Source of the DNA: an uncultured Pseudomonadota bacterium
GTDB taxonomy: Bacteria > Pseudomonadota > Alphaproteobacteria > Rs-D84
Length of the DNA: 64,000 bases
Assembly (NCBI GenBank): GCA_949298405.1
Contig: CASFWA010000001.1
Coordinates: 285,127 to 349,126 of the forward strand
Direction: 5' to 3'
How positions within the stretch are numbered: the stretch's first letter is position 1; the number at the start of each line of letters is the position of its first letter. Position numbers and translations under genes: made by a program. The notes beneath the pieces are model-generated. The model was given only the letters and a program-made list of their open reading frames with translations. It did no database searches and had not been told where the DNA came from. Below are positions 1 to 64,000 of the stretch, in pieces.

Positions 1-26
1 GAGGCATGGGCAAAAAAGGTTAAAAA

Positions 27-221
27 ATGGCAGAAAAGAAAGTTGAAAAAGAATCTTTGACGTTGGAAGCATTGCAGGGCAAACTGGAAAATTTGAAGAA
101 AGATCAAATGAATCAGCGCTTTCAGCATGCTGCGGGTCAGATGCCGAAAACACACGTTATGCGTCAAACCCGTCGCGAAATTGCACGCGTAAAAACTCAG
201 TTGAACGCTGCAAAAAAATAA
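27..221 (+). CDS. rpmC: 50S ribosomal protein L29
   Basis: 64-aa basic helical ORF directly upstream of S17, as in the conserved S10/spc order; ATG at 27. Confidence 0.9.
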   Translation: MAEKKVEKESLTLEALQGKLENLKKDQMNQRFQHAAGQMPKTHVMRQTRREIARVKTQLNAAKK

Positions 222-363
222 TAATAAATTGCCGATTTTTGTTGAGATTTCTAAAAAATTAGTTATCATATGCCGAAATCGGGTATAAAAATGGGCTTCA
301 AATTCTGTTTTTGCATGGTGCATTTACAGGGTTTGAGATAGAAAAATGTAAGGGACTATAGTT

Positions 364-633
364 ATGCCAAGACGTATACTGCAAGGAACAGTTAAAAGTA
401 CAGCAAATGACAAAACAGTCGTTGTAGAAGTTGAACGTCGTTTCCGTCATCCTTTGTACGGTAAGTTCGTTAAGCAGAATAAAAAGTATAAGGCTCACGA
501 TGAAAACAACGAATATAAAGTTGGTGACATCGTTGCCATCGAAGAACATCGTCCAATCTCTAAGACAAAATCTTGGGTTGTAAAGGGGCGCGTTGGTGTC
601 TCTAAAGACGGTTCGGTAGAAGTAGTGGACTAA
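364..633 (+). CDS. rpsQ: 30S ribosomal protein S17
   Basis: [10 protein letters not shown]... N-terminus and typical S17 size; order L29-S17-L14. Confidence 0.95.
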
Positions 634-741
634 AATCACAACAGGTTCTTTGAGGTCTTGTGATGTTTTACAGAGCAGGGCAGTCGGAACCTATAACAAA
701 GCAGCAGGGGATTGCCCTGCATGCAGGTAAAAGGTGAAAAT

Positions 742-1116
742 ATGATACAAAATGAAACAGTTATGACAGTTGCAGATAACTCTGGTGCGCGTAAAGCGAT
801 GTGCATCAAAGTTTTGGGCGGTTCTCATCGTCGTTATGCAACAGTTGGCGATAAAATCGTCGTCGCTATTAAAGAAGCGATTCCACGCGGTAAAGTTCAA
901 AAGGGTACAGTGCAACGTGCTATTATCGTTCGTACAAAGTTCCCTGTAAAACGTCCAGATGGTTCAATCATTCGTTTTGATGACAACGCAGTTGTTCTGA
1001 TAAATAAAAATAATTTCGAACCAATTGGTACACGTATTTTTGGACCTATCGCACGTGAAGTTCGTCGTAAATATGACGTTCAGAAAATCGTGTCTTTGGC
1101 ACCAGAAGTAATATAA
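742..1116 (+). CDS. rplN: 50S ribosomal protein L14
   Basis: [18 protein letters not shown] is the canonical L14 N-terminus; start moved to the internal ATG at 742, preceded by AAGGTGA. Confidence 0.95.
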
Positions 1117-1167
1117 CAATGGGTTAAAATAAAAGTTTGGTCCAGAAGTTAGAGAAAAGGTTACAAA

Positions 1168-1470
1168 ATGAAAATTAAGAAAGGCGACGAAGTCGTAGTT
1201 ATTTCGGGAAAATATAAAGGCGTAAAAGGTAAAGTTCTGGAAGCGCGCCCGTCTGAATCACGCGTTGTAGTTGAAGGTGTTAATCGTCACAAATGGCACG
1301 TAAAACCAACGCAAGAACAAGCTGGTCATATTGTTGATCGCGAAGCGCCTGTTCATGTTTCTAACGTTGCTTTGGTTGATCCAAAAACTAAAAAAGCAAC
1401 TCGCGTAGGATACAAAGTTGAAGGCGGCAAAAAAGTTCGCGTTGCAAAAAAGTCTGGCGTAGAATTGTAA
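1168..1470 (+). CDS. rplX: 50S ribosomal protein L24
   Basis: [18 protein letters not shown] (KOW motif); conserved position. Confidence 0.95.
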
Positions 1471-1479
1471 AAAAACCGG

Positions 1480-1497
1480 TTCCCGCTGTTACGGGGA
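1480..1497 (+). repeat. 18-nt hairpin-forming motif TTCCCGCTGTTACGGGGA, copy 1 (rplX-rplE spacer)
   Basis: Identical 18-mer also at 3442-3459; stem UCCCG/CGGGG with a 6-nt loop. Confidence 0.7.
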
Positions 1498-1519
1498 CAA
1501 AACGTTAAGGAATAAAAAA

Positions 1520-2065
1520 ATGCAAAGCAGATTGCGTGAAATTTATGAAAAAGAAATAGTACCTGAATTAATTAAAGAATTTGGGTATGAAAATAAGTTG
1601 GCAGTTCCAAAACTGTCTAAAATTGTTTTGAATATGGGCGTTGGTGAAGCGATTTCTGACAAAAAGAAATTGGATGCAGCAGCAGCAGATTTAACTGCTA
1701 TTGCAGCACAGAAATCTGTTATCACACGTGCAAAAAAATCTATCGCTACATATCGTTTGCGTGAAGGTCAACCTATTGGTACAAAAGTCACATTGCGTGG
1801 TAAAAGAATGTATGATTTCTTGGATAAATTAATTACTGTTGCATTGCCTCGCGTAAAAGACTTCCGTGGTTTATCAAAATCTAAATTTGACGGTCGTGGT
1901 AATTATGCTTTTGGTATCAAAGAACATTTGATATTCCCAGAAATTTCAGTTGATAAGATTGACGCAATTCGCGGAATGGATATCGTTATCGCAACAACTG
2001 CAAAAACTGATGATGAAGCACGTGCATTGCTGACAAAAATCGGCTTGCCATTGGTTTTGAAATAA
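1520..2065 (+). CDS. rplE: 50S ribosomal protein L5
   Basis: 181-aa ORF; L5-like sequence ([13 protein letters not shown]..., MYDFLDKL); conserved position. Confidence 0.95.
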
Positions 2066-2080
2066 TTAAAAGGTATAAAA

Positions 2081-2383
2081 ATGGCTAAATTAGCGTTAAT
2101 AAACAAACAAAAAAGACGTGAAAAATTAGTTGCTCAATACGCAAAAAAACGTGAAGCAATCAAGGCAAAAATGTCTGTAAATGCAACACCAGAAGAACGT
2201 ATGGATGCAATGAAGAAATTAGCAAAATTGCCACGTAATGCGAATCCTACGCGTTTGCGTAATCGTTGTTCTGTTACAGGTCGTTCACGCGGTTTTTCTC
2301 GCTTGTTCGGTTTGTGCCGTCAACAGGTTCGTACTATGGCGTCTGAAGGTAAACTGCCAGGCGTTCGTAAGTCAAGTTGGTAA
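2081..2383 (+). CDS. rpsN: 30S ribosomal protein S14 (long form)
   Basis: 100 aa ending ...LPGVRKSSW; RNRC..TGR motif. Confidence 0.95.
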
Positions 2384-2456
2384 TTTTTAACCTCAGTTGT
2401 GGACAATGCAACTGGGCAGCAGAACGAGAGAACTCGTTCATAACAAGGAGTAAAAG

Positions 2457-2855
2457 ATGTCATTATCACACCCAATCGGAGATATGCTGACTCGTATTCG
2501 TAACGGTCAGAATGCCGGTAAAGAATTTGTAACTGTTCCAAACAGCAAATTGCGTGCAGCAGTTTTGTCTGTTTTGAAAGATGAAGGTTTCATCACTGAT
2601 TTCCGTAAAGAACAAATTGACGAACATCGTTCTAATTTAGTTATTGAATTGAAATATGTCGGCGGAAATGGTGCAATCCAAGAAATTTCTGTAATTTCAA
2701 AACCAGGTCGTCGTGTATATTCTGGTAGTGCTAAAATGCCAAAAGTTTTAAACGGCTTGGGTATAGCGATTGTTTCTACACCAAACGGCGTTATGACCGA
2801 TCACAAGGCGCGCTTGATGAATGTCGGTGGCGAAGTTTTGTGCAAGGTTATCTAA
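2457..2855 (+). CDS. rpsH: 30S ribosomal protein S8
   Basis: DPIGDMLTRIRNG-type N-terminus (SHPIGDMLTRIRNGQ). Confidence 0.95.
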   Translation: MSLSHPIGDMLTRIRNGQNAGKEFVTVPNSKLRAAVLSVLKDEGFITDFRKEQIDEHRSNLVIELKYVGGNGAIQEISVISKPGRRVYSGSAKMPKVLNGLGIAIVSTPNGVMTDHKARLMNVGGEVLCKVI

Positions 2856-2875
2856 TTAGAAGTGAGGTTTAAGTT

Positions 2876-3427
2876 ATGTCTCGTGCAGGAAAATATCCAG
2901 TTAAACTGAAAGAAGGCGTATCTGCGGCAATTGCTGGGAATGTCTTGACAGTTAAAGGTCCAAAAGGCGAATTGAACTTGGCTTTGGATACAAAGCATGC
3001 CGGTTTGGTTGATGTTGTTATCGAAGCAGATAATATCGTTGTCACACCAAAAGATGCAGAAGATAAGGCTTCTCGTGCTATGTGGGGTACAATGACACGT
3101 AATATTCGTTCTGCTGTAGAAGGCGTTTCAGACGGCTTTACAAAAGAATTGTACATGAAGGGTGTTGGTTATAAAGCATCTGTTAATGGTAATAAGTTAG
3201 TCTTGGTTGCAGGTTATTCCCATGATGTTATCATGGAAATTCCAGCAGGGTTGACAGTTCAGATGGGCGAAACACCAACAGAATTCGCTATTAAAGGTAT
3301 TGATAAATGCTTGGTAGGACTTTTTGCTGATAAGGTTCATAAAGTTCGTAAAGCAGACCCATATAAGGGTAAAGGTATCTTCTATAAGGGTGAAAAAATC
3401 CGCCGTAAAGAAGGTAAGAAGAAATAA
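2876..3427 (+). CDS. rplF: 50S ribosomal protein L6
   Basis: MSRAGKYPVKLKEGV... with the typical YKGKGI C-terminal motif. Confidence 0.95.
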   Translation: MSRAGKYPVKLKEGVSAAIAGNVLTVKGPKGELNLALDTKHAGLVDVVIEADNIVVTPKDAEDKASRAMWGTMTRNIRSAVEGVSDGFTKELYMKGVGYKASVNGNKLVLVAGYSHDVIMEIPAGLTVQMGETPTEFAIKGIDKCLVGLFADKVHKVRKADPYKGKGIFYKGEKIRRKEGKKK

Positions 3428-3441
3428 TAATTAAGGTTTGA

Positions 3442-3459
3442 TTCCCGCTGTTACGGGGA
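3442..3459 (+). repeat. 18-nt hairpin-forming motif TTCCCGCTGTTACGGGGA, copy 2 (rplF-rplR spacer)
   Basis: Exact repeat of 1480-1497 in a second intergenic spacer of the same operon. Confidence 0.7.
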
Positions 3460-3479
3460 TTAGGAAAAAAGGAAACAAA

Positions 3480-3836
3480 ATGTTAAAACATTTGTCTACA
3501 GAAGAAAGACGCACGTTAGCAAATCGCGCGGCGTTAAAAAGAAAAAATCCAGGTAAAATCCGTTTGTCGGTATTTCGTTCTGGGCGTCATATTGAAATTC
3601 AGGCTATTGATGATGTCAAAGGTCATACAATTTGTGCTGCATCTTCAAAAGAAAAAGACTTTAAAGGTAAAGGTTGGAATACTGCCGGTGCTGAATTAGT
3701 CGGTAAAGCGTTCGCAGAACGTGCAGTTAAAGCAAATATTGCTGATAATTGTTATTTTGATCGTGGTGGTTATCGTTATCATGGTCGTGTAAAGGCTCTG
3801 TGCGAAGCAATCCGTGCAGGTGGTGTTAGAATTTAA
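3480..3836 (+). CDS. rplR: 50S ribosomal protein L18
   Basis: L18-like ([32 protein letters not shown]); start set to ATG 3480 after GGAAAAAAGGAAA. Confidence 0.93.
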
Positions 3837-3866
3837 TAATGTGTTTCTGAATATACGGAGTTTATA

Positions 3867-4430
3867 ATGGCACGTTTTGATGATAAAAAATTGCAGACGG
3901 ATAACTTGGTAGACAAATTAGTTTCTATCAATCGTGTATCTAAGACTGTAAAAGGTGGACGTAATATGTCTTTCTCGGCCTTGGTTGTGGTCGGTGATAA
4001 GGCAGGTAGAGTTGGTTTTGGAAAAGGTAAGGCTTTGGAAGTCCAAGCCGCTGTTCAAAAAGCAACAAAAGCAGCAAAGGCAAAAATGATCCGTGTTCCT
4101 TTGAAAGAAGGTCGTACTTTGCATCATGATAGCGCTGCAAAATATGGTGCAAGTAAGTTGGTTGTTCGTAGCGCTGTTCCTGGTACTGGTATTATCGCTG
4201 GTGGTGCTTTGCGTGCGGTATTTGAATGCTTGGGCGTTCAAGACGTTGTTGTAAAATCTCAGGGGTCTAATAATCCTAATAATATGATTCGTGCAGCGTT
4301 CTTGGCTTTCGCAAAAATGAATTCACCTAAGACGGTTGCTGCTCGTCGTGGTAAAAGCGTTGCAGAAATTATCGCTGGTCGTGATGGTAAAAAATTAGAA
4401 CCTGTTGCGGATGTTGCAGAATCTAAATAA
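3867..4430 (+). CDS. rpsE: 30S ribosomal protein S5
   Basis: [12 protein letters not shown] and GTGIIAGG motifs. Confidence 0.95.
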
Positions 4431-4461
4431 TCAACGCATTTAAAAAACGGAGTAGTGAATT

Positions 4462-4641
4462 ATGGCTAAGATAATTGTTAAGCAAGTTAAAAGCGTTATC
4501 GGTCGCCCAGAAGATCAACGTAAAGTTGTTGCTGCGTTGGGTTTGGGTAGAGTCGGTAAAACAAAAGAACTAGGTGATACACCTGCTGTTCGTGGTATGG
4601 TTGCAAAAGTTTCTCACCTGGTTGAAATTGTAGAAAAATAA
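4462..4641 (+). CDS. rpmD: 50S ribosomal protein L30
   Basis: Not in the ORF track (59 aa). Hand translation: [59 protein letters not shown]; lies between rpsE and rplO. Confidence 0.9.
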
Positions 4642-4719
4642 TAAAATAAACCGAGTACACTTGTTTGTGTGCGAAAAAGGACTACTTTTTTAGTAGACCG
4701 CAGGAAAAAGGAAAATAAA

Positions 4720-5178
4720 ATGAAACTTAATGCTTTGATGGATAATTTCGGTGCACGTGCAAATGTTAAACGTGTTGGTCGTGGTATCGGGTCTGGTATG
4801 GGTAAAACTTCTGGTCGTGGTAATAAGGGGCAGAAAGCACGTAGTGGTTCTCGTAAACAGGCTACTTTCCAAGGTGGACAGATGCCTATTTTACGTCGTT
4901 TCCCAAAATTTGGTTTTAACAATCCTTTTGCTAAGGAATATGTGACAATCAACTTGGGTGATATCGAAAAGTTTATCGCTTCCGGTAAAATCGATGCAAA
5001 ATCTCCGATTACAATTGATTCTTTGTTAAGCGCAAAAATCATTAATCGTAAAATGTCTGGCTTGAAAGTTTTGGCCAAAGGCGAAATAAAAACTTCTGTT
5101 AACATTATCGCTGATAAATGGTCAAAAGCAGCTGAAGAAGCAATCGTTAAAGCCGGTGGTTCAATAAAAAATAACTAA
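4720..5178 (+). CDS. rplO: 50S ribosomal protein L15
   Basis: MKLNALMDNFGARANVKRVGRGIGSGMGKTSGRG; start set to ATG 4720. Confidence 0.93.
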   Translation: MKLNALMDNFGARANVKRVGRGIGSGMGKTSGRGNKGQKARSGSRKQATFQGGQMPILRRFPKFGFNNPFAKEYVTINLGDIEKFIASGKIDAKSPITIDSLLSAKIINRKMSGLKVLAKGEIKTSVNIIADKWSKAAEEAIVKAGGSIKNN

Positions 5179-5237
5179 TCTTTATAATGTTTGCATCTGG
5201 TGCGCCAGATGCAAACTAACAATAAAAGTTCGTTCGC

Positions 5238-6554
5238 ATGAAATTTTTAAAAGATTTTTTTGGAAACTTATCTGATTTACAAAAACGCATACTTTTTACA
5301 CTGGGGGCGTTAATTGTTTATCGTATAGGTTCTTTTATCCCACTTCCAGGTGTTAATGCTTCTGCTGTTCTTCACTTGTTTAGCGGTGAAGGCAGCGGTA
5401 TGATGGGAATGTTTGATATGTTCTCTGGTGGGTCTTTGTCCCGTATGTCGGTTTTGGCTTTGAACATCTTTCCATACATCTCGGCTTCCATTGTTTTGCA
5501 ATTGTTGACAGCCACTAGCAAATCTTTAAATGAATTGCGTAAAGAAGGTGAATCAGGGCGTATTAAAATCAACCAGTATACTCGTTATTTAGCGGTTTTC
5601 TTGGCCGTAGTTCAAGGTTGGGCAGTAGTTCGTGGCTTGGAATCAATGGCACCAGTAAATGGTGTTGCAGCAGTTGTTAACCCTGGTTTTGCGTTCGAGT
5701 TGTCCGCGATTATTGCTTTGGTTGGTGGTACCGTATTTGTTATGTGGTTGGCAGAACAAATTACTGCGCGTGGTATAGGGCAGGGGGCTTCACTGTTAAT
5801 CTTCGCTGGTATTATAGCAGAAGTACCAGGTGGTATTGCTCAGTTATTCTCTTTGGGGTCTGTCGGACAAATTTCACCAGCGATGATTGCTTTGGTTGTT
5901 GCTTTCGTTATCGGTATTATCGCTTTGATAGCGTTTTTTGAACAGGCACAGCGTCGTATTCAAATTTTATACCCCCGTCAGGTTATGGCGAACGGTGTCA
6001 TGAATACAAATGCTTCTTATTTGCCTATCAAGGTTAATATGTCTGGTGTTATGGGACCTGTTTTCGCAGCAAGTATTATGATGTTGCCTGCATTCGTACA
6101 ACGTTTTGTTCAAAGCGAAAATGTAATTGTGCAAAATATTATGGCTTTCTTTACATATGGTGCATGGTCTTATATCATAACATATACAATTTTAATCGCG
6201 TTCTTTGCATATTTCCAAACTGCGGTTATATTTAATTCAGAAGAAACAAGTAATAATCTGAAAAATGCAGGTGGTTATATACCAGGTGTTCGCCCAGGTG
6301 AACAGACTATGCATTATTTAGATGCGGTTGTTTCTAGGACAACGGCAATAGGCGTTTTATACTTAGTCGTTGTTTGCGTTGTGCCAATAATTCTGAATAC
6401 TCATATGGGAATGCCGTTGACAATCGGTGGTACTAGCGTGTTAATCGTTGCTGGTGTTGTCTTGGATACCATGAATCAAGTTCAGTCTTATTTGGTCGCA
6501 AAGCAATATAAAAGCGTTATTAATAGCGCACAGAAAAAAGGTCGCTTCCGTTAA
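5238..6554 (+). CDS. secY: preprotein translocase subunit SecY
   Basis: 438 aa, 10-TM-like hydrophobic pattern; SecY motifs (IFPYISASI, LAEQITARGIGQGASL); follows rplO. Confidence 0.95.
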   Translation: MKFLKDFFGNLSDLQKRILFTLGALIVYRIGSFIPLPGVNASAVLHLFSGEGSGMMGMFDMFSGGSLSRMSVLALNIFPYISASIVLQLLTATSKSLNELRKEGESGRIKINQYTRYLAVFLAVVQGWAVVRGLESMAPVNGVAAVVNPGFAFELSAIIALVGGTVFVMWLAEQITARGIGQGASLLIFAGIIAEVPGGIAQLFSLGSVGQISPAMIALVVAFVIGIIALIAFFEQAQRRIQILYPRQVMANGVMNTNASYLPIKVNMSGVMGPVFAASIMMLPAFVQRFVQSENVIVQNIMAFFTYGAWSYIITYTILIAFFAYFQTAVIFNSEETSNNLKNAGGYIPGVRPGEQTMHYLDAVVSRTTAIGVLYLVVVCVVPIILNTHMGMPLTIGGTSVLIVAGVVLDTMNQVQSYLVAKQYKSVINSAQKKGRFR

Positions 6555-6594
6555 AGATTGTCTTTATGTGTTTTGGCGAGAAGCAAAACAAAAT

Positions 6595-6622
6595 TTGACT
6601 TTTGCAGCATTTTGTATAAAAT
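6595..6622 (+). promoter_or_regulatory. sigma70-like promoter upstream of rpsM (TTGACT-16-TAAAAT)
   Basis: Hexamers read directly; about 110 nt upstream of the rpsM ATG. Confidence 0.4.
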
Positions 6623-6730
6623 AATGCAGCAAAATAAAATACTCTTGAAAATCTGACGGCAGTTTTTTAAGAGGTTGGTATCGGAACTGATTAATTTATG
6701 TTCCGCAATAAATAAAAAGGAAAATGAAAA

Positions 6731-7108
6731 ATGGCACGTATAGCAGGTGTTAACATTCCTACAGAAAAGCGCATCGAAATCGCGTTGCAATACATTCATG
6801 GTATTGGACCTGCAAAGTCTGCTCAGATTTGCAAGGCTTTGAAATTAAAAGATGGTCTGCGCGCGAAAGACTTGACTGATGAGGAAGTTGTTAAAATTTC
6901 TAAATATATAGAAGAAAACTTTAAAGTAGAAGGTGATGTTCGCCGTGAAGTTGCAATGAATATTAAACGTTTGCAAGACTTGAAAACATATCGCGGTATT
7001 CGTCATCGTAACCGTTTACCGGTTCGCGGTCAGCGTACTCAGACAAATGCTCGTACTCGTAAGGGTAAGCGCGTTGTAGTTGCTGGTTCCGCAGTAAAGG
7101 GTAAATAA
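6731..7108 (+). CDS. rpsM: 30S ribosomal protein S13
   Basis: [10 protein letters not shown]...; canonical S13. Confidence 0.95.
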
Positions 7109-7169
7109 TATTAACAGGTAGAGATTAACACGATAGTTAATTGAAGACATCTAAAAAGGTAATTATAAA

Positions 7170-7553
7170 ATGGCAGTTACAAAAGCTAAAAAGAAAGTCG
7201 TAAAAAAAGTATCTCATGGTATTGCCCATGTTGTCGCGACTAATAACAATACTCGTATCACAATCACAGATCAGTCCGGTGCAGTTTTAACTTGGGCAAC
7301 GGCTGGTGCAAATAATTTTAAAGGCGCTAAAAAATCTACACCATATGCAGCAACTGTTGTTGCAGATGCAGTTGGTAAGAAAGTTGCTGAAATGGGCATG
7401 AAAACAGTTGATGTTTTGATGCGTGGTATTGGTCAAGGTCGTGAATCTGCTGTACGTGGTTTGGCGAATGCAGGATTGATTGTTCAATCTATTACAGATA
7501 CTACACGTATCCCACACAACGGATGCCGTCCAAAGAAAGTTCGTCGTGTATAA
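7170..7553 (+). CDS. rpsK: 30S ribosomal protein S11
   Basis: ITDTTRIPHNGCRPKKVRRV C-terminus. Confidence 0.95.
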   Translation: MAVTKAKKKVVKKVSHGIAHVVATNNNTRITITDQSGAVLTWATAGANNFKGAKKSTPYAATVVADAVGKKVAEMGMKTVDVLMRGIGQGRESAVRGLANAGLIVQSITDTTRIPHNGCRPKKVRRV

Positions 7554-7574
7554 TTATGATGAATTAGTGATAAT

Positions 7575-7605
7575 AAAAAATCCCGCATTCGCGGGATTTT
7601 TATTT
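7575..7605. terminator. bidirectional intrinsic terminator (AAAAAATCCCGC-ATTC-GCGGGATTTTT)
   Basis: Perfect GC stem flanked by an A-run and a T-run, between convergent rpsK and the 7622-7966 gene. Confidence 0.8.
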
Positions 7606-7621
7606 TGGGTTTATTTTTTTC

Positions 7622-7966
7622 TTATTTTACAATTCTACGAGTTGAAAATGTACCAGCAGGAACATATTTAGTCACAGGTTTATATACTTGGTAATGGTCA
7701 ATTACTTCTGTGTATGTTTTTACCTTAACTGGTTTTGCAGCCATTTGGCAACCGCAAGAATTACGTGGTACTTCAATAGATGATGCAACACGATGGCAAT
7801 CATTTTTATAATGTGCTTTTTTAGGCGCAACATATGCGCGATTTGTGTATGAAACGGTATCAATAGTTAATTTTTCACGAACTGTATAAGTTTCTGTTTC
7901 CTGATAAGCAAATGCATTAGAACATATTGCACCCGCAAAAATAAAACCTAAAAATAATTTTTTCAT
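7622..7966 (-). CDS. small secreted hypothetical protein
   Basis: 114 aa; signal peptide MKKLFLGFIFAGAICSNAFA; 3 Cys; inserted between rpsK and rpoA. Confidence 0.6.
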   Translation of the reverse strand: MKKLFLGFIFAGAICSNAFAYQETETYTVREKLTIDTVSYTNRAYVAPKKAHYKNDCHRVASSIEVPRNSCGCQMAAKPVKVKTYTEVIDHYQVYKPVTKYVPAGTFSTRRIVK

Positions 7967-8086
7967 ATTTGTCCTTTTGTAAGATTATTTTTATCTTAGG
8001 ACAATTATTTTTAGTTGTCAACATTTTGCGTGTTTTTTCTACTTTGTTTTTGTGGGGTAATTAAGCGGTTTTTTCTTAATAAATGT

Positions 8087-8115
8087 TTGACTTTTATATA
8101 TTTCTGATATAAAAT
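8087..8115 (+). promoter_or_regulatory. sigma70-like promoter for rpoA-rplQ (TTGACT-17-TAAAAT)
   Basis: Hexamers and spacing read directly; about 70 nt upstream of rpoA. Confidence 0.45.
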
Positions 8116-8187
8116 TCGCGGGCGCACATAAGGTTATGTGGGCAACCGAATGGTGAAAATAATAAACTAAGCCTAAAGGAATTATTC

Positions 8188-9216
8188 ATGATTGAAAAAA
8201 ACTGGATGACTTTGATTAAGCCTAAAAAACTTAATATCAAGGTAGATGAACATAATCCTAATTTAGCAACTTTGGTCGCAGAACCACTAGAAAAAGGATT
8301 TGGATTAACATTAGGTACTGCACTGCGTCGTGTATTGTTATCTTCTTTGCAAGGGTGCGCACCTATTTATATTAAAATTGATGGTGTTCAACATGAATTT
8401 TCCAGCATATCTGGTGTTCGTGAAGATGTCACAGATATTATTTTGAATTTGAAGGGTGTTTACTTTAAGGCGTTGACAGAAGGTCAGCATAAAGCATATT
8501 TGAAAGTAAAAGGCCCAGCAGTTGTTACAGCAGGTATGATTGAAACAACTGGTAATGTTGAAGTTATGAATAAAGATGTCGAAATTTGCACTTTGGATAA
8601 AGGCGCAAGTTTGGATATGGAAATTACTTTGGCAACAGGTCGTGGTTATGTACCAGCAAGCGCACACGCAGAAGGTTTGCCATTGGGGGTTATTCCTGTT
8701 GATTCTATCTTCTCGCCGATTTTGAATGTTGCTTCTGCAGTTTCAGAAACTCGTGTTGGACAGTCAACAGACTTTGATAAATTGGAATTAACTGTTAAGA
8801 CAAACGGTTCTGTTTCTCCAGAAGATGCAATCGCTTTCGCAGCACGTATCTTGACAGATCAATTGGTAGTATTTATCAACTTTGAAGACCCTGCACAGAT
8901 TAATGCGCCAACAGAAGAAGAAAAAGCAAAAGATGCTTTGCCATTCGATCCTAAATTGTTGAAGCATGTTGATGAATTAGAATTATCTGTTCGTGCAAAT
9001 AATTGCTTGAAGAATGACAAGATTAATTGGTTGGGCGAATTGGTACAGAAGACAGAAGCAGATATGTTGAAAACACCTAACTTCGGTCGTAAGTCTTTGA
9101 ACGAAATCAAAGTTCAATTGGAAGCAATGGGTTTAAGTCTGGGTATGGATGTACCAGGTTGGCCACCAGAAAATATTGCTGAATTGGCAAAAAAATACGA
9201 AGATCCATATAAATAA
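8188..9216 (+). CDS. rpoA: DNA-directed RNA polymerase subunit alpha
   Basis: 342 aa; NTD ([17 protein letters not shown]) and CTD ([13 protein letters not shown]...[14 protein letters not shown]). Confidence 0.95.
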
Positions 9217-9420
9217 GGATTTATAGTGAAGCAGAATAAAAACAAAAAAGAAAAATTCTTGCAAAATGAAAATATTTTTGCTCAAATTTTGCGGATGGTC
9301 TTTTTTGGTGAATATTCAAAACAAAAATAAATTCCTGGTTCTGAAATTTATGTTTTAGGCTAGGGAAGTCTCAGAAATCCCCGGTGAAAACCGGGGCAGA
9401 ACAAAATAAAGGAGTAATCG

Positions 9421-9933
9421 ATGAGACATATGAAAGCAGGTCGCACTTTTAATCGCGATACAAATGCTCGCAAGGCTTTGTTTATTGGTCTGGCGAAAAA
9501 TTTAATTGAAAAAGAACAAATTAAAACGACTTTGCCAAAAGCAAAAGATTTGCGTAGCGTAGTTGAAAAATTGATTACTCGCGCAAAGGTTGACACAGTT
9601 GCTAATCGTCGTTTGACAGCAAGTGAATTAGGTAATGATTCTGCTGCAACAGTAAAAAAATTATTTACTGTTTTGGGACCTCGTTATGCAAAACGTCCTG
9701 GTGGTTATACTCGTGTTTTAAAAGCGGGCTTCCGTTATGGTGATGCTGCACCTATGGCAATTATTGAATTGGTTGACCGTGATGTTAACGCAAAGAAAGT
9801 TGTAAAAAAGACTGCTGAAGAAACTGCAGAAAAGCCAGACGCAGAAAAAGCGGAAAAAGAAACTGCAAAAGAAGAAAAAGCAGAAGAAACAAAAAAAGAA
9901 ACAAGTAAACGTCGTACCACTTCTAAAAAGTAA
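9421..9933 (+). CDS. rplQ: 50S ribosomal protein L17 with K/E-rich C-terminal extension
   Basis: [13 protein letters not shown]...; about 50 extra residues of [19 protein letters not shown]... Confidence 0.93.
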
Positions 9934-9956
9934 TGTATGATTGTTTCTTAAAAAGC

Positions 9957-9987
9957 AAATGCCCCAAAATGGGGCGTTTGTTTTTTA
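9957..9987 (+). terminator. intrinsic terminator after rplQ
   Basis: GCCCCAAAATGGGGC hairpin followed by GTTTGTTTTTT. Confidence 0.75.
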
Positions 9988-10011
9988 TTGTTGTTATTTA
10001 TTTAGATTTTT

Positions 10012-10872
10012 TTATCTAGTTCTTTGTAGGATTGCTATCATTTCAGAATTTGCTTGGGTCTTATCTTTTTGAAGGAAACCAATTTTTGCCCATGTATGAA
10101 ATTTTTGAGAGGCTTCATAAAATGCTTGTCTGTTTCTGTGTATACCCCAACTGCCTGTTTGGGCAATTATGTAGCCTTCTGGGCGAATATGTTTTTTTAA
10201 ACTTATTAGGCTTTTATGAATTTGCTCTTCGTTCATGTATTCCAAAATGTTAGACAAATTAATAATGTCGTATTCTTTTGTTAAGTGATGGTGTAAGGAA
10301 TCAAGATTCGACCATATAAAATTAAATGGTTTTGAAATCTTTTCTTTCATAATTTTAAATTCTTCTTGGGTAGGAATGAACTCAGGATAATATTTTGCAC
10401 TAAGACCGTTACTAAAAATGTCGCAATCATTCATTTGGGTGATGAATTGTTGACTGTCTTTTGGCAGTGCTGATATTATTGGGCGCATGTTTGCAATAGA
10501 TGCAATATCACGACTTGTGTGTAAATCATTTAAAAGTTGAATATAGTCAGGTCTGTTTAATTTTTGTAAGGCGACTGTTTTTATGTCTGCAATTATTTTC
10601 GCACAGAAAGATATGTCAAACATGTCTATTTCTGTTGCGCCGTTTATGCTGTAAAATATTGGTTGGTCTCCGCTGCCGGTGACGGTTAACACTTTTTTCG
10701 CTTCGTTAGCGGTTAAACCAGAAACCCATCTGATGTCTTCGTTGGTTATTACATACGCTGGCGAATATTGTGAAAAACTTTTAAATTTGTTATATGTGTT
10801 GGAACCGTCTGATAACGGAATGTAGTCATTGCGAGCATTTGTAATGTTTATTTGTGGTGTGCTTATTTTCAT
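10012..10872 (-). CDS. SAM-dependent methyltransferase-fold protein (possibly DUF3419/BtaA-like)
   Basis: VLTVTGSGDQP glycine-rich motif-I-like segment, then EIDMFDIS and YDIINLSNILEYM, a typical class I MTase layout; family assignment is tentative. Confidence 0.45.
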   Translation of the reverse strand: MKISTPQINITNARNDYIPLSDGSNTYNKFKSFSQYSPAYVITNEDIRWVSGLTANEAKKVLTVTGSGDQPIFYSINGATEIDMFDISFCAKIIADIKTVALQKLNRPDYIQLLNDLHTSRDIASIANMRPIISALPKDSQQFITQMNDCDIFSNGLSAKYYPEFIPTQEEFKIMKEKISKPFNFIWSNLDSLHHHLTKEYDIINLSNILEYMNEEQIHKSLISLKKHIRPEGYIIAQTGSWGIHRNRQAFYEASQKFHTWAKIGFLQKDKTQANSEMIAILQRTR

Positions 10873-11038
10873 TGACGGTTTCCCTTTTTATGCTTTTACC
10901 TATTAAAATATAATACAAAAATAAAATATGTCAATATATTGTGGTGAATTTTTATCTTTATGGGTAAAAATGTGAAAAAAGGCTTTTAATAAAATCTTAA
11001 TATATGATAAAATTAAATAAATGTTGAAAGGATTTTGG

Positions 11039-13981
11039 ATGAAAAAGTGGCTATTGTTTTCTGTATTATTAGCAAGTGTGGGGTTTAATGTAGATGCAGC
11101 AGTCCCACAGCAAAGACGCGGTTCTGCCAGTACACAAACGGCGGCAACGACTTCGTCTGTGCGTTCAAGTGCTGTGACTGCAAGAAGCGCGACTACTGCA
11201 CGTAGTGCAACGCAGACCACAATGCCGGCTGTTTCTGCACGTGCTGCAACAACAGGACGTACTACGGTTAATAGAAGTTCTACAAGTACCGCATCCGCTA
11301 CACCAGGTGTGGCTGCACGTGCCGCCACAACAAAAAGTGTTATAGGGTCTGGTACAAAGGTTGCAACTGCTACAGAAAATGTGATTGTTAGTGAAGAATG
11401 TCGCCAGAAGTATATGGGGTGTATGGATTCTTTCTGTATGCTGGATAATGATACAGGTGGACGCTGTATTTGTAGCGATAGAAACGCCGAATTAGATAGC
11501 GTTTTGGCAGAAATTGAAAAACTCGACCAACAAAGTTATCAAATGGCAACTGTTGGTGTCGAAAGAATAGAAATGGGCGACGCGGCTGATGCGGCAATAG
11601 CAAATGCTACTGCTGTTGCAGATGCTATATTAAACGCAGTTGATGAAAAAGAAGAAAGAAAATTAGATTTATCTTTGTGGGATACAACTTTTAGTTTTGC
11701 TGATGAAGATATTTTTGCAGAAGCAGATTCTTTGCAAAGTGCAATAGAAGGTAAAGAAGGTGATAGTTTATACCGTGCGGCATCTGATATATGTATGGCT
11801 CAAATCCCAGAATGTTCAAGTGAATTGGCTATGTTGCAGTTAATGTATTCACAGCAAATAAAATCTGATTGTACTGCTTATGAAAATAGTCTTAAACAGC
11901 AAAAAAATGCTAGCGCACAAAAATTAGCGGCTGCGGAAAAGGCTTTGCGTGATGCTGCGCTGGAACAGTATCAATCTGCTAATAAGTATGATTTGGGGCA
12001 ATGTACTGTTGAATTTAAAAACTGTATGATTACAACTGGTGGTTGTGGGGAAGATTTTGCAAATTGTGCTTCTGTCGCCGCATCTGATAATACAAATGTT
12101 ACACAAAGTACTTCAAAGAAAGCAAAGAGTTATAAAATTCAAGGCGCAGTGACAAGTATCGAAATTTCTGCTTCTACATATGATACTTTGGTCGCTAAAA
12201 AGCCTTTGTGTGAATCTGTGACAAAATCTTGCGTTGCAGTCGCAGATCAGGTTTGGGATACTTTCTTAAGAGAGGTCGCACCACAAATTAAGTCCGCAGA
12301 ATTAATTGCAGAAAATAATGCACGTCAGAATTGTGTCGGCTCTATTTCAGAATGTTTCCAAAAGGCTTGTAAAGATAATATCGATCCAAACGATCCAGAT
12401 GGTTCTTATGATATGTGTTTGACTCGTCCTGAAACGATGTTGAATGTATGTAAGATTCCTTTAAATGCTTGTGGAATTGATGCTTCCTCGGCAGAAAAAG
12501 CGTCTCAATCTCAGATTTGGGATTTCGTTGTTGCTAGATTAGCATCTATGCGTGTGGATTCTTGTACGACACAAGTTAAAGAATGCTTGCAATCAGAAGA
12601 CCGTTGCGGTTCAGACTATACACAGTGTGTCGGGTTGGATACGGATACAATTGTTCGTATGTGTCCTTATGATTCTTTGATTGGTTGTCAAATGGTATAC
12701 GGTGAAGATGAAATTCGTGGCGATGCGGTTTATGACGAATTGGCTAATATGGTTCAGGGCATTATGTTAAATATTGATAATAGTATGTTAACGGAATGCC
12801 AGAATGCTGCCAATGAAGCCATGATAAAAGTATGCGGTAGTTCTGAAAACTGTGATAATTTGACTGTTGAGGAGAATATCGGTGCGCGCTCTTTGGAATA
12901 TAAGATTTGTGAATATACTAATAGTGATGATAGTCTTGATATTGATTATGCAAGATGTAGAACAGATGTATCACAAATTATGGATTCTGAATTGGGGCGT
13001 GTCCATGGGGCAGTTGGTGCTGGATTAGGACCGGTAACGCCGTTTGCAGGTATTATAGATGGTACTATTTATTGGGAAAGTGTTGATTTTGATGAAGATG
13101 GAAAATTGATGAGTGTTGATGAATATCTTGCTGCCGTTGGTTCAGAAGGTGTTACAGAACAGCAGAAAGAAAAAATATCATCAGAACTTGCGGTTTTGCA
13201 ATCAAATATAAATGCGGCAATTTCTGCAATAGAAGCAGACCCGACAGTTCAATTCTGTATGACAGGGCGTGAAGTTCAGGGTATGCGTACGTCTCAAAGT
13301 GATACAAGACAAGTTATAGGTCGTAGCGGCGCAAATGAAGGACGTTTCCCAGAACTTACAAAACAGATGCGTTTGATGATTGCTACATCTGCTTTGAAAT
13401 CAGCAAAAGACAATTACTATAAAAAGTATGATGAATTAAGCGAAAAAATGCTGCAAGATTATGTCACCATCGGTGAAAGAATGGCAGAAATAGAAGGTGA
13501 AAATGCACTGGATGCACGTCGTGAAATTGCACGTGTTGCATGTATAAATTTTGCAGATGCTTCTATATTACCGAAATCGCCGAATCCACCTAAAAATGCG
13601 TTTGGTAAGGTTTTGGGTGCCTTGGCTTTTGTCGGAGCCGCTGTTGCAGCACCATTTACTGGTGGCTTGAGCTTGACCGCAACAATCGCTATCGGGGCTG
13701 GGTTGACTGGAACTGCGGCAATCGGATTGCTTGGAAATGTCGGCTCTGGTGGGGCAAATGGTGCGGACTCTTCACTGCAACGAGAGTTGATAGGATCAAA
13801 GTCGCTTAACCAGTGGAACTATAAGGAAACTATTACGGCGACATTCGAATGGGATACACTGATTTGTCATAAATGTGTAAGAAGTCAGCAGTGCAGTAAG
13901 ACTAAGAATCCATTGTTTGGTAGAAAGTACTGTAAGACTTGGGCAGACCCAGTAGAAACATGTGATGATACACAGTTCTAA
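11039..13981 (+). CDS. large secreted cysteine-rich coiled-coil protein with C-terminal glycine zipper (family member P1)
   Basis: Signal peptide MKKWLLFSVLLASVGFNVDA; R/S/T/A-rich tract; CRQKYMGCMDSFC...RCICS motif; two CGxDF/YxxC modules; G-rich hydrophobic segment; CHKC tail. ORF track start is 11021; ATG 11039 has the better RBS. Confidence 0.85.
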   Translation: MKKWLLFSVLLASVGFNVDAAVPQQRRGSASTQTAATTSSVRSSAVTARSATTARSATQTTMPAVSARAATTGRTTVNRSSTSTASATPGVAARAATTKSVIGSGTKVATATENVIVSEECRQKYMGCMDSFCMLDNDTGGRCICSDRNAELDSVLAEIEKLDQQSYQMATVGVERIEMGDAADAAIANATAVADAILNAVDEKEERKLDLSLWDTTFSFADEDIFAEADSLQSAIEGKEGDSLYRAASDICMAQIPECSSELAMLQLMYSQQIKSDCTAYENSLKQQKNASAQKLAAAEKALRDAALEQYQSANKYDLGQCTVEFKNCMITTGGCGEDFANCASVAASDNTNVTQSTSKKAKSYKIQGAVTSIEISASTYDTLVAKKPLCESVTKSCVAVADQVWDTFLREVAPQIKSAELIAENNARQNCVGSISECFQKACKDNIDPNDPDGSYDMCLTRPETMLNVCKIPLNACGIDASSAEKASQSQIWDFVVARLASMRVDSCTTQVKECLQSEDRCGSDYTQCVGLDTDTIVRMCPYDSLIGCQMVYGEDEIRGDAVYDELANMVQGIMLNIDNSMLTECQNAANEAMIKVCGSSENCDNLTVEENIGARSLEYKICEYTNSDDSLDIDYARCRTDVSQIMDSELGRVHGAVGAGLGPVTPFAGIIDGTIYWESVDFDEDGKLMSVDEYLAAVGSEGVTEQQKEKISSELAVLQSNINAAISAIEADPTVQFCMTGREVQGMRTSQSDTRQVIGRSGANEGRFPELTKQMRLMIATSALKSAKDNYYKKYDELSEKMLQDYVTIGERMAEIEGENALDARREIARVACINFADASILPKSPNPPKNAFGKVLGALAFVGAAVAAPFTGGLSLTATIAIGAGLTGTAAIGLLGNVGSGGANGADSSLQRELIGSKSLNQWNYKETITATFEWDTLICHKCVRSQQCSKTKNPLFGRKYCKTWADPVETCDDTQF

Positions 13982-13983
13982 AT

Positions 13984-14008
13984 AAAAGCCGCCAAAAGGC
14001 GGTTTTTA
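13984..14008. terminator. bidirectional intrinsic terminator
   Basis: AAAAGCCGCC-AAAA-GGCGGTTTTT between convergent genes. Confidence 0.75.
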
Positions 14009-15019
14009 TATTGTTTCTAAATCGCTTAGATTTTTTATAATCTTTATTCCTTGGGATTCCCATTCTGCGCAACGAGTTTCTAAATCCATTATATTTGTTT
14101 CTGCTAGATATAAAACAGGAACTTGTTTGTTGACAGATGTTCTTTCTAATAATTTTTTTATGGGCGAAGTTTTTCTTTTTCCTGCCGCAAACCAATCTTC
14201 GTTGTCCGCAATCCAGAAGTCGCTGTCGTTATGTATGGCGATAACTATATTTTGCGTTATTATCAAATCGTCGTCAATATTTACTTCCTGACCTTGTTTT
14301 ATTAAAATATTGATAAGGTCGTCTTGGATATTTGGTGCACTTTCGTTTGGTGCTTTTTTTGTCGGTTCTTCTTCGTCAAAGTTTATGTCTTGAAATACAG
14401 GTGTAAAATTCGGAACAGAAAAGTTCCCTTCTGAAAAATCTTCTTCTGAAAGATTTTCGCTTTCAAAATTAAAATCTGTCGGTAATGGTAATTCGCCTGC
14501 TGCTTGTGTTGCAGCAATTGTTTCTTTTACTGGTTCTTCGTTTTTTTGTTGCAATTCTGTGACATTACTTATATCAAAATTTGATTTTATAAAACTACGA
14601 TTGATGGTGCTGCGCGCACGTAAAAATGGTGCACGTAATTCCGCAGGTAGCCCTTGGGGAAATGTATCTTTTTCTTCTTCTTGTTCTTCTTTTTTTTCTG
14701 GTTCTGCTTCCGGTTCCTTTTTTTCTTCTGCAACAGGTTGCAAGAATTTTGGTAATGGAATTGTAAATAAAGGTTTCTTTGTCCTGATTATAATTGCAGT
14801 TGTTGCAGCATATAAGGGAAGGGCCGCCAACATTAATAATCCGAATACAAAACCTGGGAAACCGCGTAATTCGGCATGCATAAGTCTTATCCATTGGGCT
14901 TTTGAAAAAATATCAAAGTTGAATAAACCAAGCAAAATACCCCACATCAATGTTATATAGCATGCGGTCCATATCAGAGCATATTTGTTTGTTTTAAAAA
15001 AATCTAAGATTTTATTCAT
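14006..15019 (-). CDS. hypothetical membrane protein with acidic linker
   Basis: 337 aa; N-terminal hydrophobic helices (ALIWTACYITLMWGILLGLF, FVFGLLMLAALPLYAATTAIII); E/P/K-rich linker; C-terminal domain not recognised. Confidence 0.6.
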   Translation of the reverse strand: MNKILDFFKTNKYALIWTACYITLMWGILLGLFNFDIFSKAQWIRLMHAELRGFPGFVFGLLMLAALPLYAATTAIIIRTKKPLFTIPLPKFLQPVAEEKKEPEAEPEKKEEQEEEKDTFPQGLPAELRAPFLRARSTINRSFIKSNFDISNVTELQQKNEEPVKETIAATQAAGELPLPTDFNFESENLSEEDFSEGNFSVPNFTPVFQDINFDEEEPTKKAPNESAPNIQDDLINILIKQGQEVNIDDDLIITQNIVIAIHNDSDFWIADNEDWFAAGKRKTSPIKKLLERTSVNKQVPVLYLAETNIMDLETRCAEWESQGIKIIKNLSDLETI

Positions 15020-15155
15020 TTGTTAATATTATAGACAACAATGTATGTTTGTCAATATTTATTGCGGTTAATCTGGTAAGGTTTTTAGTCTAAAAAACAC
15101 TTTTTTTTAATGTTCTTTTAGGGTATAATTATAAAGATAAAAAGGGGGAGCTTTT

Positions 15156-17243
15156 ATGCAAAATTTGCGTAAGTTTTTTAGTACATCTTTTGCGGTACTT
15201 GGGGCGTTTGTCTTTGTAGGAAACGCGTATTCTGCTGAAGGTACAGCAAGGTCTGGTTATGATGTAAGGGGGCTTAACCGCGCTGGCGCGACACAGATGA
15301 CCGCATCACAACGTATGCCAACTATGCCGATTTTACCTGGAAACTCTGTCGGAAATTTGTCTCCAAATTTACCTACTGGTGATTCTTCGTCTGGTGGTAA
15401 CCCAGATAATCCAGACAATCCAGATGAACCAGATAACCCCAGTGAAACTGAATGTCCAGATGGTGGTGTGAAAGATTCTGATTATACAATTGATAACTGT
15501 ATGACTGATATTTTGTCTTGTGTTAATAATGGTGCTTTGCCTGGTGGTTTAAATGATTTGTTTAATGAAGATTTGCGTAACGCAATAGTTAATGGAATGG
15601 GGCTTTGTTCTGCACAAGTAGAAAGGTGTATAACTGAGGTACGTAGAGATTGTAAAAATATTTATCGATCTTCCGCAGATGTTTGGATTGATTTTAATGC
15701 GCGTAAAGTTCAACCAGAATATTATAATTTTGTTTTGCGTAAGACAGGTTTAACGCCAAATCAGGCAGAGAATACTTGCTGGTTGCTAGATAAAAATGCG
15801 TACGGTTCTTCTTTCAATGCGGTTTCAAATTCAGGTTCTGTAACTGCAGAGTATAATAAAAATGTTGGGGCTTATAACAGCCAAAGCGGGAATGTGCTTA
15901 TAAAGACTCAACCACAAGGGGTTCAGGTAAATAATAATAATCCTGGTGTTGATGGACAACGTGGATATTATGCTCGTTGGGACCCAACTACCGCTGAATG
16001 TTGGTTAAGAGTTGCTGCTTATAATAAAGATACTCATATTAAGAATAGTTGGTTGTTTGGTGCTGCTGGTGATGATCAGCCCGCAGAAGTATGGAAACAA
16101 GCGGGTGATACATTTACTTGCAATAAAGATTTGTTCGGGTTTTCTTTGATGAATAAAACAAGTACTGCAGCCGTTGTTGGTATCGGTGGTGGAACTTTGG
16201 TTGGTGCTGGGGTTGGTGCTATTGTGGGGCATGGGGCGCGTCCATTTGATTGCAGTATAAAAAGTCATCGTGAAATGTTGACAGATGAATTGCGTACAGA
16301 TGGTAATATTGGGTCCATAAGTGAATATCTGGAAAATATAATTCCTGCTAATATTGATGTTATGGATGAAGGACAGTGTGCAGAAGTTGTTGAATTGTAT
16401 GATAAATATAATCAGTTAAAGTCTGCATTGAAATTGTGTAATACTGTAGAAGTTGTTTCTGAAGATGTCGAAATCATTTCTACTAGCGCGATTAATTGTT
16501 CTGGTTTCGCGGTTTTAGATGATTGTTTCGGAGCGCTAGAGATTGCTAAATCTTGTGTCGGAAAGGGCTTTACAGATGTTCAGCAATGTGTTGATTTCTT
16601 GAATCAGCAGGCTGTCGCAGATGCAGATGCTGCTATTACTGGTAATACCGATACATTGTGTTCGTTTGAACCTTTGAATTTGGCTCGTGCCAAGGGAACA
16701 AGTATTTATTGTTCTAGCACTACAGATATGTCTTGTAAAAGTGCTGTAGAGATACAAGTTGATATGGAACGCTTGGATAAAGTATTTACTTATAACATAT
16801 CAGATTTGTTGCAAAATGGTGAAGATTCTAATATGTGGAAAAGTATTGGAATCGGTGCGGGTGTTGGTGCAGGTGCAGGTGGTTTGGCAACTGCAATAAC
16901 CGCATTCGTGGAACGCAGCAATATTAATTGTCGCGTTGGGGACGGTTTGGCTCAGGTTGGTTTCGGTAAATCTTATTCTATAGGTTCATTGAAAGACTTT
17001 TATGTAAAGTGGAATCTACGTTTGCCAGATACAATTTCTCCGACAGCAACTGTTGATGATTGTGAGTCTTGGAAACGTGCTTGTGCCACATTGACAGACT
17101 TAAATCAATGTAAAGCAGCACAAGTAAATTATAAACCAGAGGGTGCGGCAACTACTACATTAGTACCGACTGCGTGTACTGTATCTGGTAGTGCATGTAT
17201 AGAAAATTATCCAGTTGCTAAATCTTATGGTGCATGTGAATAA
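15156..17243 (+). CDS. secreted cysteine-rich protein with two glycine-zipper segments (family-related, P7)
   Basis: Strong RBS AAAGGGGGAG; signal peptide ending ...GNAYSA; PDNPDNPDEPDNP linker; many Cys; AAVVGIGGGTLVGAGVGAIVG and IGIGAGVGAGAGGLATAI. Confidence 0.8.
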   Translation: MQNLRKFFSTSFAVLGAFVFVGNAYSAEGTARSGYDVRGLNRAGATQMTASQRMPTMPILPGNSVGNLSPNLPTGDSSSGGNPDNPDNPDEPDNPSETECPDGGVKDSDYTIDNCMTDILSCVNNGALPGGLNDLFNEDLRNAIVNGMGLCSAQVERCITEVRRDCKNIYRSSADVWIDFNARKVQPEYYNFVLRKTGLTPNQAENTCWLLDKNAYGSSFNAVSNSGSVTAEYNKNVGAYNSQSGNVLIKTQPQGVQVNNNNPGVDGQRGYYARWDPTTAECWLRVAAYNKDTHIKNSWLFGAAGDDQPAEVWKQAGDTFTCNKDLFGFSLMNKTSTAAVVGIGGGTLVGAGVGAIVGHGARPFDCSIKSHREMLTDELRTDGNIGSISEYLENIIPANIDVMDEGQCAEVVELYDKYNQLKSALKLCNTVEVVSEDVEIISTSAINCSGFAVLDDCFGALEIAKSCVGKGFTDVQQCVDFLNQQAVADADAAITGNTDTLCSFEPLNLARAKGTSIYCSSTTDMSCKSAVEIQVDMERLDKVFTYNISDLLQNGEDSNMWKSIGIGAGVGAGAGGLATAITAFVERSNINCRVGDGLAQVGFGKSYSIGSLKDFYVKWNLRLPDTISPTATVDDCESWKRACATLTDLNQCKAAQVNYKPEGAATTTLVPTACTVSGSACIENYPVAKSYGACE

Positions 17244-17680
17244 ATTGTGCCACAGTAAAATAATTAAAAGCCTGCTGATTTTATTAGCGGGCTTTTTTAT
17301 ATAATTTGATGGCAGAATGTGCATCTAGATTAAGTTGTTATTAAAATAAACTTCCATGGTTGAAATCAACGATTAATTTCGAAGAATATTATTTATTATT
17401 AATGCTTTGGTATATATTATTAGGTCGTTCGCGATTTAATAAATGGATTAAGTCAAAAAATTAACTGAATATAAAACATAAATTGTCTTTATATTGTTTT
17501 TTTTCTATGTGTTTTGTGTGTTGTGGCGCATAGTAACATATTTCTTTATCGTAATTTTCTATTGTGGTATTTTGAATGCTATTTTTTATTAGGATATTAT
17601 AAATTATTATTAGAGAAATGCTTAGAAGTGTTATAATCATCGTATAAAAATCCCGCTGTATGCGGGACTTTTTTATTTAT

Positions 17681-19981
17681 TTAACTATTACTGCAACTTG
17701 TGGTTGAGAAACTTATTTCGACTTTACGGCATGCCTTGCAATTATTACTGGTTGCTGCGCATCCTTCAGATTGTTTACGAAATTCTGGTGTACACTTTGT
17801 AGAACCTTGACCTTCTGTTACTATGTTTTTACTTTCTATGTTTGATTGTATTAATGCTGTTTTTACGGATTCGGCTCGATTTTTTGATAGCTGATTATTT
17901 ATATTATTGTTACCTGTTTTATCTGTATGTCCAATAACGGTTATACAATAATTTTTATCTGAAGCCATTCGGTTGTTTACATCGTCTGCGAATGTTTTTA
18001 TTATCTGTGTAGCTTCGTCAGTTAATTCATAAGAATTTAATTCGAATAATTGACTTGCAGATAATGATATCGTTGAAGAAGATGGTGATTCTTGATTTAA
18101 TGGTAATATTTCTAAGATGTTATCTAATTTATTTGGTAAACTGGTGTTGTTGGGCGTTATTGATGCTATAGTTTGGTCTTTTGGTATACATTGATTTTTA
18201 CCAAAAGGAATAGAGTTTTCTGGACATTTTTCGCATATATTAAGATTTGAGTTATAAATTTTATTAGTGTCATTACAGTTGCAATCTGGATAAAACCCAG
18301 TAGCATCTTCTGGACATTTTGCGTTTGCTTCTTGGTCTGGTAATGCTTTTACATTATTTTCAAGACTTTTTAAAGGTGCATATTTTGCTTTAATATCATC
18401 AGAACTTTCTTGCGCCGCTTTTCGGTTTTCATTTATCGCCAAATTACCCACAATACCGACTGCTGCACCAACGCCTGCAGTAATTAAACCCGTTTTTAAT
18501 TGTTGTGCGGTATCTGCTTTTTGCGCTGCCCATGCAGCAGCGTCGGCACTGGTAGAATCTGATAGTGCTGTTGCCAAAGACGTATAAGCACCACCTGTTT
18601 TTCCTAAACCGACATCGTCATATAGACCTGTTTCTGCCTTATCCAGAATGGTTTCTGATTCTATACCAGGTGTTAAGCCTAGCGCTTCCTTACGGATTTT
18701 TAAATCTGCGGCTAATTGAACATACTCATTGTATAGTGAAAATAGTTGGTTGCCACCAGGTAGTTCAATTCCTGTCTCGCCTCCTTGTATGTTTTTGCCT
18801 TGACCATAGTCACAACGAAATGTTGCAAGGTATGCGGCCATGTCTTGTTCTGCGGCGGTATCTGCGCGTTGTTCGGATAGAGCAGATAAAGCCTGCATGC
18901 CTCCTATGCCCATAGCACCAATGCTGGCTGCACCTAATAATTTATTCGCAGTAGATTGTTCTTTCGCCTTCATTTCATCTGCGTTTTCCTGCAGTTCTTC
19001 AATTTCTTTTTTTGCATCTTCTTCTGAAAGTATCGGTTCGATACAAGATAAGAAGTCAGGGGCTCTTGTATAACCTTCTTTGCACTCGTCTATTATGCAA
19101 ACTTCTTGTTGGGTTTCTTCGTTATATTCTCTGTGTGCCTTTATCGCATTTTTTGGCATATGGTTGCAATCACCTACTATACAAATACCGTCTTTCGGAT
19201 CATAACCTAGGTCGCATTCTGTTGCGTAACATTTACCGTTCTTTAATTCACCTGCGGTTGCATGTTCGATTTTCGCAATTTGTTCCTTAGAGCAGGGACC
19301 ATCACTAGGTATACATGCGCTGCCATCATCGTTCGGAATATAATGGTCATTACATTTTTTTATCTCGCAAATTAGTTGGTTGTTTTCCCATTTATATTTT
19401 GCTTCTTTTGCATAGGGGTCTGTTGAAGTGCATCTTTCGCCAACCATATCTTTGCAATCGTCACCGTCTTCATTTAAAACATAACGTGGACCAACGCATT
19501 CAATCTTTTCACATTTTTCTGCTTTTTTATTTAGTTTGTATCCAAAAACACAAGCGTCTGGTACACAATAAACCCCGTTCCCATCTGGGTTTCTGGCGGT
19601 CATGCCAGATTTTGCATTTATTGCGGTAAGTTGTGCGGATGAACATGGTTTGCTTTCCCATATCGCTACAACTGTTACATCATTTATTTTGAAACTTTCT
19701 TCTTTCAAAGTGACTCGCAGATTTTGACCAGGTGATAAAGTTTCTGTTTTAAAACCGACAAAGGATATTTTTAAGTCGTCTTCACTTGGAAAGTTTGTTA
19801 TTGTAAAATTTCCGTTTATATCAGATGTTGTACCTGTGTTTGGTGTAGAAGATGCTGAAATGTTTGCGCCTGGTAATGGTTCTCCCATTTCGTCAAGAAT
19901 TGTTCCTGATACAGTTATCGGTTCTGCAAGTGCAGGTATTACGATTAATGTGGAAAAGAATGTGCAAAATATTTTTTTCAT
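17681..19981 (-). CDS. chimeric envelope protein: CarboxypepD_reg-like N-domain, Cys-rich repeats, glycine zippers, OmpA C-terminal peptidoglycan-binding domain
   Basis: ITVSGTILDEMGEPLPGANI...TSDINGNFTI...ISFVGFKT; repeated C..C..GY...C modules; C-terminal ...VIGHTDKTGNNNINNQLSKNRAESV (OmpA_C-like). Confidence 0.8.
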   Translation of the reverse strand: MKKIFCTFFSTLIVIPALAEPITVSGTILDEMGEPLPGANISASSTPNTGTTSDINGNFTITNFPSEDDLKISFVGFKTETLSPGQNLRVTLKEESFKINDVTVVAIWESKPCSSAQLTAINAKSGMTARNPDGNGVYCVPDACVFGYKLNKKAEKCEKIECVGPRYVLNEDGDDCKDMVGERCTSTDPYAKEAKYKWENNQLICEIKKCNDHYIPNDDGSACIPSDGPCSKEQIAKIEHATAGELKNGKCYATECDLGYDPKDGICIVGDCNHMPKNAIKAHREYNEETQQEVCIIDECKEGYTRAPDFLSCIEPILSEEDAKKEIEELQENADEMKAKEQSTANKLLGAASIGAMGIGGMQALSALSEQRADTAAEQDMAAYLATFRCDYGQGKNIQGGETGIELPGGNQLFSLYNEYVQLAADLKIRKEALGLTPGIESETILDKAETGLYDDVGLGKTGGAYTSLATALSDSTSADAAAWAAQKADTAQQLKTGLITAGVGAAVGIVGNLAINENRKAAQESSDDIKAKYAPLKSLENNVKALPDQEANAKCPEDATGFYPDCNCNDTNKIYNSNLNICEKCPENSIPFGKNQCIPKDQTIASITPNNTSLPNKLDNILEILPLNQESPSSSTISLSASQLFELNSYELTDEATQIIKTFADDVNNRMASDKNYCITVIGHTDKTGNNNINNQLSKNRAESVKTALIQSNIESKNIVTEGQGSTKCTPEFRKQSEGCAATSNNCKACRKVEISFSTTSCSNS

Positions 19982-19992
19982 TTTTTATATCG

Positions 19993-21492
19993 TTATTTTC
20001 GTTGTACTACACTTTTTGTTTCTTTTGATTCTGAACCCGCAGAAGAACTTGCGCCTGTTGTCGTAGTTTTTGCTTCATTACCTGATGCTTGTGCTGTTTT
20101 TTGTTCAGATGTTGAATTTGTTGTTGCAGGTGTTTCACCTTCTTTTTTACTACTATTAGAATTATCTTCGGATTGTGTGGCGTTAGAAGATGCAGGTTTG
20201 TCGCCATAGTTTTCCTGGTATTCTTTTTTTGCGTCTTTTAACGCACTTTCTGCTTTTTGTGTGTCTATTGCACGACTAATTGCACCAGATGTTAATGCGC
20301 CTGCAGCAACGCCAAGACCGGAACCCAGCAAACTTGATGTCGCAGATGTCTGTGTTCTGGTCAGTCTGTATGCATTTTCCATAAATGTTGTGACATCTAT
20401 ACCAAACCAATTAGGTGTACAATCAAATGTGTTTCCTGCGTACGCTTTTTTAGATGCATAAAGTGCAGAATCATCACCTGCATAAAATTCAACAGTATAA
20501 ACACAATCTAAACTACGTTCGTCAAACATAGCACCCAGCATGCGACATTGTTCCGCCATCTGGTCACGTAAATCATATAGACGTTCTTCGTCTTTTTGAA
20601 CTTGCTTCTCTGCATCTTGACGCAAAGTTGCAAAGACTTGCATAGTGCGATTCGCAAGACCATTATCTTGTTGTGTACAATTTTTTGCAATTGTTTCGCA
20701 TGCAGCAATCGCCGCATCGCCTGCGGCTTTGCCTAAACACTTGCTAAATGTTACCCCGCATTGGGTCATTATGCAGTCGTTGTATCTGTTCCCACAATCT
20801 ATCACAGCGTTATATGAAGCGAGACGTGCATTCATGTCGCGGTCTGCCTTTATTTCAGATGCAAACATTCTGTATTCTTCGCCATTGCATTCTGTTTCAC
20901 GACGACAAGAATCCATTTTGTTGCCCCAACTGGTGTCCGTGTCACCACTGCATTTAGAAAAGTCGTTACCGCATTTGCCTTGCATACATTTTCTTAAACC
21001 AATATCACATGCGTTTTGACCACTGGATAATGCGTTTTGCATTGTTTGTGTCGCTGTATTGGTCGCATCTTGTGCGTCTAATGCGGCGCGCTGGCGTTGT
21101 ATCATTTCTGCTAGTTCTGTGCTGGAAGAATCTGTTGCAGATGTACTGGTTGAACCTAAAACTTCGTCAAATTGTGAAGATTTATTTTCAATTACGATTT
21201 CTTCTTCTACTTCTGCGTCTTCTTCTACGGTTTCTTCTTCTTCATCGTCTGTTTCTGTGGTCGATGTGCTTTGACTTGGAGAAATGCTCATTGTAGGCAT
21301 CCGAGAAGTAATATTTGTTCTTGTCGCAACAGTCGGTCTGGATGCAGCAGAAGTTGTTGTCCCACGTTGAACAACTGCGCCATTGGAAGAGGTGGCAAAA
21401 AGTGCAATTACAGTTATGCATATCGCATGACTTAGTGTTCGCATAGTATGCGATTGTGATATGTAATGAAATTTTTTTATCATGCTCTTCAT
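19993..21492 (-). CDS. secreted cysteine-rich protein with glycine zipper (family member P5)
   Basis: Signal-like MRTLSHAICITVIALFATSSNGA (start may be 21444); acidic DDEEEETVEED tract; CMQGKCGNDFSKC and CIMTQCGVTFSKC modules; LLGSGLGVAAGALTSGAI. Confidence 0.75.
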   Translation of the reverse strand: MKSMIKKFHYISQSHTMRTLSHAICITVIALFATSSNGAVVQRGTTTSAASRPTVATRTNITSRMPTMSISPSQSTSTTETDDEEEETVEEDAEVEEEIVIENKSSQFDEVLGSTSTSATDSSSTELAEMIQRQRAALDAQDATNTATQTMQNALSSGQNACDIGLRKCMQGKCGNDFSKCSGDTDTSWGNKMDSCRRETECNGEEYRMFASEIKADRDMNARLASYNAVIDCGNRYNDCIMTQCGVTFSKCLGKAAGDAAIAACETIAKNCTQQDNGLANRTMQVFATLRQDAEKQVQKDEERLYDLRDQMAEQCRMLGAMFDERSLDCVYTVEFYAGDDSALYASKKAYAGNTFDCTPNWFGIDVTTFMENAYRLTRTQTSATSSLLGSGLGVAAGALTSGAISRAIDTQKAESALKDAKKEYQENYGDKPASSNATQSEDNSNSSKKEGETPATTNSTSEQKTAQASGNEAKTTTTGASSSAGSESKETKSVVQRK

Positions 21493-21503
21493 TATCTTTT
21501 TAT

Positions 21504-22370
21504 TTATTTTAATAGGTCACAGGCCAAATCGTAAAATTTACATAATTGTGTTGCCGCTGATTTTTCTGATTCATAACCAACTGCGCATTTGTTTGGCATA
21601 CTGCGTTCACAAACACTTTTTATACATGTTTCACGAGCTGTATTGTCTGTACATGCGGCCTTTGCATCAGATAATTTTTTGTCGCGTGCTGTTTGGTATG
21701 CAGTGACTATGTTGGATAATAATTTGTCTGCATTTGCAATTGCTGTATCGCGGTCAGATATAAGTGTGTCACGAATACTTGATATGTAATCATCACAACC
21801 GGTGGCTTCTACACTGCATGCAGCAAAAAAGTTGTTGAATTCTGCATCTGTTTCGCATGAACTAAAATCAGGACCACATTTTTTTGTGTCTATCATGCAT
21901 GCACGAATGTCTGTGCTGCAAGTTGTAGCACTGACCGGTTTCGCAGCAGCGGCACGAAGTTCTGTCATTTTTGCGCTGATACCAGCCGCTTTACAAGATT
22001 GTTCAATTAAACTGTCGTATACATCAGAAACATCGTCCGCAGTACAACCTTCTATTTTCTTTATACATTCGGCAGTTGCCCACGCATATCGTTTGCCGGG
22101 ATCCGATGGCGCGTCTTCTAATTCGTCTTCTGTTAGTATGTATTTGGTAGATTGCCCCAAGGTTAAACTGCGCATAGCATTAGAATTTGACGGTGTGCCA
22201 GCACTTGATGTTCCGCAATATTGACAGCGTGCCGCAGGGTTTGAAGATACATTTATTGCACATGCGGAATCAAGACAACGAGTTAAATTTGCTTGCGAGC
22301 AGGTTGCAGCAACGGAAATCGCTGGCATAAAATACAACCCAAGCACAAAAAATAAGGCTTTTTTCTTCAT
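21504..22370 (-). CDS. secreted cysteine-rich protein (family member P6)
   Basis: Signal peptide MKKKALFFVLGLYFMPAISVAA; CSQANLTRCLDSAC and CMIDTKKCGPDFSSC modules; 11-nt gap to the next gene. Confidence 0.75.
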   Translation of the reverse strand: MKKKALFFVLGLYFMPAISVAATCSQANLTRCLDSACAINVSSNPAARCQYCGTSSAGTPSNSNAMRSLTLGQSTKYILTEDELEDAPSDPGKRYAWATAECIKKIEGCTADDVSDVYDSLIEQSCKAAGISAKMTELRAAAAKPVSATTCSTDIRACMIDTKKCGPDFSSCETDAEFNNFFAACSVEATGCDDYISSIRDTLISDRDTAIANADKLLSNIVTAYQTARDKKLSDAKAACTDNTARETCIKSVCERSMPNKCAVGYESEKSAATQLCKFYDLACDLLK

Positions 22371-22444
22371 TTCTCTCTTTAGGTAAAATTATATCAAAAA
22401 ATACTATGCTGTGAAAGAGAAAAAAGATTTTTTTATTTTAACAG

Positions 22445-22473
22445 TTGACAAAAGTATTGTTTTGTACTAAATT
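22445..22473 (+). promoter_or_regulatory. sigma70-like promoter (TTGACA-17-TAAATT) for the 22505 gene
   Basis: Hexamers and spacing read directly in the divergent intergenic region. Confidence 0.45.
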
Positions 22474-22504
22474 ATAAGTGTAGAATAAAAAAAAGGAAAG
22501 CAAA

Positions 22505-23242
22505 ATGGCTTTAAATCTTAATAAAAAAGTTTTAATTCATACTGGTGCAGGTGTTGCGGCAGTTTTGTTGTTATTGTTCGGTGTTTATCAATGTTCTGAA
22601 AAGCAGGATGAACGTGAGGTAAATAATCAAAATATCGAACAACTTAAAGATGCTAATACTCAATTATCAAATGCAGCAGATGCGTTGAAAGAGGCAAACT
22701 CTAAAATCTCAGATTTATCCTATGCAAATGATGTACAGGCTGATTCCATTATTGTTCTGAATGATTCTATTGGTGTCTTAAATGATTCTATTGTGGTCTT
22801 GAACGATTCGTTGGCTATTGTAAAAGGTGACTTGGAAGATTGCAGAAATAGCAAAAAGCCAGTAGCGCCGGTAAAGAAAACTAAAAAGCCTGTAATTGTA
22901 AAACCAAAACAAGAACAGAAAAAAGAACAACCTGTTATTAATAATGTTATAAATAATAACATAAATAATAATGTTAATGGTGTTGTTGGTGCTAATGTAA
23001 AACTTGATGAAAATGCAAGAAATACAGGAGACATAACAATTGTAAATGCTGCTCAGACACCTAATAATGCAACAGTTGTTTTAGGTAAGGGTGCCGTAAA
23101 CGAAGGTACAATCACTATTAATAATGGTGGTGTTATTAATAACTATTACAATGATACTATTAAACAGGCTGCTGCAAAGTATGCTGCAGCTAGTGGTGTA
23201 GTCATTGTAAAAAGAACAAGAGTTATTCAACGTGTTCGTTAA
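22505..23242 (+). CDS. membrane-anchored repeat protein (heptad VLNDSI repeats, K/P-rich and N-rich tracts)
   Basis: N-terminal anchor VLIHTGAGVAAVLLLLFGVYQC; coiled-coil-like segment; in-frame 21-bp tandem repeats; KKPVAPVKKTKKPVIVKPK; INNVINNNINNNVNG. Confidence 0.7.
   Translation: MALNLNKKVLIHTGAGVAAVLLLLFGVYQCSEKQDEREVNNQNIEQLKDANTQLSNAADALKEANSKISDLSYANDVQADSIIVLNDSIGVLNDSIVVLNDSLAIVKGDLEDCRNSKKPVAPVKKTKKPVIVKPKQEQKKEQPVINNVINNNINNNVNGVVGANVKLDENARNTGDITIVNAAQTPNNATVVLGKGAVNEGTITINNGGVINNYYNDTIKQAAAKYAAASGVVIVKRTRVIQRVR
22748..22810 (+). repeat. three in-frame 21-bp tandem repeats encoding (I/V)(I/G/V)VLNDS
   Basis: attattgttctgaatgattct / attggtgtcttaaatgattct / attgtggtcttgaacgattcg. 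Confidence 0.85.
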
Positions 23243-23362
23243 ATAATGATTTTCCTTTAATTTTTAGACCCGCCTTTATGGCGGGTGTTTTTTGCGAAAA
23301 AGTTTTTCCTAGACATATAATTCTGTTGTGTGTTAAAATATTTTCCATAGAGAGAATTGTTA

Positions 23363-26300
23363 ATGAAATATATTAGAATTTTACTTTTTTCATTGTTTTT
23401 AGCACCAAGTGCGTTATTTGCTGCAACTAATGATTTTACTATTGCTGCTCAGTTATTGTCTGCTGCTAAAAATGCAGATATTCAGCAGGTACAAATTTTA
23501 ATAAATAATGGTGCAAATGTTAATTATGTTGATAGTACAGGGTTATCTATCGTTTGTACTGCGTTGATGAATAACGATATTCGTGCAGCACAGATTTTAC
23601 AAATGTATGGTGCAGATGCTTCAAAATGCGACCAGCAAATAAAACAATATAAAAATCGAACTACTACAGAAAGTAGCGGGGGATTATTTAGCGGGTTGTC
23701 TTCCGCCCAAGGTATGGCACTAGCGGCGGCGGGAGCCGCCGTTGTTGTAGGTGGTTTGTTTTTGTTAACGGATGTTCTTGACCCTGGTAATGAAAATGCT
23801 GGCTCTTCTTCTGGTGGAACAAGACCAGGTGGTGATGGGGGTGGTAGTGATAGTGGTGCGACTGCCAGTGGAACTATACCTGTGGGGCCGGCTTATTTTA
23901 CAAGTACGGGTGAGATTTCTTATAGTCAGGCGGCTTATTTATCTAATTTACAAAATTGGGATCCTAGTGCTGGTGGTATTCGTGAAGCGGATTTTAATTA
24001 TTTTAGACCGTCTGTTCAAACCTCTAATAATTATGTGACAGGGGGAATAACTGTTCCTATGCAAAATTATTTGTTAATGATGCATGGTTATTCCGCTTTT
24101 GCAAATGGGTATATGGGGCAGGCTACATTTCGTGATGAATCGAATAATCCTGTAAAGATTTTAAATCAAGCAGGTGGTGGTAAGCCTATGCTTGTTTCTT
24201 TAATTACTGCGAATGGGGTAAATCCAACAGGTTCGGCAGGGCGAGGATATGGAATTACTTATTCAGATAGCGCAAGTGCAAATTCAAATACATATACTGT
24301 TGATAAATATGCGAACTATTCTGCACCTTGTGTAGAAGGTGAAACTTGTGGCGCAGAACTTGTCGGTTATGATTTGTCCGGAAGTGGTACCGCCATGAAT
24401 CCTTTTGCTACGGCAAATGAAAATGCGCTGGCTAAGATAGTTGCAGGTTGGGAAGCAGGTGGGCGCGCCTATGGTGATTTGTATGGCTTTGTTCCTAATG
24501 GTCAGTTGGCGGTATACAGAACTGGAAATGGATATGGATTCGTTGATGTTCAAAATCCAACGCAAGGAGCGGTGGTCGGTACTTTGACGGATTCTGCATC
24601 AGGTGGAACGGCTAATACTATCGAAGCAGGGGATTCAATAACCTTAAATGGAAAAACTTATACCATTGCCGCGGCAACAACTGGGGCAGGGGTCACAAAT
24701 CCAACAATAGAAATTAATGGTACTACGTATAACCTTGTTTCAGAAAGTTCTATGATGATAGGTACTTGTACAAGCGGTTGTGGTGATGATGAAACTGATA
24801 TCGCAATATATGTCGGAACAGATGGTTATTATTATGTAAATACTTCGGGGAAAAATACTATCGATGCAGTTTACGTAGTAAATAACAACAATATATATGT
24901 TCAAAAAAAGTGGCAGGAAATTGATGTTATGAATTTCCAGGCTATGTATAACGCGCGTAATAGTGGTTCTGCGGCAATTGCAAATGCTGTTTTGAATCCT
25001 GAATCGCGTAGTACTTCTTATTTAACAACAGGGGAAATGGCATCATTATTTGCGTTGAATAGCGGTTTGGATACAAAAACGGTTTTTATGAATCAGATAA
25101 ACTCATATTACGATAATGATGATTCAGGAACTACTACACAGGGGGGCTATGCCAATACTCTATTTAATGGATATAATTCTAGTTTGCCTATTTTAGTCAT
25201 GCCTGCCGGTGAATTTGAATATGGGGTAGGTGATGGTAAGTCTTTAACTGTTTTGGACGCAACTTTCGAAAATTATGCACCTGCATTATATGACGATAAT
25301 TTAGAACATTTATTTATGACGGTTGTTGCGGTACAGCATTCTAAAGGTACTTCTGGTGCAGATAGTATAGAAGATTATGGAAACGGTACAGGAAGTGCAT
25401 ATGGTCCAATTTATCTTTCTATGTGGCAGGATAATAAAGGTACAGATACTACTGATGATGATGTTATTTATTCTTCGCGTAAATGTGGTTTGGCGGGACT
25501 TGGAATAAATGGTATTGACCCATGGTGCTTTTCAGCAGCAGGACCCACTGCAGAAATGGCAACTGCTTCGGCAGCAGGTGCAGTTGCCGCATTAAAAGGC
25601 GCATTTAATTATATGAATAACCAACAGATATTTACTTTGTTGGCGTTGACAGCTGACGGACCTTATCTTGGTACGACAGATGCAGGAACTTCTTTCACAA
25701 CAGACACTTTGGTTGCTTATTTGAAATCTATGTACTCTTTGCCACCTGATTATTATGCTGATAATTTAACAGGACAGGCTTATTTGGATGCTTTTGCAGA
25801 AGTTTATGGTTATGGTTTAATTAATTTGGAAAGAGCTATGACCCCTGGACATGCTATTTATTACTATAATGGGAATACGATTGTTTCTGATTCAGGTAAT
25901 GCTTATTGGCGTGCTGCAAGTAATACTATTTTCCGGCCTTCTGCGGCATTAAGTCCCAGTACAGCAAGAATTAGTGCGCCTTTCTTTGACTTTTTGGAAA
26001 GTGTAGATGGCGATATGTCTTTGCCGCGTATTTGGAAGAATGATTTTGCACTGGGGGTACAGGATAAGCGTGGTTTATATATGGGTGATGTTTTGGGCGA
26101 TTTTAAAACACGTAAGTCAGAACCTAATAAAGTTCAATTCGGCGATTTTGGCTTTTCTATGGCTGTGTCTGAAAAACCTTATGCAGATAATCTGAATGGT
26201 TTGGATAACATGCGCTTAGACTATTCTGTTGATAATTGGAATTTAGCCGCAGAATATCAACGCTATTTTACAGATGGTGCTTCCAGATTTGATGGTATGT

Positions 26301-27079
26301 CAAATCCTGTGCTTGGGTTGGCTTCAAACGCGATAACCTCTGATATCGTTTATAATATGGGTAAATGGTCTTTTGGTACACGTGCTTTTTCTGGTGCAAT
26401 AACAGATGAAGAATTATTAGATAATGACCCAACTGTTTCTTCACAATATAATCCTGCAAGACTAGGATTGATGCAAGGTATGCAATCAGATGTTTCTTGG
26501 AACGGTGAAAAATTTGGGTTTAAAACATCTATTGGTACAGCGCATGAAACAGATACTTTATTGGGTGCACAAAGTGGTGGATTATTGAATATGGGGCAGG
26601 GTAATACCTCTTATGTAGATTCTGAAATTCGTTATTCCCCATATGAGAAATTGAATTTTACTTTGCGTTCTACTTTTGCACATACTGAATCTGATGCAAG
26701 TGGACAATTTATACTTGGGTTATCAGATATTGAATCTAATGCCTTCGCCTTTGGTATTGATGCGGGTAATTTCAGTTTTAGTGTTTCGCAACCGCTTACG
26801 GTAAGTAAAGGTAGTTTACAATATGCTTATGCAGATTATGAAATTGTTGAGGTCGATGGTGGAAAGTATGATTTAGTTGTAAATGATACTCATATCGAAA
26901 ATGTTGATTTAAGCCCAGATGCAAAAGAATTACGTTTTGTTGGAACTTATCGTCATAATTTTGGACCTTGGACAGATGGTGCAATTGGTTTTATTTATCG
27001 TGTAAATCCTAATAATACGAGTGAATTTGGTAATGAATCTATATTTATGATGAAATTGAATCATAGACTAGGAATTTAA
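23363..27079 (+). CDS. large outer-membrane-type protein: N-terminal ankyrin repeat, degenerate subtilase-like passenger, C-terminal beta-barrel-like region
   Basis: Signal peptide; ankyrin-like LLSAAKNADIQQVQILINNGANVNYVDSTGLS...; S8-like remnants (MMHGYSAF, LVMPAGEF, YGYGLINLERAMTPG); alternating beta-strand pattern in the last ~300 aa. ORF track start 23357 is TTG; ATG at 23363. Confidence 0.65.
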   Translation: MKYIRILLFSLFLAPSALFAATNDFTIAAQLLSAAKNADIQQVQILINNGANVNYVDSTGLSIVCTALMNNDIRAAQILQMYGADASKCDQQIKQYKNRTTTESSGGLFSGLSSAQGMALAAAGAAVVVGGLFLLTDVLDPGNENAGSSSGGTRPGGDGGGSDSGATASGTIPVGPAYFTSTGEISYSQAAYLSNLQNWDPSAGGIREADFNYFRPSVQTSNNYVTGGITVPMQNYLLMMHGYSAFANGYMGQATFRDESNNPVKILNQAGGGKPMLVSLITANGVNPTGSAGRGYGITYSDSASANSNTYTVDKYANYSAPCVEGETCGAELVGYDLSGSGTAMNPFATANENALAKIVAGWEAGGRAYGDLYGFVPNGQLAVYRTGNGYGFVDVQNPTQGAVVGTLTDSASGGTANTIEAGDSITLNGKTYTIAAATTGAGVTNPTIEINGTTYNLVSESSMMIGTCTSGCGDDETDIAIYVGTDGYYYVNTSGKNTIDAVYVVNNNNIYVQKKWQEIDVMNFQAMYNARNSGSAAIANAVLNPESRSTSYLTTGEMASLFALNSGLDTKTVFMNQINSYYDNDDSGTTTQGGYANTLFNGYNSSLPILVMPAGEFEYGVGDGKSLTVLDATFENYAPALYDDNLEHLFMTVVAVQHSKGTSGADSIEDYGNGTGSAYGPIYLSMWQDNKGTDTTDDDVIYSSRKCGLAGLGINGIDPWCFSAAGPTAEMATASAAGAVAALKGAFNYMNNQQIFTLLALTADGPYLGTTDAGTSFTTDTLVAYLKSMYSLPPDYYADNLTGQAYLDAFAEVYGYGLINLERAMTPGHAIYYYNGNTIVSDSGNAYWRAASNTIFRPSAALSPSTARISAPFFDFLESVDGDMSLPRIWKNDFALGVQDKRGLYMGDVLGDFKTRKSEPNKVQFGDFGFSMAVSEKPYADNLNGLDNMRLDYSVDNWNLAAEYQRYFTDGASRFDGMSNPVLGLASNAITSDIVYNMGKWSFGTRAFSGAITDEELLDNDPTVSSQYNPARLGLMQGMQSDVSWNGEKFGFKTSIGTAHETDTLLGAQSGGLLNMGQGNTSYVDSEIRYSPYEKLNFTLRSTFAHTESDASGQFILGLSDIESNAFAFGIDAGNFSFSVSQPLTVSKGSLQYAYADYEIVEVDGGKYDLVVNDTHIENVDLSPDAKELRFVGTYRHNFGPWTDGAIGFIYRVNPNNTSEFGNESIFMMKLNHRLGI

Positions 27080-27212
27080 TATTTACATATTTGTCCGGCA
27101 AAACTTTCCTGTCAGTTTTTGACTGCGGGAAAGTTTTGTTTGTTAGAATACTTGATAATTTATATTTTTTTTATATAATATATGCCTCTGTTTATAATAA
27201 AGGTTACATAAA

Positions 27213-27629
27213 ATGAATATTTTTAATGGAATTGAATATATAAAAAATTTTTTTACTGCGCCTAAATTGTCAGAAGGACTTAGCCCATTCGCTGATGAAG
27301 ATATTTATTTATTATCCTGTATGGCTTCTGAAACGTGTTTTTTAAATGCTAAGGATGGTAAAAATTATTTCTATTATGTTTTGCATGAAAAAGGAAATAT
27401 GGATGTCGCAAGGTTTTTGTTCGCAAGAAATGGTTTAAAAGCAAGTGTTCATAAAAGCGAATATTTCTATACTCCTAAATCTGTATTAAGAATTTTGAAT
27501 AAAGATTTTGCTGATAAAACAGAGCAGAAAAAATTTGTGCGTTCTATTAAAGTTAATTATTACAATGGTGAAGATATAAAAAATCGTATATTACAAATTC
27601 GTACAGAAATGAAGCAGAAATCTAAATAA
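27213..27629 (+). CDS. hypothetical protein
   Basis: 138-aa ORF with its own terminator; no recognisable motif. Confidence 0.5.
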   Translation: MNIFNGIEYIKNFFTAPKLSEGLSPFADEDIYLLSCMASETCFLNAKDGKNYFYYVLHEKGNMDVARFLFARNGLKASVHKSEYFYTPKSVLRILNKDFADKTEQKKFVRSIKVNYYNGEDIKNRILQIRTEMKQKSK

Positions 27630-27653
27630 AAAACCGCCTTTTGGCGGTTTTTT
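27628..27653. terminator. bidirectional intrinsic terminator
   Basis: AAAAAACCGCC-TTTT-GGCGGTTTTTT between convergent genes. Confidence 0.8.
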
Positions 27654-29064
27654 ATTTATTGAAAAATCTATCAAATGTTTTTTTGTTTATTTTTACTGGA
27701 TATTCTCTAATCAGAAACGCATTGTAGTCATCTGTAATTTCTTCCATAGAGATGTTTTCTAACTCTTTACGCAAGTCTGCCATTTTTTTTGTATCAGTTT
27801 TTGGTGCAATTTCTTTTTCTATGTGCAAAACATAGAATGCATCAGAGCCCGGAATAATAGAATTAGTCTTTAATTCCGAATTGAATGCCGCAACTAATAC
27901 GTCTGTAGGCGCGCCAGAAGTTCTGGAAACGGTAACTGTCTTTTTGTTTTCTTGCTTACCATTTTGATTTAAGTCTATCAGAATTTCGTTAGCACGAAGA
28001 TATGCTTGTTTACGTTGTTCTTCACGTTTCCAATCTGATGTGATATTCTTTTTAACAGATGAAAATTCTGCATTGTGTGAAGGTATTACTTTATCAACGC
28101 GAACAATTACAAATCCCTTTTTTGTTTCGATAATTTCACTTTCCAAACCTTCATCCATAGAGAATATTCTGGTCATCATCTGGTCTGTTAATAATGCGTC
28201 AACTGGGCGATTACCTTCACCGAAGGTACCAAGAGAAACATATTTTGCTTTGTTCTTGTTCGCAGCAGCAGACATTGATTCGCCAGCAATAATGTCATCT
28301 TCTACGCGAATCGCTTGTTCATAACCCTCGTCATAACTGTCCGGTTTATCCATATCCGCGGTAATCAATACATAAGATACTGTTCTTTGTTCTGGAATTA
28401 CGTGTGGGTGTTGCGAATAAAATTCTTTTAATTGTTCTTCTGTAGGTTCACCTACTTTGAAATCAGAGAATTTTACGGTTGTATAATCTATTTGTCTTTG
28501 ACTATATCTTGCATTGTAGGCCGCAGTTAATGCAAAATTTGGAACTTTTACTGGCAAGGACATCGCACCAAGAACATAAGAACGCAAAACTTGACCGCGT
28601 AAAACATTTGCAAATTCTGCTTCTGTATAACCAGAGTTTGCTAATACGTTATCAAATAAGTAGGTTGAAAATTCACCGTCTGATTGAAATTCTGGAAATT
28701 CACGAATCTCACTGGCGATTTTTGAATCTGTGACAAAAAATCCTAAATCTTTTGCACGGTTTTCTGCCATAGTTTGTGTTGTAAGATTAGATAATACCTT
28801 GTCGTTCAAAGCCTGAATAGAAACCGGGTCTGAATAAAACGCGCGTTGCCGTTCGCGGGACATATTTGATAATTCACGCGCCTTTTCCAAGTTGAATTGT
28901 TGCATCGTTATTTCTGAATCCCCAACGCGAACAAGTGTTGTGTCGCTTGCAACACCACCAAAAATCCATTCGGCAACGCCCCAACCGACAAATGAAAAAG
29001 CCAAAATCCCAATTAAAATTTTTGCAACAGGTTTGTCTGCCGCATTACGTAAATATTCTAGCAT
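27652..29064 (-). CDS. PpiD-like periplasmic chaperone (SurA N-terminal domain protein)
   Basis: N-terminal anchor KPVAKILIGILAFSFVGWG, typical PpiD architecture and size (470 aa). Confidence 0.7.
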   Translation of the reverse strand: MLEYLRNAADKPVAKILIGILAFSFVGWGVAEWIFGGVASDTTLVRVGDSEITMQQFNLEKARELSNMSRERQRAFYSDPVSIQALNDKVLSNLTTQTMAENRAKDLGFFVTDSKIASEIREFPEFQSDGEFSTYLFDNVLANSGYTEAEFANVLRGQVLRSYVLGAMSLPVKVPNFALTAAYNARYSQRQIDYTTVKFSDFKVGEPTEEQLKEFYSQHPHVIPEQRTVSYVLITADMDKPDSYDEGYEQAIRVEDDIIAGESMSAAANKNKAKYVSLGTFGEGNRPVDALLTDQMMTRIFSMDEGLESEIIETKKGFVIVRVDKVIPSHNAEFSSVKKNITSDWKREEQRKQAYLRANEILIDLNQNGKQENKKTVTVSRTSGAPTDVLVAAFNSELKTNSIIPGSDAFYVLHIEKEIAPKTDTKKMADLRKELENISMEEITDDYNAFLIREYPVKINKKTFDRFFNK

Positions 29065-29131
29065 TTAATCCCCTTTTGCGATACCATAGCAAAACGATAT
29101 CAGAAAAATCAATGAAAAAAAGGGAAAATCA

Positions 29132-29836
29132 ATGAAAATTATCGCTGGAAACTGGAAAATGAACGGGGCACAAAACGCACTGAAAGAAATGGTTGATGCA
29201 TTGCAAAATGTAGATACTGATAATAGGGTTGTTTTGTGTGTCCCTTATACAATGTTATGCTTGGATTCTGGTAGGGTTGCTTTGGGCGCGCAGGATGTCA
29301 GTGCACATGAAAAGGGGGCGTATACAGGTGAAGTTTCTGCAACAATGATTGCTGAAACTGGTGCTAAATATGTTATCGTTGGCCATAGTGAACGCCGCCA
29401 ATACCATGAAGAAACAAATTCTATTGTCCGTCAAAAAGCAGCATTGGCTTTAAATGCTGGTTTAACACCTATTATTTGTGTTGGTGAAACAATGGAAGAA
29501 AAGCAAGCAGGTAAAACAATGGCGGTTATAGAATCCGGAGTTCGTGAATCTATCCCAAGTGACGTTAGCCGTGATATAATTGTTGCTTATGAACCACGTT
29601 GGGCAATTGGTGCAGGGCTGACGCCAACAGAAGCAGAAATTGCAGAAGCGCACAAATTAATAGCAGATACTTTGAAGAATATGGGGTTGGCTGGAACTCC
29701 TGTATTATATGGCGCAAGCGTAAAAGCAACAAATGCGGCAGAAATAATGTCGATTCCAAATGTTGATGGCGTTTTAGTCGGTGGTGCATCCTTGAAACCT
29801 GACGACTTCATACCTATAATAACAAGTGTGAAATAA
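29132..29836 (+). CDS. tpiA: triosephosphate isomerase
   Basis: MKIIAGNWKMNG, VIVGHSERR, AYEPRWAIGAG motifs. Confidence 0.95.
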   Translation: MKIIAGNWKMNGAQNALKEMVDALQNVDTDNRVVLCVPYTMLCLDSGRVALGAQDVSAHEKGAYTGEVSATMIAETGAKYVIVGHSERRQYHEETNSIVRQKAALALNAGLTPIICVGETMEEKQAGKTMAVIESGVRESIPSDVSRDIIVAYEPRWAIGAGLTPTEAEIAEAHKLIADTLKNMGLAGTPVLYGASVKATNAAEIMSIPNVDGVLVGGASLKPDDFIPIITSVK

Positions 29837-29898
29837 TTATATAGTGGGTTTTGGGGGTGTAATCCGCCGCCCCCATTTATTTACAATAGGTTTATGGT

Positions 29899-30453
29899 AT
29901 GGAAGAAAAAGAAGTAAAAGTAGATGAAGTGTCGATTTCTGATACTGCAAATGAAGATGTTAAAGAAAAAACAGTAGAAATAGAAACCCCAGAAAGTGCA
30001 GAAGAAACCTCTAAAGAGGTTGCTGAATTAACTGCAAAACTTTCCGAATTAAATGATAAATATTTGCGTCTGGCGGCAGAATTAGAAAATACGCGTCGTC
30101 GTGCTGTGCTGGACGCAGAATCTAGTGCACGTAATAGGGCGATGTCTGTCGCAAAAAAGTTTTTACCTGTTATGGATGCGGTTGAGGCAGCGTTAAAACT
30201 TAATCCTGATGATGAAGGGATAAAGTCTATGCAAATGGCTTTGCTTGATGCTTTTGCTCAAATCGGGATTACTAAAATAGAATCTGTAGGTCAGGTTTTA
30301 AATCCACAATATCATAATGCTATCCAAGTCGTTGAAGTTCCAGAAGAAAACGGGAAAAAATTGGCTTCTAATACAATAGTTGAAGAAATGCAGCCAGGGT
30401 ATATGTTTGGTGATACTGTTCTTCGAACTGCAATGGTTGTTGTTGCTAAATAA
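29899..30453 (+). CDS. grpE: nucleotide exchange factor GrpE
   Basis: Acidic N-terminus, coiled coil LRLAAELENTRRR, C-terminal beta domain. Confidence 0.9.
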   Translation: MEEKEVKVDEVSISDTANEDVKEKTVEIETPESAEETSKEVAELTAKLSELNDKYLRLAAELENTRRRAVLDAESSARNRAMSVAKKFLPVMDAVEAALKLNPDDEGIKSMQMALLDAFAQIGITKIESVGQVLNPQYHNAIQVVEVPEENGKKLASNTIVEEMQPGYMFGDTVLRTAMVVVAK

Positions 30454-30481
30454 AAATAACCGCCATTTCTGGCGGTTGTTT

Positions 30482-31570
30482 TTATTGATTTATTTTTACT
30501 GGTATTATTGTTTCTTGCTCTTTTTCATCAAGTGGTGCAGATTGAAACGGAACATTCGCAAAATCTATCTTGGCCATATCAATAGAACGAATCGTTCTGT
30601 TATACATTGTGTGATAATATATAACTCTGTCTTTCATATCTGTTGCAATTGTCCATTGGGTCGCAGAAGGCATATCAACAGGTGCTTTGCCAACAGGGAA
30701 TTCTGTGCCAAGTGGAACATCAAAGTTATTTAGTATATGAAATGCTAACATTGCCGAATCGTATGAAGTGTCTTGCTGAATAGAGTATGTCTGGAAGAAA
30801 GAAGCACGAACGAATCGGGAAGGTGGGGTCATATCACCAGGAAGACCAAGCAAGCCACTACCTGCGCCGAATGCGGAAAGCGTTATCCCACCCATTTTTA
30901 CAGGACCTGCTGTTCCTGGCATAAGATTTACATAATTGTTTAGGTTTTTAATTTGCCATGGGAAATTGGGCGAGTTAGTTAAAACGCCTAATTCGTTTTC
31001 GTAGATTTGTGGTTTACCGTCAACAATTTCTATAACTATTTGTCGGCCGGTAGAATCTGTTACACGCCAGTGTGCAGTTGATGCGTTTGGATAGATGCCC
31101 ACAACATCAATATTTTGAATTGCTGCTTTTACTTGGTCTATGGTCGAAAATCTTGATAGTATCCAAGACACTAACTGAAAGTCTGATATTGTTTTCCCCT
31201 TGTTCGCAGGATTGTATTTCGGATATTGACCATAGCCTGGAAAATAGAATAGGGCAGCAGACAGACCCGCTTCGTTCATACCGTCAACAACCCAACCTGG
31301 TTCTACAACGGCCAAGCCGACGTATCCATACATGCTGGAAAATGTCATACCACCCGAATCACCGTCAGGTAGCATAGATTGCTGAATATGATTGCGCGGA
31401 ACAATTACATAAAGGTTTTCCATTTCGGATTCACCCCATTCAATTGTTCTTGCAACTACAACGCCATTATCTTTGGATTTCAGTGTGATACCCGTACAGG
31501 CATCGGCCACTGTTGCGCTGGTCAAAGTCATGATGACCGCCAGGCTAAAAATCAAGTTCTTCTTTTGCAT
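30482..31570 (-). CDS. secreted choloylglycine hydrolase / linear amide C-N hydrolase (Ntn family)
   Basis: Signal peptide ending ...ATVADA, followed directly by CTGITLK (N-terminal nucleophile Cys); size typical of the penicillin V acylase / bile salt hydrolase family. Confidence 0.75.
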   Translation of the reverse strand: MQKKNLIFSLAVIMTLTSATVADACTGITLKSKDNGVVVARTIEWGESEMENLYVIVPRNHIQQSMLPDGDSGGMTFSSMYGYVGLAVVEPGWVVDGMNEAGLSAALFYFPGYGQYPKYNPANKGKTISDFQLVSWILSRFSTIDQVKAAIQNIDVVGIYPNASTAHWRVTDSTGRQIVIEIVDGKPQIYENELGVLTNSPNFPWQIKNLNNYVNLMPGTAGPVKMGGITLSAFGAGSGLLGLPGDMTPPSRFVRASFFQTYSIQQDTSYDSAMLAFHILNNFDVPLGTEFPVGKAPVDMPSATQWTIATDMKDRVIYYHTMYNRTIRSIDMAKIDFANVPFQSAPLDEKEQETIIPVKINQ

Positions 31571-31629
31571 ATTGATATTATGGCAATTTTAAAGATACTA
31601 AGCAACGGGAATGAAATCGCCGAGACTGT

Positions 31630-32319
31630 TTACTGGGCCAATAATTTTTTTATTTCTTTTATCAGTTTATCTGTTTCTTGATTAGACCAGTCTTCACAGT
31701 ATCGTGGGTGAGAACATAATATAATCGTTTGTCCGTTATTTAGATTTATCAGAACTTTATTGTGTTTAGATGATTGTAATGATAGTTTGTTTTTTTCTTT
31801 ATCGAATTCTGAGGTGCAAAAGATTTCTAAAAATTGAGTCCAGTTTTTTTTTCCGAAACAAATTATGACATTTGCATTCTTTTTAAATTCTTGCCATTCG
31901 TTGTTGTTTGTTCTGGCGGATAGACATGCTTCTTCGTATTCTTGTCTGGTGTTTAGGCCAGTCAGTTCATATAAGTATTTTGTATCACAATCATTTGCGT
32001 TATAAAATGCAAAAGGAAATAAATTAGTACAATAAAAATTATTAGACTTATACATATCGTCCGCAGAGATGTTAGAATCAATAAGTCCTAAATGTTCAAG
32101 TATGTATTTTATCTTTTTGTTAAAAGGACCTGTTAGGTCTTGCCCAGAAAGTTTTGTGTATTCTGGTATGTTTAGTAAATTGAGATTATGTTCTTTTTGT
32201 GGAGTGCCATACGCCATGTTTTCAATACCGCAAAACCATAATTTAGCATTGGGGTTACCACCGTTTTCGCCTTTGCGGAAATTTTTTAGCATTGTGCTGA
32301 ATTTTTCTTTGTTATTCAT
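31630..32319 (-). CDS. hypothetical protein
   Basis: 229-aa ORF overlapping the ASCH gene stop by 8 nt (operon). Confidence 0.55.
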   Translation of the reverse strand: MNNKEKFSTMLKNFRKGENGGNPNAKLWFCGIENMAYGTPQKEHNLNLLNIPEYTKLSGQDLTGPFNKKIKYILEHLGLIDSNISADDMYKSNNFYCTNLFPFAFYNANDCDTKYLYELTGLNTRQEYEEACLSARTNNNEWQEFKKNANVIICFGKKNWTQFLEIFCTSEFDKEKNKLSLQSSKHNKVLINLNNGQTIILCSHPRYCEDWSNQETDKLIKEIKKLLAQ

Positions 32320-32710
32320 TTGTTGCGCCCTTCAAATCAATGTTCCACAGACCTTGTTTGCCAGATACTTTAATAGGATTTTCAAGAATTTCTATGTTTT
32401 CTAGTTTCCATGCATAATGCCCAGGTTGCCAATCACCAAAGTCTATTTCTGTTTGAGGTTGTGATTTTATAAAGTCTTCCGTTATTAAAATGCAATCGGT
32501 TAAGTCTGCGATAACTATTATTTCACCGAAAGAGAAATTTTTTATATCGTATTTTTCAGATAATAGTTCGCGTTCTTTTGATAAAGGTTTAATTGAGGCA
32601 TGAATAGCAATTTTGCCCCTGTGTTTTGTAGGCCAAGAACGTGTTTCATAGGTTTTGAGACCTAGTGTGATCGCTTGAGCATAAGGTTGCCAGATAGTTA
32701 ATGTTTTCAT
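32312..32710 (-). CDS. ASCH domain protein
   Basis: MKTLTIWQPYAQAITLGLKTYETRSWPTKHRGKIAIHAS matches the ASCH/PUA-like pattern; start set to ATG 32710. Confidence 0.7.
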   Translation of the reverse strand: MKTLTIWQPYAQAITLGLKTYETRSWPTKHRGKIAIHASIKPLSKERELLSEKYDIKNFSFGEIIVIADLTDCILITEDFIKSQPQTEIDFGDWQPGHYAWKLENIEILENPIKVSGKQGLWNIDLKGATNE

Positions 32711-32758
32711 GGTTCGTATTATAAATATAAGTGGATAAAAAACAAAATGAATAAAATT

Positions 32759-32847
32759 GTCGAACCAAAGCAACAGTCGTTGCATTGTTGAACCATCGCC
32801 ACAGACCAATAATTAAACCCGCACAAGGCGGGTTGAATTCTTGGTTG
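32759..32847. repeat. 89-bp direct repeat, copy 1 (includes a terminator hairpin and the sequence CAACCA on the minus strand)
   Basis: About 4 mismatches against 34897-34985 on direct comparison. Confidence 0.85.
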
Positions 32848-33083
32848 TGCAATCTGTGCAATTCGCGAACTAACGAATACAACAATCTCATAAAACTTGG
32901 GAGGGAAATCAATACTGCTAAATCAGATTTTTTGCGCAGGCAACACTAATTGTTACATATCTATATGTTTTTTCAAGTAATTTATGTTCAAACATCAATA
33001 TGTTACTGATTGACAGCATATTGGCCGCTGACTACCATTTCTTGTGAAACCTATTGGTGGTTTCATAACCAAAAGGAACTACA

Positions 33084-33329
33084 ATGCTGAAATATTTGCT
33101 GTTAACCAAGTTAAAGAATGGCGCCACAATTGCATATTTGTGCGACCATCCTGATTCACAACCTGGCGATGTTGAGCCGTGTGCAGGTACGGATGTTCCG
33201 GACACACCTACAACAGGCATCGCCATTATGGATACTGATGGGGAATGGATAGAAATGAAAAAGCGTCGTAATGTTTCCCAGCGTTTGCAATTACAACGCA
33301 ATAATGTTATACGCCAACACGTCAGATAA
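33084..33329 (+). CDS. hypothetical small protein
   Basis: 81-aa ORF with AAAGGAA upstream; locally GC-richer; no homology recognised. Confidence 0.35.
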   Translation: MLKYLLLTKLKNGATIAYLCDHPDSQPGDVEPCAGTDVPDTPTTGIAIMDTDGEWIEMKKRRNVSQRLQLQRNNVIRQHVR

Positions 33330-33382
33330 CTAATTGAACACCCAAATTGCCATAATTTTATGGCAATCTATAATAATATTGA

Positions 33383-34654
33383 ATGGATCATAATTTTATG
33401 ATGACCTTGCCTATTATATTTTGTTTATCTAATGGAATTCCCGTCATTATGGATAATGTGGATTCTTTAACGTGTTCCATATCTGTTAATCTTGGCATTG
33501 GAACACAAAATGAATCACGCGACGAATACGGAATTAGCCATTTCTTAGAACATATGTTGGGGCAAGGTACGCATACACATTCATCATTTTCGCTGCTTAA
33601 CAGGCGACTTGAATCCTGTGGCGCGATATTGGATATTCGTACCAGTCTGGATGATATATCTTTTTCTGGAACGGTTTTGGCAGAAAACCTGAATGCGCTT
33701 ATAGAAACAATCGCAGACGAATTACAAAATTCTTTGTTTGATGACAGTGTTATAGAAAACGAAAAAAAAGTCATATTGGACGAACAACGGCGATATGTGA
33801 ATGTAAATTCCTGGTGGCTGTTCAAGGCAAAAAAATTGCTTGGCGCACATAACATCTTGGGTACCCCAGAAACAATACAATCTTTTGCTCGACAACATTT
33901 GTTAGACTATTACCACAGACATTTGTCCGCGGATAACATGTTAATAGTTATATCTGGCAAAATTAGTAACAAAGAAACATTGAAAAAACAATTGGAACAA
34001 TTATTTTCATGGATTCCAAAGCAAGATGTCAAAAAAGCATCAACAAACATTACACCAACAATTGCACATGACTTTATAAATGGTGCTAAAAATCAGAAAA
34101 TCACGTTTGCCTGGGCGGATTCAATAGAATCATCTGTCGCCAACCGAGATAGAAAGGCGGCAATGGGGCTTTTTAGAAAAATATTACAAAACAGATTGAT
34201 GCAAGCCGTTCGTGAACAAAGCGGCTTGTCGTATTCTATTCAATGTTCGACAATGGAGTGGGCGGGCGCAAAATTACACACCATAAATTCAGAAACCCTG
34301 CCTCAAAATATCGGGCGCCTTATCGCAAACACTGCAAACGTGTGTCGCAACATTGTATCGGACACACCAATTACAGCAGACGAGTTGCTTTCAGCGCAAA
34401 TGGTGGTAAAGCTACAAAATGCCCAAATTATGGAATTTGGCGCAAAACGTTGTGCACTGTATGCGAATTATTTCAGAAAATATAAAGCGGTATATAATGT
34501 ATCCACCGAAACAAACAGAATCAACAATCTTGTTTTGGGCGATATTATTATGGCTGGGCAGGATTTCTTTGCAACCCCAATTTCTATTCTAACCCAAGGC
34601 CCTGTATTGGAATGTGATGTTACAGACACATGGAATAAACATTTTGTTGTATAA
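33383..34654 (+). CDS. M16 (pitrilysin/insulinase) family zinc peptidase-like protein
   Basis: HxxEH zinc motif in GISHFLEHMLGQG; size fits a single M16 unit. Confidence 0.75.
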   Translation: MDHNFMMTLPIIFCLSNGIPVIMDNVDSLTCSISVNLGIGTQNESRDEYGISHFLEHMLGQGTHTHSSFSLLNRRLESCGAILDIRTSLDDISFSGTVLAENLNALIETIADELQNSLFDDSVIENEKKVILDEQRRYVNVNSWWLFKAKKLLGAHNILGTPETIQSFARQHLLDYYHRHLSADNMLIVISGKISNKETLKKQLEQLFSWIPKQDVKKASTNITPTIAHDFINGAKNQKITFAWADSIESSVANRDRKAAMGLFRKILQNRLMQAVREQSGLSYSIQCSTMEWAGAKLHTINSETLPQNIGRLIANTANVCRNIVSDTPITADELLSAQMVVKLQNAQIMEFGAKRCALYANYFRKYKAVYNVSTETNRINNLVLGDIIMAGQDFFATPISILTQGPVLECDVTDTWNKHFVV

Positions 34655-34772
34655 TGTCACTAAACAGCCCCTATTAATGTTGATCAACAAAAACAGTTCG
34701 AAAGTGGTAATTTTTCACCACTTTTTTATATTCAACTTTCGAACTCGCTGAAAATATTAGGAACCAAACAAA

Positions 34773-34804
34773 AACCCGCACAAGGCGGGTTGAATTCTTG
34801 GTTG
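34773..34804. repeat. 32-bp partial copy of the repeat (terminator hairpin + GAATTCTTGGTTG)
   Basis: AACCCGCACAAGGCGGGTTGAATTCTTGGTTG is identical to the ends of the two 89-bp copies. Confidence 0.8.
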
Positions 34805-34896
34805 GTCGCAGCTGATTCCCTCGGGCATATATAAATATATGTCCTGCGGGGCATTCGTGACGATTTGATTGCGCAGGCTTATCAAATCTACTCATT

Positions 34897-34985
34897 GTCG
34901 AACCAAAGCAACAGTCGTTGCATTGTCGAACCATCACCTCAGACCAATAATTAAACCCGCACAAGGCGGGTTGAATTCTTGGTTG
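34897..34985. repeat. 89-bp direct repeat, copy 2, overlapping the last 6 nt of tRNA-Gln
   Basis: See 32759-32847. Confidence 0.85.
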
Positions 34986-35053
34986 GGGCAGCTGGATTCG
35001 AACCAACACTGACGGAGTCAGAGTCCGGAGTTCTACCGTTAAACTATGCCCCA
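34980..35053 (-). tRNA. tRNA-Gln (anticodon CUG)
   Basis: Reverse complement TGGGGCATAGTTTAACGGTAGAACTCCGGACTCTGACTCCGTCAGTGTTGGTTCGAATCCAGCTGCCCCAACCA; U1-A72 acceptor, loop CUCUGAC, T-loop TTCGAAT, encoded CCA. Confidence 0.9.
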
Positions 35054-35105
35054 ATGCGCGCTTTATTATATATTAATTTTGCTTTTTTGCAATCAAAATA
35101 TTTTC

Positions 35106-35133
35106 TTGTCTTTTTATGTGCTTTTCGTATAAT
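35106..35133 (+). promoter_or_regulatory. sigma70-like promoter (TTGTCT-16-TATAAT) driving leader A
   Basis: Consensus -10; downstream TGAATCCAMAGGGAT is shared with leader B. Confidence 0.5.
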
Positions 35134-35139
35134 TTTTAT

Positions 35140-35378
35140 GAATCCACAGGGATGTGGTTTCGGGCCGTAAGAAAGCCAACCCAAAAGCAGCATAAGTTTT
35201 TTTATGCTGAAATGTAGGGATGATACACGGCGCGGATTTGCGCCATTTATTGTCTCTGAACCCCGTATCAGGTCGGGGAGCCGTCAGTTATAAAATAGGG
35301 TATCCCGAAAACTGGCGGGGTCATACTTTTGGGTGATTTTCTTAACTCCCCGACCGCCATTTCCTTGGCGGTTTTTTA
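35140..35378 (+). ncRNA. structured 5' leader A (riboswitch/attenuator-like, unclassified) ending in an intrinsic terminator
   Basis: Paralogous to 62433-62683. Helices GUCGGGGAG/CUCCCCGAC, CCGUCAG/CUGGCGG and terminator CCGCCA/UGGCGG+U6, all with compensatory changes in the paralog. Confidence 0.65.
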
Positions 35379-35476
35379 TAGGATTATTATCAAAAATATT
35401 TTTGTTGACGATAGTCCTAGTTATGATAGGCTTTTTGTACAGAAGGCCCAAAATAAAATTTAATAAAGGAGAAAGT

Positions 35477-38400
35477 ATGTCTACATACAAGCATCTAGCT
35501 GATTTATTAAAAATCTGCTCTGTGTTGCCGGTGCTGGCAGTTATGCCCGCAATGGCAGAGGATAATTTTGCTATAGAAAATCAAATTTATAGCGACTTAA
35601 TAGAAGGCAATGTTAATAAGGATAGTACACGTGGTGGTGCTATAACCATTAATTATAACACAAATGGTGTTACAGTTGCAGATGGAACCGTTTTTCAAAA
35701 TAATGAAACAGAAGTGTCTGCAGGTGGTGTTATAAAAGCCCTTAATGGATTTACTGTTGGGGATAATGTTAAGTTCTTGAATAATAAGGCAACAAAAAAA
35801 GGTTGGGGCGCAGGTGCTTTGTATATAAAGTTGGCTAATGGTGCGACTCCATCTGAAAATACAGATGTTGTAATTGGCAAAGATAGTTTGTTTGAAGGTA
35901 ATGTTGCGGGTCTTGGTGGGGCGATAGGTTTAGAATATGGTGATTTAGAAATTGCAGATGGTGCGCAATTTATTGGTAATGAATCAACAAGTGCAGAAGC
36001 AACACATGGTGGTGGTGCAATAATTGTTTGGCAGGACCAAAAAGATCGTCCAGATTTGCATTCAGCTTTGAAATTAAATGGTGCTACTTTCAGTGAAAAC
36101 TCTGCTGTAAATGTTGGCGGTGCTGTTGCTGTTTTTGATACAGGTGCAAAAGTAAGTATGATAAATACCGTATTTGGTAATAATTCTGCTAATAAAGGTG
36201 GAGCTATCTATAATGAAGGTGAAATATCCTTAACTGGTGATACACAGTTTGTTGAAAATTCTGCTTCAAATACTGGTGGGGCAATCTTTAATGCATCCGA
36301 AGGTGTTATAACAGAAATTTCAAATGCTTTGTTCCAAGGTAATAAGGCAGAAAATTATAAAGATGCAGAAGCAGAATTAAAAAAAGACGTCTATGCCCAG
36401 GGTGGTGCTATTTATAATTTGGGTGAAATTGGTGCCGTTACAGGTGATTTTTCTAATAATACTGCACATACAAAGTCAGAAACCGCAAGTAAAGCAACTG
36501 CAAATGGTGGTGCGCTGGCTCTGTATCAAAGTACAATAGAAAGTATCACAGGTAATTTTGTTGGTAACGCAGCAATTGCAGAAATTGTCGGCAAAAATCA
36601 TGATTATTCAGATGATATGGTTTCTCAGGATAAGTTAGTTTCTGCTGGTGGTGGCGCGATTCATATCGAAGGTAAATGGGCAACTGGTGATACAACAAAA
36701 ATCGGTTCCATTAATGGTAACTTTGTAAATAATAGTGCAACTGGTGATGCTTATGCAAATGGTGGTGCTATTTATATCAAAGCAGGACCAAACACAGATG
36801 TTTCTATTGATAAAATCACAGGCGACTTTATAAATAATAAAGTTGTTGCCGTGACAGATAATAAAGACATAGCAAAAACTTCTACTGGTGGTGCTATTTC
36901 TATCAAAGAAGCAAGTGGTAAAACTGCAACAGTTGATGTAGAAGGTAATTTCGGTGGAAACAGCGTTACAACAAATGCGACAAATGCTTTTGGTGGTGCC
37001 GTTTATAATGAAGGCACATTTACTGCAAAAGGTAATTTCCAGAATAACTTGGCTTTCTCTAATACCGGAAAGGTTTATGGTGGTGCATTGTATAACAAAG
37101 GAACTGCAAATATCACAGGTCACTTTGTAAATAACGCTGCGCAATCAGAAGACCATGTAAGCGGTTTTGGTGGTGCTATATTTAATGACGGTGATTTAAC
37201 ATTAGCAGAAAATACAACGTTCTATGCAAACCGTGCAGATAATGCAGGTGGAGCATTGTATAATGGTGGTAAAATTGAAAATCTGTCGGGTATAACATTT
37301 AGAAATAATTATGCTTTTACAGGTGGAGCAATTAATAACGCTAAGGTTAATGCAGATGCGACTGCGGGGTATATAGGAACAATTGAAAATTCTTCGTTTG
37401 TAGGAAACTTTGCCGCTGCTTCACAAGGGGGGGCGATTCGTAATCAAGGTGTTATAAACGATATTAAAAGTTCTCTGTTCGAAGGGAATGTGGCAGCTAA
37501 TGGCGGTGCCTTGAATAACGGTACATGGGGAACTGTTGTTAATAGCATTGTAGATACTCAATTTATTAATAATACTGCTTTGACAGGTATAGCTCAGGGT
37601 GGTGCAATTGTTAATGCGGGTACAATCGGTTTGATTGATAATTCAACTTTTGCCGGTAATCAGGCTGGTAAATTAGGTGGTGCTATTGCAAATGTGACAC
37701 CACAGGATTCTAGCAACCCAGAAAAAGTATCTGAAATTACTTTCAATGGCGTTACTTTCACAAATAACGTTGCTGGTGTAGAAGGTGGTGCTATCTATAA
37801 CAAAGGTGCGATCACTTTCCAAGGCGATAACGTTTTTGCAGGCAATACTGCTGCAGGTGTTGCAAACGATATCCATAACTTAGGTTCCTTGACTTTTGCT
37901 GATGGCACAACCATCATTGGTGGCGGTATCACAGGTACAGGTTCTTTGGATTTGAACGAAGGGGCTACTCTGAATATCGGTGCTAACACAATCAATCAGG
38001 GTACAATGAACATCAATGGTAATGTTGCTGCTTCTATCGTAAACTCTCAGTCTTACGGTAAATTGGTTGGCGACTTGACTGTCGGTGATTCCGCAGAACT
38101 TACATTGAATATCGGTGCAACTGGGGTTTATAATATCTTTGCAGATGAAGACCTTGAAATTGCTAATCTGACAATCAATGCAAATAATGCTTTGTATAAT
38201 GTTTCTATGGATGGCAGTGCTATCGTAGTTGAAACAAAAGCTGTCGAAGAAATTGCAGCCGCAACAAACTTGGCAGTAGATACTGCAGGCGTTTTGGCAG
38301 GTTTGGCAAATAGTGATAGCTATGAAATGGGAATAGCTTCGTTGGTAGCTCAGCAGGCTTTGGCAGAAGGTAATACAGAATATGTTGAAGCAGAATCTGC

Positions 38401-39307
38401 AAAGTTGAAAGCAGATGATAAACCTGTTACTCATTCTGTTGCAACATCTGTTCAGAATCAGGTCTTGTCCTTGGCTTCTGGTCGTATGTCCGGTAATGCA
38501 AATGTTGGACGTAGTGGTGGTGATTTAGCAAATGCAGATTATGGTGTATGGGCGCAGGGGCTGTTCAATAAATCTAAACTGAACGGTCAATTCGACGGTT
38601 ATACTCGTGGGGTTGCTGTCGGTGCAGATGCATTGATTGGTGGCGATTATACAATTGGTATCGGTTATGCTTATAACTCTACGGATGTTCATGCAGAAAG
38701 TGCTCGTGATACAGATATTGAAAGCAACAGCGTATTTGTATACGGTCAGTACAAACCAGCACAGTGGTATGTAAATGCTGCATTGAACTACACAATGGCG
38801 GACTATACAGAAACAACAAACGCGTTCGGTGTTGATATCAATTCTGAATATGATGTCACATCTTTCGGTGGTCAAGTTGCAGCAGGTTATGACTTTGCAA
38901 GTGGGTTGACACCAGAAGCAGGTGTTCGCTACTTACATGTTTCTCAAGACGACTATAATAACGGCTTGGCAGATATCAAAGTTGGCGATACAGATTACTT
39001 GACAGGTGTCGCAGGTGTAAAGTATACCTTTGATATCGATACAGAAAAAGGTTTAAGTTTGCGTCCAGAATTGCGTGCGGCAGCTACATATGACGTATTG
39101 TCTGATGAAGCAATCGCAACAGTCACAATGCCTGGTGCCGCATCATACATTGTTGACAGTAAACGTCTGTCTCGCTTGGGTGGTGAATTCGGTATCGGTT
39201 TGACTGCAAACTATAAGGGTGTAGAAGTATCGTTGAACTATGACTTAGACTTGCATGAAGATTACACTTCTCAGACAGGTATGTTGAAGTTCAGATATAA
39301 CTTCTAA
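35477..39307 (+). CDS. autotransporter with polymorphic-membrane-protein (Pmp) type GGA(I/L/V) / FxxN repeats
   Basis: RBS AAGGAGAAAG; signal peptide ...AVMPAMA; roughly two dozen FxxN...GGAIYN units by eye; C-terminal beta-barrel domain ending ...GMLKFRYNF. Confidence 0.88.
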   Translation: MSTYKHLADLLKICSVLPVLAVMPAMAEDNFAIENQIYSDLIEGNVNKDSTRGGAITINYNTNGVTVADGTVFQNNETEVSAGGVIKALNGFTVGDNVKFLNNKATKKGWGAGALYIKLANGATPSENTDVVIGKDSLFEGNVAGLGGAIGLEYGDLEIADGAQFIGNESTSAEATHGGGAIIVWQDQKDRPDLHSALKLNGATFSENSAVNVGGAVAVFDTGAKVSMINTVFGNNSANKGGAIYNEGEISLTGDTQFVENSASNTGGAIFNASEGVITEISNALFQGNKAENYKDAEAELKKDVYAQGGAIYNLGEIGAVTGDFSNNTAHTKSETASKATANGGALALYQSTIESITGNFVGNAAIAEIVGKNHDYSDDMVSQDKLVSAGGGAIHIEGKWATGDTTKIGSINGNFVNNSATGDAYANGGAIYIKAGPNTDVSIDKITGDFINNKVVAVTDNKDIAKTSTGGAISIKEASGKTATVDVEGNFGGNSVTTNATNAFGGAVYNEGTFTAKGNFQNNLAFSNTGKVYGGALYNKGTANITGHFVNNAAQSEDHVSGFGGAIFNDGDLTLAENTTFYANRADNAGGALYNGGKIENLSGITFRNNYAFTGGAINNAKVNADATAGYIGTIENSSFVGNFAAASQGGAIRNQGVINDIKSSLFEGNVAANGGALNNGTWGTVVNSIVDTQFINNTALTGIAQGGAIVNAGTIGLIDNSTFAGNQAGKLGGAIANVTPQDSSNPEKVSEITFNGVTFTNNVAGVEGGAIYNKGAITFQGDNVFAGNTAAGVANDIHNLGSLTFADGTTIIGGGITGTGSLDLNEGATLNIGANTINQGTMNINGNVAASIVNSQSYGKLVGDLTVGDSAELTLNIGATGVYNIFADEDLEIANLTINANNALYNVSMDGSAIVVETKAVEEIAAATNLAVDTAGVLAGLANSDSYEMGIASLVAQQALAEGNTEYVEAESAKLKADDKPVTHSVATSVQNQVLSLASGRMSGNANVGRSGGDLANADYGVWAQGLFNKSKLNGQFDGYTRGVAVGADALIGGDYTIGIGYAYNSTDVHAESARDTDIESNSVFVYGQYKPAQWYVNAALNYTMADYTETTNAFGVDINSEYDVTSFGGQVAAGYDFASGLTPEAGVRYLHVSQDDYNNGLADIKVGDTDYLTGVAGVKYTFDIDTEKGLSLRPELRAAATYDVLSDEAIATVTMPGAASYIVDSKRLSRLGGEFGIGLTANYKGVEVSLNYDLDLHEDYTSQTGMLKFRYNF

Positions 39308-39440
39308 AAATTACCAAAATAAAATCCCCCAATCGGGGGATTTTTTTATATATAATTATTTTAAATTTATAAATACCTGATAAGTTTTTTATAAGATAAA
39401 TAATAAAAATAAGGAGGCTTTATTGCCTCCTGTAATATTT

Positions 39441-40145
39441 TTAGTCTTTATCAAAATATTTTTGTCTTTGGGTTTCTGATACAGATTCCATTTGATCAAA
39501 TATTTTATCTGCAGCTGATTTGTCTGCAGGTGCATCACCAGATGGTGCCGTATAGTCAGCACCATTTAATAAAATTATACGACTTGGTAATAAATCATCA
39601 CCTTCGCATTCAATAAAATATTCTGATTGATCGTAATATTTTCCGTAACAACGATTGTTTACAACACCAACATAACCATATTCTGCTAAATCAGAACATG
39701 TTGGTTGTGCACCGTAAGTTATTTCGCCGTTTGTTAAAAACTCATCTGGGTTTTCCAGTATACCGTTGCACCATACCCTTACATATTCACCGTTAACAGA
39801 CGCCATGGTGCCGTTAGATGTCGTTTTTCTTACCCCAAAACAATCACCGTTCAAAATATCTGTATTAAAGTCTTGTTTTATTTCTGTACCTTTTGCAATT
39901 TCTGTCTTACCCATAGGAACAGGTTGATATTCTTCGCGTTTTAGTGCCTCTGGACAAATTAATTTCATACCCCAACATTCACTATTAGCGTCCCACATTT
40001 CACTGTCGTATCCTGTGCCCATGCTGGTATAGCAATCGGTTGGGTCTAAACGACAAACCGTTGGTCTTTCCCACCAATTAATTGCCGCATTGGCCCCATG
40101 TGATGCAAGTATACTTATCAAAGAAACTGCAAATATTTTTTTCAT
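39441..40145 (-). CDS. small secreted cysteine-rich protein
   Basis: Signal peptide MKKIFAVSLISILASHGANA; about 10 Cys; flanked by terminators. Confidence 0.65.
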   Translation of the reverse strand: MKKIFAVSLISILASHGANAAINWWERPTVCRLDPTDCYTSMGTGYDSEMWDANSECWGMKLICPEALKREEYQPVPMGKTEIAKGTEIKQDFNTDILNGDCFGVRKTTSNGTMASVNGEYVRVWCNGILENPDEFLTNGEITYGAQPTCSDLAEYGYVGVVNNRCYGKYYDQSEYFIECEGDDLLPSRIILLNGADYTAPSGDAPADKSAADKIFDQMESVSETQRQKYFDKD

Positions 40146-40203
40146 TTTTCTCTCTTATTCTTTTATTTTATCAAATTTTTATTCCTTTATCAAGATGACT
40201 TTA

Positions 40204-42762
40204 TTATTGACCAGTAGTGTCATCTGTTCCTTCTTCGTCTGTTGCAGTCATTTGCTCTTTGTCCGCGCAATATCCCCACTTTGTATTAGCACCGGTTTCG
40301 TCATAGAAATATTTGTATAATATATGTCCTGTTATATCATGTATGTTGTCAGAACCTTCTATTAAGTCACTTGGAGCACGTGTCGTAGTGCCTGAATTTG
40401 CATCTTTTGGGTGCATTGTGTCAACCCATTGGGTGTCAACCCACACGCCGCCAAGACGCTCGCATTCGGCAGATAGTACCTTTGCCATTTCTACACGAAT
40501 TGAATCCATTACAACATTGACATCTTCTAAAACGGTTGTTGGTATATTTTTTCGACCAGCAGTAATTTCTTCTAAGTCTGAAGGACGTATACATACTTGG
40601 GCCGCATATTTTACCATTTTCTGGTACAAACTTCCTGCGTAGTCTGTCCCGCAATCAATTCCTTCTGTGTCGAATGATTCACCAACTGGTCCCTTGGTTC
40701 CACCAGGGCATTGTGCATCGGCAGGACATGCTATACAAGCATTGCCCGGAACTGGATTGGAATTGTATACCCAACTCCCAGATTCATTTTTTGTTGCAAG
40801 ATAATAACCAACATTACATGACGTGTATCGTTTGTATGAAGGGCATATATATCCCTTGCTAGGCGTGGAGGTAGGTGGTTCTGGAGTTATTTCAGATACA
40901 GAATCATTGCTTGATGACCATTGTAATTGGTTGCAGAACCAGTTAGCAGCATAAATTTGATCGCCGGGTGCATAAACACGACAGCCATAAGGGTAAGAAT
41001 GTAAACTGTCATTGCTTGGTACTGCACACATATCAACCGCAAATTCTTTTAACAATGTTGCGCATTCCTGGGCAATTTTCTGGTCTGTTATGTTATGCAT
41101 AGCAGTTATTAGCAATTCTAAACCATTGCCATTTGGGTCGCCGTATAGATTGCTGCATGCATATAATTTTTCTTGGCATAGTTCTTCTGATAGTTCTAAA
41201 CGAGAACCAAGTAGCAATTCTTCTTTTATGTTTGTAAAGTCTTTTAATGATTCACTTTGTTCGTCATAGCAGGCGTTTACAACATCTAAACATTCATTCT
41301 TTACATTTCTAATTTTTTCTTGCTGTCCTTGATAAATTTCTGTAATTGCTTGACGCATAAATTCGTCCCATACTTCGTCGGCAATATCACGACAAGTTTC
41401 TAAGCCGCGTTCCGCAAAACTACGTTTCCTATTTAATTCCGCAACAAGCATGCGATTTGTCGGATTGGTTAATATGTCTCCACTTAAAGAGGTTTGGGCT
41501 TCTAATTGATAAAAGTCTTGGGTGTAAATTGGTTCGCCCGTTTCACGATTTAAATATCGACCCGTTATATCCAGACAGTGTACGTAATCTTCACCACATG
41601 CATTATCCGCTGTTATGTCTTTGCGAACCTGGGCAATACAATCGTTTATAGAAGTAGAATTATGGGCGTTATAATTGTCAAGACGAGCCATATTCATTTC
41701 GCGTTCTGTGTCGCGTATTGTACTGTTTGCTTGGTTTAAACTTTTATCAAGCGCATTTGCTAATGTTGTGCAGTCGTTTTCAATGTACATACCATAAGCA
41801 GATACAACCATGTTAAAGGTTGCTGTTGATGTGCAGTTTCCAGATACCAGTTCTGCACATTGTGCATGAACAGCATTGTAAAGTGATTCACCTGTTAAAT
41901 TTATAATGTTTTCACCTGATGCCAGGTCCGTTGTTGCCCATATCTGATTTATGTCGCCGGCGATGTCCAGAGTACCTAGGGTGGATAAGGATTTTGACTT
42001 CGTTGATGATAATACATCACTTATTCCTGCTAGTTTCTGAGCAGATGCGGAATTGTCCGTTTTTATAGCACTTTCGCCTTCTGATGCAGAAAGCATCGCT
42101 TTTACTTCTTCAGCGGTTTTAGGTATTACTTCCAGATTTAAATCTTTGAAATCTTGGATTTGATTCGCACTTTGTGATAATGCGCGTTCTTTTTCTTGAA
42201 TTTCGGAAAGACGAGAAGAACAAACACAACGACGATAAGAGTCATTCGCGTTCGCACAAAATTGATCCATACATGTGAAATATGCATCGCGACATGAATT
42301 ATAACTTGTTCCAAATGTATTCGTCGATGATGTAGATATTGTAGATGCACGACCAGGTGTTAATGCAGAACGTACAGATGGGGTCACCGTTTTTCTGGGA
42401 GTTGCAGTTGTCCTTACAACAGAATTGTTTGCCGCATTTCGCGAAGTTGCCGATTGTGCTGAATTGGATGTGCTGCGGGCAGCGGTTGCACTGCGTGAAA
42501 CATTAGATTGAGTAATATTTTTTGTAGATGCGGTTCTGGAAATTATGTTGCCTGTATCGCGCGTTGTTGTGTTCGTTGTTGTTCTGTTCGTAGTGTCTTG
42601 CCCCTGAATAGTCGCGGCCGAGTTGGTCGCAGCACGCGCAATAACTGTGGCAACACTTGAATCTTTTGAATTTCTATTTATGGATTCTGTACTACGAACA
42701 GCAGCATCGACACAGCCGATGCCTATGCTATACGCTAGTACAAAAAGCAAAAACCTTTTCAT
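40204..42762 (-). CDS. large secreted cysteine-rich coiled-coil protein (family member P2) with a CxxCP module in the C-terminal part
   Basis: Signal peptide; long R/S/T/N-rich tract; CRDAYFTCMDQFC...RCVCS; ACGEDYVHC; CNVGYY...GNACIACPADAQCPGG. Confidence 0.85.
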   Translation of the reverse strand: MKRFLLFVLAYSIGIGCVDAAVRSTESINRNSKDSSVATVIARAATNSAATIQGQDTTNRTTTNTTTRDTGNIISRTASTKNITQSNVSRSATAARSTSNSAQSATSRNAANNSVVRTTATPRKTVTPSVRSALTPGRASTISTSSTNTFGTSYNSCRDAYFTCMDQFCANANDSYRRCVCSSRLSEIQEKERALSQSANQIQDFKDLNLEVIPKTAEEVKAMLSASEGESAIKTDNSASAQKLAGISDVLSSTKSKSLSTLGTLDIAGDINQIWATTDLASGENIINLTGESLYNAVHAQCAELVSGNCTSTATFNMVVSAYGMYIENDCTTLANALDKSLNQANSTIRDTEREMNMARLDNYNAHNSTSINDCIAQVRKDITADNACGEDYVHCLDITGRYLNRETGEPIYTQDFYQLEAQTSLSGDILTNPTNRMLVAELNRKRSFAERGLETCRDIADEVWDEFMRQAITEIYQGQQEKIRNVKNECLDVVNACYDEQSESLKDFTNIKEELLLGSRLELSEELCQEKLYACSNLYGDPNGNGLELLITAMHNITDQKIAQECATLLKEFAVDMCAVPSNDSLHSYPYGCRVYAPGDQIYAANWFCNQLQWSSSNDSVSEITPEPPTSTPSKGYICPSYKRYTSCNVGYYLATKNESGSWVYNSNPVPGNACIACPADAQCPGGTKGPVGESFDTEGIDCGTDYAGSLYQKMVKYAAQVCIRPSDLEEITAGRKNIPTTVLEDVNVVMDSIRVEMAKVLSAECERLGGVWVDTQWVDTMHPKDANSGTTTRAPSDLIEGSDNIHDITGHILYKYFYDETGANTKWGYCADKEQMTATDEEGTDDTTGQ

Positions 42763-42837
42763 CCTTATCTTTTAAGTATGATAACAAAAATATATTTTTA
42801 AGGAAAGAAATATTTAAAAAATATGTGCTTTTTTATA

Positions 42838-42868
42838 AGAAAAAATCCCGCCTTTTGGCAGGATTTTA
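42838..42868 (-). terminator. intrinsic terminator downstream of infA
   Basis: Minus strand AAAATCCTGCC-AAAA-GGCGGGATTTTTT. Confidence 0.7.
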
Positions 42869-42871
42869 TAT

Positions 42872-43120
42872 TTAATTTCCTGTTGCATCGCCCGATGTGC
42901 GATTGCGTTCAACGAAAGTTATTCTACCTTTGTCCAGGTCATAGGGCGTCATTTCTACACGAACTTTTTCACCAACGTTTACCCATATACGAGCCTTGCG
43001 CATCTTGCCGCATACGGTTGCTAAAATTTCGTGCCCGTTTTCTAATTTTACACGAAACATTGTATTTGGAAGTTTATCTTCAACTGTGCCGCTAAAAACA
43101 ATTACATCATCTTTTGCCAT
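42872..43120 (-). CDS. infA: translation initiation factor IF-1
   Basis: [42 protein letters not shown]...; canonical IF-1. Confidence 0.95.
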
Positions 43121-43258
43121 AATTATCACCAGAATTTACTTAAAAATTACAGCGATTATCATATTATTTTTAATAAAAAATTGCAAGTTGTTTTTATGTG
43201 CTTGCACACAAACTCTTCATTTGATAAAATTAATAATAATTTATGTAGGGTGGGTTTT

Positions 43259-45412
43259 ATGAAATTAAGATTTGTTTTGGCGGTTTTATTAACGTTCCCA
43301 GGTTTCGCTTTCGCGGCAGAACGCGCAGATTCTAATGTCAGAGTTGGCGTAAATCGTATGTCTATGGCGGGGGTGCGGGTGCCTAATATGACTGCGAATA
43401 TTACTACAAATACAACTAATCCTACAATGTCGACTAAGCCAGCAGGAACAACAAGTTCTAATTCTACGGGCAGTTCCACGACAAATGAAAATACGGATGC
43501 ATCTGATGATGATGCTGGTTCACAAACAGGAAGTCAATCTTGCCGAGATGCGTATCGTGCGTGTATGGATGAATTTTGTTTGTTAGATGAATCAGAAGGG
43601 AACCGTTGTGCTTGTTCGTCTAATATTAATCAATCAAAATCTTTAATACAAGAAATTCAGGAAATTCAAGAAGAAGCGGATTTGCTTTATACAGAGGGGG
43701 TCGAAAGAGAACAGTTGGGGGCCCAGGCAAAATTGGTTTTCGGAGAAAGTGAACAGGCAAAGAAAAGTTCCGCAGTTTCGGGGATAAATTTCTTAGATTG
43801 GATAAGTAGTGGGACCGAAGAAGAAGTTAGTCTTGGCGCAGATGCGGATATTGGTGATTCTTTATATGCGATGGCTTCACAATTTTGTTCTGATAAATTA
43901 GCAGCGTGTGGTAGCAGTGCGGAAATGGAAGAAGTTTTGTATGCGCGTCAAATAGTTCAAGATTGTAAATCTTTTGAATCTTATTTAAATGATCAAAAGT
44001 CTATTGCTGAATCTAATAAACGTACGGCAGAAGCGGCGGTGCGCCAAGCACGCTTAGAAATGTTGGATACAACAAATAAGTATAATCGTGGTGAATGTTT
44101 GTTGGCTTATCGTGCATGTATTTCTGATAAGGGCGGTTGTGGTGTAAACTTTGAAAATTGTTTAGATGCTGATTTGTTGGGTAGACGTGCGAATGCTTGT
44201 GAAAATGTATTAGACCAATGTATGGCTGTTCGTGAATATGTGTTGGAAGATTGGGAGGCAGAGGCAGAAAGTATACTTGTTGATGCGGCAAAGTATGCCG
44301 ATAGAAACGCAAGGGCTACGTGTTTGGCAAGAATACAGGTATGCTTAGAAGACGGGTGCTCTACAGAAACTAACTCTGCTTGTTTGACGGATGTTAATGT
44401 TGCGGCGGGAATTTGTCCTGTTATTGATGAGTGTGAATCAATGATTCCAGGTATTAAATCTGTGGTAAATGATAAGTTAGGATATTTGCGTACTCAATTC
44501 TGTCAAAATGATATTGACCAGTGTTTGCGCGATAGATGTGGTGATAACTTTACTGCACCAGAATGCGTTGGTAAAAGTGCAATTGAAATTGCTGAACTTT
44601 GTCCGCAATCAATGTTTCCGTCTTGTAAAAATGAAACTCAGTTTGACATAATTGTTCAGGCGGCTTTGTTGCAGATGGATTATCAAATGTTGCAGGGATG
44701 TTTAAATTATTTTGGGGAACAACTTGGTAATGTTTGCGGAACAGATATGTCTTGTTTGCCAACTGATACAAAAATTACGTCTTTGGTTGCTGTGCCAGAT
44801 ACAGAAGAGGGCTTGGCTGAATTGCGTGAAACTGTTAGAGCAAATACAGAAGCGGCAGTTGATGATTTCTTTGTTCAGTTTGAAAAAGATAAAACAGTTG
44901 CTGCTTGTCAGGATAGTCAAAAACCTGCTGATCAGAAAAGGTTAGGTGAAAGTGTATTTAATAGTGCAAAGCTAGTTGCACAAATTAGTGCGGAAAATCG
45001 TGCTATGCGTGAACTAGAAAGCAAAATTGCTGAGTTATCGCGTGAGCAGGATTTAGAAGCGGCAGAACAAAACTGTTTAAACACGTATAAAGTAGAAACG
45101 CCAGATAAGTCTAGCAAAAACTATAGTTATATACGTAGTGTATCTTTTGAGCCGGCCTTGCGTAATTGCCATGTTTGCCGTATGCAACAAGTTTGTGAAG
45201 TTGGCGGTGAAAGTAAAGGTGCTGCTGGGGTAAAAGGATTGGCTGGTGGTTTGTCCGCTGGTGCAGCAGCAGGAACAATGGTTTCACCGGGTTGGGGAAC
45301 TGCCATCGGTGGCGTCGTTGGTGCTGTGGGCGGTTTCTTCGCAGGCCGTAGTGCTGGCGGCGAACAAGAATTCTGTCAGGAAATTGAGAGTTGTGAAGAT
45401 ATAAATATGTAA
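43259..45412 (+). CDS. large secreted cysteine-rich coiled-coil protein with C-terminal glycine zipper (family member P3)
   Basis: Signal peptide MKLRFVLAVLLTFPGFAFA; CRDAYRACMDEFC...RCACS; GGCGVNFENC; CGDNFTAPEC; CHVC; WGTAIGGVVGAVGGFFAG. Confidence 0.85.
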   Translation: MKLRFVLAVLLTFPGFAFAAERADSNVRVGVNRMSMAGVRVPNMTANITTNTTNPTMSTKPAGTTSSNSTGSSTTNENTDASDDDAGSQTGSQSCRDAYRACMDEFCLLDESEGNRCACSSNINQSKSLIQEIQEIQEEADLLYTEGVEREQLGAQAKLVFGESEQAKKSSAVSGINFLDWISSGTEEEVSLGADADIGDSLYAMASQFCSDKLAACGSSAEMEEVLYARQIVQDCKSFESYLNDQKSIAESNKRTAEAAVRQARLEMLDTTNKYNRGECLLAYRACISDKGGCGVNFENCLDADLLGRRANACENVLDQCMAVREYVLEDWEAEAESILVDAAKYADRNARATCLARIQVCLEDGCSTETNSACLTDVNVAAGICPVIDECESMIPGIKSVVNDKLGYLRTQFCQNDIDQCLRDRCGDNFTAPECVGKSAIEIAELCPQSMFPSCKNETQFDIIVQAALLQMDYQMLQGCLNYFGEQLGNVCGTDMSCLPTDTKITSLVAVPDTEEGLAELRETVRANTEAAVDDFFVQFEKDKTVAACQDSQKPADQKRLGESVFNSAKLVAQISAENRAMRELESKIAELSREQDLEAAEQNCLNTYKVETPDKSSKNYSYIRSVSFEPALRNCHVCRMQQVCEVGGESKGAAGVKGLAGGLSAGAAAGTMVSPGWGTAIGGVVGAVGGFFAGRSAGGEQEFCQEIESCEDINM

Positions 45413-45480
45413 TTCTTGGTTTCAAAGATGTGTAATTTTATCCGAATAATAATTAAAGTTCGGATTTGAAAGGAAAAAAG

Positions 45481-47985
45481 ATGAAAGTAAAAAATCTTTT
45501 TGGGTTTATGTCAGGGTTGATTGCGTGTGGTATGATAACAGGGGCCTATGCTTTGACTAGTACGACCGCCACAAAGCAATCTGCGATACAAAAGGGTACA
45601 ACGGTTAGGACTCGTGTTGCGGCTACCAGTTTGTATGATCAAGCCTGCTATGATGCTTATTTCGGATGTATGGATCAGTTCTGTATTACGGATAATTCTA
45701 ATGGTGGTAGTTGTACTTGCAGTGATGATAGTATTGAATATGAAAAAGAATTTGCAGAAATTCAGGCTATATTAGAAGAGGCTAATAGAATTAATACTGT
45801 GGAAGTTGAACGTGTAAAAGCGGGTGCAGATGCTGATATTATTTTTACTGGTGAACGTAGATATGATGCAGATGGTAATATAATAAGTGACAATGAGTTA
45901 ATAGAAGCAGAAAAAAAAGAACAAGAACGCGCAAGTTTGTTGGCTCTGTTCGAAAATACTTTATATACAGAAGATGATGTCTTTGAAGATACGGTTAGCA
46001 CAATAGCAGATAAAACAGGGGCAGAGTTATATAGTGCTGCACACGAACTATGTTATGCACAGGTTCCTGATTCTTGTGCAGGTGATATAGAATTTTTACG
46101 TCAATTATATGCAAGACAAATAACTTCTGATTGTTTGGGCTTTAAAAATACTTTGACGGAAAAAAGAGCCGCGGCAGAACTTGAACTGGCAAATGCGGAG
46201 TCTGCTGTTAGAAATGCTTTGAAAGAAAGTTTCGAAGAAGCGAATAAATATGACCTTGGTCAGTGTATGGTTGAGTTTAAAAAATGTATGCAGACAGAAG
46301 ATGCCTGCGGAGAAAACTGGGAAAATTGTGTTTCTACTATCGCTTCTGAAAATATGCAGAATAATGAAGCTGTTAGTACTGCAGGAACAAAGGTTAAAAC
46401 GGTTGAAACTTATGATATAACTGCGTCTACGATGGAAATACTGGAAGCGAAACGAACAATTTGTGAATCCGTTTTGGATAATTGTGTCGCAGTTCGTGAT
46501 ATGGTTTGGCCAAGTTTTTTAAGAGAAGCGGCACCAACAATAAATGTTGCAGAAATGCAGGCAGAATCAAAATTCCGCCAGTCTTGCTTAACTAACATCT
46601 CAAATTGTATTCAGAATGCGTGTAGAGATGATATTGCAGGGAAGGGTATCGCAACTATGGACGCTTGTTTATCTAGACCTGATATGGCGCGTAGTTTCTG
46701 TAAGGTTGAAATTGACCCTTGTGAACGTATGGAACCTTTAATCTGGGGATATGTGGAAGATAAATTAGCCGCAATGAGAGTCGATGCTTGTACACAAGAA
46801 GTTAAAGATTGTTTTACTGCGGATACAAGGTGCGGTAAAGATTTTGAAAATTGTATAGGTATGGATTATGATTATATAAAAAATATTTGTCCATTGGATT
46901 CTTTGGTAGTTTGTAAAGCTAATAACCCAGATTTTTCAATGGATGATTTGGACAGTATGTTGATGGGTTTATATCTGAATATCGATAATGCTGCTATGGA
47001 ACAATGTCAGAATTTGGTTGACCAAAAAATGGCCGAGGTTTGTGGCAGTACAACAGACTGTAATAGGTTTGCCGCAGATGATACTATTGGGACAGGCTCT
47101 TTGCGTTCACAGAAAGATGGTACTACATATCGTGTGACTGGTATGATTTCTTTCGGTAGTATAAAAATGGGTGATGCGGCAGGAACTGTTATAGATGATG
47201 GTGAAGGTGGACGTGTCACATTAGAACCTGGTGAAATTGGTGTTCAAGAATACCTTGCAAAAGTTCGTGCAAATAATTCAGGGGTTGCAAATTCTGAAGC
47301 AATTATTTCTTCTATTGAAGAAGAGTTGAATAATATTGCAGGAACGATAAATCGTACAATTACTATGATAGAACAAGACCCAGAAATACAATATTGTGTA
47401 AATGGGCGTGATTTATCACAGATAACTGGAAAAGCAGGTGAAAAAACTTCTGGGCGGTTCCCAAATCTGCTGAATCAGGTTAAAATGCAAATCGCGGTCG
47501 CTGCTTTGCGTCAAGCGCAAGATAATTATAATGCAAAGTTAAATTATGAGGTCGCAGAGGCAACTAAAAATGCGTCTACTGATTTAGCACAGTATATGTG
47601 TCAAAAGATTGCAGAAAATGGTGGTGCTGGTAGCGGCGACGTCATCGCATCTACACCATTAACCGCTCCTTATGCAATTAGTTATGATGTCGGATCCGGC
47701 TTGTCTACAGAAGATTTAACAAAAGGTGGTGCAGGTGTTTTGCAGGCTGGTGGTGTGACATTTAAAAATAGCGGATATTTGGGTGGTGCTAGCATGAGTG
47801 GTGGTGGTATGACCAAAGAAGTCACAGCAATATTTAGTCGTGATACAAGAACTTGCCATATCTGTACAACTGTGACTGTGGAAAATTGCAAAACAACAGG
47901 TAGTAGCAGTTGGTTCCATAATAGTAGAAATACAAGTTGTACGACCGAAGTAGCAAAATCTGAATGCGAAGATATTGTTATGTGA
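45481..47985 (+). CDS. large secreted cysteine-rich coiled-coil protein (family member P4, collinear with P1)
   Basis: Signal peptide MKVKNLFGFMSGLIACGMITGAYA; CYDAYFGCMDQFC...SCTCS; ACGENWENC; RCGKDFENC; G-rich segment; CHIC tail. ORF track start 45466 is TTG. Confidence 0.85.
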   Translation: MKVKNLFGFMSGLIACGMITGAYALTSTTATKQSAIQKGTTVRTRVAATSLYDQACYDAYFGCMDQFCITDNSNGGSCTCSDDSIEYEKEFAEIQAILEEANRINTVEVERVKAGADADIIFTGERRYDADGNIISDNELIEAEKKEQERASLLALFENTLYTEDDVFEDTVSTIADKTGAELYSAAHELCYAQVPDSCAGDIEFLRQLYARQITSDCLGFKNTLTEKRAAAELELANAESAVRNALKESFEEANKYDLGQCMVEFKKCMQTEDACGENWENCVSTIASENMQNNEAVSTAGTKVKTVETYDITASTMEILEAKRTICESVLDNCVAVRDMVWPSFLREAAPTINVAEMQAESKFRQSCLTNISNCIQNACRDDIAGKGIATMDACLSRPDMARSFCKVEIDPCERMEPLIWGYVEDKLAAMRVDACTQEVKDCFTADTRCGKDFENCIGMDYDYIKNICPLDSLVVCKANNPDFSMDDLDSMLMGLYLNIDNAAMEQCQNLVDQKMAEVCGSTTDCNRFAADDTIGTGSLRSQKDGTTYRVTGMISFGSIKMGDAAGTVIDDGEGGRVTLEPGEIGVQEYLAKVRANNSGVANSEAIISSIEEELNNIAGTINRTITMIEQDPEIQYCVNGRDLSQITGKAGEKTSGRFPNLLNQVKMQIAVAALRQAQDNYNAKLNYEVAEATKNASTDLAQYMCQKIAENGGAGSGDVIASTPLTAPYAISYDVGSGLSTEDLTKGGAGVLQAGGVTFKNSGYLGGASMSGGGMTKEVTAIFSRDTRTCHICTTVTVENCKTTGSSSWFHNSRNTSCTTEVAKSECEDIVM

Positions 47986-48057
47986 TTATATCTTTTTGTA
48001 TTAACTTTTCAGTCCTCGCGGTTATTCGCGAGGGTTGATTTATATATAGGATAAAAA

Positions 48058-48900
48058 ATGAATGCAGAAAATTTAAATATAGAAACTGATAGTTTGGAAA
48101 CCATTATAAAATCTTTGGGGCAATTGGCCGTTGATTTCGGTGTTAAACTAATTGCTGCAATTTTAATACTTATTTTTGGTATGTGGCTTGCAAATAGATT
48201 AACAAGAGGACTTAAAAATTTAATGGAACAACGTAAAATGGATGGTTCTTTGCAATCATTCTTTGTTTCATCTGCAAATATATTGCTAAAAATTTTGGTG
48301 GTCATTGTTGTATTGACTACGGTCGGAGTGCATATGACTTCTATTATCGCTGTACTTGGTGCGGCTTCTTTGGCGGTTGGTATGGCTTTATCTGGTACTT
48401 TGCAAAATGTTGCGGGGGGAATAGTTATTCTGATGTTTAAACCTTTTAAAGTGGGTGATGTAATAGAAATTGGTACAGGTGAAAGTGGCGTAGTGAAAAA
48501 AATAATGATTTTCACAACAGAAGTTCAGACATTTGACAATCAAATAGTCTTCTTCCCAAATTCGTCACTGTCAAATGGTGTTATAACAAATTTGTCCAGG
48601 GGGGATATAAGAAGAACAGATTTAAAAATAGGTATTGCTTATGGAACTAAAATAGAAACTGCTAGAAAGATTTTGTTAAGTATTTTAGAAAAAGAAAAGA
48701 GAATTTTAAAAAATAAATTACCAGAAGTTTTTATTAGTGATTTAGGTGATAGTGCAGTTGTTTTAACTATAAGATATTGGACCAAATTTGAAGATTTATA
48801 TGCGGTAAAGTCGGATGTATTAGAGAAAATTTATAAAGAATTACCTGCTAAAAAAATAGATTTTCCATTCCAACAGATGGATGTAAGAATTATAAAATAA
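48058..48900 (+). CDS. small-conductance mechanosensitive channel (MscS family)
   Basis: 3 TM helices, then FKVGDVIEI...GVVKKIMIFTTEVQTFDNQIVFFPNS, a typical MscS beta domain. Confidence 0.85.
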   Translation: MNAENLNIETDSLETIIKSLGQLAVDFGVKLIAAILILIFGMWLANRLTRGLKNLMEQRKMDGSLQSFFVSSANILLKILVVIVVLTTVGVHMTSIIAVLGAASLAVGMALSGTLQNVAGGIVILMFKPFKVGDVIEIGTGESGVVKKIMIFTTEVQTFDNQIVFFPNSSLSNGVITNLSRGDIRRTDLKIGIAYGTKIETARKILLSILEKEKRILKNKLPEVFISDLGDSAVVLTIRYWTKFEDLYAVKSDVLEKIYKELPAKKIDFPFQQMDVRIIK

Positions 48901-48979
48901 ATTTTATAAAAATTTATTCCTAGACATTTAGTAGAATAAATGTGATAAAGTGTATGTTATAAACATAAAGGAGTTCAAT

Positions 48980-49357
48980 ATGAAAAAAATTTCAATTATG
49001 GCTGCAATTTGTTCTTTGATGGTGGGCGGTGCTTATGCTGATTTTCAGCCAAATATGCCACAAAAGGTATCTCCAATGGGTGGTTTCGTAGGTGGAACTG
49101 AAAATATTGCGACTGTTAGTCAGGTAAAAGAAATGCGCGATGATGTTCCTGTAATTGTAAAAGGTCATATTGTTCAGCGTATGGGGAATGAAAAATATTT
49201 GTTTGAAGATTCTACTGGGTCAATAACTGTTGAAATAGATAAGGAAGATTGGCGCGGACAAACTGTCACTCCATCTGATAATGTAAAACTTTATGGTGAA
49301 GTTGATGCAGGGTGGTTTAATACTGAAATAGATGTTGATTATGTAGAAAAAATATAA
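48980..49357 (+). CDS. YgiW/YdeI (BOF) family periplasmic OB-fold protein
   Basis: Signal peptide; ...VIVKGHIVQRMGNEKYLFEDSTGSITVEIDKEDW...; RBS AAAGGAG before ATG 48980. Confidence 0.75.
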   Translation: MKKISIMAAICSLMVGGAYADFQPNMPQKVSPMGGFVGGTENIATVSQVKEMRDDVPVIVKGHIVQRMGNEKYLFEDSTGSITVEIDKEDWRGQTVTPSDNVKLYGEVDAGWFNTEIDVDYVEKI

Positions 49358-49440
49358 TCTTTCTAGTTTATTTCGTTTTTATTGCACCGATTTTTATCGG
49401 TGCTTTTTTATATAAAAATACTGCCCAAAAGGCAGTATTT

Positions 49441-50553
49441 TTATCTGTTTGTTAATTGTAATTCGATTCGTCTATTCTTTTGCAGACTTGCTTGGTCGGT
49501 GCCCAGTTCAACAGGATGTAAGTCACCAAAACCACTAGGTACTAAGCGACGTTTTGATACGCCTGCCTTGGCCAATTCTTCGGCAACTGCATTTGCACGT
49601 AATAAAGATAATTCCATGTTATTTGAATATCCTTTTGTCCCAGGAACTACTTTCTGTCTATCTGTATGACCATCTATGCGGATAATCCAGTTAACATCTG
49701 TTGGGATTTTATTTTCTAAATCTTTTATTACATTCGCAATTAAACGTAATTGATTTTTTCCTTCTGGTGACAGTTTGTATGAACCGCTACCAAATAGAAT
49801 GTCACTGGATACTATGAAACGGTCACCATCTGGTTGAATATATGCGCCGTCACCCAAAGCCGTCTTTATCGCTTTATAAAACTCAGATTGATATTGTGAG
49901 ACTTTGTTCAATTCTGCAACTTTATCAGCCAAGGCTTTATTCAAACGTGAAGACATTTCTACATATTGAATATCTTTTTCATGGGCTTTTTCTTCTGCCG
50001 CATCTAATGCAGCTTGCAATTTTGTTAATTGTTCTGCTAAAGATGCTCGTTGCGCTTCCATTTGACTTTGTAGGGCACGACGTTCTTGTTCTAATTCTGC
50101 TGTTTTCTGTTTGTCCAAGGTCGCTTGGTTTAATTGCTGGGTTAATTCTGCAACCTGATTCTGTAAATCTATACCCTGAGTTTGCAATTCGGCGACTTTT
50201 GCTTCATATTCAGAAACAAGTTCGTCCATACTGATATTTACTTGCTGCAATTCATTCGTTAATTTGGTGTTGCTATTACCTAAATTTTCTAATTCTGCAC
50301 GTGCTAAAATCAGCAAGCGTTTTGCTTCTTCCTCGTCCGCGGTCATTTGTAATATTTTTTGTGCTTGTTCAGCATTTGCTTGTTTTAAGTCAGAAACTAC
50401 TTTGGCACCTGTGTTTTTATTAAATACACTGGTCGTAGTCCATAAAAAGACAAAAACAATTAATAAAAATATCAAAATTATGACCAAATTTGAAAATAAG
50501 TCCACAAACGCTGGCCATGTGTTTGTTTTTTCTCGAAAACGAATGTTTAACAT
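49441..50553 (-). CDS. MotB/OmpA-family protein with a long coiled-coil linker
   Basis: N-terminal plug/TM WPAFVDLFSNLVIILIFLLIVFVF (conserved Asp); heptad-rich linker of about 180 aa; C-terminal OmpA-like domain (IDGHTD...LSLLRANAV...NRRIEL). Confidence 0.8.
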   Translation of the reverse strand: MLNIRFREKTNTWPAFVDLFSNLVIILIFLLIVFVFLWTTTSVFNKNTGAKVVSDLKQANAEQAQKILQMTADEEEAKRLLILARAELENLGNSNTKLTNELQQVNISMDELVSEYEAKVAELQTQGIDLQNQVAELTQQLNQATLDKQKTAELEQERRALQSQMEAQRASLAEQLTKLQAALDAAEEKAHEKDIQYVEMSSRLNKALADKVAELNKVSQYQSEFYKAIKTALGDGAYIQPDGDRFIVSSDILFGSGSYKLSPEGKNQLRLIANVIKDLENKIPTDVNWIIRIDGHTDRQKVVPGTKGYSNNMELSLLRANAVAEELAKAGVSKRRLVPSGFGDLHPVELGTDQASLQKNRRIELQLTNR

Positions 50554-50580
50554 TTGTTTTTCCCTCTCGCTTAATATTTT

Positions 50581-51342
50581 TTATAATTCTGAAACTGTTT
50601 TTTGCAGTTCTTGAATATTTTTATTTATTTCTTTTGCGGCTGTATTTATCGTTTCTGTTGTGTCTGGAATTACAGGAGTTGTATGAGCAGATAAATAATC
50701 TTCTAGTTCATTAAATATCGCATTCTGGGCCAGTTGAACCTGTAAACCTAAAAAGCCAATCATCAGACTGCCTGCAAGCCCCATTAATGAACTTGTAAAT
50801 GCAGTTGCCATACCTGATAAAGGTTTAGATAAGCCTTCTTGCATAACACTTAGTACAGCAGCGTCATCAAAGTTCAGACTGCCGATTAAATCCGCAAAAC
50901 CACCAACTGTAATTATCAATCCCCAAAAAGTACCCAATAACCCTAAGAAAATAAGAGTGTTGGTTATGTATCTGATTGATTCACGTGAATCTTCAAAGCG
51001 CATCAAAATCATATCCAACATGCTTTGTAGGGTTGCAGTAGATATTCTTGTCGGGCGAGCACGTAAAATTAATGCAACAGGTCTTAATAACCGAGGTGGA
51101 AGTTCAACATTCCTTTTACCCCTGAAATAAGCACTTGCCCATCTATATTCTGGTAATAATTTAAATATTTCTATGAAACTTAGACCAATACCAAACAGGG
51201 TTGTACCAATAATTATTCCATTTAAGAATATGTTTGCGCTGGCTATACGCAAAAATGGTTCATAAAACAAAATTAAACCTGCTGCAAGTAAAGCAGTAAA
51301 AAATGCCATACGATTAAGTGTTCTATGAAACTGATTTGTCAT
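50581..51342 (-). CDS. MotA/TolQ/ExbB proton-channel family protein
   Basis: LIFLGLLGTFWGL ... GMATAFTSSLMGLAGSL signature; directly upstream of the MotB-like gene. Confidence 0.8.
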   Translation of the reverse strand: MTNQFHRTLNRMAFFTALLAAGLILFYEPFLRIASANIFLNGIIIGTTLFGIGLSFIEIFKLLPEYRWASAYFRGKRNVELPPRLLRPVALILRARPTRISTATLQSMLDMILMRFEDSRESIRYITNTLIFLGLLGTFWGLIITVGGFADLIGSLNFDDAAVLSVMQEGLSKPLSGMATAFTSSLMGLAGSLMIGFLGLQVQLAQNAIFNELEDYLSAHTTPVIPDTTETINTAAKEINKNIQELQKTVSEL

Positions 51343-51449
51343 GCAATCTCTCTTTTATATATAAATGATAGTAAATTTTAATAATTTAAGTCAATAGGGA
51401 TTATTAAGAAACTTATTGCATTTATATGATTGATTCTTTTAGAAAATAC

Positions 51450-51478
51450 TTGATTTTGTCAAATTTTTTTGCATAATT
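51450..51478 (+). promoter_or_regulatory. sigma70-like promoter (TTGATT-17-ATAATT) for rpsF-rpsR-rplI
   Basis: Hexamers read directly, about 58 nt upstream of rpsF. Confidence 0.4.
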
Positions 51479-51535
51479 GATGGCGTTCCTGCTGATGACA
51501 TGGGGTCGTCGGCTGTTAAGACCAAAGGAAAAAAA

Positions 51536-51874
51536 ATGGCTTATTATGAAAGCGTCTTGGTTTTCCGCCAGGACTTGACTGAACCGCAGGTTAAAGAAAA
51601 AGCGGCAAAATTTACTGAAATTATTAAAGAACTGGGTGGCGATGTTAAATCCACAGAATTCTGGGGATTGAAAAATTTGGCATATGTTATCCGTAAAAAT
51701 CGTAAGGCACATTACGTTATGTTAAATATCGAATTGCCAGGTGATAAAGTTGCAGAATTAGAACGTCGTTCTCGTATTGATGAAGATGTTATCCGTTTCT
51801 TGAACGTTCGTGTTGATGAATTAGCAACAACACCATCCATAATGATGAAAAAGAATAATGAAGAGGTTGAATAA
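51536..51874 (+). CDS. rpsF: 30S ribosomal protein S6
   Basis: [14 protein letters not shown]...; start set to ATG 51536. Confidence 0.93.
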
Positions 51875-52101
51875 TGGCAGTTCGTGCAGCAATTTATCGT
51901 AAAAAATCTAACCCTTTAAAGGGAAAGGTTATTGATTATAAAGATATAAAAACTTTGTCTCATTATATCACAGAACGTGGTAAAATCGTTCCAAGTCGTA
52001 TAAGTGGCGTTTCTCAGAAAGATCAACGTGAATTAGCAACTGCTATTAAACGTGCACGTCATCTGGGCTTGCTACCATTCGTTCGTAACAATTTAGGCTA
52101 A
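51874..52101 (+). CDS. rpsR: 30S ribosomal protein S18
   Basis: TAATG overlap with rpsF; [26 protein letters not shown]. Confidence 0.95.
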
Positions 52102-52149
52102 AAATTTTAATATTTGGGATTAATTCTCTAACTTGAAAAAGGACAGATT

Positions 52150-52734
52150 ATGAAAGTTATTTTGACAGAAAAAGTTACTAAATTAGGTAATATCGGTGAC
52201 ACGGTTGAAGTAAAAACTGGGTTCGCACGTAATTATTTGTTGCCAAATGGCAAGGCTATGCGCTGGACACGTGAAAATGTTGCGTTGTTTGAAGCAAAGA
52301 AAGCAGAATTGCAGGCTCGTCAGGATGCTGCAAAGAAAAATGCAGAAGCAAATGTAGATGCAGTAAAAAATGCAAAATTGTACATGATTCGTCAGGCTGG
52401 TGATACAGGTCAGTTGTATGGTTCTGTATCAACACGTGATATTGCACGCACATTGAAAGAAGTTGCAGGCGTAAATGTCGAATCTGCACAGGTTTTGTTA
52501 GGCAGCCCAATTAAATCTATCGGTGCTTTTGATACAAAAATTGCTTTGCACCCAGATGTAATTGTTCCTGTAAAAATCTATGTCGCACAGACACAAGATG
52601 AAATCGAAGCTTTGGTTGCGGGTAAAGTATTGACTTTTGGTACAAAAAAAGTTGAAGAAGAATCAGAAGCAGAAGATAAATCTGAAGAAAAGAAAGATGA
52701 AAAATCTGAAGAAAAAGTTGCAGATGCAGAATAA
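52150..52734 (+). CDS. rplI: 50S ribosomal protein L9 with acidic C-terminal tail
   Basis: MKVILTEKVTKLGNIGDTVEVKTGFARNYLLP. Confidence 0.95.
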   Translation: MKVILTEKVTKLGNIGDTVEVKTGFARNYLLPNGKAMRWTRENVALFEAKKAELQARQDAAKKNAEANVDAVKNAKLYMIRQAGDTGQLYGSVSTRDIARTLKEVAGVNVESAQVLLGSPIKSIGAFDTKIALHPDVIVPVKIYVAQTQDEIEALVAGKVLTFGTKKVEEESEAEDKSEEKKDEKSEEKVADAE

Positions 52735-52831
52735 GATTTTTCTGATTTTGAATAAAACCTGCCCAAGGGCAGGTTTTATTTTTATAATCTATATTGATAA
52801 ATATTATTTATAATGTTATAGAATAAACTTT

Positions 52832-53491
52832 ATGAAATTAGAAACAGTTGGTATTTTAATTGCTTTGAAACCTTTGGGTGAACGCGATTCGGTGGCACAC
52901 GTTTTTACTTATGACTATGGGTTATTAGTTGGGATGATGCGCGGGGCGCAAGTAGCTAGAAAAAATAAGCCTTTAATAGGTCAATTAGGAGCCGTTTCTT
53001 GGAATGCAAGACTTGATTCTCAGTTAGGTGCTTTCCATTGGGAAGCTGAAAAAAATCTGGTTGCAAGCAGTATGTCTTCACAAATGTCTTTAGATTTTAT
53101 AAATAGTTCTTTTGAACTGATTGATTCTTTGTTACCAGAAAGAGAAAAATATGAATATTTATATGAAGCAACAATAGATTTTATGAAAAAAACGCAAGAA
53201 GGTAATTTGAAATATTCCTATTTAATGTGGGAGGTTTGCTTGCTAAGGGAATTGGGATATGCATTAGATTTAAGTCGTTGCTCGGGTTGCGGAACAAGGG
53301 AAAATTTAAATTATTTGTCACCAAAAACAGGCAGGGCAGTTTGTGATGCTTGTGCCGAACCTTATATTGACAAAGTATATAAACTTCCTTTGTCGCTTGA
53401 AATAACAGGTTGTTTTTTGCAGAAGGTTTGTGATAGTCAAGGTATAGTTTTACCTTTCTCAAGAAAAATTTTGACTGAAAAATATTTATGA
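52832..53491 (+). CDS. recO: DNA repair protein RecO
   Basis: OB-fold N-terminus and CSGCG...CDAC zinc motif; typical size. Confidence 0.8.
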   Translation: MKLETVGILIALKPLGERDSVAHVFTYDYGLLVGMMRGAQVARKNKPLIGQLGAVSWNARLDSQLGAFHWEAEKNLVASSMSSQMSLDFINSSFELIDSLLPEREKYEYLYEATIDFMKKTQEGNLKYSYLMWEVCLLRELGYALDLSRCSGCGTRENLNYLSPKTGRAVCDACAEPYIDKVYKLPLSLEITGCFLQKVCDSQGIVLPFSRKILTEKYL

Positions 53492-53568
53492 TTTTTTGTT
53501 TATTTTTTCTTGCACTTTGCGGATTTTTTGACTATTGTTAATTCGTTCAACAGAAAAGGAGAAAGACT

Positions 53569-54396
53569 ATGACTTGGACAATTTTGGTTCTAGTAGTTGG
53601 TATTCTTCTGTTCATGTTTGGTGGCATGATGTTGCCAAAAGGTGACGGGAAAAAACCTTCTGCAAAAAATATCGTATTACACAAATCTATCAAATTGATT
53701 TCAATCATTTTGATTTCTGGCAGTATCTGCCGCTTGTATGTTCCATATTATTTGACTGCGGTAAATCCTATTATCGTTCAGGAAATGGTAAACGGTATGC
53801 AAGAACAGCAGCAGGCTGAAAAAAATAAACAAATTCGCAAAATGGTTCGCTCTGAAGGCGAAAAAATGATGGCTGATGCACCTGTATTGGGTAATCGCGA
53901 TGCGAAAAAAACAATTTATGTTTGGACAGATTTCTCTTGCCCATACTGCCGCCGTGTACACGGGGAATTGGATAGAGTTTTGTCAGAACGTGACGATGTT
54001 CGCGTAGTTGTAAAGAATTTCTCTATTCATGGTCCTTTGTCTGATGGTCCTGCAAAAGCAGTTATCGCTGCTAAATTACAGAGCCCAGAAAAAGCAGCAA
54101 AATTAACAGATATGTTAATGACACGCGAATTCTATACTCAGGACGATTTGAAAGATCAGTCAAAAATTGCTGAAAAAGTTGAAGCAAATGTTATGAAAAT
54201 GGCAGAAGAAGCAGGTTTGGATACTGCAAAGTTGAAAGAAGATATGAACGGTGAAGTAGTTGCTCGTGAATTGAGAAACGTTCGTGACTTGGCTCAGCAG
54301 TTCGAAATCAGCGGTACACCATTCTTAATCATCGGTGAACAAGCATTCCCAGGTGCAATACCTTATGCTCAGATTAACGATGCTTTGAATGATTAA
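53569..54396 (+). CDS. membrane-anchored DsbA-family thiol:disulfide oxidoreductase
   Basis: N-terminal TM; WTDFSCPYCRRVH (CxxC); C-terminal ...GTPFLIIG. Confidence 0.8.
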   Translation: MTWTILVLVVGILLFMFGGMMLPKGDGKKPSAKNIVLHKSIKLISIILISGSICRLYVPYYLTAVNPIIVQEMVNGMQEQQQAEKNKQIRKMVRSEGEKMMADAPVLGNRDAKKTIYVWTDFSCPYCRRVHGELDRVLSERDDVRVVVKNFSIHGPLSDGPAKAVIAAKLQSPEKAAKLTDMLMTREFYTQDDLKDQSKIAEKVEANVMKMAEEAGLDTAKLKEDMNGEVVARELRNVRDLAQQFEISGTPFLIIGEQAFPGAIPYAQINDALND

Positions 54397-54526
54397 TTCT
54401 GATTGATTGCAAATTAAATACTCGCCATAATTTGGCGAGTATTTTTTGTTATATTTTTTTGTGTGAACATAAAAAAGTATTTTACTAAAAAAATATCCCA
54501 CTATTTAATGGGATATTTTTTATTCT

Positions 54527-55696
54527 TTATTTATCTTCTAGAATTGCAATGCCTGGTAAAGTGCGGCCTTCAATGAATTCTAAGAATGCGCCACCACCAG
54601 TTGACACATATGTTATGTCATCTTTTACCCCGCACGCTTCTAGGGCAGCAACAGTATCACCCCCACCAACGATACTTTCTAATTTACCTGCACGTGTTTG
54701 TTCGGCGATTGCTTTCGCCAAAGCAAAAGAACCGTATGACCATGTTGGCATCCATTCTGCCATACCGACTGTACCGTTCCAGATGACTGTCGCGGCAGAA
54801 CGTATTATCTCTACATCGCGTTTGGTTGTTTCTTCCCCTGCGTCAATTATTACATCGTCATCTTCTATTTCATTAAAGTTTTTATTTGCGCGTTTGGCAT
54901 CGCGAGTAAACTCTTTTGCAACACCTTTATCTAATGGTAATAAAACTTCACAATCGTTTTGTTTCGCATATTCCAAAATTTCTAATGCGGTATCTTTTTG
55001 GTCTGCTTCGTATAAAGAATTTCCTACCTTTCCACCCAGTGCGTAATTAAATGTTGTGCCCAGTGCGCCTCCTATGATTAGTTTATCTGATAATTTTGCC
55101 AGTGCTTTTAATACGCCTATTTTGGTTGATACCTTGCTGCCTGCAACTATTGAGAGCAGGGGGCGTTTCGGGTTCTCCATAACCTGACTTAAATGTGATA
55201 TTTCTGATGCTAATAGTTTACCCGCATAAGAAGGTAAAATTTCTGCCACGCCAACTGTACTTGCGTGCGCACGATGTGATACTGCAAATGCATCATTTAC
55301 AAAAATATCAAAACCTTTTGCTAATTCCGCAGAAAAGGCAGGGTCATTCGCTTCTTCACCAGGATAAAAACGTACATTTTCAAGTAAAACAATATCGCCG
55401 TCCTTCATGTCTTTCATAAAATCTTTATCAAGGCAGTCAGAAATTAAAGGTATTTTCATATATTCTGCAATTGGTGCCAAACTATATTCTATATTTCTTG
55501 TGCCTTTGGGACGACCAAGGTGTGCACAAATTGCAATTTTTGCGCCAGATTTTTTTAAGTACTCTATTGTTGGCATACTTTGTTGGATTCTGAATGCGTC
55601 AGTGATTTTACCGTCTACTATTTGAACATTGAAGTCATCGCGTAATAAAACAAATTTTCCGCGAACATCAATATTAGTAATCGTTCTTAGTTCCAT
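54527..55696 (-). CDS. pgk: phosphoglycerate kinase
   Basis: VLLRDDFNV, AHLGRPKG, STGGGAFLEF motifs. Confidence 0.95.
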   Translation of the reverse strand: MELRTITNIDVRGKFVLLRDDFNVQIVDGKITDAFRIQQSMPTIEYLKKSGAKIAICAHLGRPKGTRNIEYSLAPIAEYMKIPLISDCLDKDFMKDMKDGDIVLLENVRFYPGEEANDPAFSAELAKGFDIFVNDAFAVSHRAHASTVGVAEILPSYAGKLLASEISHLSQVMENPKRPLLSIVAGSKVSTKIGVLKALAKLSDKLIIGGALGTTFNYALGGKVGNSLYEADQKDTALEILEYAKQNDCEVLLPLDKGVAKEFTRDAKRANKNFNEIEDDDVIIDAGEETTKRDVEIIRSAATVIWNGTVGMAEWMPTWSYGSFALAKAIAEQTRAGKLESIVGGGDTVAALEACGVKDDITYVSTGGGAFLEFIEGRTLPGIAILEDK

Positions 55697-56300
55697 TTTT
55701 TATCCTTTCTTTTATTGGTCCAAAACTTTTTCTATAATGCATGTTTATACCATATTTATCTATAGCTTGCAAATGTGATGCCGTAGGATAACCCGCATTT
55801 TTATCCCAACCGTATTCTGGGTACTGTTTTGCAAGGTCGTGCATAATTTTATCCCTGGTTTCTTTCGCTATTATGGATGCGGCAGCAATAGATAATGACT
55901 TTGCATCACCTTTTACAATAGGTTTACCTATTAAATTATCGGGCAATCTGTTCCCGTCTATTAAGCAAAACTGGGGGGATGAACTTAATTTTTTTACTGC
56001 ACGTTGCATGGCCAGCATTGATGCCCATAAAATATTTAATTCGTCTATTTCGCTTGGACTGCATTCTGCACAAGCCCATATTGTGTTTTGAATAATCCAT
56101 TCATAAGCGACTGCGCGCATGTGTGGTGTCATTTGTTTAGAGTCACGAATTATTACAGGAATTTCTATTTCGTGATTAGGAAAGATGACTGCTGCTGCAA
56201 CAACAGGTCCGCATAATGGGCCGCGACCTGCCTCGTCAACACCGGCAACTAAATCGAAACCACTTTCTTTTTCTAATGAAAAATCAGGTATTGTTTTCAT
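55674..56300 (-). CDS. rnhB: ribonuclease HII
   Basis: VAGVDEAGRGPLCGPVVAAAV; ORF track start 56309 is TTG, ATG at 56300; overlaps the pgk start. Confidence 0.9.
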   Translation of the reverse strand: MKTIPDFSLEKESGFDLVAGVDEAGRGPLCGPVVAAAVIFPNHEIEIPVIIRDSKQMTPHMRAVAYEWIIQNTIWACAECSPSEIDELNILWASMLAMQRAVKKLSSSPQFCLIDGNRLPDNLIGKPIVKGDAKSLSIAAASIIAKETRDKIMHDLAKQYPEYGWDKNAGYPTASHLQAIDKYGINMHYRKSFGPIKERIKNGTKNDY

Positions 56301-56378
56301 GATAGCCAAAAAGATACCACATTATTAAATATAATTAAATTAATTTGTTTATAAAAAAGCCTCTTTTAAGAGGCTTTT

Positions 56379-58109
56379 TTATATAGACATTCTATCAGCA
56401 ATTTGTTTCTGTACATACTCGTCTTCGCTGTTATATAGTGGCCATTCTGAATTTGCTAGTTCTTTCATAGATGTTAAAGGTTGATTCAATCTTGCACGGT
56501 ATAGCCACATATTTGACATAACTCTTTTTATATAACTGCGAGTCTCATAAGCAGGAAAGCTTTCTATATATAATAAAGGATCATATGTTTCAAACGATTT
56601 TTCAAATTTTACCATTGTACCCATACCAGCATTATAAGCAGCTAGCATTTTTATAATATTGTTGTTTATATTAGGATGAGATAGTAAATCTACTATATAT
56701 TGTTGGCCTAAGAACATATTGTGTTCCGGATTAGACATATCCATTTCTGATAAATTTACCTTGTTTTCACGCGCAACCTTTTTAGCGGTGCTTGGCATTA
56801 ATTGCATCAAACCGTTGGCACCTGCATTCGATTTAGCAGTCGTTCTGAATCCGCTTTCTTGCTTTGTGATTGCAAGTAATAATGCGCGGTCTATAGACCA
56901 TCCACCCATAGGTTCCCAATCTGGTAATGGGTATTGGGCGGAATAAATAATATCATCGTCAATTTCTAAGATTCCTCGGTCTTGGATAACACTAGATGCC
57001 TGTATTGATACTCTTGGTAGACCATACACTGTCGCAATAGAATTTATTGCGTGCAATGTCTTATCAGAAACTTTCGCAGTAATCATATATTTTAAGTACG
57101 CTTCTGCACGGTCTTTTTTTCCAACTTGCAATAAAGCCAATGCAATTTTCCCATATTTGCTGTTGCGCAATTCTTCGATATCGTCGTCAGAGCAATCCTG
57201 TTCGAAGAATTCGTATTTTGGTGTGTCGCCAAGCATTATAGAGGCCAAGGCACCGTAAAAAGCCATAGGATGTACTGCAGCTATTTTCCAATATTTCTTT
57301 GCTTCGCTACGGTTACCGTTTTCATATGCGGCGCGTCCTGCCCAGAAGGCGGCTTCCGTTTTTCTGGCATTATTTATTTGATCTAGTTTTAAAATTTGGC
57401 TGAAATATTTTTCACTTTCGTCAAATTTTTCTTCTTTAAAATATAATAAGCCCATTGACCATAGACCATATTCTGATTTCGCATCAGAAGCTACAAAACC
57501 CCATTTCTTTGCGAGTTCAAATTCGCCATTTGTATAATATATATAAGACAGACGACCTGCAAGACGACCATAGTCTGATTCTGTAAGTTTTTTCTTGAAA
57601 GATGGGTCTTCTAATATTAAGCGGGCTGTTTTTGTGGAACCACTGCGAATAGCTTTTTTGAATTTGTTTATTTTTGTGTTTGTTGTACCAGTATACTTTT
57701 TCGCTGTCCAGGTTTCTGATTGGGCGGTTTCTATTGAGGCACCACCGCTTATAGTGCGGGGTACTTTTGCACTACGAACAGTTGCTTTCTTTATTTTTGC
57801 CAGTTTTGCCATTCTTTCCGCACCTGGCATGTCATAATATTTTTCCATCCAAGCAACAATTTCTTTCCCGCGTGTATGATAAGTTTTTGAAATATAGCGC
57901 TGATATAAAACCTCGTTCATTAATAATGGGTCTGTTAATTGTTTTTCTAGTTTTTGTGCTGCACTTATTTCTTCCTCGGATTGCAATAAGAAGATTTGTG
58001 TGTATAAACTTGCGTCTGCATCATTTAGTATGTCTATATTCGGCAAATCTTCCGCATAAATAGAAAGCGGCAAAAAGATTGCTATTAAAAATGTAAATAT
58101 TTTTTTCAT
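56379..58109 (-). CDS. soluble lytic murein transglycosylase (Slt family)
   Basis: Signal peptide MKKIFTFLIAIFLPLSIYA; superhelical N-domain; catalytic ITKQESGF ... GLMQLMP motif. Confidence 0.88.
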   Translation of the reverse strand: MKKIFTFLIAIFLPLSIYAEDLPNIDILNDADASLYTQIFLLQSEEEISAAQKLEKQLTDPLLMNEVLYQRYISKTYHTRGKEIVAWMEKYYDMPGAERMAKLAKIKKATVRSAKVPRTISGGASIETAQSETWTAKKYTGTTNTKINKFKKAIRSGSTKTARLILEDPSFKKKLTESDYGRLAGRLSYIYYTNGEFELAKKWGFVASDAKSEYGLWSMGLLYFKEEKFDESEKYFSQILKLDQINNARKTEAAFWAGRAAYENGNRSEAKKYWKIAAVHPMAFYGALASIMLGDTPKYEFFEQDCSDDDIEELRNSKYGKIALALLQVGKKDRAEAYLKYMITAKVSDKTLHAINSIATVYGLPRVSIQASSVIQDRGILEIDDDIIYSAQYPLPDWEPMGGWSIDRALLLAITKQESGFRTTAKSNAGANGLMQLMPSTAKKVARENKVNLSEMDMSNPEHNMFLGQQYIVDLLSHPNINNNIIKMLAAYNAGMGTMVKFEKSFETYDPLLYIESFPAYETRSYIKRVMSNMWLYRARLNQPLTSMKELANSEWPLYNSEDEYVQKQIADRMSI

Positions 58110-58116
58110 GTTTTTG

Positions 58117-58617
58117 CTAGAATAAAGATGTTTTCGGTAACTGGCAAACCGCGGCACCTTCGTCCGCTTCTGGAATTTGATCAATTATTTTCTTGAAATC
58201 AGAAATTTTTGAGAATTTACGATATACTGATACAAAACGTACGAAAGCAATCGGGTCTAAATTTAATAAAGAATCTGATACCATTTGCCCAACCATAGCA
58301 CTGCTTACCGTATCGTCAGCGGTTTCTGTTTCAAGTCTGCGATGTATTGATGTCACCAGTTTTTCTATTTGTTCATCACCAACATCGCGGTTGCGACATG
58401 CCAGTTTTATACTGCGACGCAGTTTCTCGCGGTCAAATGGTTCTAGTTTCCCGCTGTTTTTACGTACCATTAAATCGCGCATTTGTACGCGTTCAACTGT
58501 CGTAAACTTTGCTCCGCACTGATTACATACACGACGACGACGAATAATCGCGTCTTCTATGTCAGGTCTGGAATCAGTTACCCGGCTGTCTGTAGAATTA
58601 CAATATGGACATCTCAT
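58117..58617 (-). CDS. nrdR: transcriptional repressor NrdR
   Basis: MRCPYCNSTDSRVTDSR...CNQCGAKFTTVERV zinc ribbon plus ATP-cone. Confidence 0.93.
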   Translation of the reverse strand: MRCPYCNSTDSRVTDSRPDIEDAIIRRRRVCNQCGAKFTTVERVQMRDLMVRKNSGKLEPFDREKLRRSIKLACRNRDVGDEQIEKLVTSIHRRLETETADDTVSSAMVGQMVSDSLLNLDPIAFVRFVSVYRKFSKISDFKKIIDQIPEADEGAAVCQLPKTSLF

Positions 58618-58793
58618 ATTACTATACGGTAGCAATCAAATCCGAAACTGTAAAGCAGAATTTGCATTTTGCACTTTTTTCAAAAAAATTGCTTTTTTAT
58701 AAAAATCAAGTGTTTTATTTGTGGGGCTTTGCTTAGGGTGCGCTTTTTAATAGGGGCTTTTTGTGATAAAATGTGTCTTGAGACCAGAGAGAG

Positions 58794-59894
58794 ATGGAAA
58801 AATACTTAAATAAGATTTTAATCGGTGACTGTATCGAAGTTATGCGTGGAATCCCTGATGCGTCAGTAGATGCGGTTTTTGCAGATAGCCCTTATAACTT
58901 GCAGTTGGGCGCAAAGACTTTGTATCGCCCAGAAGACCAAACTGCGGCACGTGCAGTCCGTGATGCGTGGGATGCTTTTGAAAGCCCAGAAGAATACGAT
59001 GCTTTTACACGTGCATGGTTGACAGAATGTAAACGTGTTTTAAAACCTGATGGCGCAATGTGGGTTATTGGTAGTTATCATAATATATTTAGAGTAGGTG
59101 CTATTTTACAGGATTTAGGTTTCTGGATTTTAAATGATATTGTTTGGGTAAAAACTAATCCTATGCCTAATTTCCGTGGAACAAGATTTACCAATGCTCA
59201 TGAAACACTAATTTGGGCTACGCCAAGAAAAACAGGTAAATATACATTTAATTACGAAACTATGAAAAAACTGAACGGTGGTAAGCAAATGCGTTCAGAT
59301 TGGGATATTAATATTTGTTTGGGCGAAGAACGTGTAAAAGACGAAAATGGAAAAAGTTTACACAATACCCAAAAACCTATGGATTTATTAAGAAGGGTTA
59401 TACTTTCTTCAACAAAAGCAGGTGATGTCATTCTGGACCCGTTCGTTGGAAGTGGTACAACTGCGGCGGCGGCCAAAGAATTAGGTCGTAATTTTATCGG
59501 TATTGATAGAGAAGAAAGTTATGTAAAAGCAGCGCGTGAACGCGTTGAAAGTATTAAACCTATTGACTTGTCTGAAATTGAGGTTGCTGCGCCAAAACGC
59601 GAAGAAGTTCGTGTTGCCTTTAAGGAATTAATAGAAGCAGGTTTATTATATGTAGGTCAGACTTTGGTAAGCCCACGCGGAGAACGTGTTATGATTACGC
59701 GGGATGGAATGTTGGTACATTCTTTGCATGGTAAGGCTTCAATTCATGTAATGGCCGCAAAACTGCAACATTCTGTAAGTTATAACGGTTGGGATTACTG
59801 GTCCGCAGAAAAAAGAGATGGGGCCTTGGTCCCAATAGATGAATTGCGTAAATATATTCGTGGCATAAAGCGCGATATGAAAAAGGCTGCTTAA
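58794..59894 (+). CDS. ccrM: CcrM-type N6-adenine DNA methyltransferase (GANTC class by homology)
   Basis: Collinear with the Caulobacter CcrM sequence as I recall it (WVIGSYHNIFRVG, GFWILNDIVW, NPMPNFRGTRFTNAHETLIWA, DPFVGSGTT, C-terminal domain); motif IV reads DSPY. Confidence 0.9.
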   Translation: MEKYLNKILIGDCIEVMRGIPDASVDAVFADSPYNLQLGAKTLYRPEDQTAARAVRDAWDAFESPEEYDAFTRAWLTECKRVLKPDGAMWVIGSYHNIFRVGAILQDLGFWILNDIVWVKTNPMPNFRGTRFTNAHETLIWATPRKTGKYTFNYETMKKLNGGKQMRSDWDINICLGEERVKDENGKSLHNTQKPMDLLRRVILSSTKAGDVILDPFVGSGTTAAAAKELGRNFIGIDREESYVKAARERVESIKPIDLSEIEVAAPKREEVRVAFKELIEAGLLYVGQTLVSPRGERVMITRDGMLVHSLHGKASIHVMAAKLQHSVSYNGWDYWSAEKRDGALVPIDELRKYIRGIKRDMKKAA

Positions 59895-59920
59895 AAATTT
59901 TTCGTTAAAACTGTTGAACA

Positions 59921-59951
59921 AGAATCCCGCGTTTGGCGGGATTCTTTATTT
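59921..59951. terminator. bidirectional intrinsic terminator
   Basis: GAATCCCGC-GTTTG-GCGGGATTC with flanking T-run. Confidence 0.75.
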
Positions 59952-60290
59952 CGTTTTTGTGGAATGTACGGAAAGATTGTGTGCTTTTTCTATTTCATAA
60001 AATTTTTGTGCTTGTAAGAAAAGAATTTCTTTATTCTTTTTGTATTCTTCTTCCAGCATGTTTTTCTGTGCTTTCGCAGCTAATAAATATTTCGCACTTT
60101 TAAAGTCTTTTGATAAAAGTAAAATTTTTTGAAGAAATCTTAGATGGTTTTTATCAAGAATATTTAAAAGTTTTATTTGTGTTTGATATGTGTCGGAAAA
60201 AGTATCTATATACTCTTCAATTTGGTGTATTTGTTTTTTTAGACGTTGTGACTCTAAAAGATATGTGCTTATTGTGTATTCTTTTTTCAT
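59946..60290 (-). CDS. hypothetical coiled-coil protein
   Basis: 114-aa K/E/L/Q-rich ORF; no motif recognised. Confidence 0.45.
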   Translation of the reverse strand: MKKEYTISTYLLESQRLKKQIHQIEEYIDTFSDTYQTQIKLLNILDKNHLRFLQKILLLSKDFKSAKYLLAAKAQKNMLEEEYKKNKEILFLQAQKFYEIEKAHNLSVHSTKTK

Positions 60291-60451
60291 AAAATTCCTT
60301 TTAAATCTTATAGAGATATTATACTATGTTGGTTGTTTGTCAATATTTATTTGGCTTGTATTTTTTGTTTTTGTACTTATATATATGATAAATTCGCGAA
60401 TCGGGTTTTTGTATGATATAGTTTTATGTATAAAAAAGTAAGGATTATGTT

Positions 60452-61033
60452 ATGGCTTTAATTCCTATGGTTATAGAGGAATCACCACGTGGTGAACGTT
60501 CTTTTGATATTTATTCAAGATTATTACGTGACCGTATCGTTATGATAAATGGACAGATTGAACCGAATATGGCTAATTCTGTGGTTGCGCAATTGTTATT
60601 CTTGGAGTCTGAAAATCCAAATGCAGAAATTTCTGTTTATATAAACTCGCCTGGTGGTGATGTTTCTGCAGGTTGGGCGATTATGGATACTATGCAATAT
60701 ATTAAAGCACCTGTATCAACTATTGGTATGGGGTTGGTTGCGTCTATGGGGTCTGTATTGTTGGCTGCAGGTGAAAAGGGTAAACGTTTTGTTTTGCCTA
60801 ATACTCAGATAATGATTCACCAGCCTTTGGCAGGTGCAGAAGGTCAGATTACGGATATGGAAATTCGTATGGCACAGTATCAGAAAAATAAAAAGACTTT
60901 GATTAAGCAAATGGCTGCTTTTACAGGTCGTAAAGAAAAAGAGTTATTTGATGCTATGGAACGCGATAACTGGATGGATCCAGATGAAGCCAAAGATTTC
61001 GGCTTGATTGATGGTGTTCTGAAAAGAAAATAA
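60452..61033 (+). CDS. clpP: ATP-dependent Clp protease proteolytic subunit
   Basis: [32 protein letters not shown] motifs. Confidence 0.95.
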
Positions 61034-61062
61034 TTTTATCCGAATAAGGTTGAGGAAGGGAT

Positions 61063-62349
61063 ATGAGCGACGATAAAATTAAATCTACAGAAGAACAACA
61101 AAACGGGAATAATCCCCAGTTTTGTAGTTTTTGTGGAAAAGCAGTTTATGAAGTAAAAAAATTAGTCAGTGGTCGTAATGTTTGTATCTGTGATGAGTGT
61201 ATCAATTTATGTAATGATATCATGGCAGATGATGGGCGTGCAGAACTTGATAAAGATTCTGCTAAATTGCCTACACCACGTCAGATTTATAACTTTTTGA
61301 ATGAATATATCATCGGACAAGATGATGCAAAACGTACGTTGTCTGTTGCGGTTTATAATCATTATAAACGCCATAGTGTTGCGGCTACATCAAAAGTTGA
61401 AATTCAGAAATCTAATGTTTTGTTAATCGGGTCAACAGGTACAGGTAAGACGTTATTTGCTCAGACATTGGCTCGGATACTAGATGTACCTTTTGCAATT
61501 GCTGACGCGACAACTTTGACAGAAGCGGGTTATGTTGGCGATGACGTAGAAAGCGTTTTAACGCGTCTTTTGCAGAATGCTAATTTTGATGTAGAACGCG
61601 CCAGCCGTGGAATTATCTATATCGATGAAATTGATAAGATTTCAAGAAAATCTGAAAATCCGTCACTTACACGCGATGTTTCTGGTGAAGGTGTGCAACA
61701 GGCGTTATTAAAGTTGATAGAAGGTACTGTCGCCAATGTTCCTGCTGGTGGGGCAGGGCGCAAGCACCCAGGGGAAGCAACTGTTCAACTGGATACCAGC
61801 AAGATTTTGTTTATCTGTGGTGGGGCATTTGACGGGTTAAATAAAATAATTGGTTCGCGCACAAATGAACGCGCAGGAATTGGGTTTGGGGCGCATGTTG
61901 AATCTAAAAAAGAACGTGAATCAAAAAATAATTTGGCGGATGTTCAACCAGAAGATTTAGTTAAATTCGGGATTATCCCAGAATTAGTCGGGCGTTTGCC
62001 GATTATAACAACGTTGAAAGATTTGGACGAAGACGCATTGATAAAAATTTTGACAGAACCAAAGAATGCTGTTGTAAAGCAATTTGCGGCTATGTTGGAA
62101 ATGGACGGTGTTAAATTGACTATCACAGATGACGGGTTGCGTGAAATTGCCAAAATGGCTGTTGCACGCAAGACAGGTGCACGTGGGTTGCGTAGTATAT
62201 TAGAAAAATTACTGTTGCAGCCTATGTTTGAGGCTCCTGAAAAGGACGATTTGGCAGAAATTGTGATAGATAAAAATGTTGTGTTGGGGAAGAAGCAACC
62301 CATAGAAATATTAAAAGAAAATAAAAAAGAAAGTAAAAAAGCCGCTTAA
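61063..62349 (+). CDS. clpX: ATP-dependent Clp protease ATP-binding subunit ClpX
   Basis: CSFCGK zinc finger; Walker A GSTGTGKT; [10 protein letters not shown]. Confidence 0.95.
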
Positions 62350-62360
62350 ATATGAAAAAG

Positions 62361-62390
62361 AAAAACACCCGCATTATTGCGGGTGTTTTA
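62361..62390 (+). terminator. intrinsic terminator after clpX
   Basis: CACCCGC-ATTATT-GCGGGTG followed by TTTT. Confidence 0.75.
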
Positions 62391-62397
62391 ATAATTC

Positions 62398-62426
62398 TTG
62401 TTTTTATTTTTTACATAATTTATAAT
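62398..62426 (+). promoter_or_regulatory. sigma70-like promoter (TTGTTT-17-TATAAT) driving leader B
   Basis: Consensus -10; same spacing to the shared GAATCCA start motif as in leader A. Confidence 0.5.
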
Positions 62427-62432
62427 TTCCTT

Positions 62433-62683
62433 GAATCCAAAGGGATTTGGGTTCGGGACTTAGAAAATCCCATAAATACGCGGTGCGTTAATGCGCATTG
62501 TTATCTATATAAAAGAAATCATATACATACATTGTATGTCATTGTTTTCTTTTGTCCCGATGTTTTAAATGTCGGGAAGCCACGATTATATAATAGGGTT
62601 TTCCCGAAAGTCGTGGGGTCATTCGTATTTATGATTTTTCTAACTTCCCGACCACCAGTTTGTTTGGTGGTTTTTGTTTTTTT
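62433..62683 (+). ncRNA. structured 5' leader B (paralog of leader A) ending in an intrinsic terminator
   Basis: GUCGGGAAG/CUUCCCGAC, CCACGA/UCGUGG, terminator ACCACCA/UGGUGGU plus U-run; the SD and ATG of the next gene follow within about 25 nt. Confidence 0.65.
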
Positions 62684-62707
62684 ATACAAATTAAGGAGTT
62701 AGAAAAA

Positions 62708-63226
62708 ATGAAAGGTTATGTAAAATATATTGTGGGCTTTTATATTTCTGTTTTATTACCAACATATGCAAATGGAGGTATTTTTGAGGATTGGTATGAG
62801 AATACGTTACCCAGATATCAAATGCAAATAACAGATATTATAGAATTTTACGGAGATACCGCAGTTTTATTAGATGCTTTGTCTGATGATAGTGGTATAA
62901 GAATAAAAATTAATACTTTGCGATCAGATATGACAGAAAATTATGTTGTTTGCTTTTACGGATGTCATGACAAGAATATGTATGAAGCAAAATCAAATAC
63001 GAATTCTGTTATTTGTTGGGATTGTAAATATCAAGATTGTGAGATGTGGCCTTTTTTGGGGTATTGTAAAACTTGTCCTTCATCTGAGGTTAGTGGCATA
63101 AATGCTGTGCTTTCTGATAATCCTACTTCTTATGATATAAGAGATTGTGTGATACCCAAAAATACGGTTATTAAGGATGAGTCTGGGACGTTTATATTTA
63201 CAGATGATTGCCATTATTCAGAGTAA
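62708..63226 (+). CDS. small secreted cysteine-rich protein
   Basis: RBS AAGGAG; signal-like MKGYVKYIVGFYISVLLPTYANG; CWDCKYQDC...YCKTCPSSE. Confidence 0.65.
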   Translation: MKGYVKYIVGFYISVLLPTYANGGIFEDWYENTLPRYQMQITDIIEFYGDTAVLLDALSDDSGIRIKINTLRSDMTENYVVCFYGCHDKNMYEAKSNTNSVICWDCKYQDCEMWPFLGYCKTCPSSEVSGINAVLSDNPTSYDIRDCVIPKNTVIKDESGTFIFTDDCHYSE

Positions 63227-63276
63227 AAAATATCCCCAAATCGGGGATGTTTTTATTCCTGGTGGCCCTGGTCGGA
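63226..63276. repeat. repeat unit: terminator hairpin plus a 17-nt copy of the tRNA-Leu 3' end (TCCGACCAGGGCCACCA on the minus strand)
   Basis: AAAAATATCCCCAAATCGGGGATGTTTTTATTCCTGGTGGCCCTGGTCGGA; near-duplicate at 63372-63435. Confidence 0.8.
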
Positions 63277-63408
63277 TTGCTCGCGGGCTCGCCAACTCGT
63301 AAGGTTCAAACTTCGCATAGCTTGTTTTCACCAACTATCGTTTCGAACCGACGGTTCTCGTCCGACAGGATAAAAAAACATCCCCAAATGGAGATGTTTT
63401 TATTTCTG

Positions 63409-63432
63409 GTGGCCCTGGTCGTGGCCCTGGTC
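63409..63432. repeat. perfect 12-bp tandem duplication (GTGGCCCTGGTC x2) at the 3' end of tRNA-Leu
   Basis: 63409-63420 equals 63421-63432, read directly. Confidence 0.9.
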
Positions 63433-63503
63433 GGACTCGAACCGACACTCCTTGCAGAACTTGATTTTGAGTCAAGCGCGTCTACCAATTCCGCCACGGG
63501 GCC
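63422..63503 (-). tRNA. tRNA-Leu (anticodon CAA), class II with long variable arm
   Basis: Reverse complement GGCCCCGTGGCGGAATTGGTAGACGCGCTTGACTCAAAATCAAGTTCTGCAAGGAGTGTCGGTTCGAGTCCGACCAGGGCCA; anticodon loop CUCAAAA; T-loop TTCGAGT; CCA is displaced by the 12-bp duplication. Confidence 0.88.
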
Positions 63504-63521
63504 AAAACGTAAACTGCGTGA

Positions 63522-63896
63522 TTATTTCGCAGCCGCTTTCTTGGCTTCGACTTTCTTTACCAAACGTGCACTGCGAGTTGCCTTGTGTGCAGGTTTTTTT
63601 GCTGGTTTTTCAGCCTTGCCATTTTTCTTTTCAATCGCTTTCTTTATCGCTGCCATTTCGTCTGTCAAGCGTGATACTGGTTTAGACATGACATATGCAT
63701 CCAAACCGCCATGCTTTGTCAATGTACGCAAACCTGCGGTTGAAATGCGTAATGAGAAATCACGATTTAAAATATCGCTGTGAAACTTTAATTTTTGCAA
63801 ATTCGGCAAGAATGTACGTTTTGTATGACGCATAGAGTGAGATACGTTCATCCCAACTTCTGTTTTCTTACCTGTAACTTTACATACACGTGGCAT
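63522..63896 (-). CDS. rpmB: 50S ribosomal protein L28 with K/A-rich C-terminal extension
   Basis: MPRVCKVTGKKTEVGMNVSHSMRHTKRTFLPNLQ; lysine/alanine-rich tail. Confidence 0.92.
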   Translation of the reverse strand: MPRVCKVTGKKTEVGMNVSHSMRHTKRTFLPNLQKLKFHSDILNRDFSLRISTAGLRTLTKHGGLDAYVMSKPVSRLTDEMAAIKKAIEKKNGKAEKPAKKPAHKATRSARLVKKVEAKKAAAK

Positions 63897-64000
63897 AATA
63901 ATAATCCTTTATAACTGGGGCATAATTTATAATAAAAAACAAGAAAAGTCAAGCATTGTTTTTACTTTTTCTTGCTTAATTACAATGTGCCATACTTAAT

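Follow-up and report, generated by a model that had tools for sequence, protein, structure and literature searches.

Four large genes encoding exported, cysteine-rich proteins (P1 to P4) were identified in the window, the whole 64,000-nucleotide stretch of DNA that was analysed, and sequence comparison indicates that they represent four ancient orthogroups of one lineage-specific family. Strong purifying selection acts on all four. On the basis of their anatomy and conservation, the proteins may tentatively be regarded as structural components of the periplasm or outer membrane, helical and stapled by disulfides, a reading with a considerable chance of being right, if still short of probable. 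Kept almost unchanged, the paralogs therefore look like core envelope parts and not like variable surface antigens.

P2 (40204-42762, minus strand) encodes an exported cysteine-rich protein of 852 amino acids. On the plus strand are P3, within an ORF spanning 43181-45412, and P4 (45466-47985, 839 amino acids); all three ORFs reported in a first-pass annotation of this DNA were present at these positions. The likely start of P3 was set at the ATG at 43259 because its orthologues begin with MKL (717 amino acids, 36 cysteines), and that of P4 at 45481 because its orthologues begin with MKVK or MKIK (834 amino acids). Motif scanning and alignment identified the fourth paralog, P1 (11021-13981, plus strand; 986 amino acids, 38 cysteines, likely start 11039), directly after the ribosomal cluster. 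The sequence strings quoted in the first-pass annotation, namely the three head signatures, TCHICTT, NCHVCRMQQVC, WGTAIGGVVGAVGGFFAG and the acidic tail of P2, were found verbatim, and the paralogy that it proposed from the shared head was confirmed by composition-adjusted BLASTP, in which similarity among P2, P3 and P4 is far above chance (P3-P4, 2e-56, 30% over 513 amino acids; P2-P4, 2e-19; P2-P3, 1e-14). A six-frame scan found the strict head pattern confined to these three proteins, with a looser pattern adding P1 alone, and a four-way alignment of P1 to P4 contains approximately 20 invariant cysteine columns. The CG-x-[DN][FYW]-x-x-C modules were likewise present, with one in P2, two in P4, two in P1 and one strict copy in P3, which also possesses the variant CGDNFTAPEC. 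HHalign analysis showed this cysteine module to be an internal duplication (P3 196-305 versus 398-460, 86% probability). C-x6-C spacing occurs eight to eleven times per protein in P1, P3 and P4 and four times in P2, and tandem C-x6-C-x6-C-x6-C is also present in the family.

P2 has an SPI-type signal peptide and a linker rich in T/S/N/A/R; its head motif is located at residue 157, and there is a single CGEDYVHC module. Its C-terminal region is formed by a separate cysteine-rich segment with CxxC and then the acidic tail. In P3 the head motif lies at residue 95, and AlphaFold2 modelling (pLDDT 72.8) predicts an all-helical core from approximately residue 90 to 610. Its C-terminus is modelled as three beta strands bearing CHVC...C and C..C-EDINM, between which sits a glycine-zipper loop of some 45 residues (653-700). 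The P4 model (pLDDT 69) has the same helical core as P3 with a small beta insertion at 547-592; residues 720-780 are Gly-rich and disordered, and are followed by a four-strand C-terminal sheet (CHIC...C...C...CEDIVM). In P1 a hydrophobic glycine-zipper hairpin (residues 859-907) precedes the CHKC tail, so that a zipper hairpin occurs in P1 and P3, a Gly-rich loop in P4, and no zipper in P2. P1 to P4 each carry 29-38 cysteines, mostly at C-x6-C spacing, in a core of approximately 500 residues predicted to consist of long alpha helices, and each has a small cysteine-bearing beta-sheet predicted at the C-terminus. The modelled helical cores reach a pLDDT of 80-90; the pTM of the models is low (0.35 and 0.43). 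Of the coiled coil said to follow the head, what these models support is long helices of 30-58 residues and nothing further.

A Sec/SPI-type signal peptide followed by a low-complexity T/S/N/A/R linker is conserved in P1 to P4. No conserved lipobox was found in any orthogroup, and lipoprotein anchoring was rejected, as the 'LIAC' of P4 and the 'IGIGC' of P2 are not kept in orthologues. A DsbA-family thiol:disulfide oxidoreductase (53569-54396, plus strand; PF01323, 9.1e-21) is conserved in the neighbourhood and is likely the source of the disulfides in the cysteine-rich proteins.

The order P2(-), infA(-), P3(+), P4(+) was found in 62 of 81 related loci, with protein identities of 41-98%, and the order C234-P2-infA / P3-P4, where C234 is a smaller gene downstream of P2, recurs among them; the arrangement is ancestral to the clade. 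An assembly chimera was ruled out because more than 60 independent assemblies carry the same arrangement. Orthologues of P2 occur in 64 loci (24-93% identical), and those of P1 are 35-96% identical. Cysteine numbers are almost fixed in two of the orthogroups, with 36 in all 68 P4 orthologues and in 64 of 66 P3 orthologues; in P2 orthologues the number is mostly odd (29 in 31 of 61). The tail of P3 is 76% identical on average, and 57 orthologues end in E[ST]CED[IV]NM. Variation in length is seen in the low-complexity N-terminal linkers and in the C-terminal part of P2, where the distance from head to end ranges from 546 to 879 amino acids, with 24-43 cysteines.

The first-pass annotation likened these genes to a diversifying surface-protein family with conserved heads and shuffled tails, and raised their insertion around a displaced infA as a point to check. 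Heads are indeed conserved and tails do differ among the four paralogs, and the length-variable linkers and P2 C-terminus could also be expected of surface antigens or adhesins whose heads are kept while recombination shuffles their tails. Even so, such an origin is very improbable. When compared with the closest genome, dN/dS was 0.016 for P4, 0.047 for P3, 0.073 for P2, 0.049 for P1 and 0.026 for C234; that of infA was 0.017, and that of the adjacent Pmp-type autotransporter 0.385. With values of 0.016-0.073 against 0.385, diversification is not borne out for the paralogs; the autotransporter, and not this family, is the variable surface protein here. Of the 217 family genes compared, drawn from about 80 loci, 211 had head, middle and tail all assigned to a single orthogroup. 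It follows that the tails diverged long ago and have since stayed fixed, and no trace was seen of the ongoing recombination that shuffled tails would imply. Every tail type is conserved inside its orthogroup, cysteine counts are invariant, and the 1:1 orthologues in fixed order at 62 of 81 loci are equally at odds with insertion around infA. Selection, synteny and head/tail concordance together contradict the diversifying-antigen explanation.

The gene between P2 and P3 is infA, encoding translation initiation factor IF-1 (42872-43129, minus strand; likely ATG 43120, 82 amino acids). It is called as 82 amino acids on the source contig, scores 88.7 bits against TIGR00008 (cut-off 61.15) and 3e-23 against PF01176, and its orthologues are 81-98% identical. 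As had been noted, infA is followed directly by a terminator-like hairpin of its own (42842-42867, minus strand; 11-bp stem, 5 GC pairs, T-run), which separates it from P2, and it lies outside the ribosomal cluster. The spc/alpha cluster of the window (2457-9933) encodes S8, L6, L18, S5, L30, L15, SecY, S13, S11, RpoA and L17, and infA is absent from it. A stand-alone infA outside spc/alpha is, however, the usual layout in Proteobacteria, for example in E. coli, so a displacement is not borne out; infA is an ordinary housekeeping gene, which has stood between two transcription units of the cysteine-rich set since before the genus diversified. A second terminator-like hairpin after P4 (48009-48038, plus strand; 13-bp stem) would close a P3-P4 transcription unit; both hairpins are candidate terminators matched by consensus scan only.

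Members of the family were numerous in sequence databases. Searches of 90% clusters gave at least 1029 and at least 1530 matches, corresponding clusters at 50% identity numbered approximately 975 (456 at E<=1e-30), and 291 stretches were confirmed in GTDB species representatives. The best 80 of these 291 stretches are all from Alphaproteobacteria, labelled Enterousia or 'Rickettsiales' MAGs, and the family appears so far only in Rs-D84-type gut Alphaproteobacteria (Candidatus Enterousia, order Rs-D84). Genomes of this lineage are smaller than 1 Mb, with a partner-dependent lifestyle predicted; its members are without most biosynthesis and standard transporters, and other cells have been suggested as their source of metabolites (PMC12306168).

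Pfam and NCBIfam scans of the paralogs, C234 and the neighbours of P1 to P4 (E up to 10) gave no family match for P1 to P4 or C234, only sub-threshold noise (glycine-zipper, bacteriocin IIc and ZorA coiled-coil). A PDB sequence search with the family profile returned no matches at E<=10, nor were any found in such searches with C234 or the P2 tail. Foldseek searches of the P3 and P4 AlphaFold2 models against PDB gave nothing at E<=0.001 (best E 0.74 and 1.4, respectively), as did the P3 model against BFVD (best E 0.12), the best matches being generic helical or small-sheet proteins. With no Pfam, NCBIfam, PDB-sequence or PDB/BFVD Foldseek relative found, the family appears to be undescribed. 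A phage origin was rejected, there being no relative in 2.9 million viral contigs.

One public record does name a function: the P4 orthologue UniRef100_A0A9D1JWE5 (78% identical) is called 'IncF plasmid conjugative transfer protein TraN'. TraN is also exported and cysteine-rich, and P1 to P4 could on that account be proteins of the TraN kind, which stabilise mating pairs in F-type conjugation systems. The two groups share this Gram-negative envelope character, a similar size and the database name (TraN: TIGR02750, PF06986). They differ in that P1 to P4 and the orthologue P0157 gave no match to TraN models at E<=10, whereas F-plasmid TraN, used as positive control, matched 13 of them. HHalign of the family profile with F TraN gave a probability of 0.4%, no Pfam match was obtained, tblastn of P4 against 72,556 plasmids returned nothing at E<=10, and no significant Foldseek match to PDB was seen. 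The neighbourhood contains no tra/T4SS genes, its core genes being infA, MscS, BOF, ribosomal, RecO, DsbA, PGK and RNase HII. A TraN identity is contradicted at the level of both sequence and context and is highly unlikely, and the finding corrects a misleading public annotation.

P1 to P4 are part of a wider conserved set that comprises nine or more cysteine-rich exported genes, nine of which fill approximately 17.6 kb of the 64-kb window. C234 (39441-40145, minus strand; 234 amino acids, nine cysteines) follows P2 closely on its downstream side, in the same orientation, adjoins P2 in 55 of 81 loci and is also found within the single cluster of L015, a distant relative; it is probably co-transcribed with P2 and a partner of it. 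The odd cysteine counts of P2 and C234 hint at intermolecular cross-linking. C695 (15156-17243, plus strand; 695 amino acids) encodes an exported cysteine-rich protein with glycine-zipper segments and no Pfam match; it is syntenic with P1 across Enterousia loci, and its homologues L015_780 and L013_748 lie in or beside the family cluster. Three further exported cysteine-rich genes were recognised by synteny on the minus strand. C766 (17681-19981) possesses an N-terminal CarboxypepD_reg domain (PF13715, 1.1e-15), cysteine repeats, glycine-rich segments and a C-terminal OmpA-type peptidoglycan-binding domain (PF00691, 2.7e-17). C499 (19993-21492), a homologue of L015_391, has two C-x6-C-x4-CG-x-[DT]F-x-x-C modules and a glycine zipper and is remotely related to the family (HHalign E 2.3e-4, probability 44%). 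C288 (21504-22370; 288 amino acids, 20 cysteines), a homologue of L015_289, contains a CGPDFSSC module and a motif resembling the family head, CSQANLTRCLDSACA...RCQYCG; aligned with the family profile by HHalign, it gave E 2.1e-5 and a probability of 77%. L015 carries 12 genes of this kind in a single contiguous same-strand cluster, whose homologues in the window make up two conserved sub-clusters, and C288 and C499 have the cysteine module in common; the proteins of the set probably act together. A Pmp-type autotransporter adjoins the set, and a MotA/ExbB-like and MotB/OmpA-like pair is located downstream.

In the structural role proposed for the paralogs, a DsbA-type enzyme would oxidise the exported cysteines into intramolecular staples, locking helix hairpins as rigid rods, and the glycine-zipper hairpins would dip into a membrane leaflet, most likely that of the outer membrane. 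The paralogs, C234 and other members of the set could then assemble into a fixed-stoichiometry scaffold of the periplasm or outer membrane. Such a scaffold would form an envelope skeleton stabilised by disulfides; in working principle, though without homology, it would parallel the chlamydial cysteine-rich outer-membrane complex. The OmpA_C domain of C766, the nearby DsbA-like gene and the sub-threshold Gly-zipper matches suggest a link to the periplasm and peptidoglycan.

The variable C-terminus of P2, however, is more readily explained as an exposed, adaptable domain than as part of a buried scaffold, and a machine, or a receptor-binding role directed at a target that is itself conserved, would also agree with the strong conservation. 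The cysteine-rich set could be a conserved cell-contact or feeding apparatus, its rods surface-exposed or envelope-spanning and either attaching the dependent bacterium to a partner cell or host epithelium or conducting metabolites; the set would then be conserved because its target is conserved. This is considered unlikely, while agreeing with several observations: the proposal that Rs-D84 draws metabolites from other cells (PMC12306168), the position of a set of at least nine genes beside the autotransporter with the MotA/ExbB-like and MotB/OmpA-like pair downstream, the variable C-terminal cysteine-repeat extension that P2 carries in some lineages, and the long rigid helices of the models, which would suit a spacer or stalk. 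Against it, neither sub-cluster was found to contain an ATPase or any known component of a secretion system, and no recognisable secretion signal other than Sec was seen. Furthermore, exposed gut-bacterial proteins do not usually have dN/dS values as low as infA, the exposed autotransporter next door evolves approximately 5-24 times faster, and the OmpA_C domain of one set member points to the periplasm. A wider proposal, possible if on the unlikely side, is that P1 to P4, C234, C695, C766, C499 and C288 (9 to 12 genes) build a novel Rs-D84 envelope organelle, which would be a disulfide-stapled, peptidoglycan-tethered skeleton or a trans-envelope stalk with no homologue in characterised systems. 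If real, such an organelle could replace lost envelope functions or mediate attachment to, or feeding on, gut partner cells.

Three known systems resemble the proposed disulfide-stapled components in part. Like the chlamydial complex (OmcB/OmcA, MOMP, Pmps), the set comprises several exported cysteine-rich envelope proteins in an obligately dependent, reduced-genome bacterium, with a DsbA-type oxidase and Pmp-type autotransporters alongside (for the chlamydial side, PMC6752827 and PMC4217174) and rigidity from disulfides as the proposed principle. OmcB and OmcA nevertheless show no sequence relationship to the family (Pfam/NCBIfam, none above threshold). The fold of OmcB is unlike all-alpha rods, which is the form predicted for the family, and the even, invariant cysteine counts of the family suggest intramolecular staples and not a redox-switched intermolecular network. 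Secondly, the GxxxG-rich segments of P3 (653-700) and P1 (859-907), of approximately 45 residues, weakly match glycine-zipper outer-membrane (lipo)proteins (Gly-zipper_Omp PF13488, Rick_17kDa_Anti PF05433, SlyB/YiaD type), and by analogy a hairpin dipping into a membrane leaflet is a plausible common role. The scores are nonetheless low (PF13488, 14.3 bits versus a cut-off of 25; PF05433, E=2), a lipobox is missing, and the zipper is a small insert in proteins of 700-1000 amino acids and absent from P2. Thirdly, the twin-CX9C/CHCH proteins of the mitochondrial intermembrane space also carry cysteines along two helices, with disulfides stapling the hairpin in an oxidising compartment, but their spacing is 9 compared with 6 in the family; size, organism and compartment differ, and no homology was detected.

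Candidatus Enterousia and the wider order Rs-D84 occur widely in the guts of humans, livestock, birds and termites. A set so large and so constrained in a minimal genome must serve something central to the envelope or to the dependent lifestyle, on which it therefore offers a concrete handle in the form of antibodies, cryo-ET targets and expression markers. In the regions on either side of the distant L013 and L015 clusters, where the scan found no other informative domains, further unannotated cysteine-rich genes, a reverse transcriptase and L17 were identified.

The three large ORFs that the first-pass annotation placed around infA were all present as described, and every peptide string quoted for them was found verbatim. 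P2 (40204..42762, minus strand) encodes 852 aa; P3 lies in an ORF at 43181..45412 (plus strand) and likely starts at ATG 43259 (717 aa), since its orthologues begin MKL...; and P4 (45466..47985, plus strand, 839 aa) likely starts at 45481. A six-frame scan of the window for the N-terminal head pattern C-x6-C-x4-C-x9-C-x-C identified only these and a fourth paralogue, P1 (11021..13981, plus strand). Their relatedness lies far above compositional chance, with composition-adjusted BLASTP giving 2e-56 for P3-P4, 2e-19 for P2-P4 and 1e-14 for P2-P3, and some twenty alignment columns hold a cysteine in all four proteins. Each carries one or two copies of the CG-x-[DN][FYW]-x-x-C module, an internal duplication (P3 residues 196-305 versus 398-460; hhalign 86%).

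The observation was thereby confirmed, but its interpretation as a diversifying family with shuffled tails, recently inserted around infA, is largely wrong. ORFs were called in 82 related loci and classified against the window proteins. Homologues occur in related genomes with the order P2(-), infA(-), P3(+), P4(+) in 62 of 81 loci, and in 55 of the loci a 234-aa Cys-rich gene (C234) follows downstream of P2; no recent insertion has taken place. One-to-one orthologues share 44-96% identity for P3 (median 73), 41-98% for P4 (median 68) and 24-93% for P2 (median 58). The head, middle and last 180 residues of each family gene were assigned to orthogroups separately and agreed in 211 of 217 genes, so tail exchange is not under way; the discordant genes were mostly of P1 type or from distant lineages. 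Using the closest genome as reference (L059 and L002), dN/dS values were 0.016 for P4, 0.047 for P3, 0.073 for P2 and 0.049 for P1, compared with 0.017 for infA and 0.385 for a neighbouring autotransporter. Thirty-six cysteines are found from the head onward in 68/68 P4 and 64/66 P3 orthologues. With such strong constraint and a fixed cysteine number in P3 and P4, the family is not diversifying. Length variation is limited to three features: the N-terminal low-complexity linkers; the P4 post-head region (head-to-end lengths of 663-846 aa in P4 orthologues); and an extension of Cys repeats at the P2 C-terminus that only some lineages carry (head-to-end lengths of up to 879 aa). Extended P2 orthologues reach 43-48 cysteines, and the extension in locus L014 includes EGF-like C-x-C-x-x-GY motifs. 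Here the diversifying surface protein is the autotransporter itself (35333..39307, plus strand, 1324 aa; Chlamydia-type Pmp repeats, PF02415 and PF03797), located upstream of C234 and fast-evolving, with orthologue identities of 34-77%.

The infA gene (42872..43120/43129, minus strand) matches TIGR00008 with 88.7 bits, above the cut-off of 61.15. As had been noted, it lies between P2 and P3, has a terminator-like hairpin directly 3' (42867-42842, minus strand, consensus scan) and is absent from the spc/alpha ribosomal cluster of the window (2457-9933; S8, L6, L18, S5, L30, L15, SecY, S13, S11, RpoA, L17). In Proteobacteria infA normally stands alone, away from the ribosomal cluster, so the description of the gene as displaced does not hold. 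Its position between P2 and P3 predates diversification of the genus and is ancestral to it.

All orthogroups possess SPI-type signal peptides (cleavage sites such as ADA-AV and SYA-LT), none has a conserved lipobox, and a disordered linker rich in T/S/N/A/R follows the signal peptide. AlphaFold2 models of P3 (70-sequence alignment, pLDDT 72.8, pTM 0.35) and P4 (93-sequence alignment, pLDDT 69.0, pTM 0.43) show a core made up of helices alone, up to 58 residues long, in which blocks reach pLDDT 80-90, forming predicted helical rods. Cysteine spacing is mostly C-x6-C, frequently in tandem (C-x6-C-x6-C-x6-C), and these residues may act as staples joining neighbouring helices. A small C-terminal sheet of three to four strands is predicted to bear the CHxC...C and C...C-E-D-I-x-M motifs. 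The Gly-rich segment and CHxC motif had been described as reversed in order between P3 and P4; their placement does differ, the segment preceding the sheet in P1 and P4, but the P3 glycine zipper (653-700) is an insert between strands of the same sheet. This arrangement is kept inside each orthogroup, distant lineages included. The P1 zipper hairpin (859-907) is clearly hydrophobic. The disordered linkers of P3 (aa 40) and of the further Cys-rich proteins C499 (aa 64) and C695 (aa 53) also contain R-[MV]-P-[TN]-M (RMPTM or RVPNM), found in no other window ORF of at least 100 aa and present in L013_748, from a termite-gut relative, and in P3 orthologues. It could be a common sorting, processing or binding signal.

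The family is previously undescribed, with no match among the solved or viral-predicted folds searched, and was rated as far from any known kind. Pfam and NCBIfam gave sub-threshold noise only, a family profile search of PDB sequences had no match at E<=10, and the best Foldseek hits of the P3 and P4 models had E values of 0.74 and 1.4 against PDB, with 0.12 for P3 against BFVD. A P4 orthologue (UniRef100_A0A9D1JWE5) is named 'IncF plasmid conjugative transfer protein TraN'. This identity was rejected: no TraN model matches it or P1-P4 (F-plasmid TraN matches thirteen), hhalign probability is 0.4%, tblastn against 72,556 plasmids found no match, and the gene context is core housekeeping. The family comprises 975 clusters (50% identity) at E<=1e-3 and 456 at E<=1e-30, with 291 confirmed stretches in GTDB species representatives and no relatives found on 2.9 million viral contigs. 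The window itself corresponds to ENA scaffold ERZ16268284:scaffold_730. Among the matches listed, relatives come only from uncultured Alphaproteobacteria of the gut, under the labels Candidatus Enterousia, 'Alphaproteobacteria bacterium' or 'Rickettsiales bacterium', the host group being GTDB order Rs-D84. Members of this order have genomes below 1 Mb, lack most biosynthetic pathways and are predicted to be partner-dependent (PMC12306168).

The paralogues are members of a wider set of genes. Twelve exported Cys-rich genes of the distant relative L015 (JAVBPX010000003.1) form one same-strand cluster without infA (524..19669, plus strand), joining homologues of genes split between two sub-clusters in the window: P1-, P2- and P3-like genes, a C234 homologue and four further genes. 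Three of these four have homologues adjoining P1 in the window, namely C695 (15156..17243, plus strand), C499 (19993..21492, minus strand) and C288 (21504..22370, minus strand). The family Cys module was detected in C288 (hhalign E 2e-5) and C499 (2e-4). Between C695 and C499 lies a fourth Cys-rich gene, C766 (17681..19981, minus strand), whose product has a C-terminal OmpA-type peptidoglycan-binding domain. The sub-cluster L17-P1-TM337-C695-C766-C499-C288 is kept across Enterousia and in L013. As these neighbourhoods outlast rearrangements, it is argued that the proteins work together. The nine Cys-rich exported genes of the window amount to about 5,900 codons, and the family takes up a major, strongly constrained share of a minimal genome.

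A DsbA-family gene (53569..54396, plus strand) was identified by Pfam match. DsbA-dependent oxidation might give rigid rods of stapled helices, and the zipper hairpins might contact a membrane leaflet. The paralogues, C234 and the other set members would build a periplasmic or outer-membrane structural scaffold, a putative role that we propose tentatively. Its working principle would resemble that of the chlamydial cysteine-rich outer-membrane complex, although there is no homology. The main rival, a putative conserved cell-contact or feeding apparatus, would fit both a dependent way of life and the variability of the P2 C-terminus; it is considered rather unlikely. The mostly odd cysteine counts of P2 (29 in 31/61 orthologues) and the count of nine in adjacent C234 (39/57) suggest a putative intermolecular disulfide between the two.

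Several neighbours were also noted. TM337 (14006..15019, minus strand, 337 aa), whose place between P1 and C695 is kept in both Enterousia and L013, has N-terminal hydrophobic segments, an acidic middle, a conserved C-terminal region and no Pfam match. A 1240-aa protein (23357..27079, plus strand), adjoining the C288 sub-cluster in several loci, has as its sole match a weak, sub-threshold N-terminal ankyrin repeat (Ank_4, 22.4 bits, cut-off 22.7). Downstream of P4-MscS-BOF, most loci keep a pair (49441..51342, minus strand) consisting of a MotB-like protein (370 aa; N-terminal TM segment, long coiled coil, OmpA_C domain) and a 253-aa protein with a weak, below-cut-off MotA/ExbB match (E 5e-4); flagella are reported absent from this lineage (PMC12306168). 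A choloylglycine (bile-salt) hydrolase family gene (30482..31570, minus strand; PF02275, 2.4e-66) in such a minimal genome is consistent with a vertebrate-gut habitat. In L013, a reverse-transcriptase (RVT_1) gene (7265..8329, plus strand) lies just upstream of L17 and P1.

Follow-up and report, generated by a model that had tools for sequence, protein, structure and literature searches.

A multi-copy family of candidate structured RNA leaders with an intrinsic terminator and an sRNA-Xcc1-like junction in gut Alphaproteobacteria

sRNA-Xcc1 (Rfam model RF02221) is a discrete RNA of about 88 nt which was detected by Northern blot in Xanthomonas (PMC2996969), and in published contexts it precedes symE (integron cassettes) or an ORF6N gene (APSE phage). 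The Brt RNAs of Bartonella, which also belong to the Alphaproteobacteria, are abundant, multi-copy and highly structured RNAs of about 200 nt lying directly upstream of poorly transcribed genes; they have a terminator-like 3' element, are linked to the expression of autotransporter adhesins, are backed by RNA-seq and Northern blots, and have been proposed to act both as a riboswitch in cis and as an sRNA in trans (PMC5387305). Terminating riboswitches and attenuators follow the order promoter, large structured domain, intrinsic terminator, Shine-Dalgarno (SD) sequence and ORF, with mutually exclusive helices which share nucleotides with the terminator, while T-boxes occur in many copies per genome before different genes. 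Finally, put of phage HK022 and EAR of Bacillus are structured RNAs of the nascent transcript, upstream of terminators which the polymerase must pass; these antiterminator RNAs modify RNA polymerase processively and share no nucleotides with the terminator.

The window which we analysed (the whole stretch of 64,000 nucleotides) contains two copies, A and B, of a leader family which we compare here with these systems. The coordinates of both copies are collected in Table 1. Leader B fills the gap between clpX and the gene of a small Cys-rich secreted protein, and the terminator of clpX insulates it from clpX transcription. From the position of the promoter, which scores under the threshold of our consensus scan, transcription of leader B should start at G62433 or adjacent to it. 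All the sequence features which a preliminary description of this locus had named are present at the coordinates given there, including the short distances behind the leader B terminator: the SD sequence comes 9 nt, and the ATG (62708) 24 nt, after the U run. The terminator stem has nine pairs, four of them G-C, and the GAC with which it begins (62650-52) belongs to the closing stem of the structured domain as well. The consensus scan found no promoter-like site on the + strand between 62440 and 62707. By eye, one can notice a weak candidate (TTGTTT 62660-65, a 17-nt spacer, TATACA 62683-88) whose start would fall inside the SD sequence. Since the Cys-rich gene has no promoter of its own, it would be made only from transcripts which pass the terminator. 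We consider that leader B is probably a cis-acting, transcription-attenuating 5' leader with a riboswitch-like build.

Table 1. Features of leader B, its surroundings and copy A (positions in the window)
Feature	Position	Strand	Remarks
clpX stop codon	62347-62349		
clpX intrinsic terminator	62362..62389	+	12-bp bidirectional hairpin
Leader B promoter	62398..62426	+	-35-like TTGTTT 62398-62403, 17-nt spacer, -10 TATAAT 62421-62426
Leader B RNA	62433-62683	+	about 250 nt
P1, 5'-end hairpin	62433..62454	+	GAAUCCAAA-GGGA-UUUGGGUUC
P2, local hairpin	62455..62471	+	GGGA...UCCC, from per-sequence folding
LR2, 5' strand	62472..62480	+	AUAAAUACG; partner 62622-62631; columns 45-51 with 265-273
Variable central hairpins	62481..62541	+	P3 62481-62500; P4 about 62509-62552 in leader B
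Anti-closing arm	62555..62562	+	UCCCGAUG; partner 62570-62577
sRNA-Xcc1-like three-way junction	62571..62652	+	
Closing stem of the junction	62571-79 with 62644-52		GUCGGGAAG / CUUCCCGAC
Arm of the junction	62580-62616		conserved internal loop UAUAUAAUAG...GAAAG
Hairpin of the junction	62618-62635		GUCA...UGAU
Junction strand	62636-42		UUUUCUA; 3' strand of LR1
Leader B intrinsic terminator	62650..62683	+	GACCACCAG-UUUGU-UUGGUGGUU 62650-62672, then UUUGUUUUUUU to 62683
Shine-Dalgarno sequence	62693..62698	+	AAGGAG, of the downstream gene
Downstream gene	62708..63226	+	172 aa, signal-peptide-like N-terminus MKGYVKYIVGFYISVLLPTYA, 9 Cys
Copy A	35106..35384	+	second leader copy of the window, paralogous to leader B
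Copy A promoter	35106-35133		TTGTCT, 16-nt spacer, TATAAT
Copy A RNA	35140-35384		includes the terminator 35352-35373

We opened the family with a 24-nt pattern taken from the 5' hairpin of leader B, which gave at least 119 loci; leader B is no isolated case. A profile search (nhmmer) returned 116 full-length matches, 109 of them distinct, spread over 65 MAGs of gut Alphaproteobacteria (Candidatus Enterousia and relatives), and among the matches listed the number of copies in one assembly reaches at least five. Every relative carries its own sigma-70-like promoter, set in such a way that the RNA begins at the 5' hairpin (in the logo of the family promoter, T at -35 in 94%, TAtAAT at -13 to -8 and G at +1 in 99%). 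Five or more U are found within the 9 nt past the terminator stem in 104 of the 109 copies. An ORF of the same strand with its SD sequence also follows 104 of the 109, starting 8-40 nt past the RNA in 80 of these 104; three copies (L099, L106 and L127) are orphans or stand before a decayed ORF. This comparison over 109 relatives strongly supports the earlier claim that the downstream gene, without its own promoter, would rely on read-through of the terminator, which would make leader B a cis leader; that this read-through is regulated, as opposed to leaky, is what we infer from the sequence.

The family appears to be uncatalogued. At the Rfam thresholds no family was matched by the leaders of the window or by 18 loci of the family, and permissive searches gave, sRNA-Xcc1 aside, terminator-driven noise (minus-strand matches of PyrR, STnc430 and amino-acid leader models to the clpX terminator). 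The sequence of the 5' hairpin does not occur in the first 200 of the 408 supplementary files of a survey of structured RNAs of the human microbiome (PMC8040213). Two patterns drawn from the 3' domain (AATAGGGTNNNCCNNAAANNNNNGGGGTCAT and a gapped version of it) retrieved, besides one chance match in Thalassobium, no more than the orthologues of copy A from two MAGs. Neither this gapped pattern nor a stricter form of the 24-nt pattern of the 5' hairpin matched any viral contig, which argues against a phage-borne element, and blastn of leader B against collections of plasmids and phages produced short AT-rich chance matches, none of them significant.

The structure statistics were calculated on a sequence-only MAFFT alignment of the 109 sequences. 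In the family fold 92.8% of the cells are paired, against at most 45% when the partners are slid, and compensatory changes are seen at 33 of the 47 pairs; the observed values were reached by none of 500 shuffles. For leader B itself, the minimum free energy of -93.5 kcal/mol lies far below that of its shuffles, -56.8 +/- 4.5 (z = -8.1). P1 is almost invariant save for one covarying pair, 8/15 (AU: 38, UA: 38, CG: 31). Helices 2 and 3, in the region of the variable central hairpins, have compensatory changes at every pair. The stem of P2 covaries (GGGC/GCCC, GGGA/UCCC, GGGU/ACCC and others), as was seen by folding each sequence separately; the column count of the MAFFT alignment was dropped for this stem because subgroups of sequences lie in different registers. 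The loop of P2, UAGAAAA (62461-62467), is the 5' strand of a first long-range helix, LR1 (columns 31-35 with 282-286). LR1 and the second long-range helix, LR2, show 31-65 double changes per pair, and the energy of the 5'/3' duplex averages -19.8 +/- 2.6 kcal/mol for cognate partners against -10.7 +/- 3.2 kcal/mol for non-cognate ones. The closing stem, the arm and the hairpin of the 3' domain are 87-99% paired with compensatory changes over the 109 sequences; the closing stem alone reaches 99%, and its distal pairs 187/291, 188/290 and 189/289 covary. G-U pairs are abundant (for example 4/19 UG: 81, 54/76 GU: 59, 297/331 GU: 68), which means that the fold is specific to the RNA of the + strand.

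A second, local hairpin, which we call anti-closing, takes up the 5' strand which the closing stem would need. It is 85.7% paired, its pair 156/178, outside the shared strand, shows 33 double changes, and at columns 180 and 187 we observed three-way changes of partners. At the other end, the foot of the terminator (columns 297-299) is also used by the closing stem, and when the closing stem is enforced in folding, the terminator is cut from 9 bp to 6 bp. Two sets of helices keep their pairing through compensatory changes while sharing columns 179-187 and 297-299, although the overlap with the terminator is only of 3 bp; most riboswitch expression platforms which have been characterised have a larger one. 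The alignment as a whole supports a complex fold for the family, with two long-range helices and two sets of helices which would probably exclude each other.

The 3' 90 nt of copies A and B align end to end with the model of sRNA-Xcc1. The likeness includes the closing stem, an arm which bears the AUAnAAUA...GAA internal loop and has a small hairpin at its tip, a further hairpin, the U-rich strand of the junction and a CC-rich tail, so that the three-way-junction architecture of sRNA-Xcc1 is found in both copies of the window. Over model positions 1-87 the scores are 40.8 bits for copy B (E = 7e-6) and 42.5 bits for copy A; these two copies and all the 18 family loci tested stay under the gathering score of 53 bits, whereas bona fide copies of sRNA-Xcc1 score 68.8-72.6 bits. 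These bona fide copies (L209-L211) have an ORF of the same strand 15-39 nt downstream, and one of their hairpins reaches into the 3' strand of the closing stem. Such a position directly upstream of an ORF is an observed habit of sRNA-Xcc1 and lies outside its Rfam definition; it is shared by the leader family (104/109). There are also differences. In the family the module is just the 3' third of an RNA of about 250 nt, with the promoter some 140 nt before it; a 5' domain, which sRNA-Xcc1 does not have, pairs with the hairpin loop and with the junction strand of the module, and the RNA closes with a canonical terminator with a U tract. Moreover the hosts are gut Alphaproteobacteria with reduced genomes, in which the copies are chromosomal and not on integrons, phages or plasmids. 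A discrete transcript of about 88 nt starting at the base of the closing stem is also disfavoured by the position of promoters, since the only conserved one lies about 140 nt upstream and none was seen on the + strand inside the leader.

One may then ask whether the whole terminated transcript of about 250 nt acts in trans, by base pairing or by sequestering a protein, as a stand-alone or dual-function sRNA, the downstream gene being served by a constitutive leaky read-through. The strong-looking promoter and canonical terminator of the leader, the resemblance of its 3' domain to an sRNA detected as a discrete species, the similar proposal made for the Brt RNAs (PMC5387305) and the three copies without a usable downstream ORF all speak for this. 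We nevertheless hold it to be unlikely. The SD sequence and the ORF which follow 104 of the 109 copies on the same strand, mostly within 40 nt and with no space for a promoter, mean that the RNA serves as a leader, whatever else it may do; the most variable segments, LR1 and LR2, are paired within one molecule, and thus leave no obvious conserved single-stranded seed; and a covariation of mutually exclusive helices near the terminator is not expected of a plain sRNA.

It seems quite unlikely, too, that the leader is a static structured 5' UTR with a single constitutive fold, which would stabilise the mRNA through its 5' hairpin or bind a protein, the attenuation being fixed or the terminator mainly structural. 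The 5' hairpin does lie exactly at the start of the transcript, with a near-invariant stem and A-GGGA-U loop, and this suggests recognition by a protein or a protection of the 5' end; a CsrA-like regulator binding at the GGGA loop and at the SD sequence is a putative candidate. A large part of the pairs fits into a single nested fold, and the genes downstream are heterogeneous. As far as topology goes, the inner pairs of the closing stem (187-189/289-291) could form together with the anti-closing hairpin and the long-range helices, and a static junction of several helices could hold part of the "alternative" pairing. However, GUC 62571-73 and GAC 62650-52 are each claimed by two compensating helices, the local stem of P2 and a helix between columns 23-25 and 294-296 exclude each other, and the near-universal U tract right after the stem is the signature of a working terminator.

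Lastly, it is hardly credible that the locus is the protein-coding 116-aa ORF at 62352-62702, or a non-functional scar of a repeat or mobile element: this ORF is open (and was called by the gene caller in one assembly, L006), the family is multi-copy and both window copies have tRNA genes with duplicated 3' ends nearby, but the ORF passes through the clpX terminator, its product has no Pfam match and only 18 of the 109 relatives are open in any + frame across at least 90% of the RNA, so that it is not a conserved coding frame, as had been suspected, while conservation tracks base pairing down to the strand-specific G-U pairs, leader, promoter and downstream ORF keep a fixed mutual orientation, terminal repeats and a transposase are absent, and the searches of viral contigs (two patterns) and of phage and plasmid collections (blastn) gave no significant similarity. 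Among other ideas which we tried, a leader peptide was rejected because the central region is hypervariable and holds no conserved small ORF, and ribozymes and T-boxes were dropped for lack of Rfam matches.

The attenuating leader which we favour could work in the following way. Transcription from the leader's own promoter at G62433 would produce the RNA of about 250 nt, compactly folded, in which LR1 and LR2 would tie the 5' domain to the sRNA-Xcc1-like three-way junction. RNA polymerase would then meet the intrinsic terminator 24 nt before the ATG, and the decision would be a strand swap between two folds. In Fold I, the CCCGA arm (62555-62) would pair with GUCGGG, and the distal CCC with the 5' GGG; GAC 62650-52 would be left free, the full 9-bp terminator would form and transcription would stop. 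In Fold II, GUCGGGAAG would pair with CUUCCCGAC, the three-way junction would be closed and GAC would be taken. The terminator would then be left with 6 bp and separated from the U run by 3 nt, so that the polymerase would read through. Which fold prevails would depend on an effector, be it a metabolite, a protein or temperature. The promoter, the terminator, the geometry of the ORF, the conservation over the family and the covariation of both helix sets are observed; from these we infer that an effector exists, that the sets take turns over time and which of them is the "on" set.

The order of elements in the family is that of terminating riboswitches and attenuators, and like them the family would have mutually exclusive helices sharing nucleotides with the terminator. 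It differs from them in that it has no Rfam match at threshold, that its overlap with the terminator is small and that the genes which it precedes code mostly for secreted or surface proteins of unknown function and do not belong to one metabolic pathway. As with T-boxes, many copies per genome stand before different genes; however, no T-box was matched in Rfam even at E <= 10, and no gene for an aminoacyl-tRNA synthetase or for amino acids was found among the downstream genes scanned. Nor did the Rfam search reveal any similarity to put or EAR. By their description, the Brt RNAs (PMC5387305) are alike in their host class, copy number, structure, position, 3' element and link to autotransporter adhesins. 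Yet an XRE-type HTH gene is always next to Brt, while only 2 of the 97 downstream proteins scanned here match HTH_3/HTH_31, leader B being followed by the Cys-rich secreted protein and leader A by a PMP autotransporter; besides, Brt is documented by transcript data and our family by sequence.

The leader family precedes more than 100 genes, mostly of surface or secreted proteins, and read-through of the terminator appears to be what turns them on. About 70-84% of the downstream proteins have a signal-peptide-like N-terminus, and autotransporters, PMP and YadA-type adhesins included, account for 13 of the 97 scanned. DNA methyltransferases, glycosyltransferases (GT2), HTH regulators and thymidylate synthase (ThyA) are also found behind the leader. 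Hence the regulon for surface composition which the preliminary description had suggested is only partly supported. This heterogeneity of the downstream genes gives no clue to a ligand, and would be unusual for a metabolite riboswitch. The 172-aa Cys-rich protein itself matched no Pfam family; a homologue of 31.7% identity, in L095, likewise stands behind a leader of the same family (of B type). In a scan of the genome collection with ClpX for synteny, no relative of more than 61% identity was among the matches listed, which reflect universal ClpX motifs.

It is possible, although we would not bet on it, that these leaders form a new class of riboswitch-like attenuators, of about 240 nt, with two long-range helices and a junction of sRNA-Xcc1 type, and that this class is the main device for controlling variable surface, secreted and accessory genes in transcription-factor-poor gut Alphaproteobacteria of reduced genome (<1 Mb), that is in the order Rs-D84, with Candidatus Enterousia. 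Two corollaries would follow. First, the widespread sRNA-Xcc1 of integrons, phages and plasmids would be a module of cis leaders, instead of or besides a trans sRNA. Second, LR1 and LR2, hypervariable and specific to each copy, would be "address" helices which prevent mispairing among the paralogous leaders of one cell. If all this is true, bacteria with less than 1 Mb, common in the animal and human gut and never brought into culture, control many of their surface and secreted proteins, PMP and YadA-type autotransporter adhesins among them, by one reusable RNA leader and not by protein regulators. The alignment of 109 sequences with its abundant covariation would then define a large and well-supported candidate for a new class of regulatory RNA with a testable two-state model, and a good target for the hunt of a ligand or effector, and the widespread but little understood sRNA-Xcc1 of integron cassettes, phages and plasmids would be worth re-examining as the 5' leader of the next gene.

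Finally we turn to copy A, whose promoter scores 10/12 in the consensus scan and which ends 92 nt upstream of the ATG (35477) of its PMP-repeat autotransporter. A spacer of 90-125 nt between the terminator and the ATG is conserved in the subgroup of PMP autotransporters to which this copy belongs. The spacer may possibly hold an extra control or a second promoter; the consensus scan found none of the latter at copy A. Copies A and B both lie near tRNA genes with duplicated 3' ends.

In the window, only two tRNAs were returned by Rfam at its curated thresholds; at permissive ones the 3' ~90 nt of both leader B (copy B, upstream of the gene for a Cys-rich secreted protein) and its paralogue copy A span the whole sRNA-Xcc1 model (RF02221), with 40.8 and 42.5 bits respectively, the gathering score being 53. 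Further copies of the motif, which the preliminary description had proposed to look for, were found with the 5'-hairpin pattern AATCCNNAGGGATNNGGNTTCGGG, which matches at least 119 loci (chance alone should give about 4, and 3 matches were clearly of that kind), while patterns drawn from the 3' domain matched only two orthologues of copy A. The matches listed come nearly all from gut-derived alphaproteobacterial MAGs, labelled Candidatus Enterousia, 'Rickettsiales bacterium' or 'Alphaproteobacteria bacterium', and sampled from human, mouse, chicken, sheep, goat, yak, deer, buffalo, rabbit and termite. Enterousia is a member of the uncultured order Rs-D84, with genomes mostly below 1 Mb (PMC12306168). 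A profile search of the loci matched by the pattern gave 116 full-length matches, 109 of them distinct and 198-271 nt long, in 65 assemblies (up to five per assembly among the matches listed); in the window it gave two copies only. We found no mention of such an RNA in Enterousia in the papers searched, nor any match in the part of the supplements of a human-microbiome structured-RNA survey that was searched. At one locus (L126) a single contig carries two leader starts 304 nt apart, at 2301-2524 and from 2605 onward, both with a promoter of their own, the second copy being cut by the contig end; hence leaders can occur in tandem.

Around leader B, the terminator, U run, AAGGAG and ATG are laid out as the preliminary description had them (see the table). 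A consensus scan of 62440-62707 gave no promoter-like site on the + strand. The sole candidate read by eye (TTGTTT, 17-nt spacer, TATACA, 62660-62688) has a -10 hexamer without its final T and would start transcription within the Shine-Dalgarno (SD) sequence. Across the family, the 45 nt 5' of every copy hold a sigma-70-like promoter, with T at -35 in 94%, a TAtAAT-like hexamer at -13 to -8 and G at +1 in 99%; this position means that P1, the 5'-terminal hairpin, is the very start of the transcript. The terminator stem is followed by at least 5 U in 9 nt in 104 of the 109 copies. Likewise, 104 of 109 leaders precede an ORF on the same strand that has an SD and, in 80 of these, starts 8-40 nt past the RNA. 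The claim that no room is left for another promoter thus extends to most members. The other five copies comprise two at contig ends, one with a truncated ORF, one facing a convergent gene and one divergent copy. Two units are orphaned or decaying: in L099, behind the leader (2625-2827) lie another hairpin and a gene for a Cys-rich secreted protein in convergent orientation, and in L127 (5746-5981, - strand) SD and ATG are intact while the ORF stops after 7 codons.

Coordinates of features (window positions; L209-L211 are loci from plasmid records)
Feature	Position	Strand	Details
Copy A	35140-35384	+	leader 5' of PMP autotransporter
Copy B (leader B)	62433-62683	+	leader 5' of Cys-rich secreted-protein gene
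clpX end	62349
clpX terminator	62362-62389		bidirectional, 12 bp
Leader B promoter	62398-62426		TTGTTT, 17-nt spacer, TATAAT; below -35 threshold of consensus scan
Leader B terminator hairpin	62650-62672		9 bp, GACCACCAG-UUUGU-UUGGUGGUU
U run after leader B hairpin	ends 62683
SD of downstream gene	62693-62698		AAGGAG
172-aa ORF behind leader B	ATG at 62708
tRNA-Leu	63421-63503	-	repeat 63219-63274 vs 63366-63421, 80% identity, 147-nt spacing
tRNA-Gln	34980-35053	-	repeat 34772-34805 vs 34953-34986, 100% identity, 181-nt spacing
Genuine sRNA-Xcc1, L209	1485-1569		plasmid record
Genuine sRNA-Xcc1, L210	1482-1572		plasmid record
Genuine sRNA-Xcc1, L211	1498-1580		plasmid record

The folding energy of leader B is -93.5 kcal/mol against -56.8 +/- 4.5 for shuffled sequences (z = -8.1). 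Pairing was counted in a MAFFT alignment of the 109 members made from sequence only (A2). The nested helices read by eye (P1, two central hairpins, closing stem, arm, second hairpin and terminator) are 92.8% paired, against 31-45% when the partners are slid by 1-3 columns; compensatory changes occur at 33 of the 47 pairs, and none of 500 shuffles reached the observed values. RNAalifold adds two long-range helices, LR1 (columns 31-35/282-286) and LR2 (45-51/265-273), with 31-65 double changes per pair. On the 5' side these two helices use the loop of P2, a small hairpin, and the linker after it; their partners in the Xcc1-like domain are the junction strand and the hairpin loop. Without any alignment, across 108 members comprising over 90 different variants, cognate 5' and 3' segments give duplex energies of -19.8 +/- 2.6 kcal/mol and cross-copy ones -10.7 +/- 3.2. 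Frequent G-U pairs show that the structure is specific to the transcribed strand. LR1 and LR2 (window 62461-62480 with 62622-62642) are hypervariable and copy-specific even among the paralogues of one genome, unlike P1, the closing stem and the terminator, whose sequence is almost invariant. This variability may reflect neutral drift with compensation, or selection against pairing between paralogous leaders. The P1 loop A-GGGA-U is invariant in all members (columns 9-14; window 62442-62445 and 35149-35152), in some copies in the context ACAGGGAUGU, and resembles the sites of CsrA/RsmA-type proteins, with GGA in a loop.

The preliminary description had taken the annotated 116-aa ORF (62352-62702) as probably non-coding. 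An open + frame over the RNA is kept in only 18 of the 109 members and the ORF has no Pfam match; hence, we concluded that it is not a gene.

Two sets of helices can be drawn. Set I, the RNAalifold and MFE solution, pairs an upstream arm (columns 149-157, UCCCGAUG, 62555-62562) with GUCGGG(G) and the 5' GGG (23-25) with a distal CCC (294-296), and leaves the terminator at its full 9 bp (297-305 with 323-331). It is 88.1% paired, and 33 double changes are seen at pair 156/178, which is not part of the shared strand. Set II, the Xcc1-type fold, has the closing stem GUCGGGGAG/CUCCCCGAC (179-189 with 289-299), which is 99% paired and shows double changes at 187/291, 188/290 and 189/289, and holds the 5' GGG in the local P2, whose stem covaries as GGGC/GCCC, GGGA/UCCC, GGGU/ACCC and GGAC/GUCC. 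Where column 187 is A both its partners are U (6 sequences), and where it is C both are G (2 sequences); where column 180 is C (10 sequences), the closing-stem partner is G in 6, the anti-closing partner in 6 and both in 5, in sequences from different subgroups. The sets thus appear, from their sequences, to be mutually exclusive and both kept by compensatory change, though a single junction could accommodate some of the pairs together. GAC (297-299; 62650-62652) belongs both to the closing stem and to the terminator foot, an overlap of only 3 bp. When ViennaRNA is made to form the closing stem in copy B, the terminator shrinks from 9 to 6 bp and the energy is -81.2 against -92.5 kcal/mol, LR1 and LR2, which are pseudoknots there, being uncredited. 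Since both conflicting sets are conserved and share the terminator foot, we propose a switch: in Fold I transcription would terminate, and in Fold II, presumably stabilised by an effector, the polymerase would pass the terminator.

The 3' domain of the leaders works like the sRNA-Xcc1 fold and probably descends from it. None of 18 family loci tested reaches the 53-bit threshold of that model; four genuine copies from plasmid records score 68.8-72.6 bits. Three of these (69.7-72.6 bits) have an ORF on the same strand 15-39 nt downstream (one annotated as a BRO family protein, one as a hypothetical protein and one unannotated; one of the three is ORF6N-like), and their closing-stem 3' strand runs into an overlapping hairpin; for the fourth, from Neisseria, the first ORF is 249 nt downstream. 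This agrees with published sites 5' of symE in integron cassettes and 5' of an ORF6N gene in the APSE phage, and the Rfam sRNA-Xcc1 may itself be a cis-acting leader. It has been described as a discrete 88-nt sRNA (PMC2996969), whereas here the module is part of a 250-nt leader, in which both of its exposed elements pair with a 5' domain that sRNA-Xcc1 lacks. Functionally, the leaders come nearest to riboswitches that terminate transcription and to leaders present in many copies, T-boxes for example. The closest alphaproteobacterial analogue would be the Brt RNAs of Bartonella, nine RNAs of ~200 nt, each lying directly 5' of a gene with little transcription; they have been proposed to act in a riboswitch-like way and are tied to the autotransporter adhesin BadA (PMC5387305). 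The family is best read as a probable attenuating leader based on an Xcc1-like module.

The N-terminus is strongly hydrophobic and signal-like in 73 of 104 downstream proteins (87 at a looser cut), and 41 of the 104 have at least 4% Cys. Pfam, run on 97 of them, left most without any match and otherwise gave Autotransporter (13), Chlam_PMP (11), YadA_anchor (2), EcoRI-type and C5 DNA methylases, GT2 glycosyltransferases, HTH_3 regulators, one thymidylate synthase and one Band_7 protein. The downstream genes therefore encode mostly, not solely, exported proteins: of the surface regulon suggested earlier, export stands as the main trend, and the methylases, glycosyltransferases, regulators and thymidylate synthase fall outside it. 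Taken as a whole, the downstream genes resemble an accessory set for host interaction. The protein behind leader B contains 9 Cys and begins with MKGYVKYIVGFYISVLLPTYA; a homologue with 31.7% identity, in the MAG of locus L095, is also behind a leader of this family. A 366-aa N6/N4 DNA methyltransferase (58794-59894), which has a RAMA domain at its C-terminus and is CcrM-like judging by Pfam marks on locus L003, lies directly 5' of clpP-clpX; this fits an alphaproteobacterial origin of the window.

Copy A has 74-81% identity to copy B in two blocks and is as structured (z = -7.5). Its promoter (TTGTCT, 16-nt spacer, TATAAT) scores 10/12 in the consensus scan. The gene behind copy A encodes a protein of 1276 aa that carries Chlam_PMP repeats and an autotransporter beta-domain. 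Leaders of PMP-type autotransporters, copy A among them, share a conserved spacer of 90-125 nt between terminator and ATG (35385-35476 in the window; equivalents in L001, L002, L016, L048, L054, L070 and other loci), with palindromes such as GACGATAGTC and the hairpin GGCUUUUUGUACAGAAGGCC. The consensus scan gave no + strand promoter in 35385-35476, and the conservation suggests a second control element.

Finally, both tRNA genes of the window have nearby a direct repeat of a terminator hairpin and the tRNA 3' end, each within about 150-450 nt of a leader-gene unit. These repeats may represent tandem tRNA copies in decay, or att-like scars of integration.
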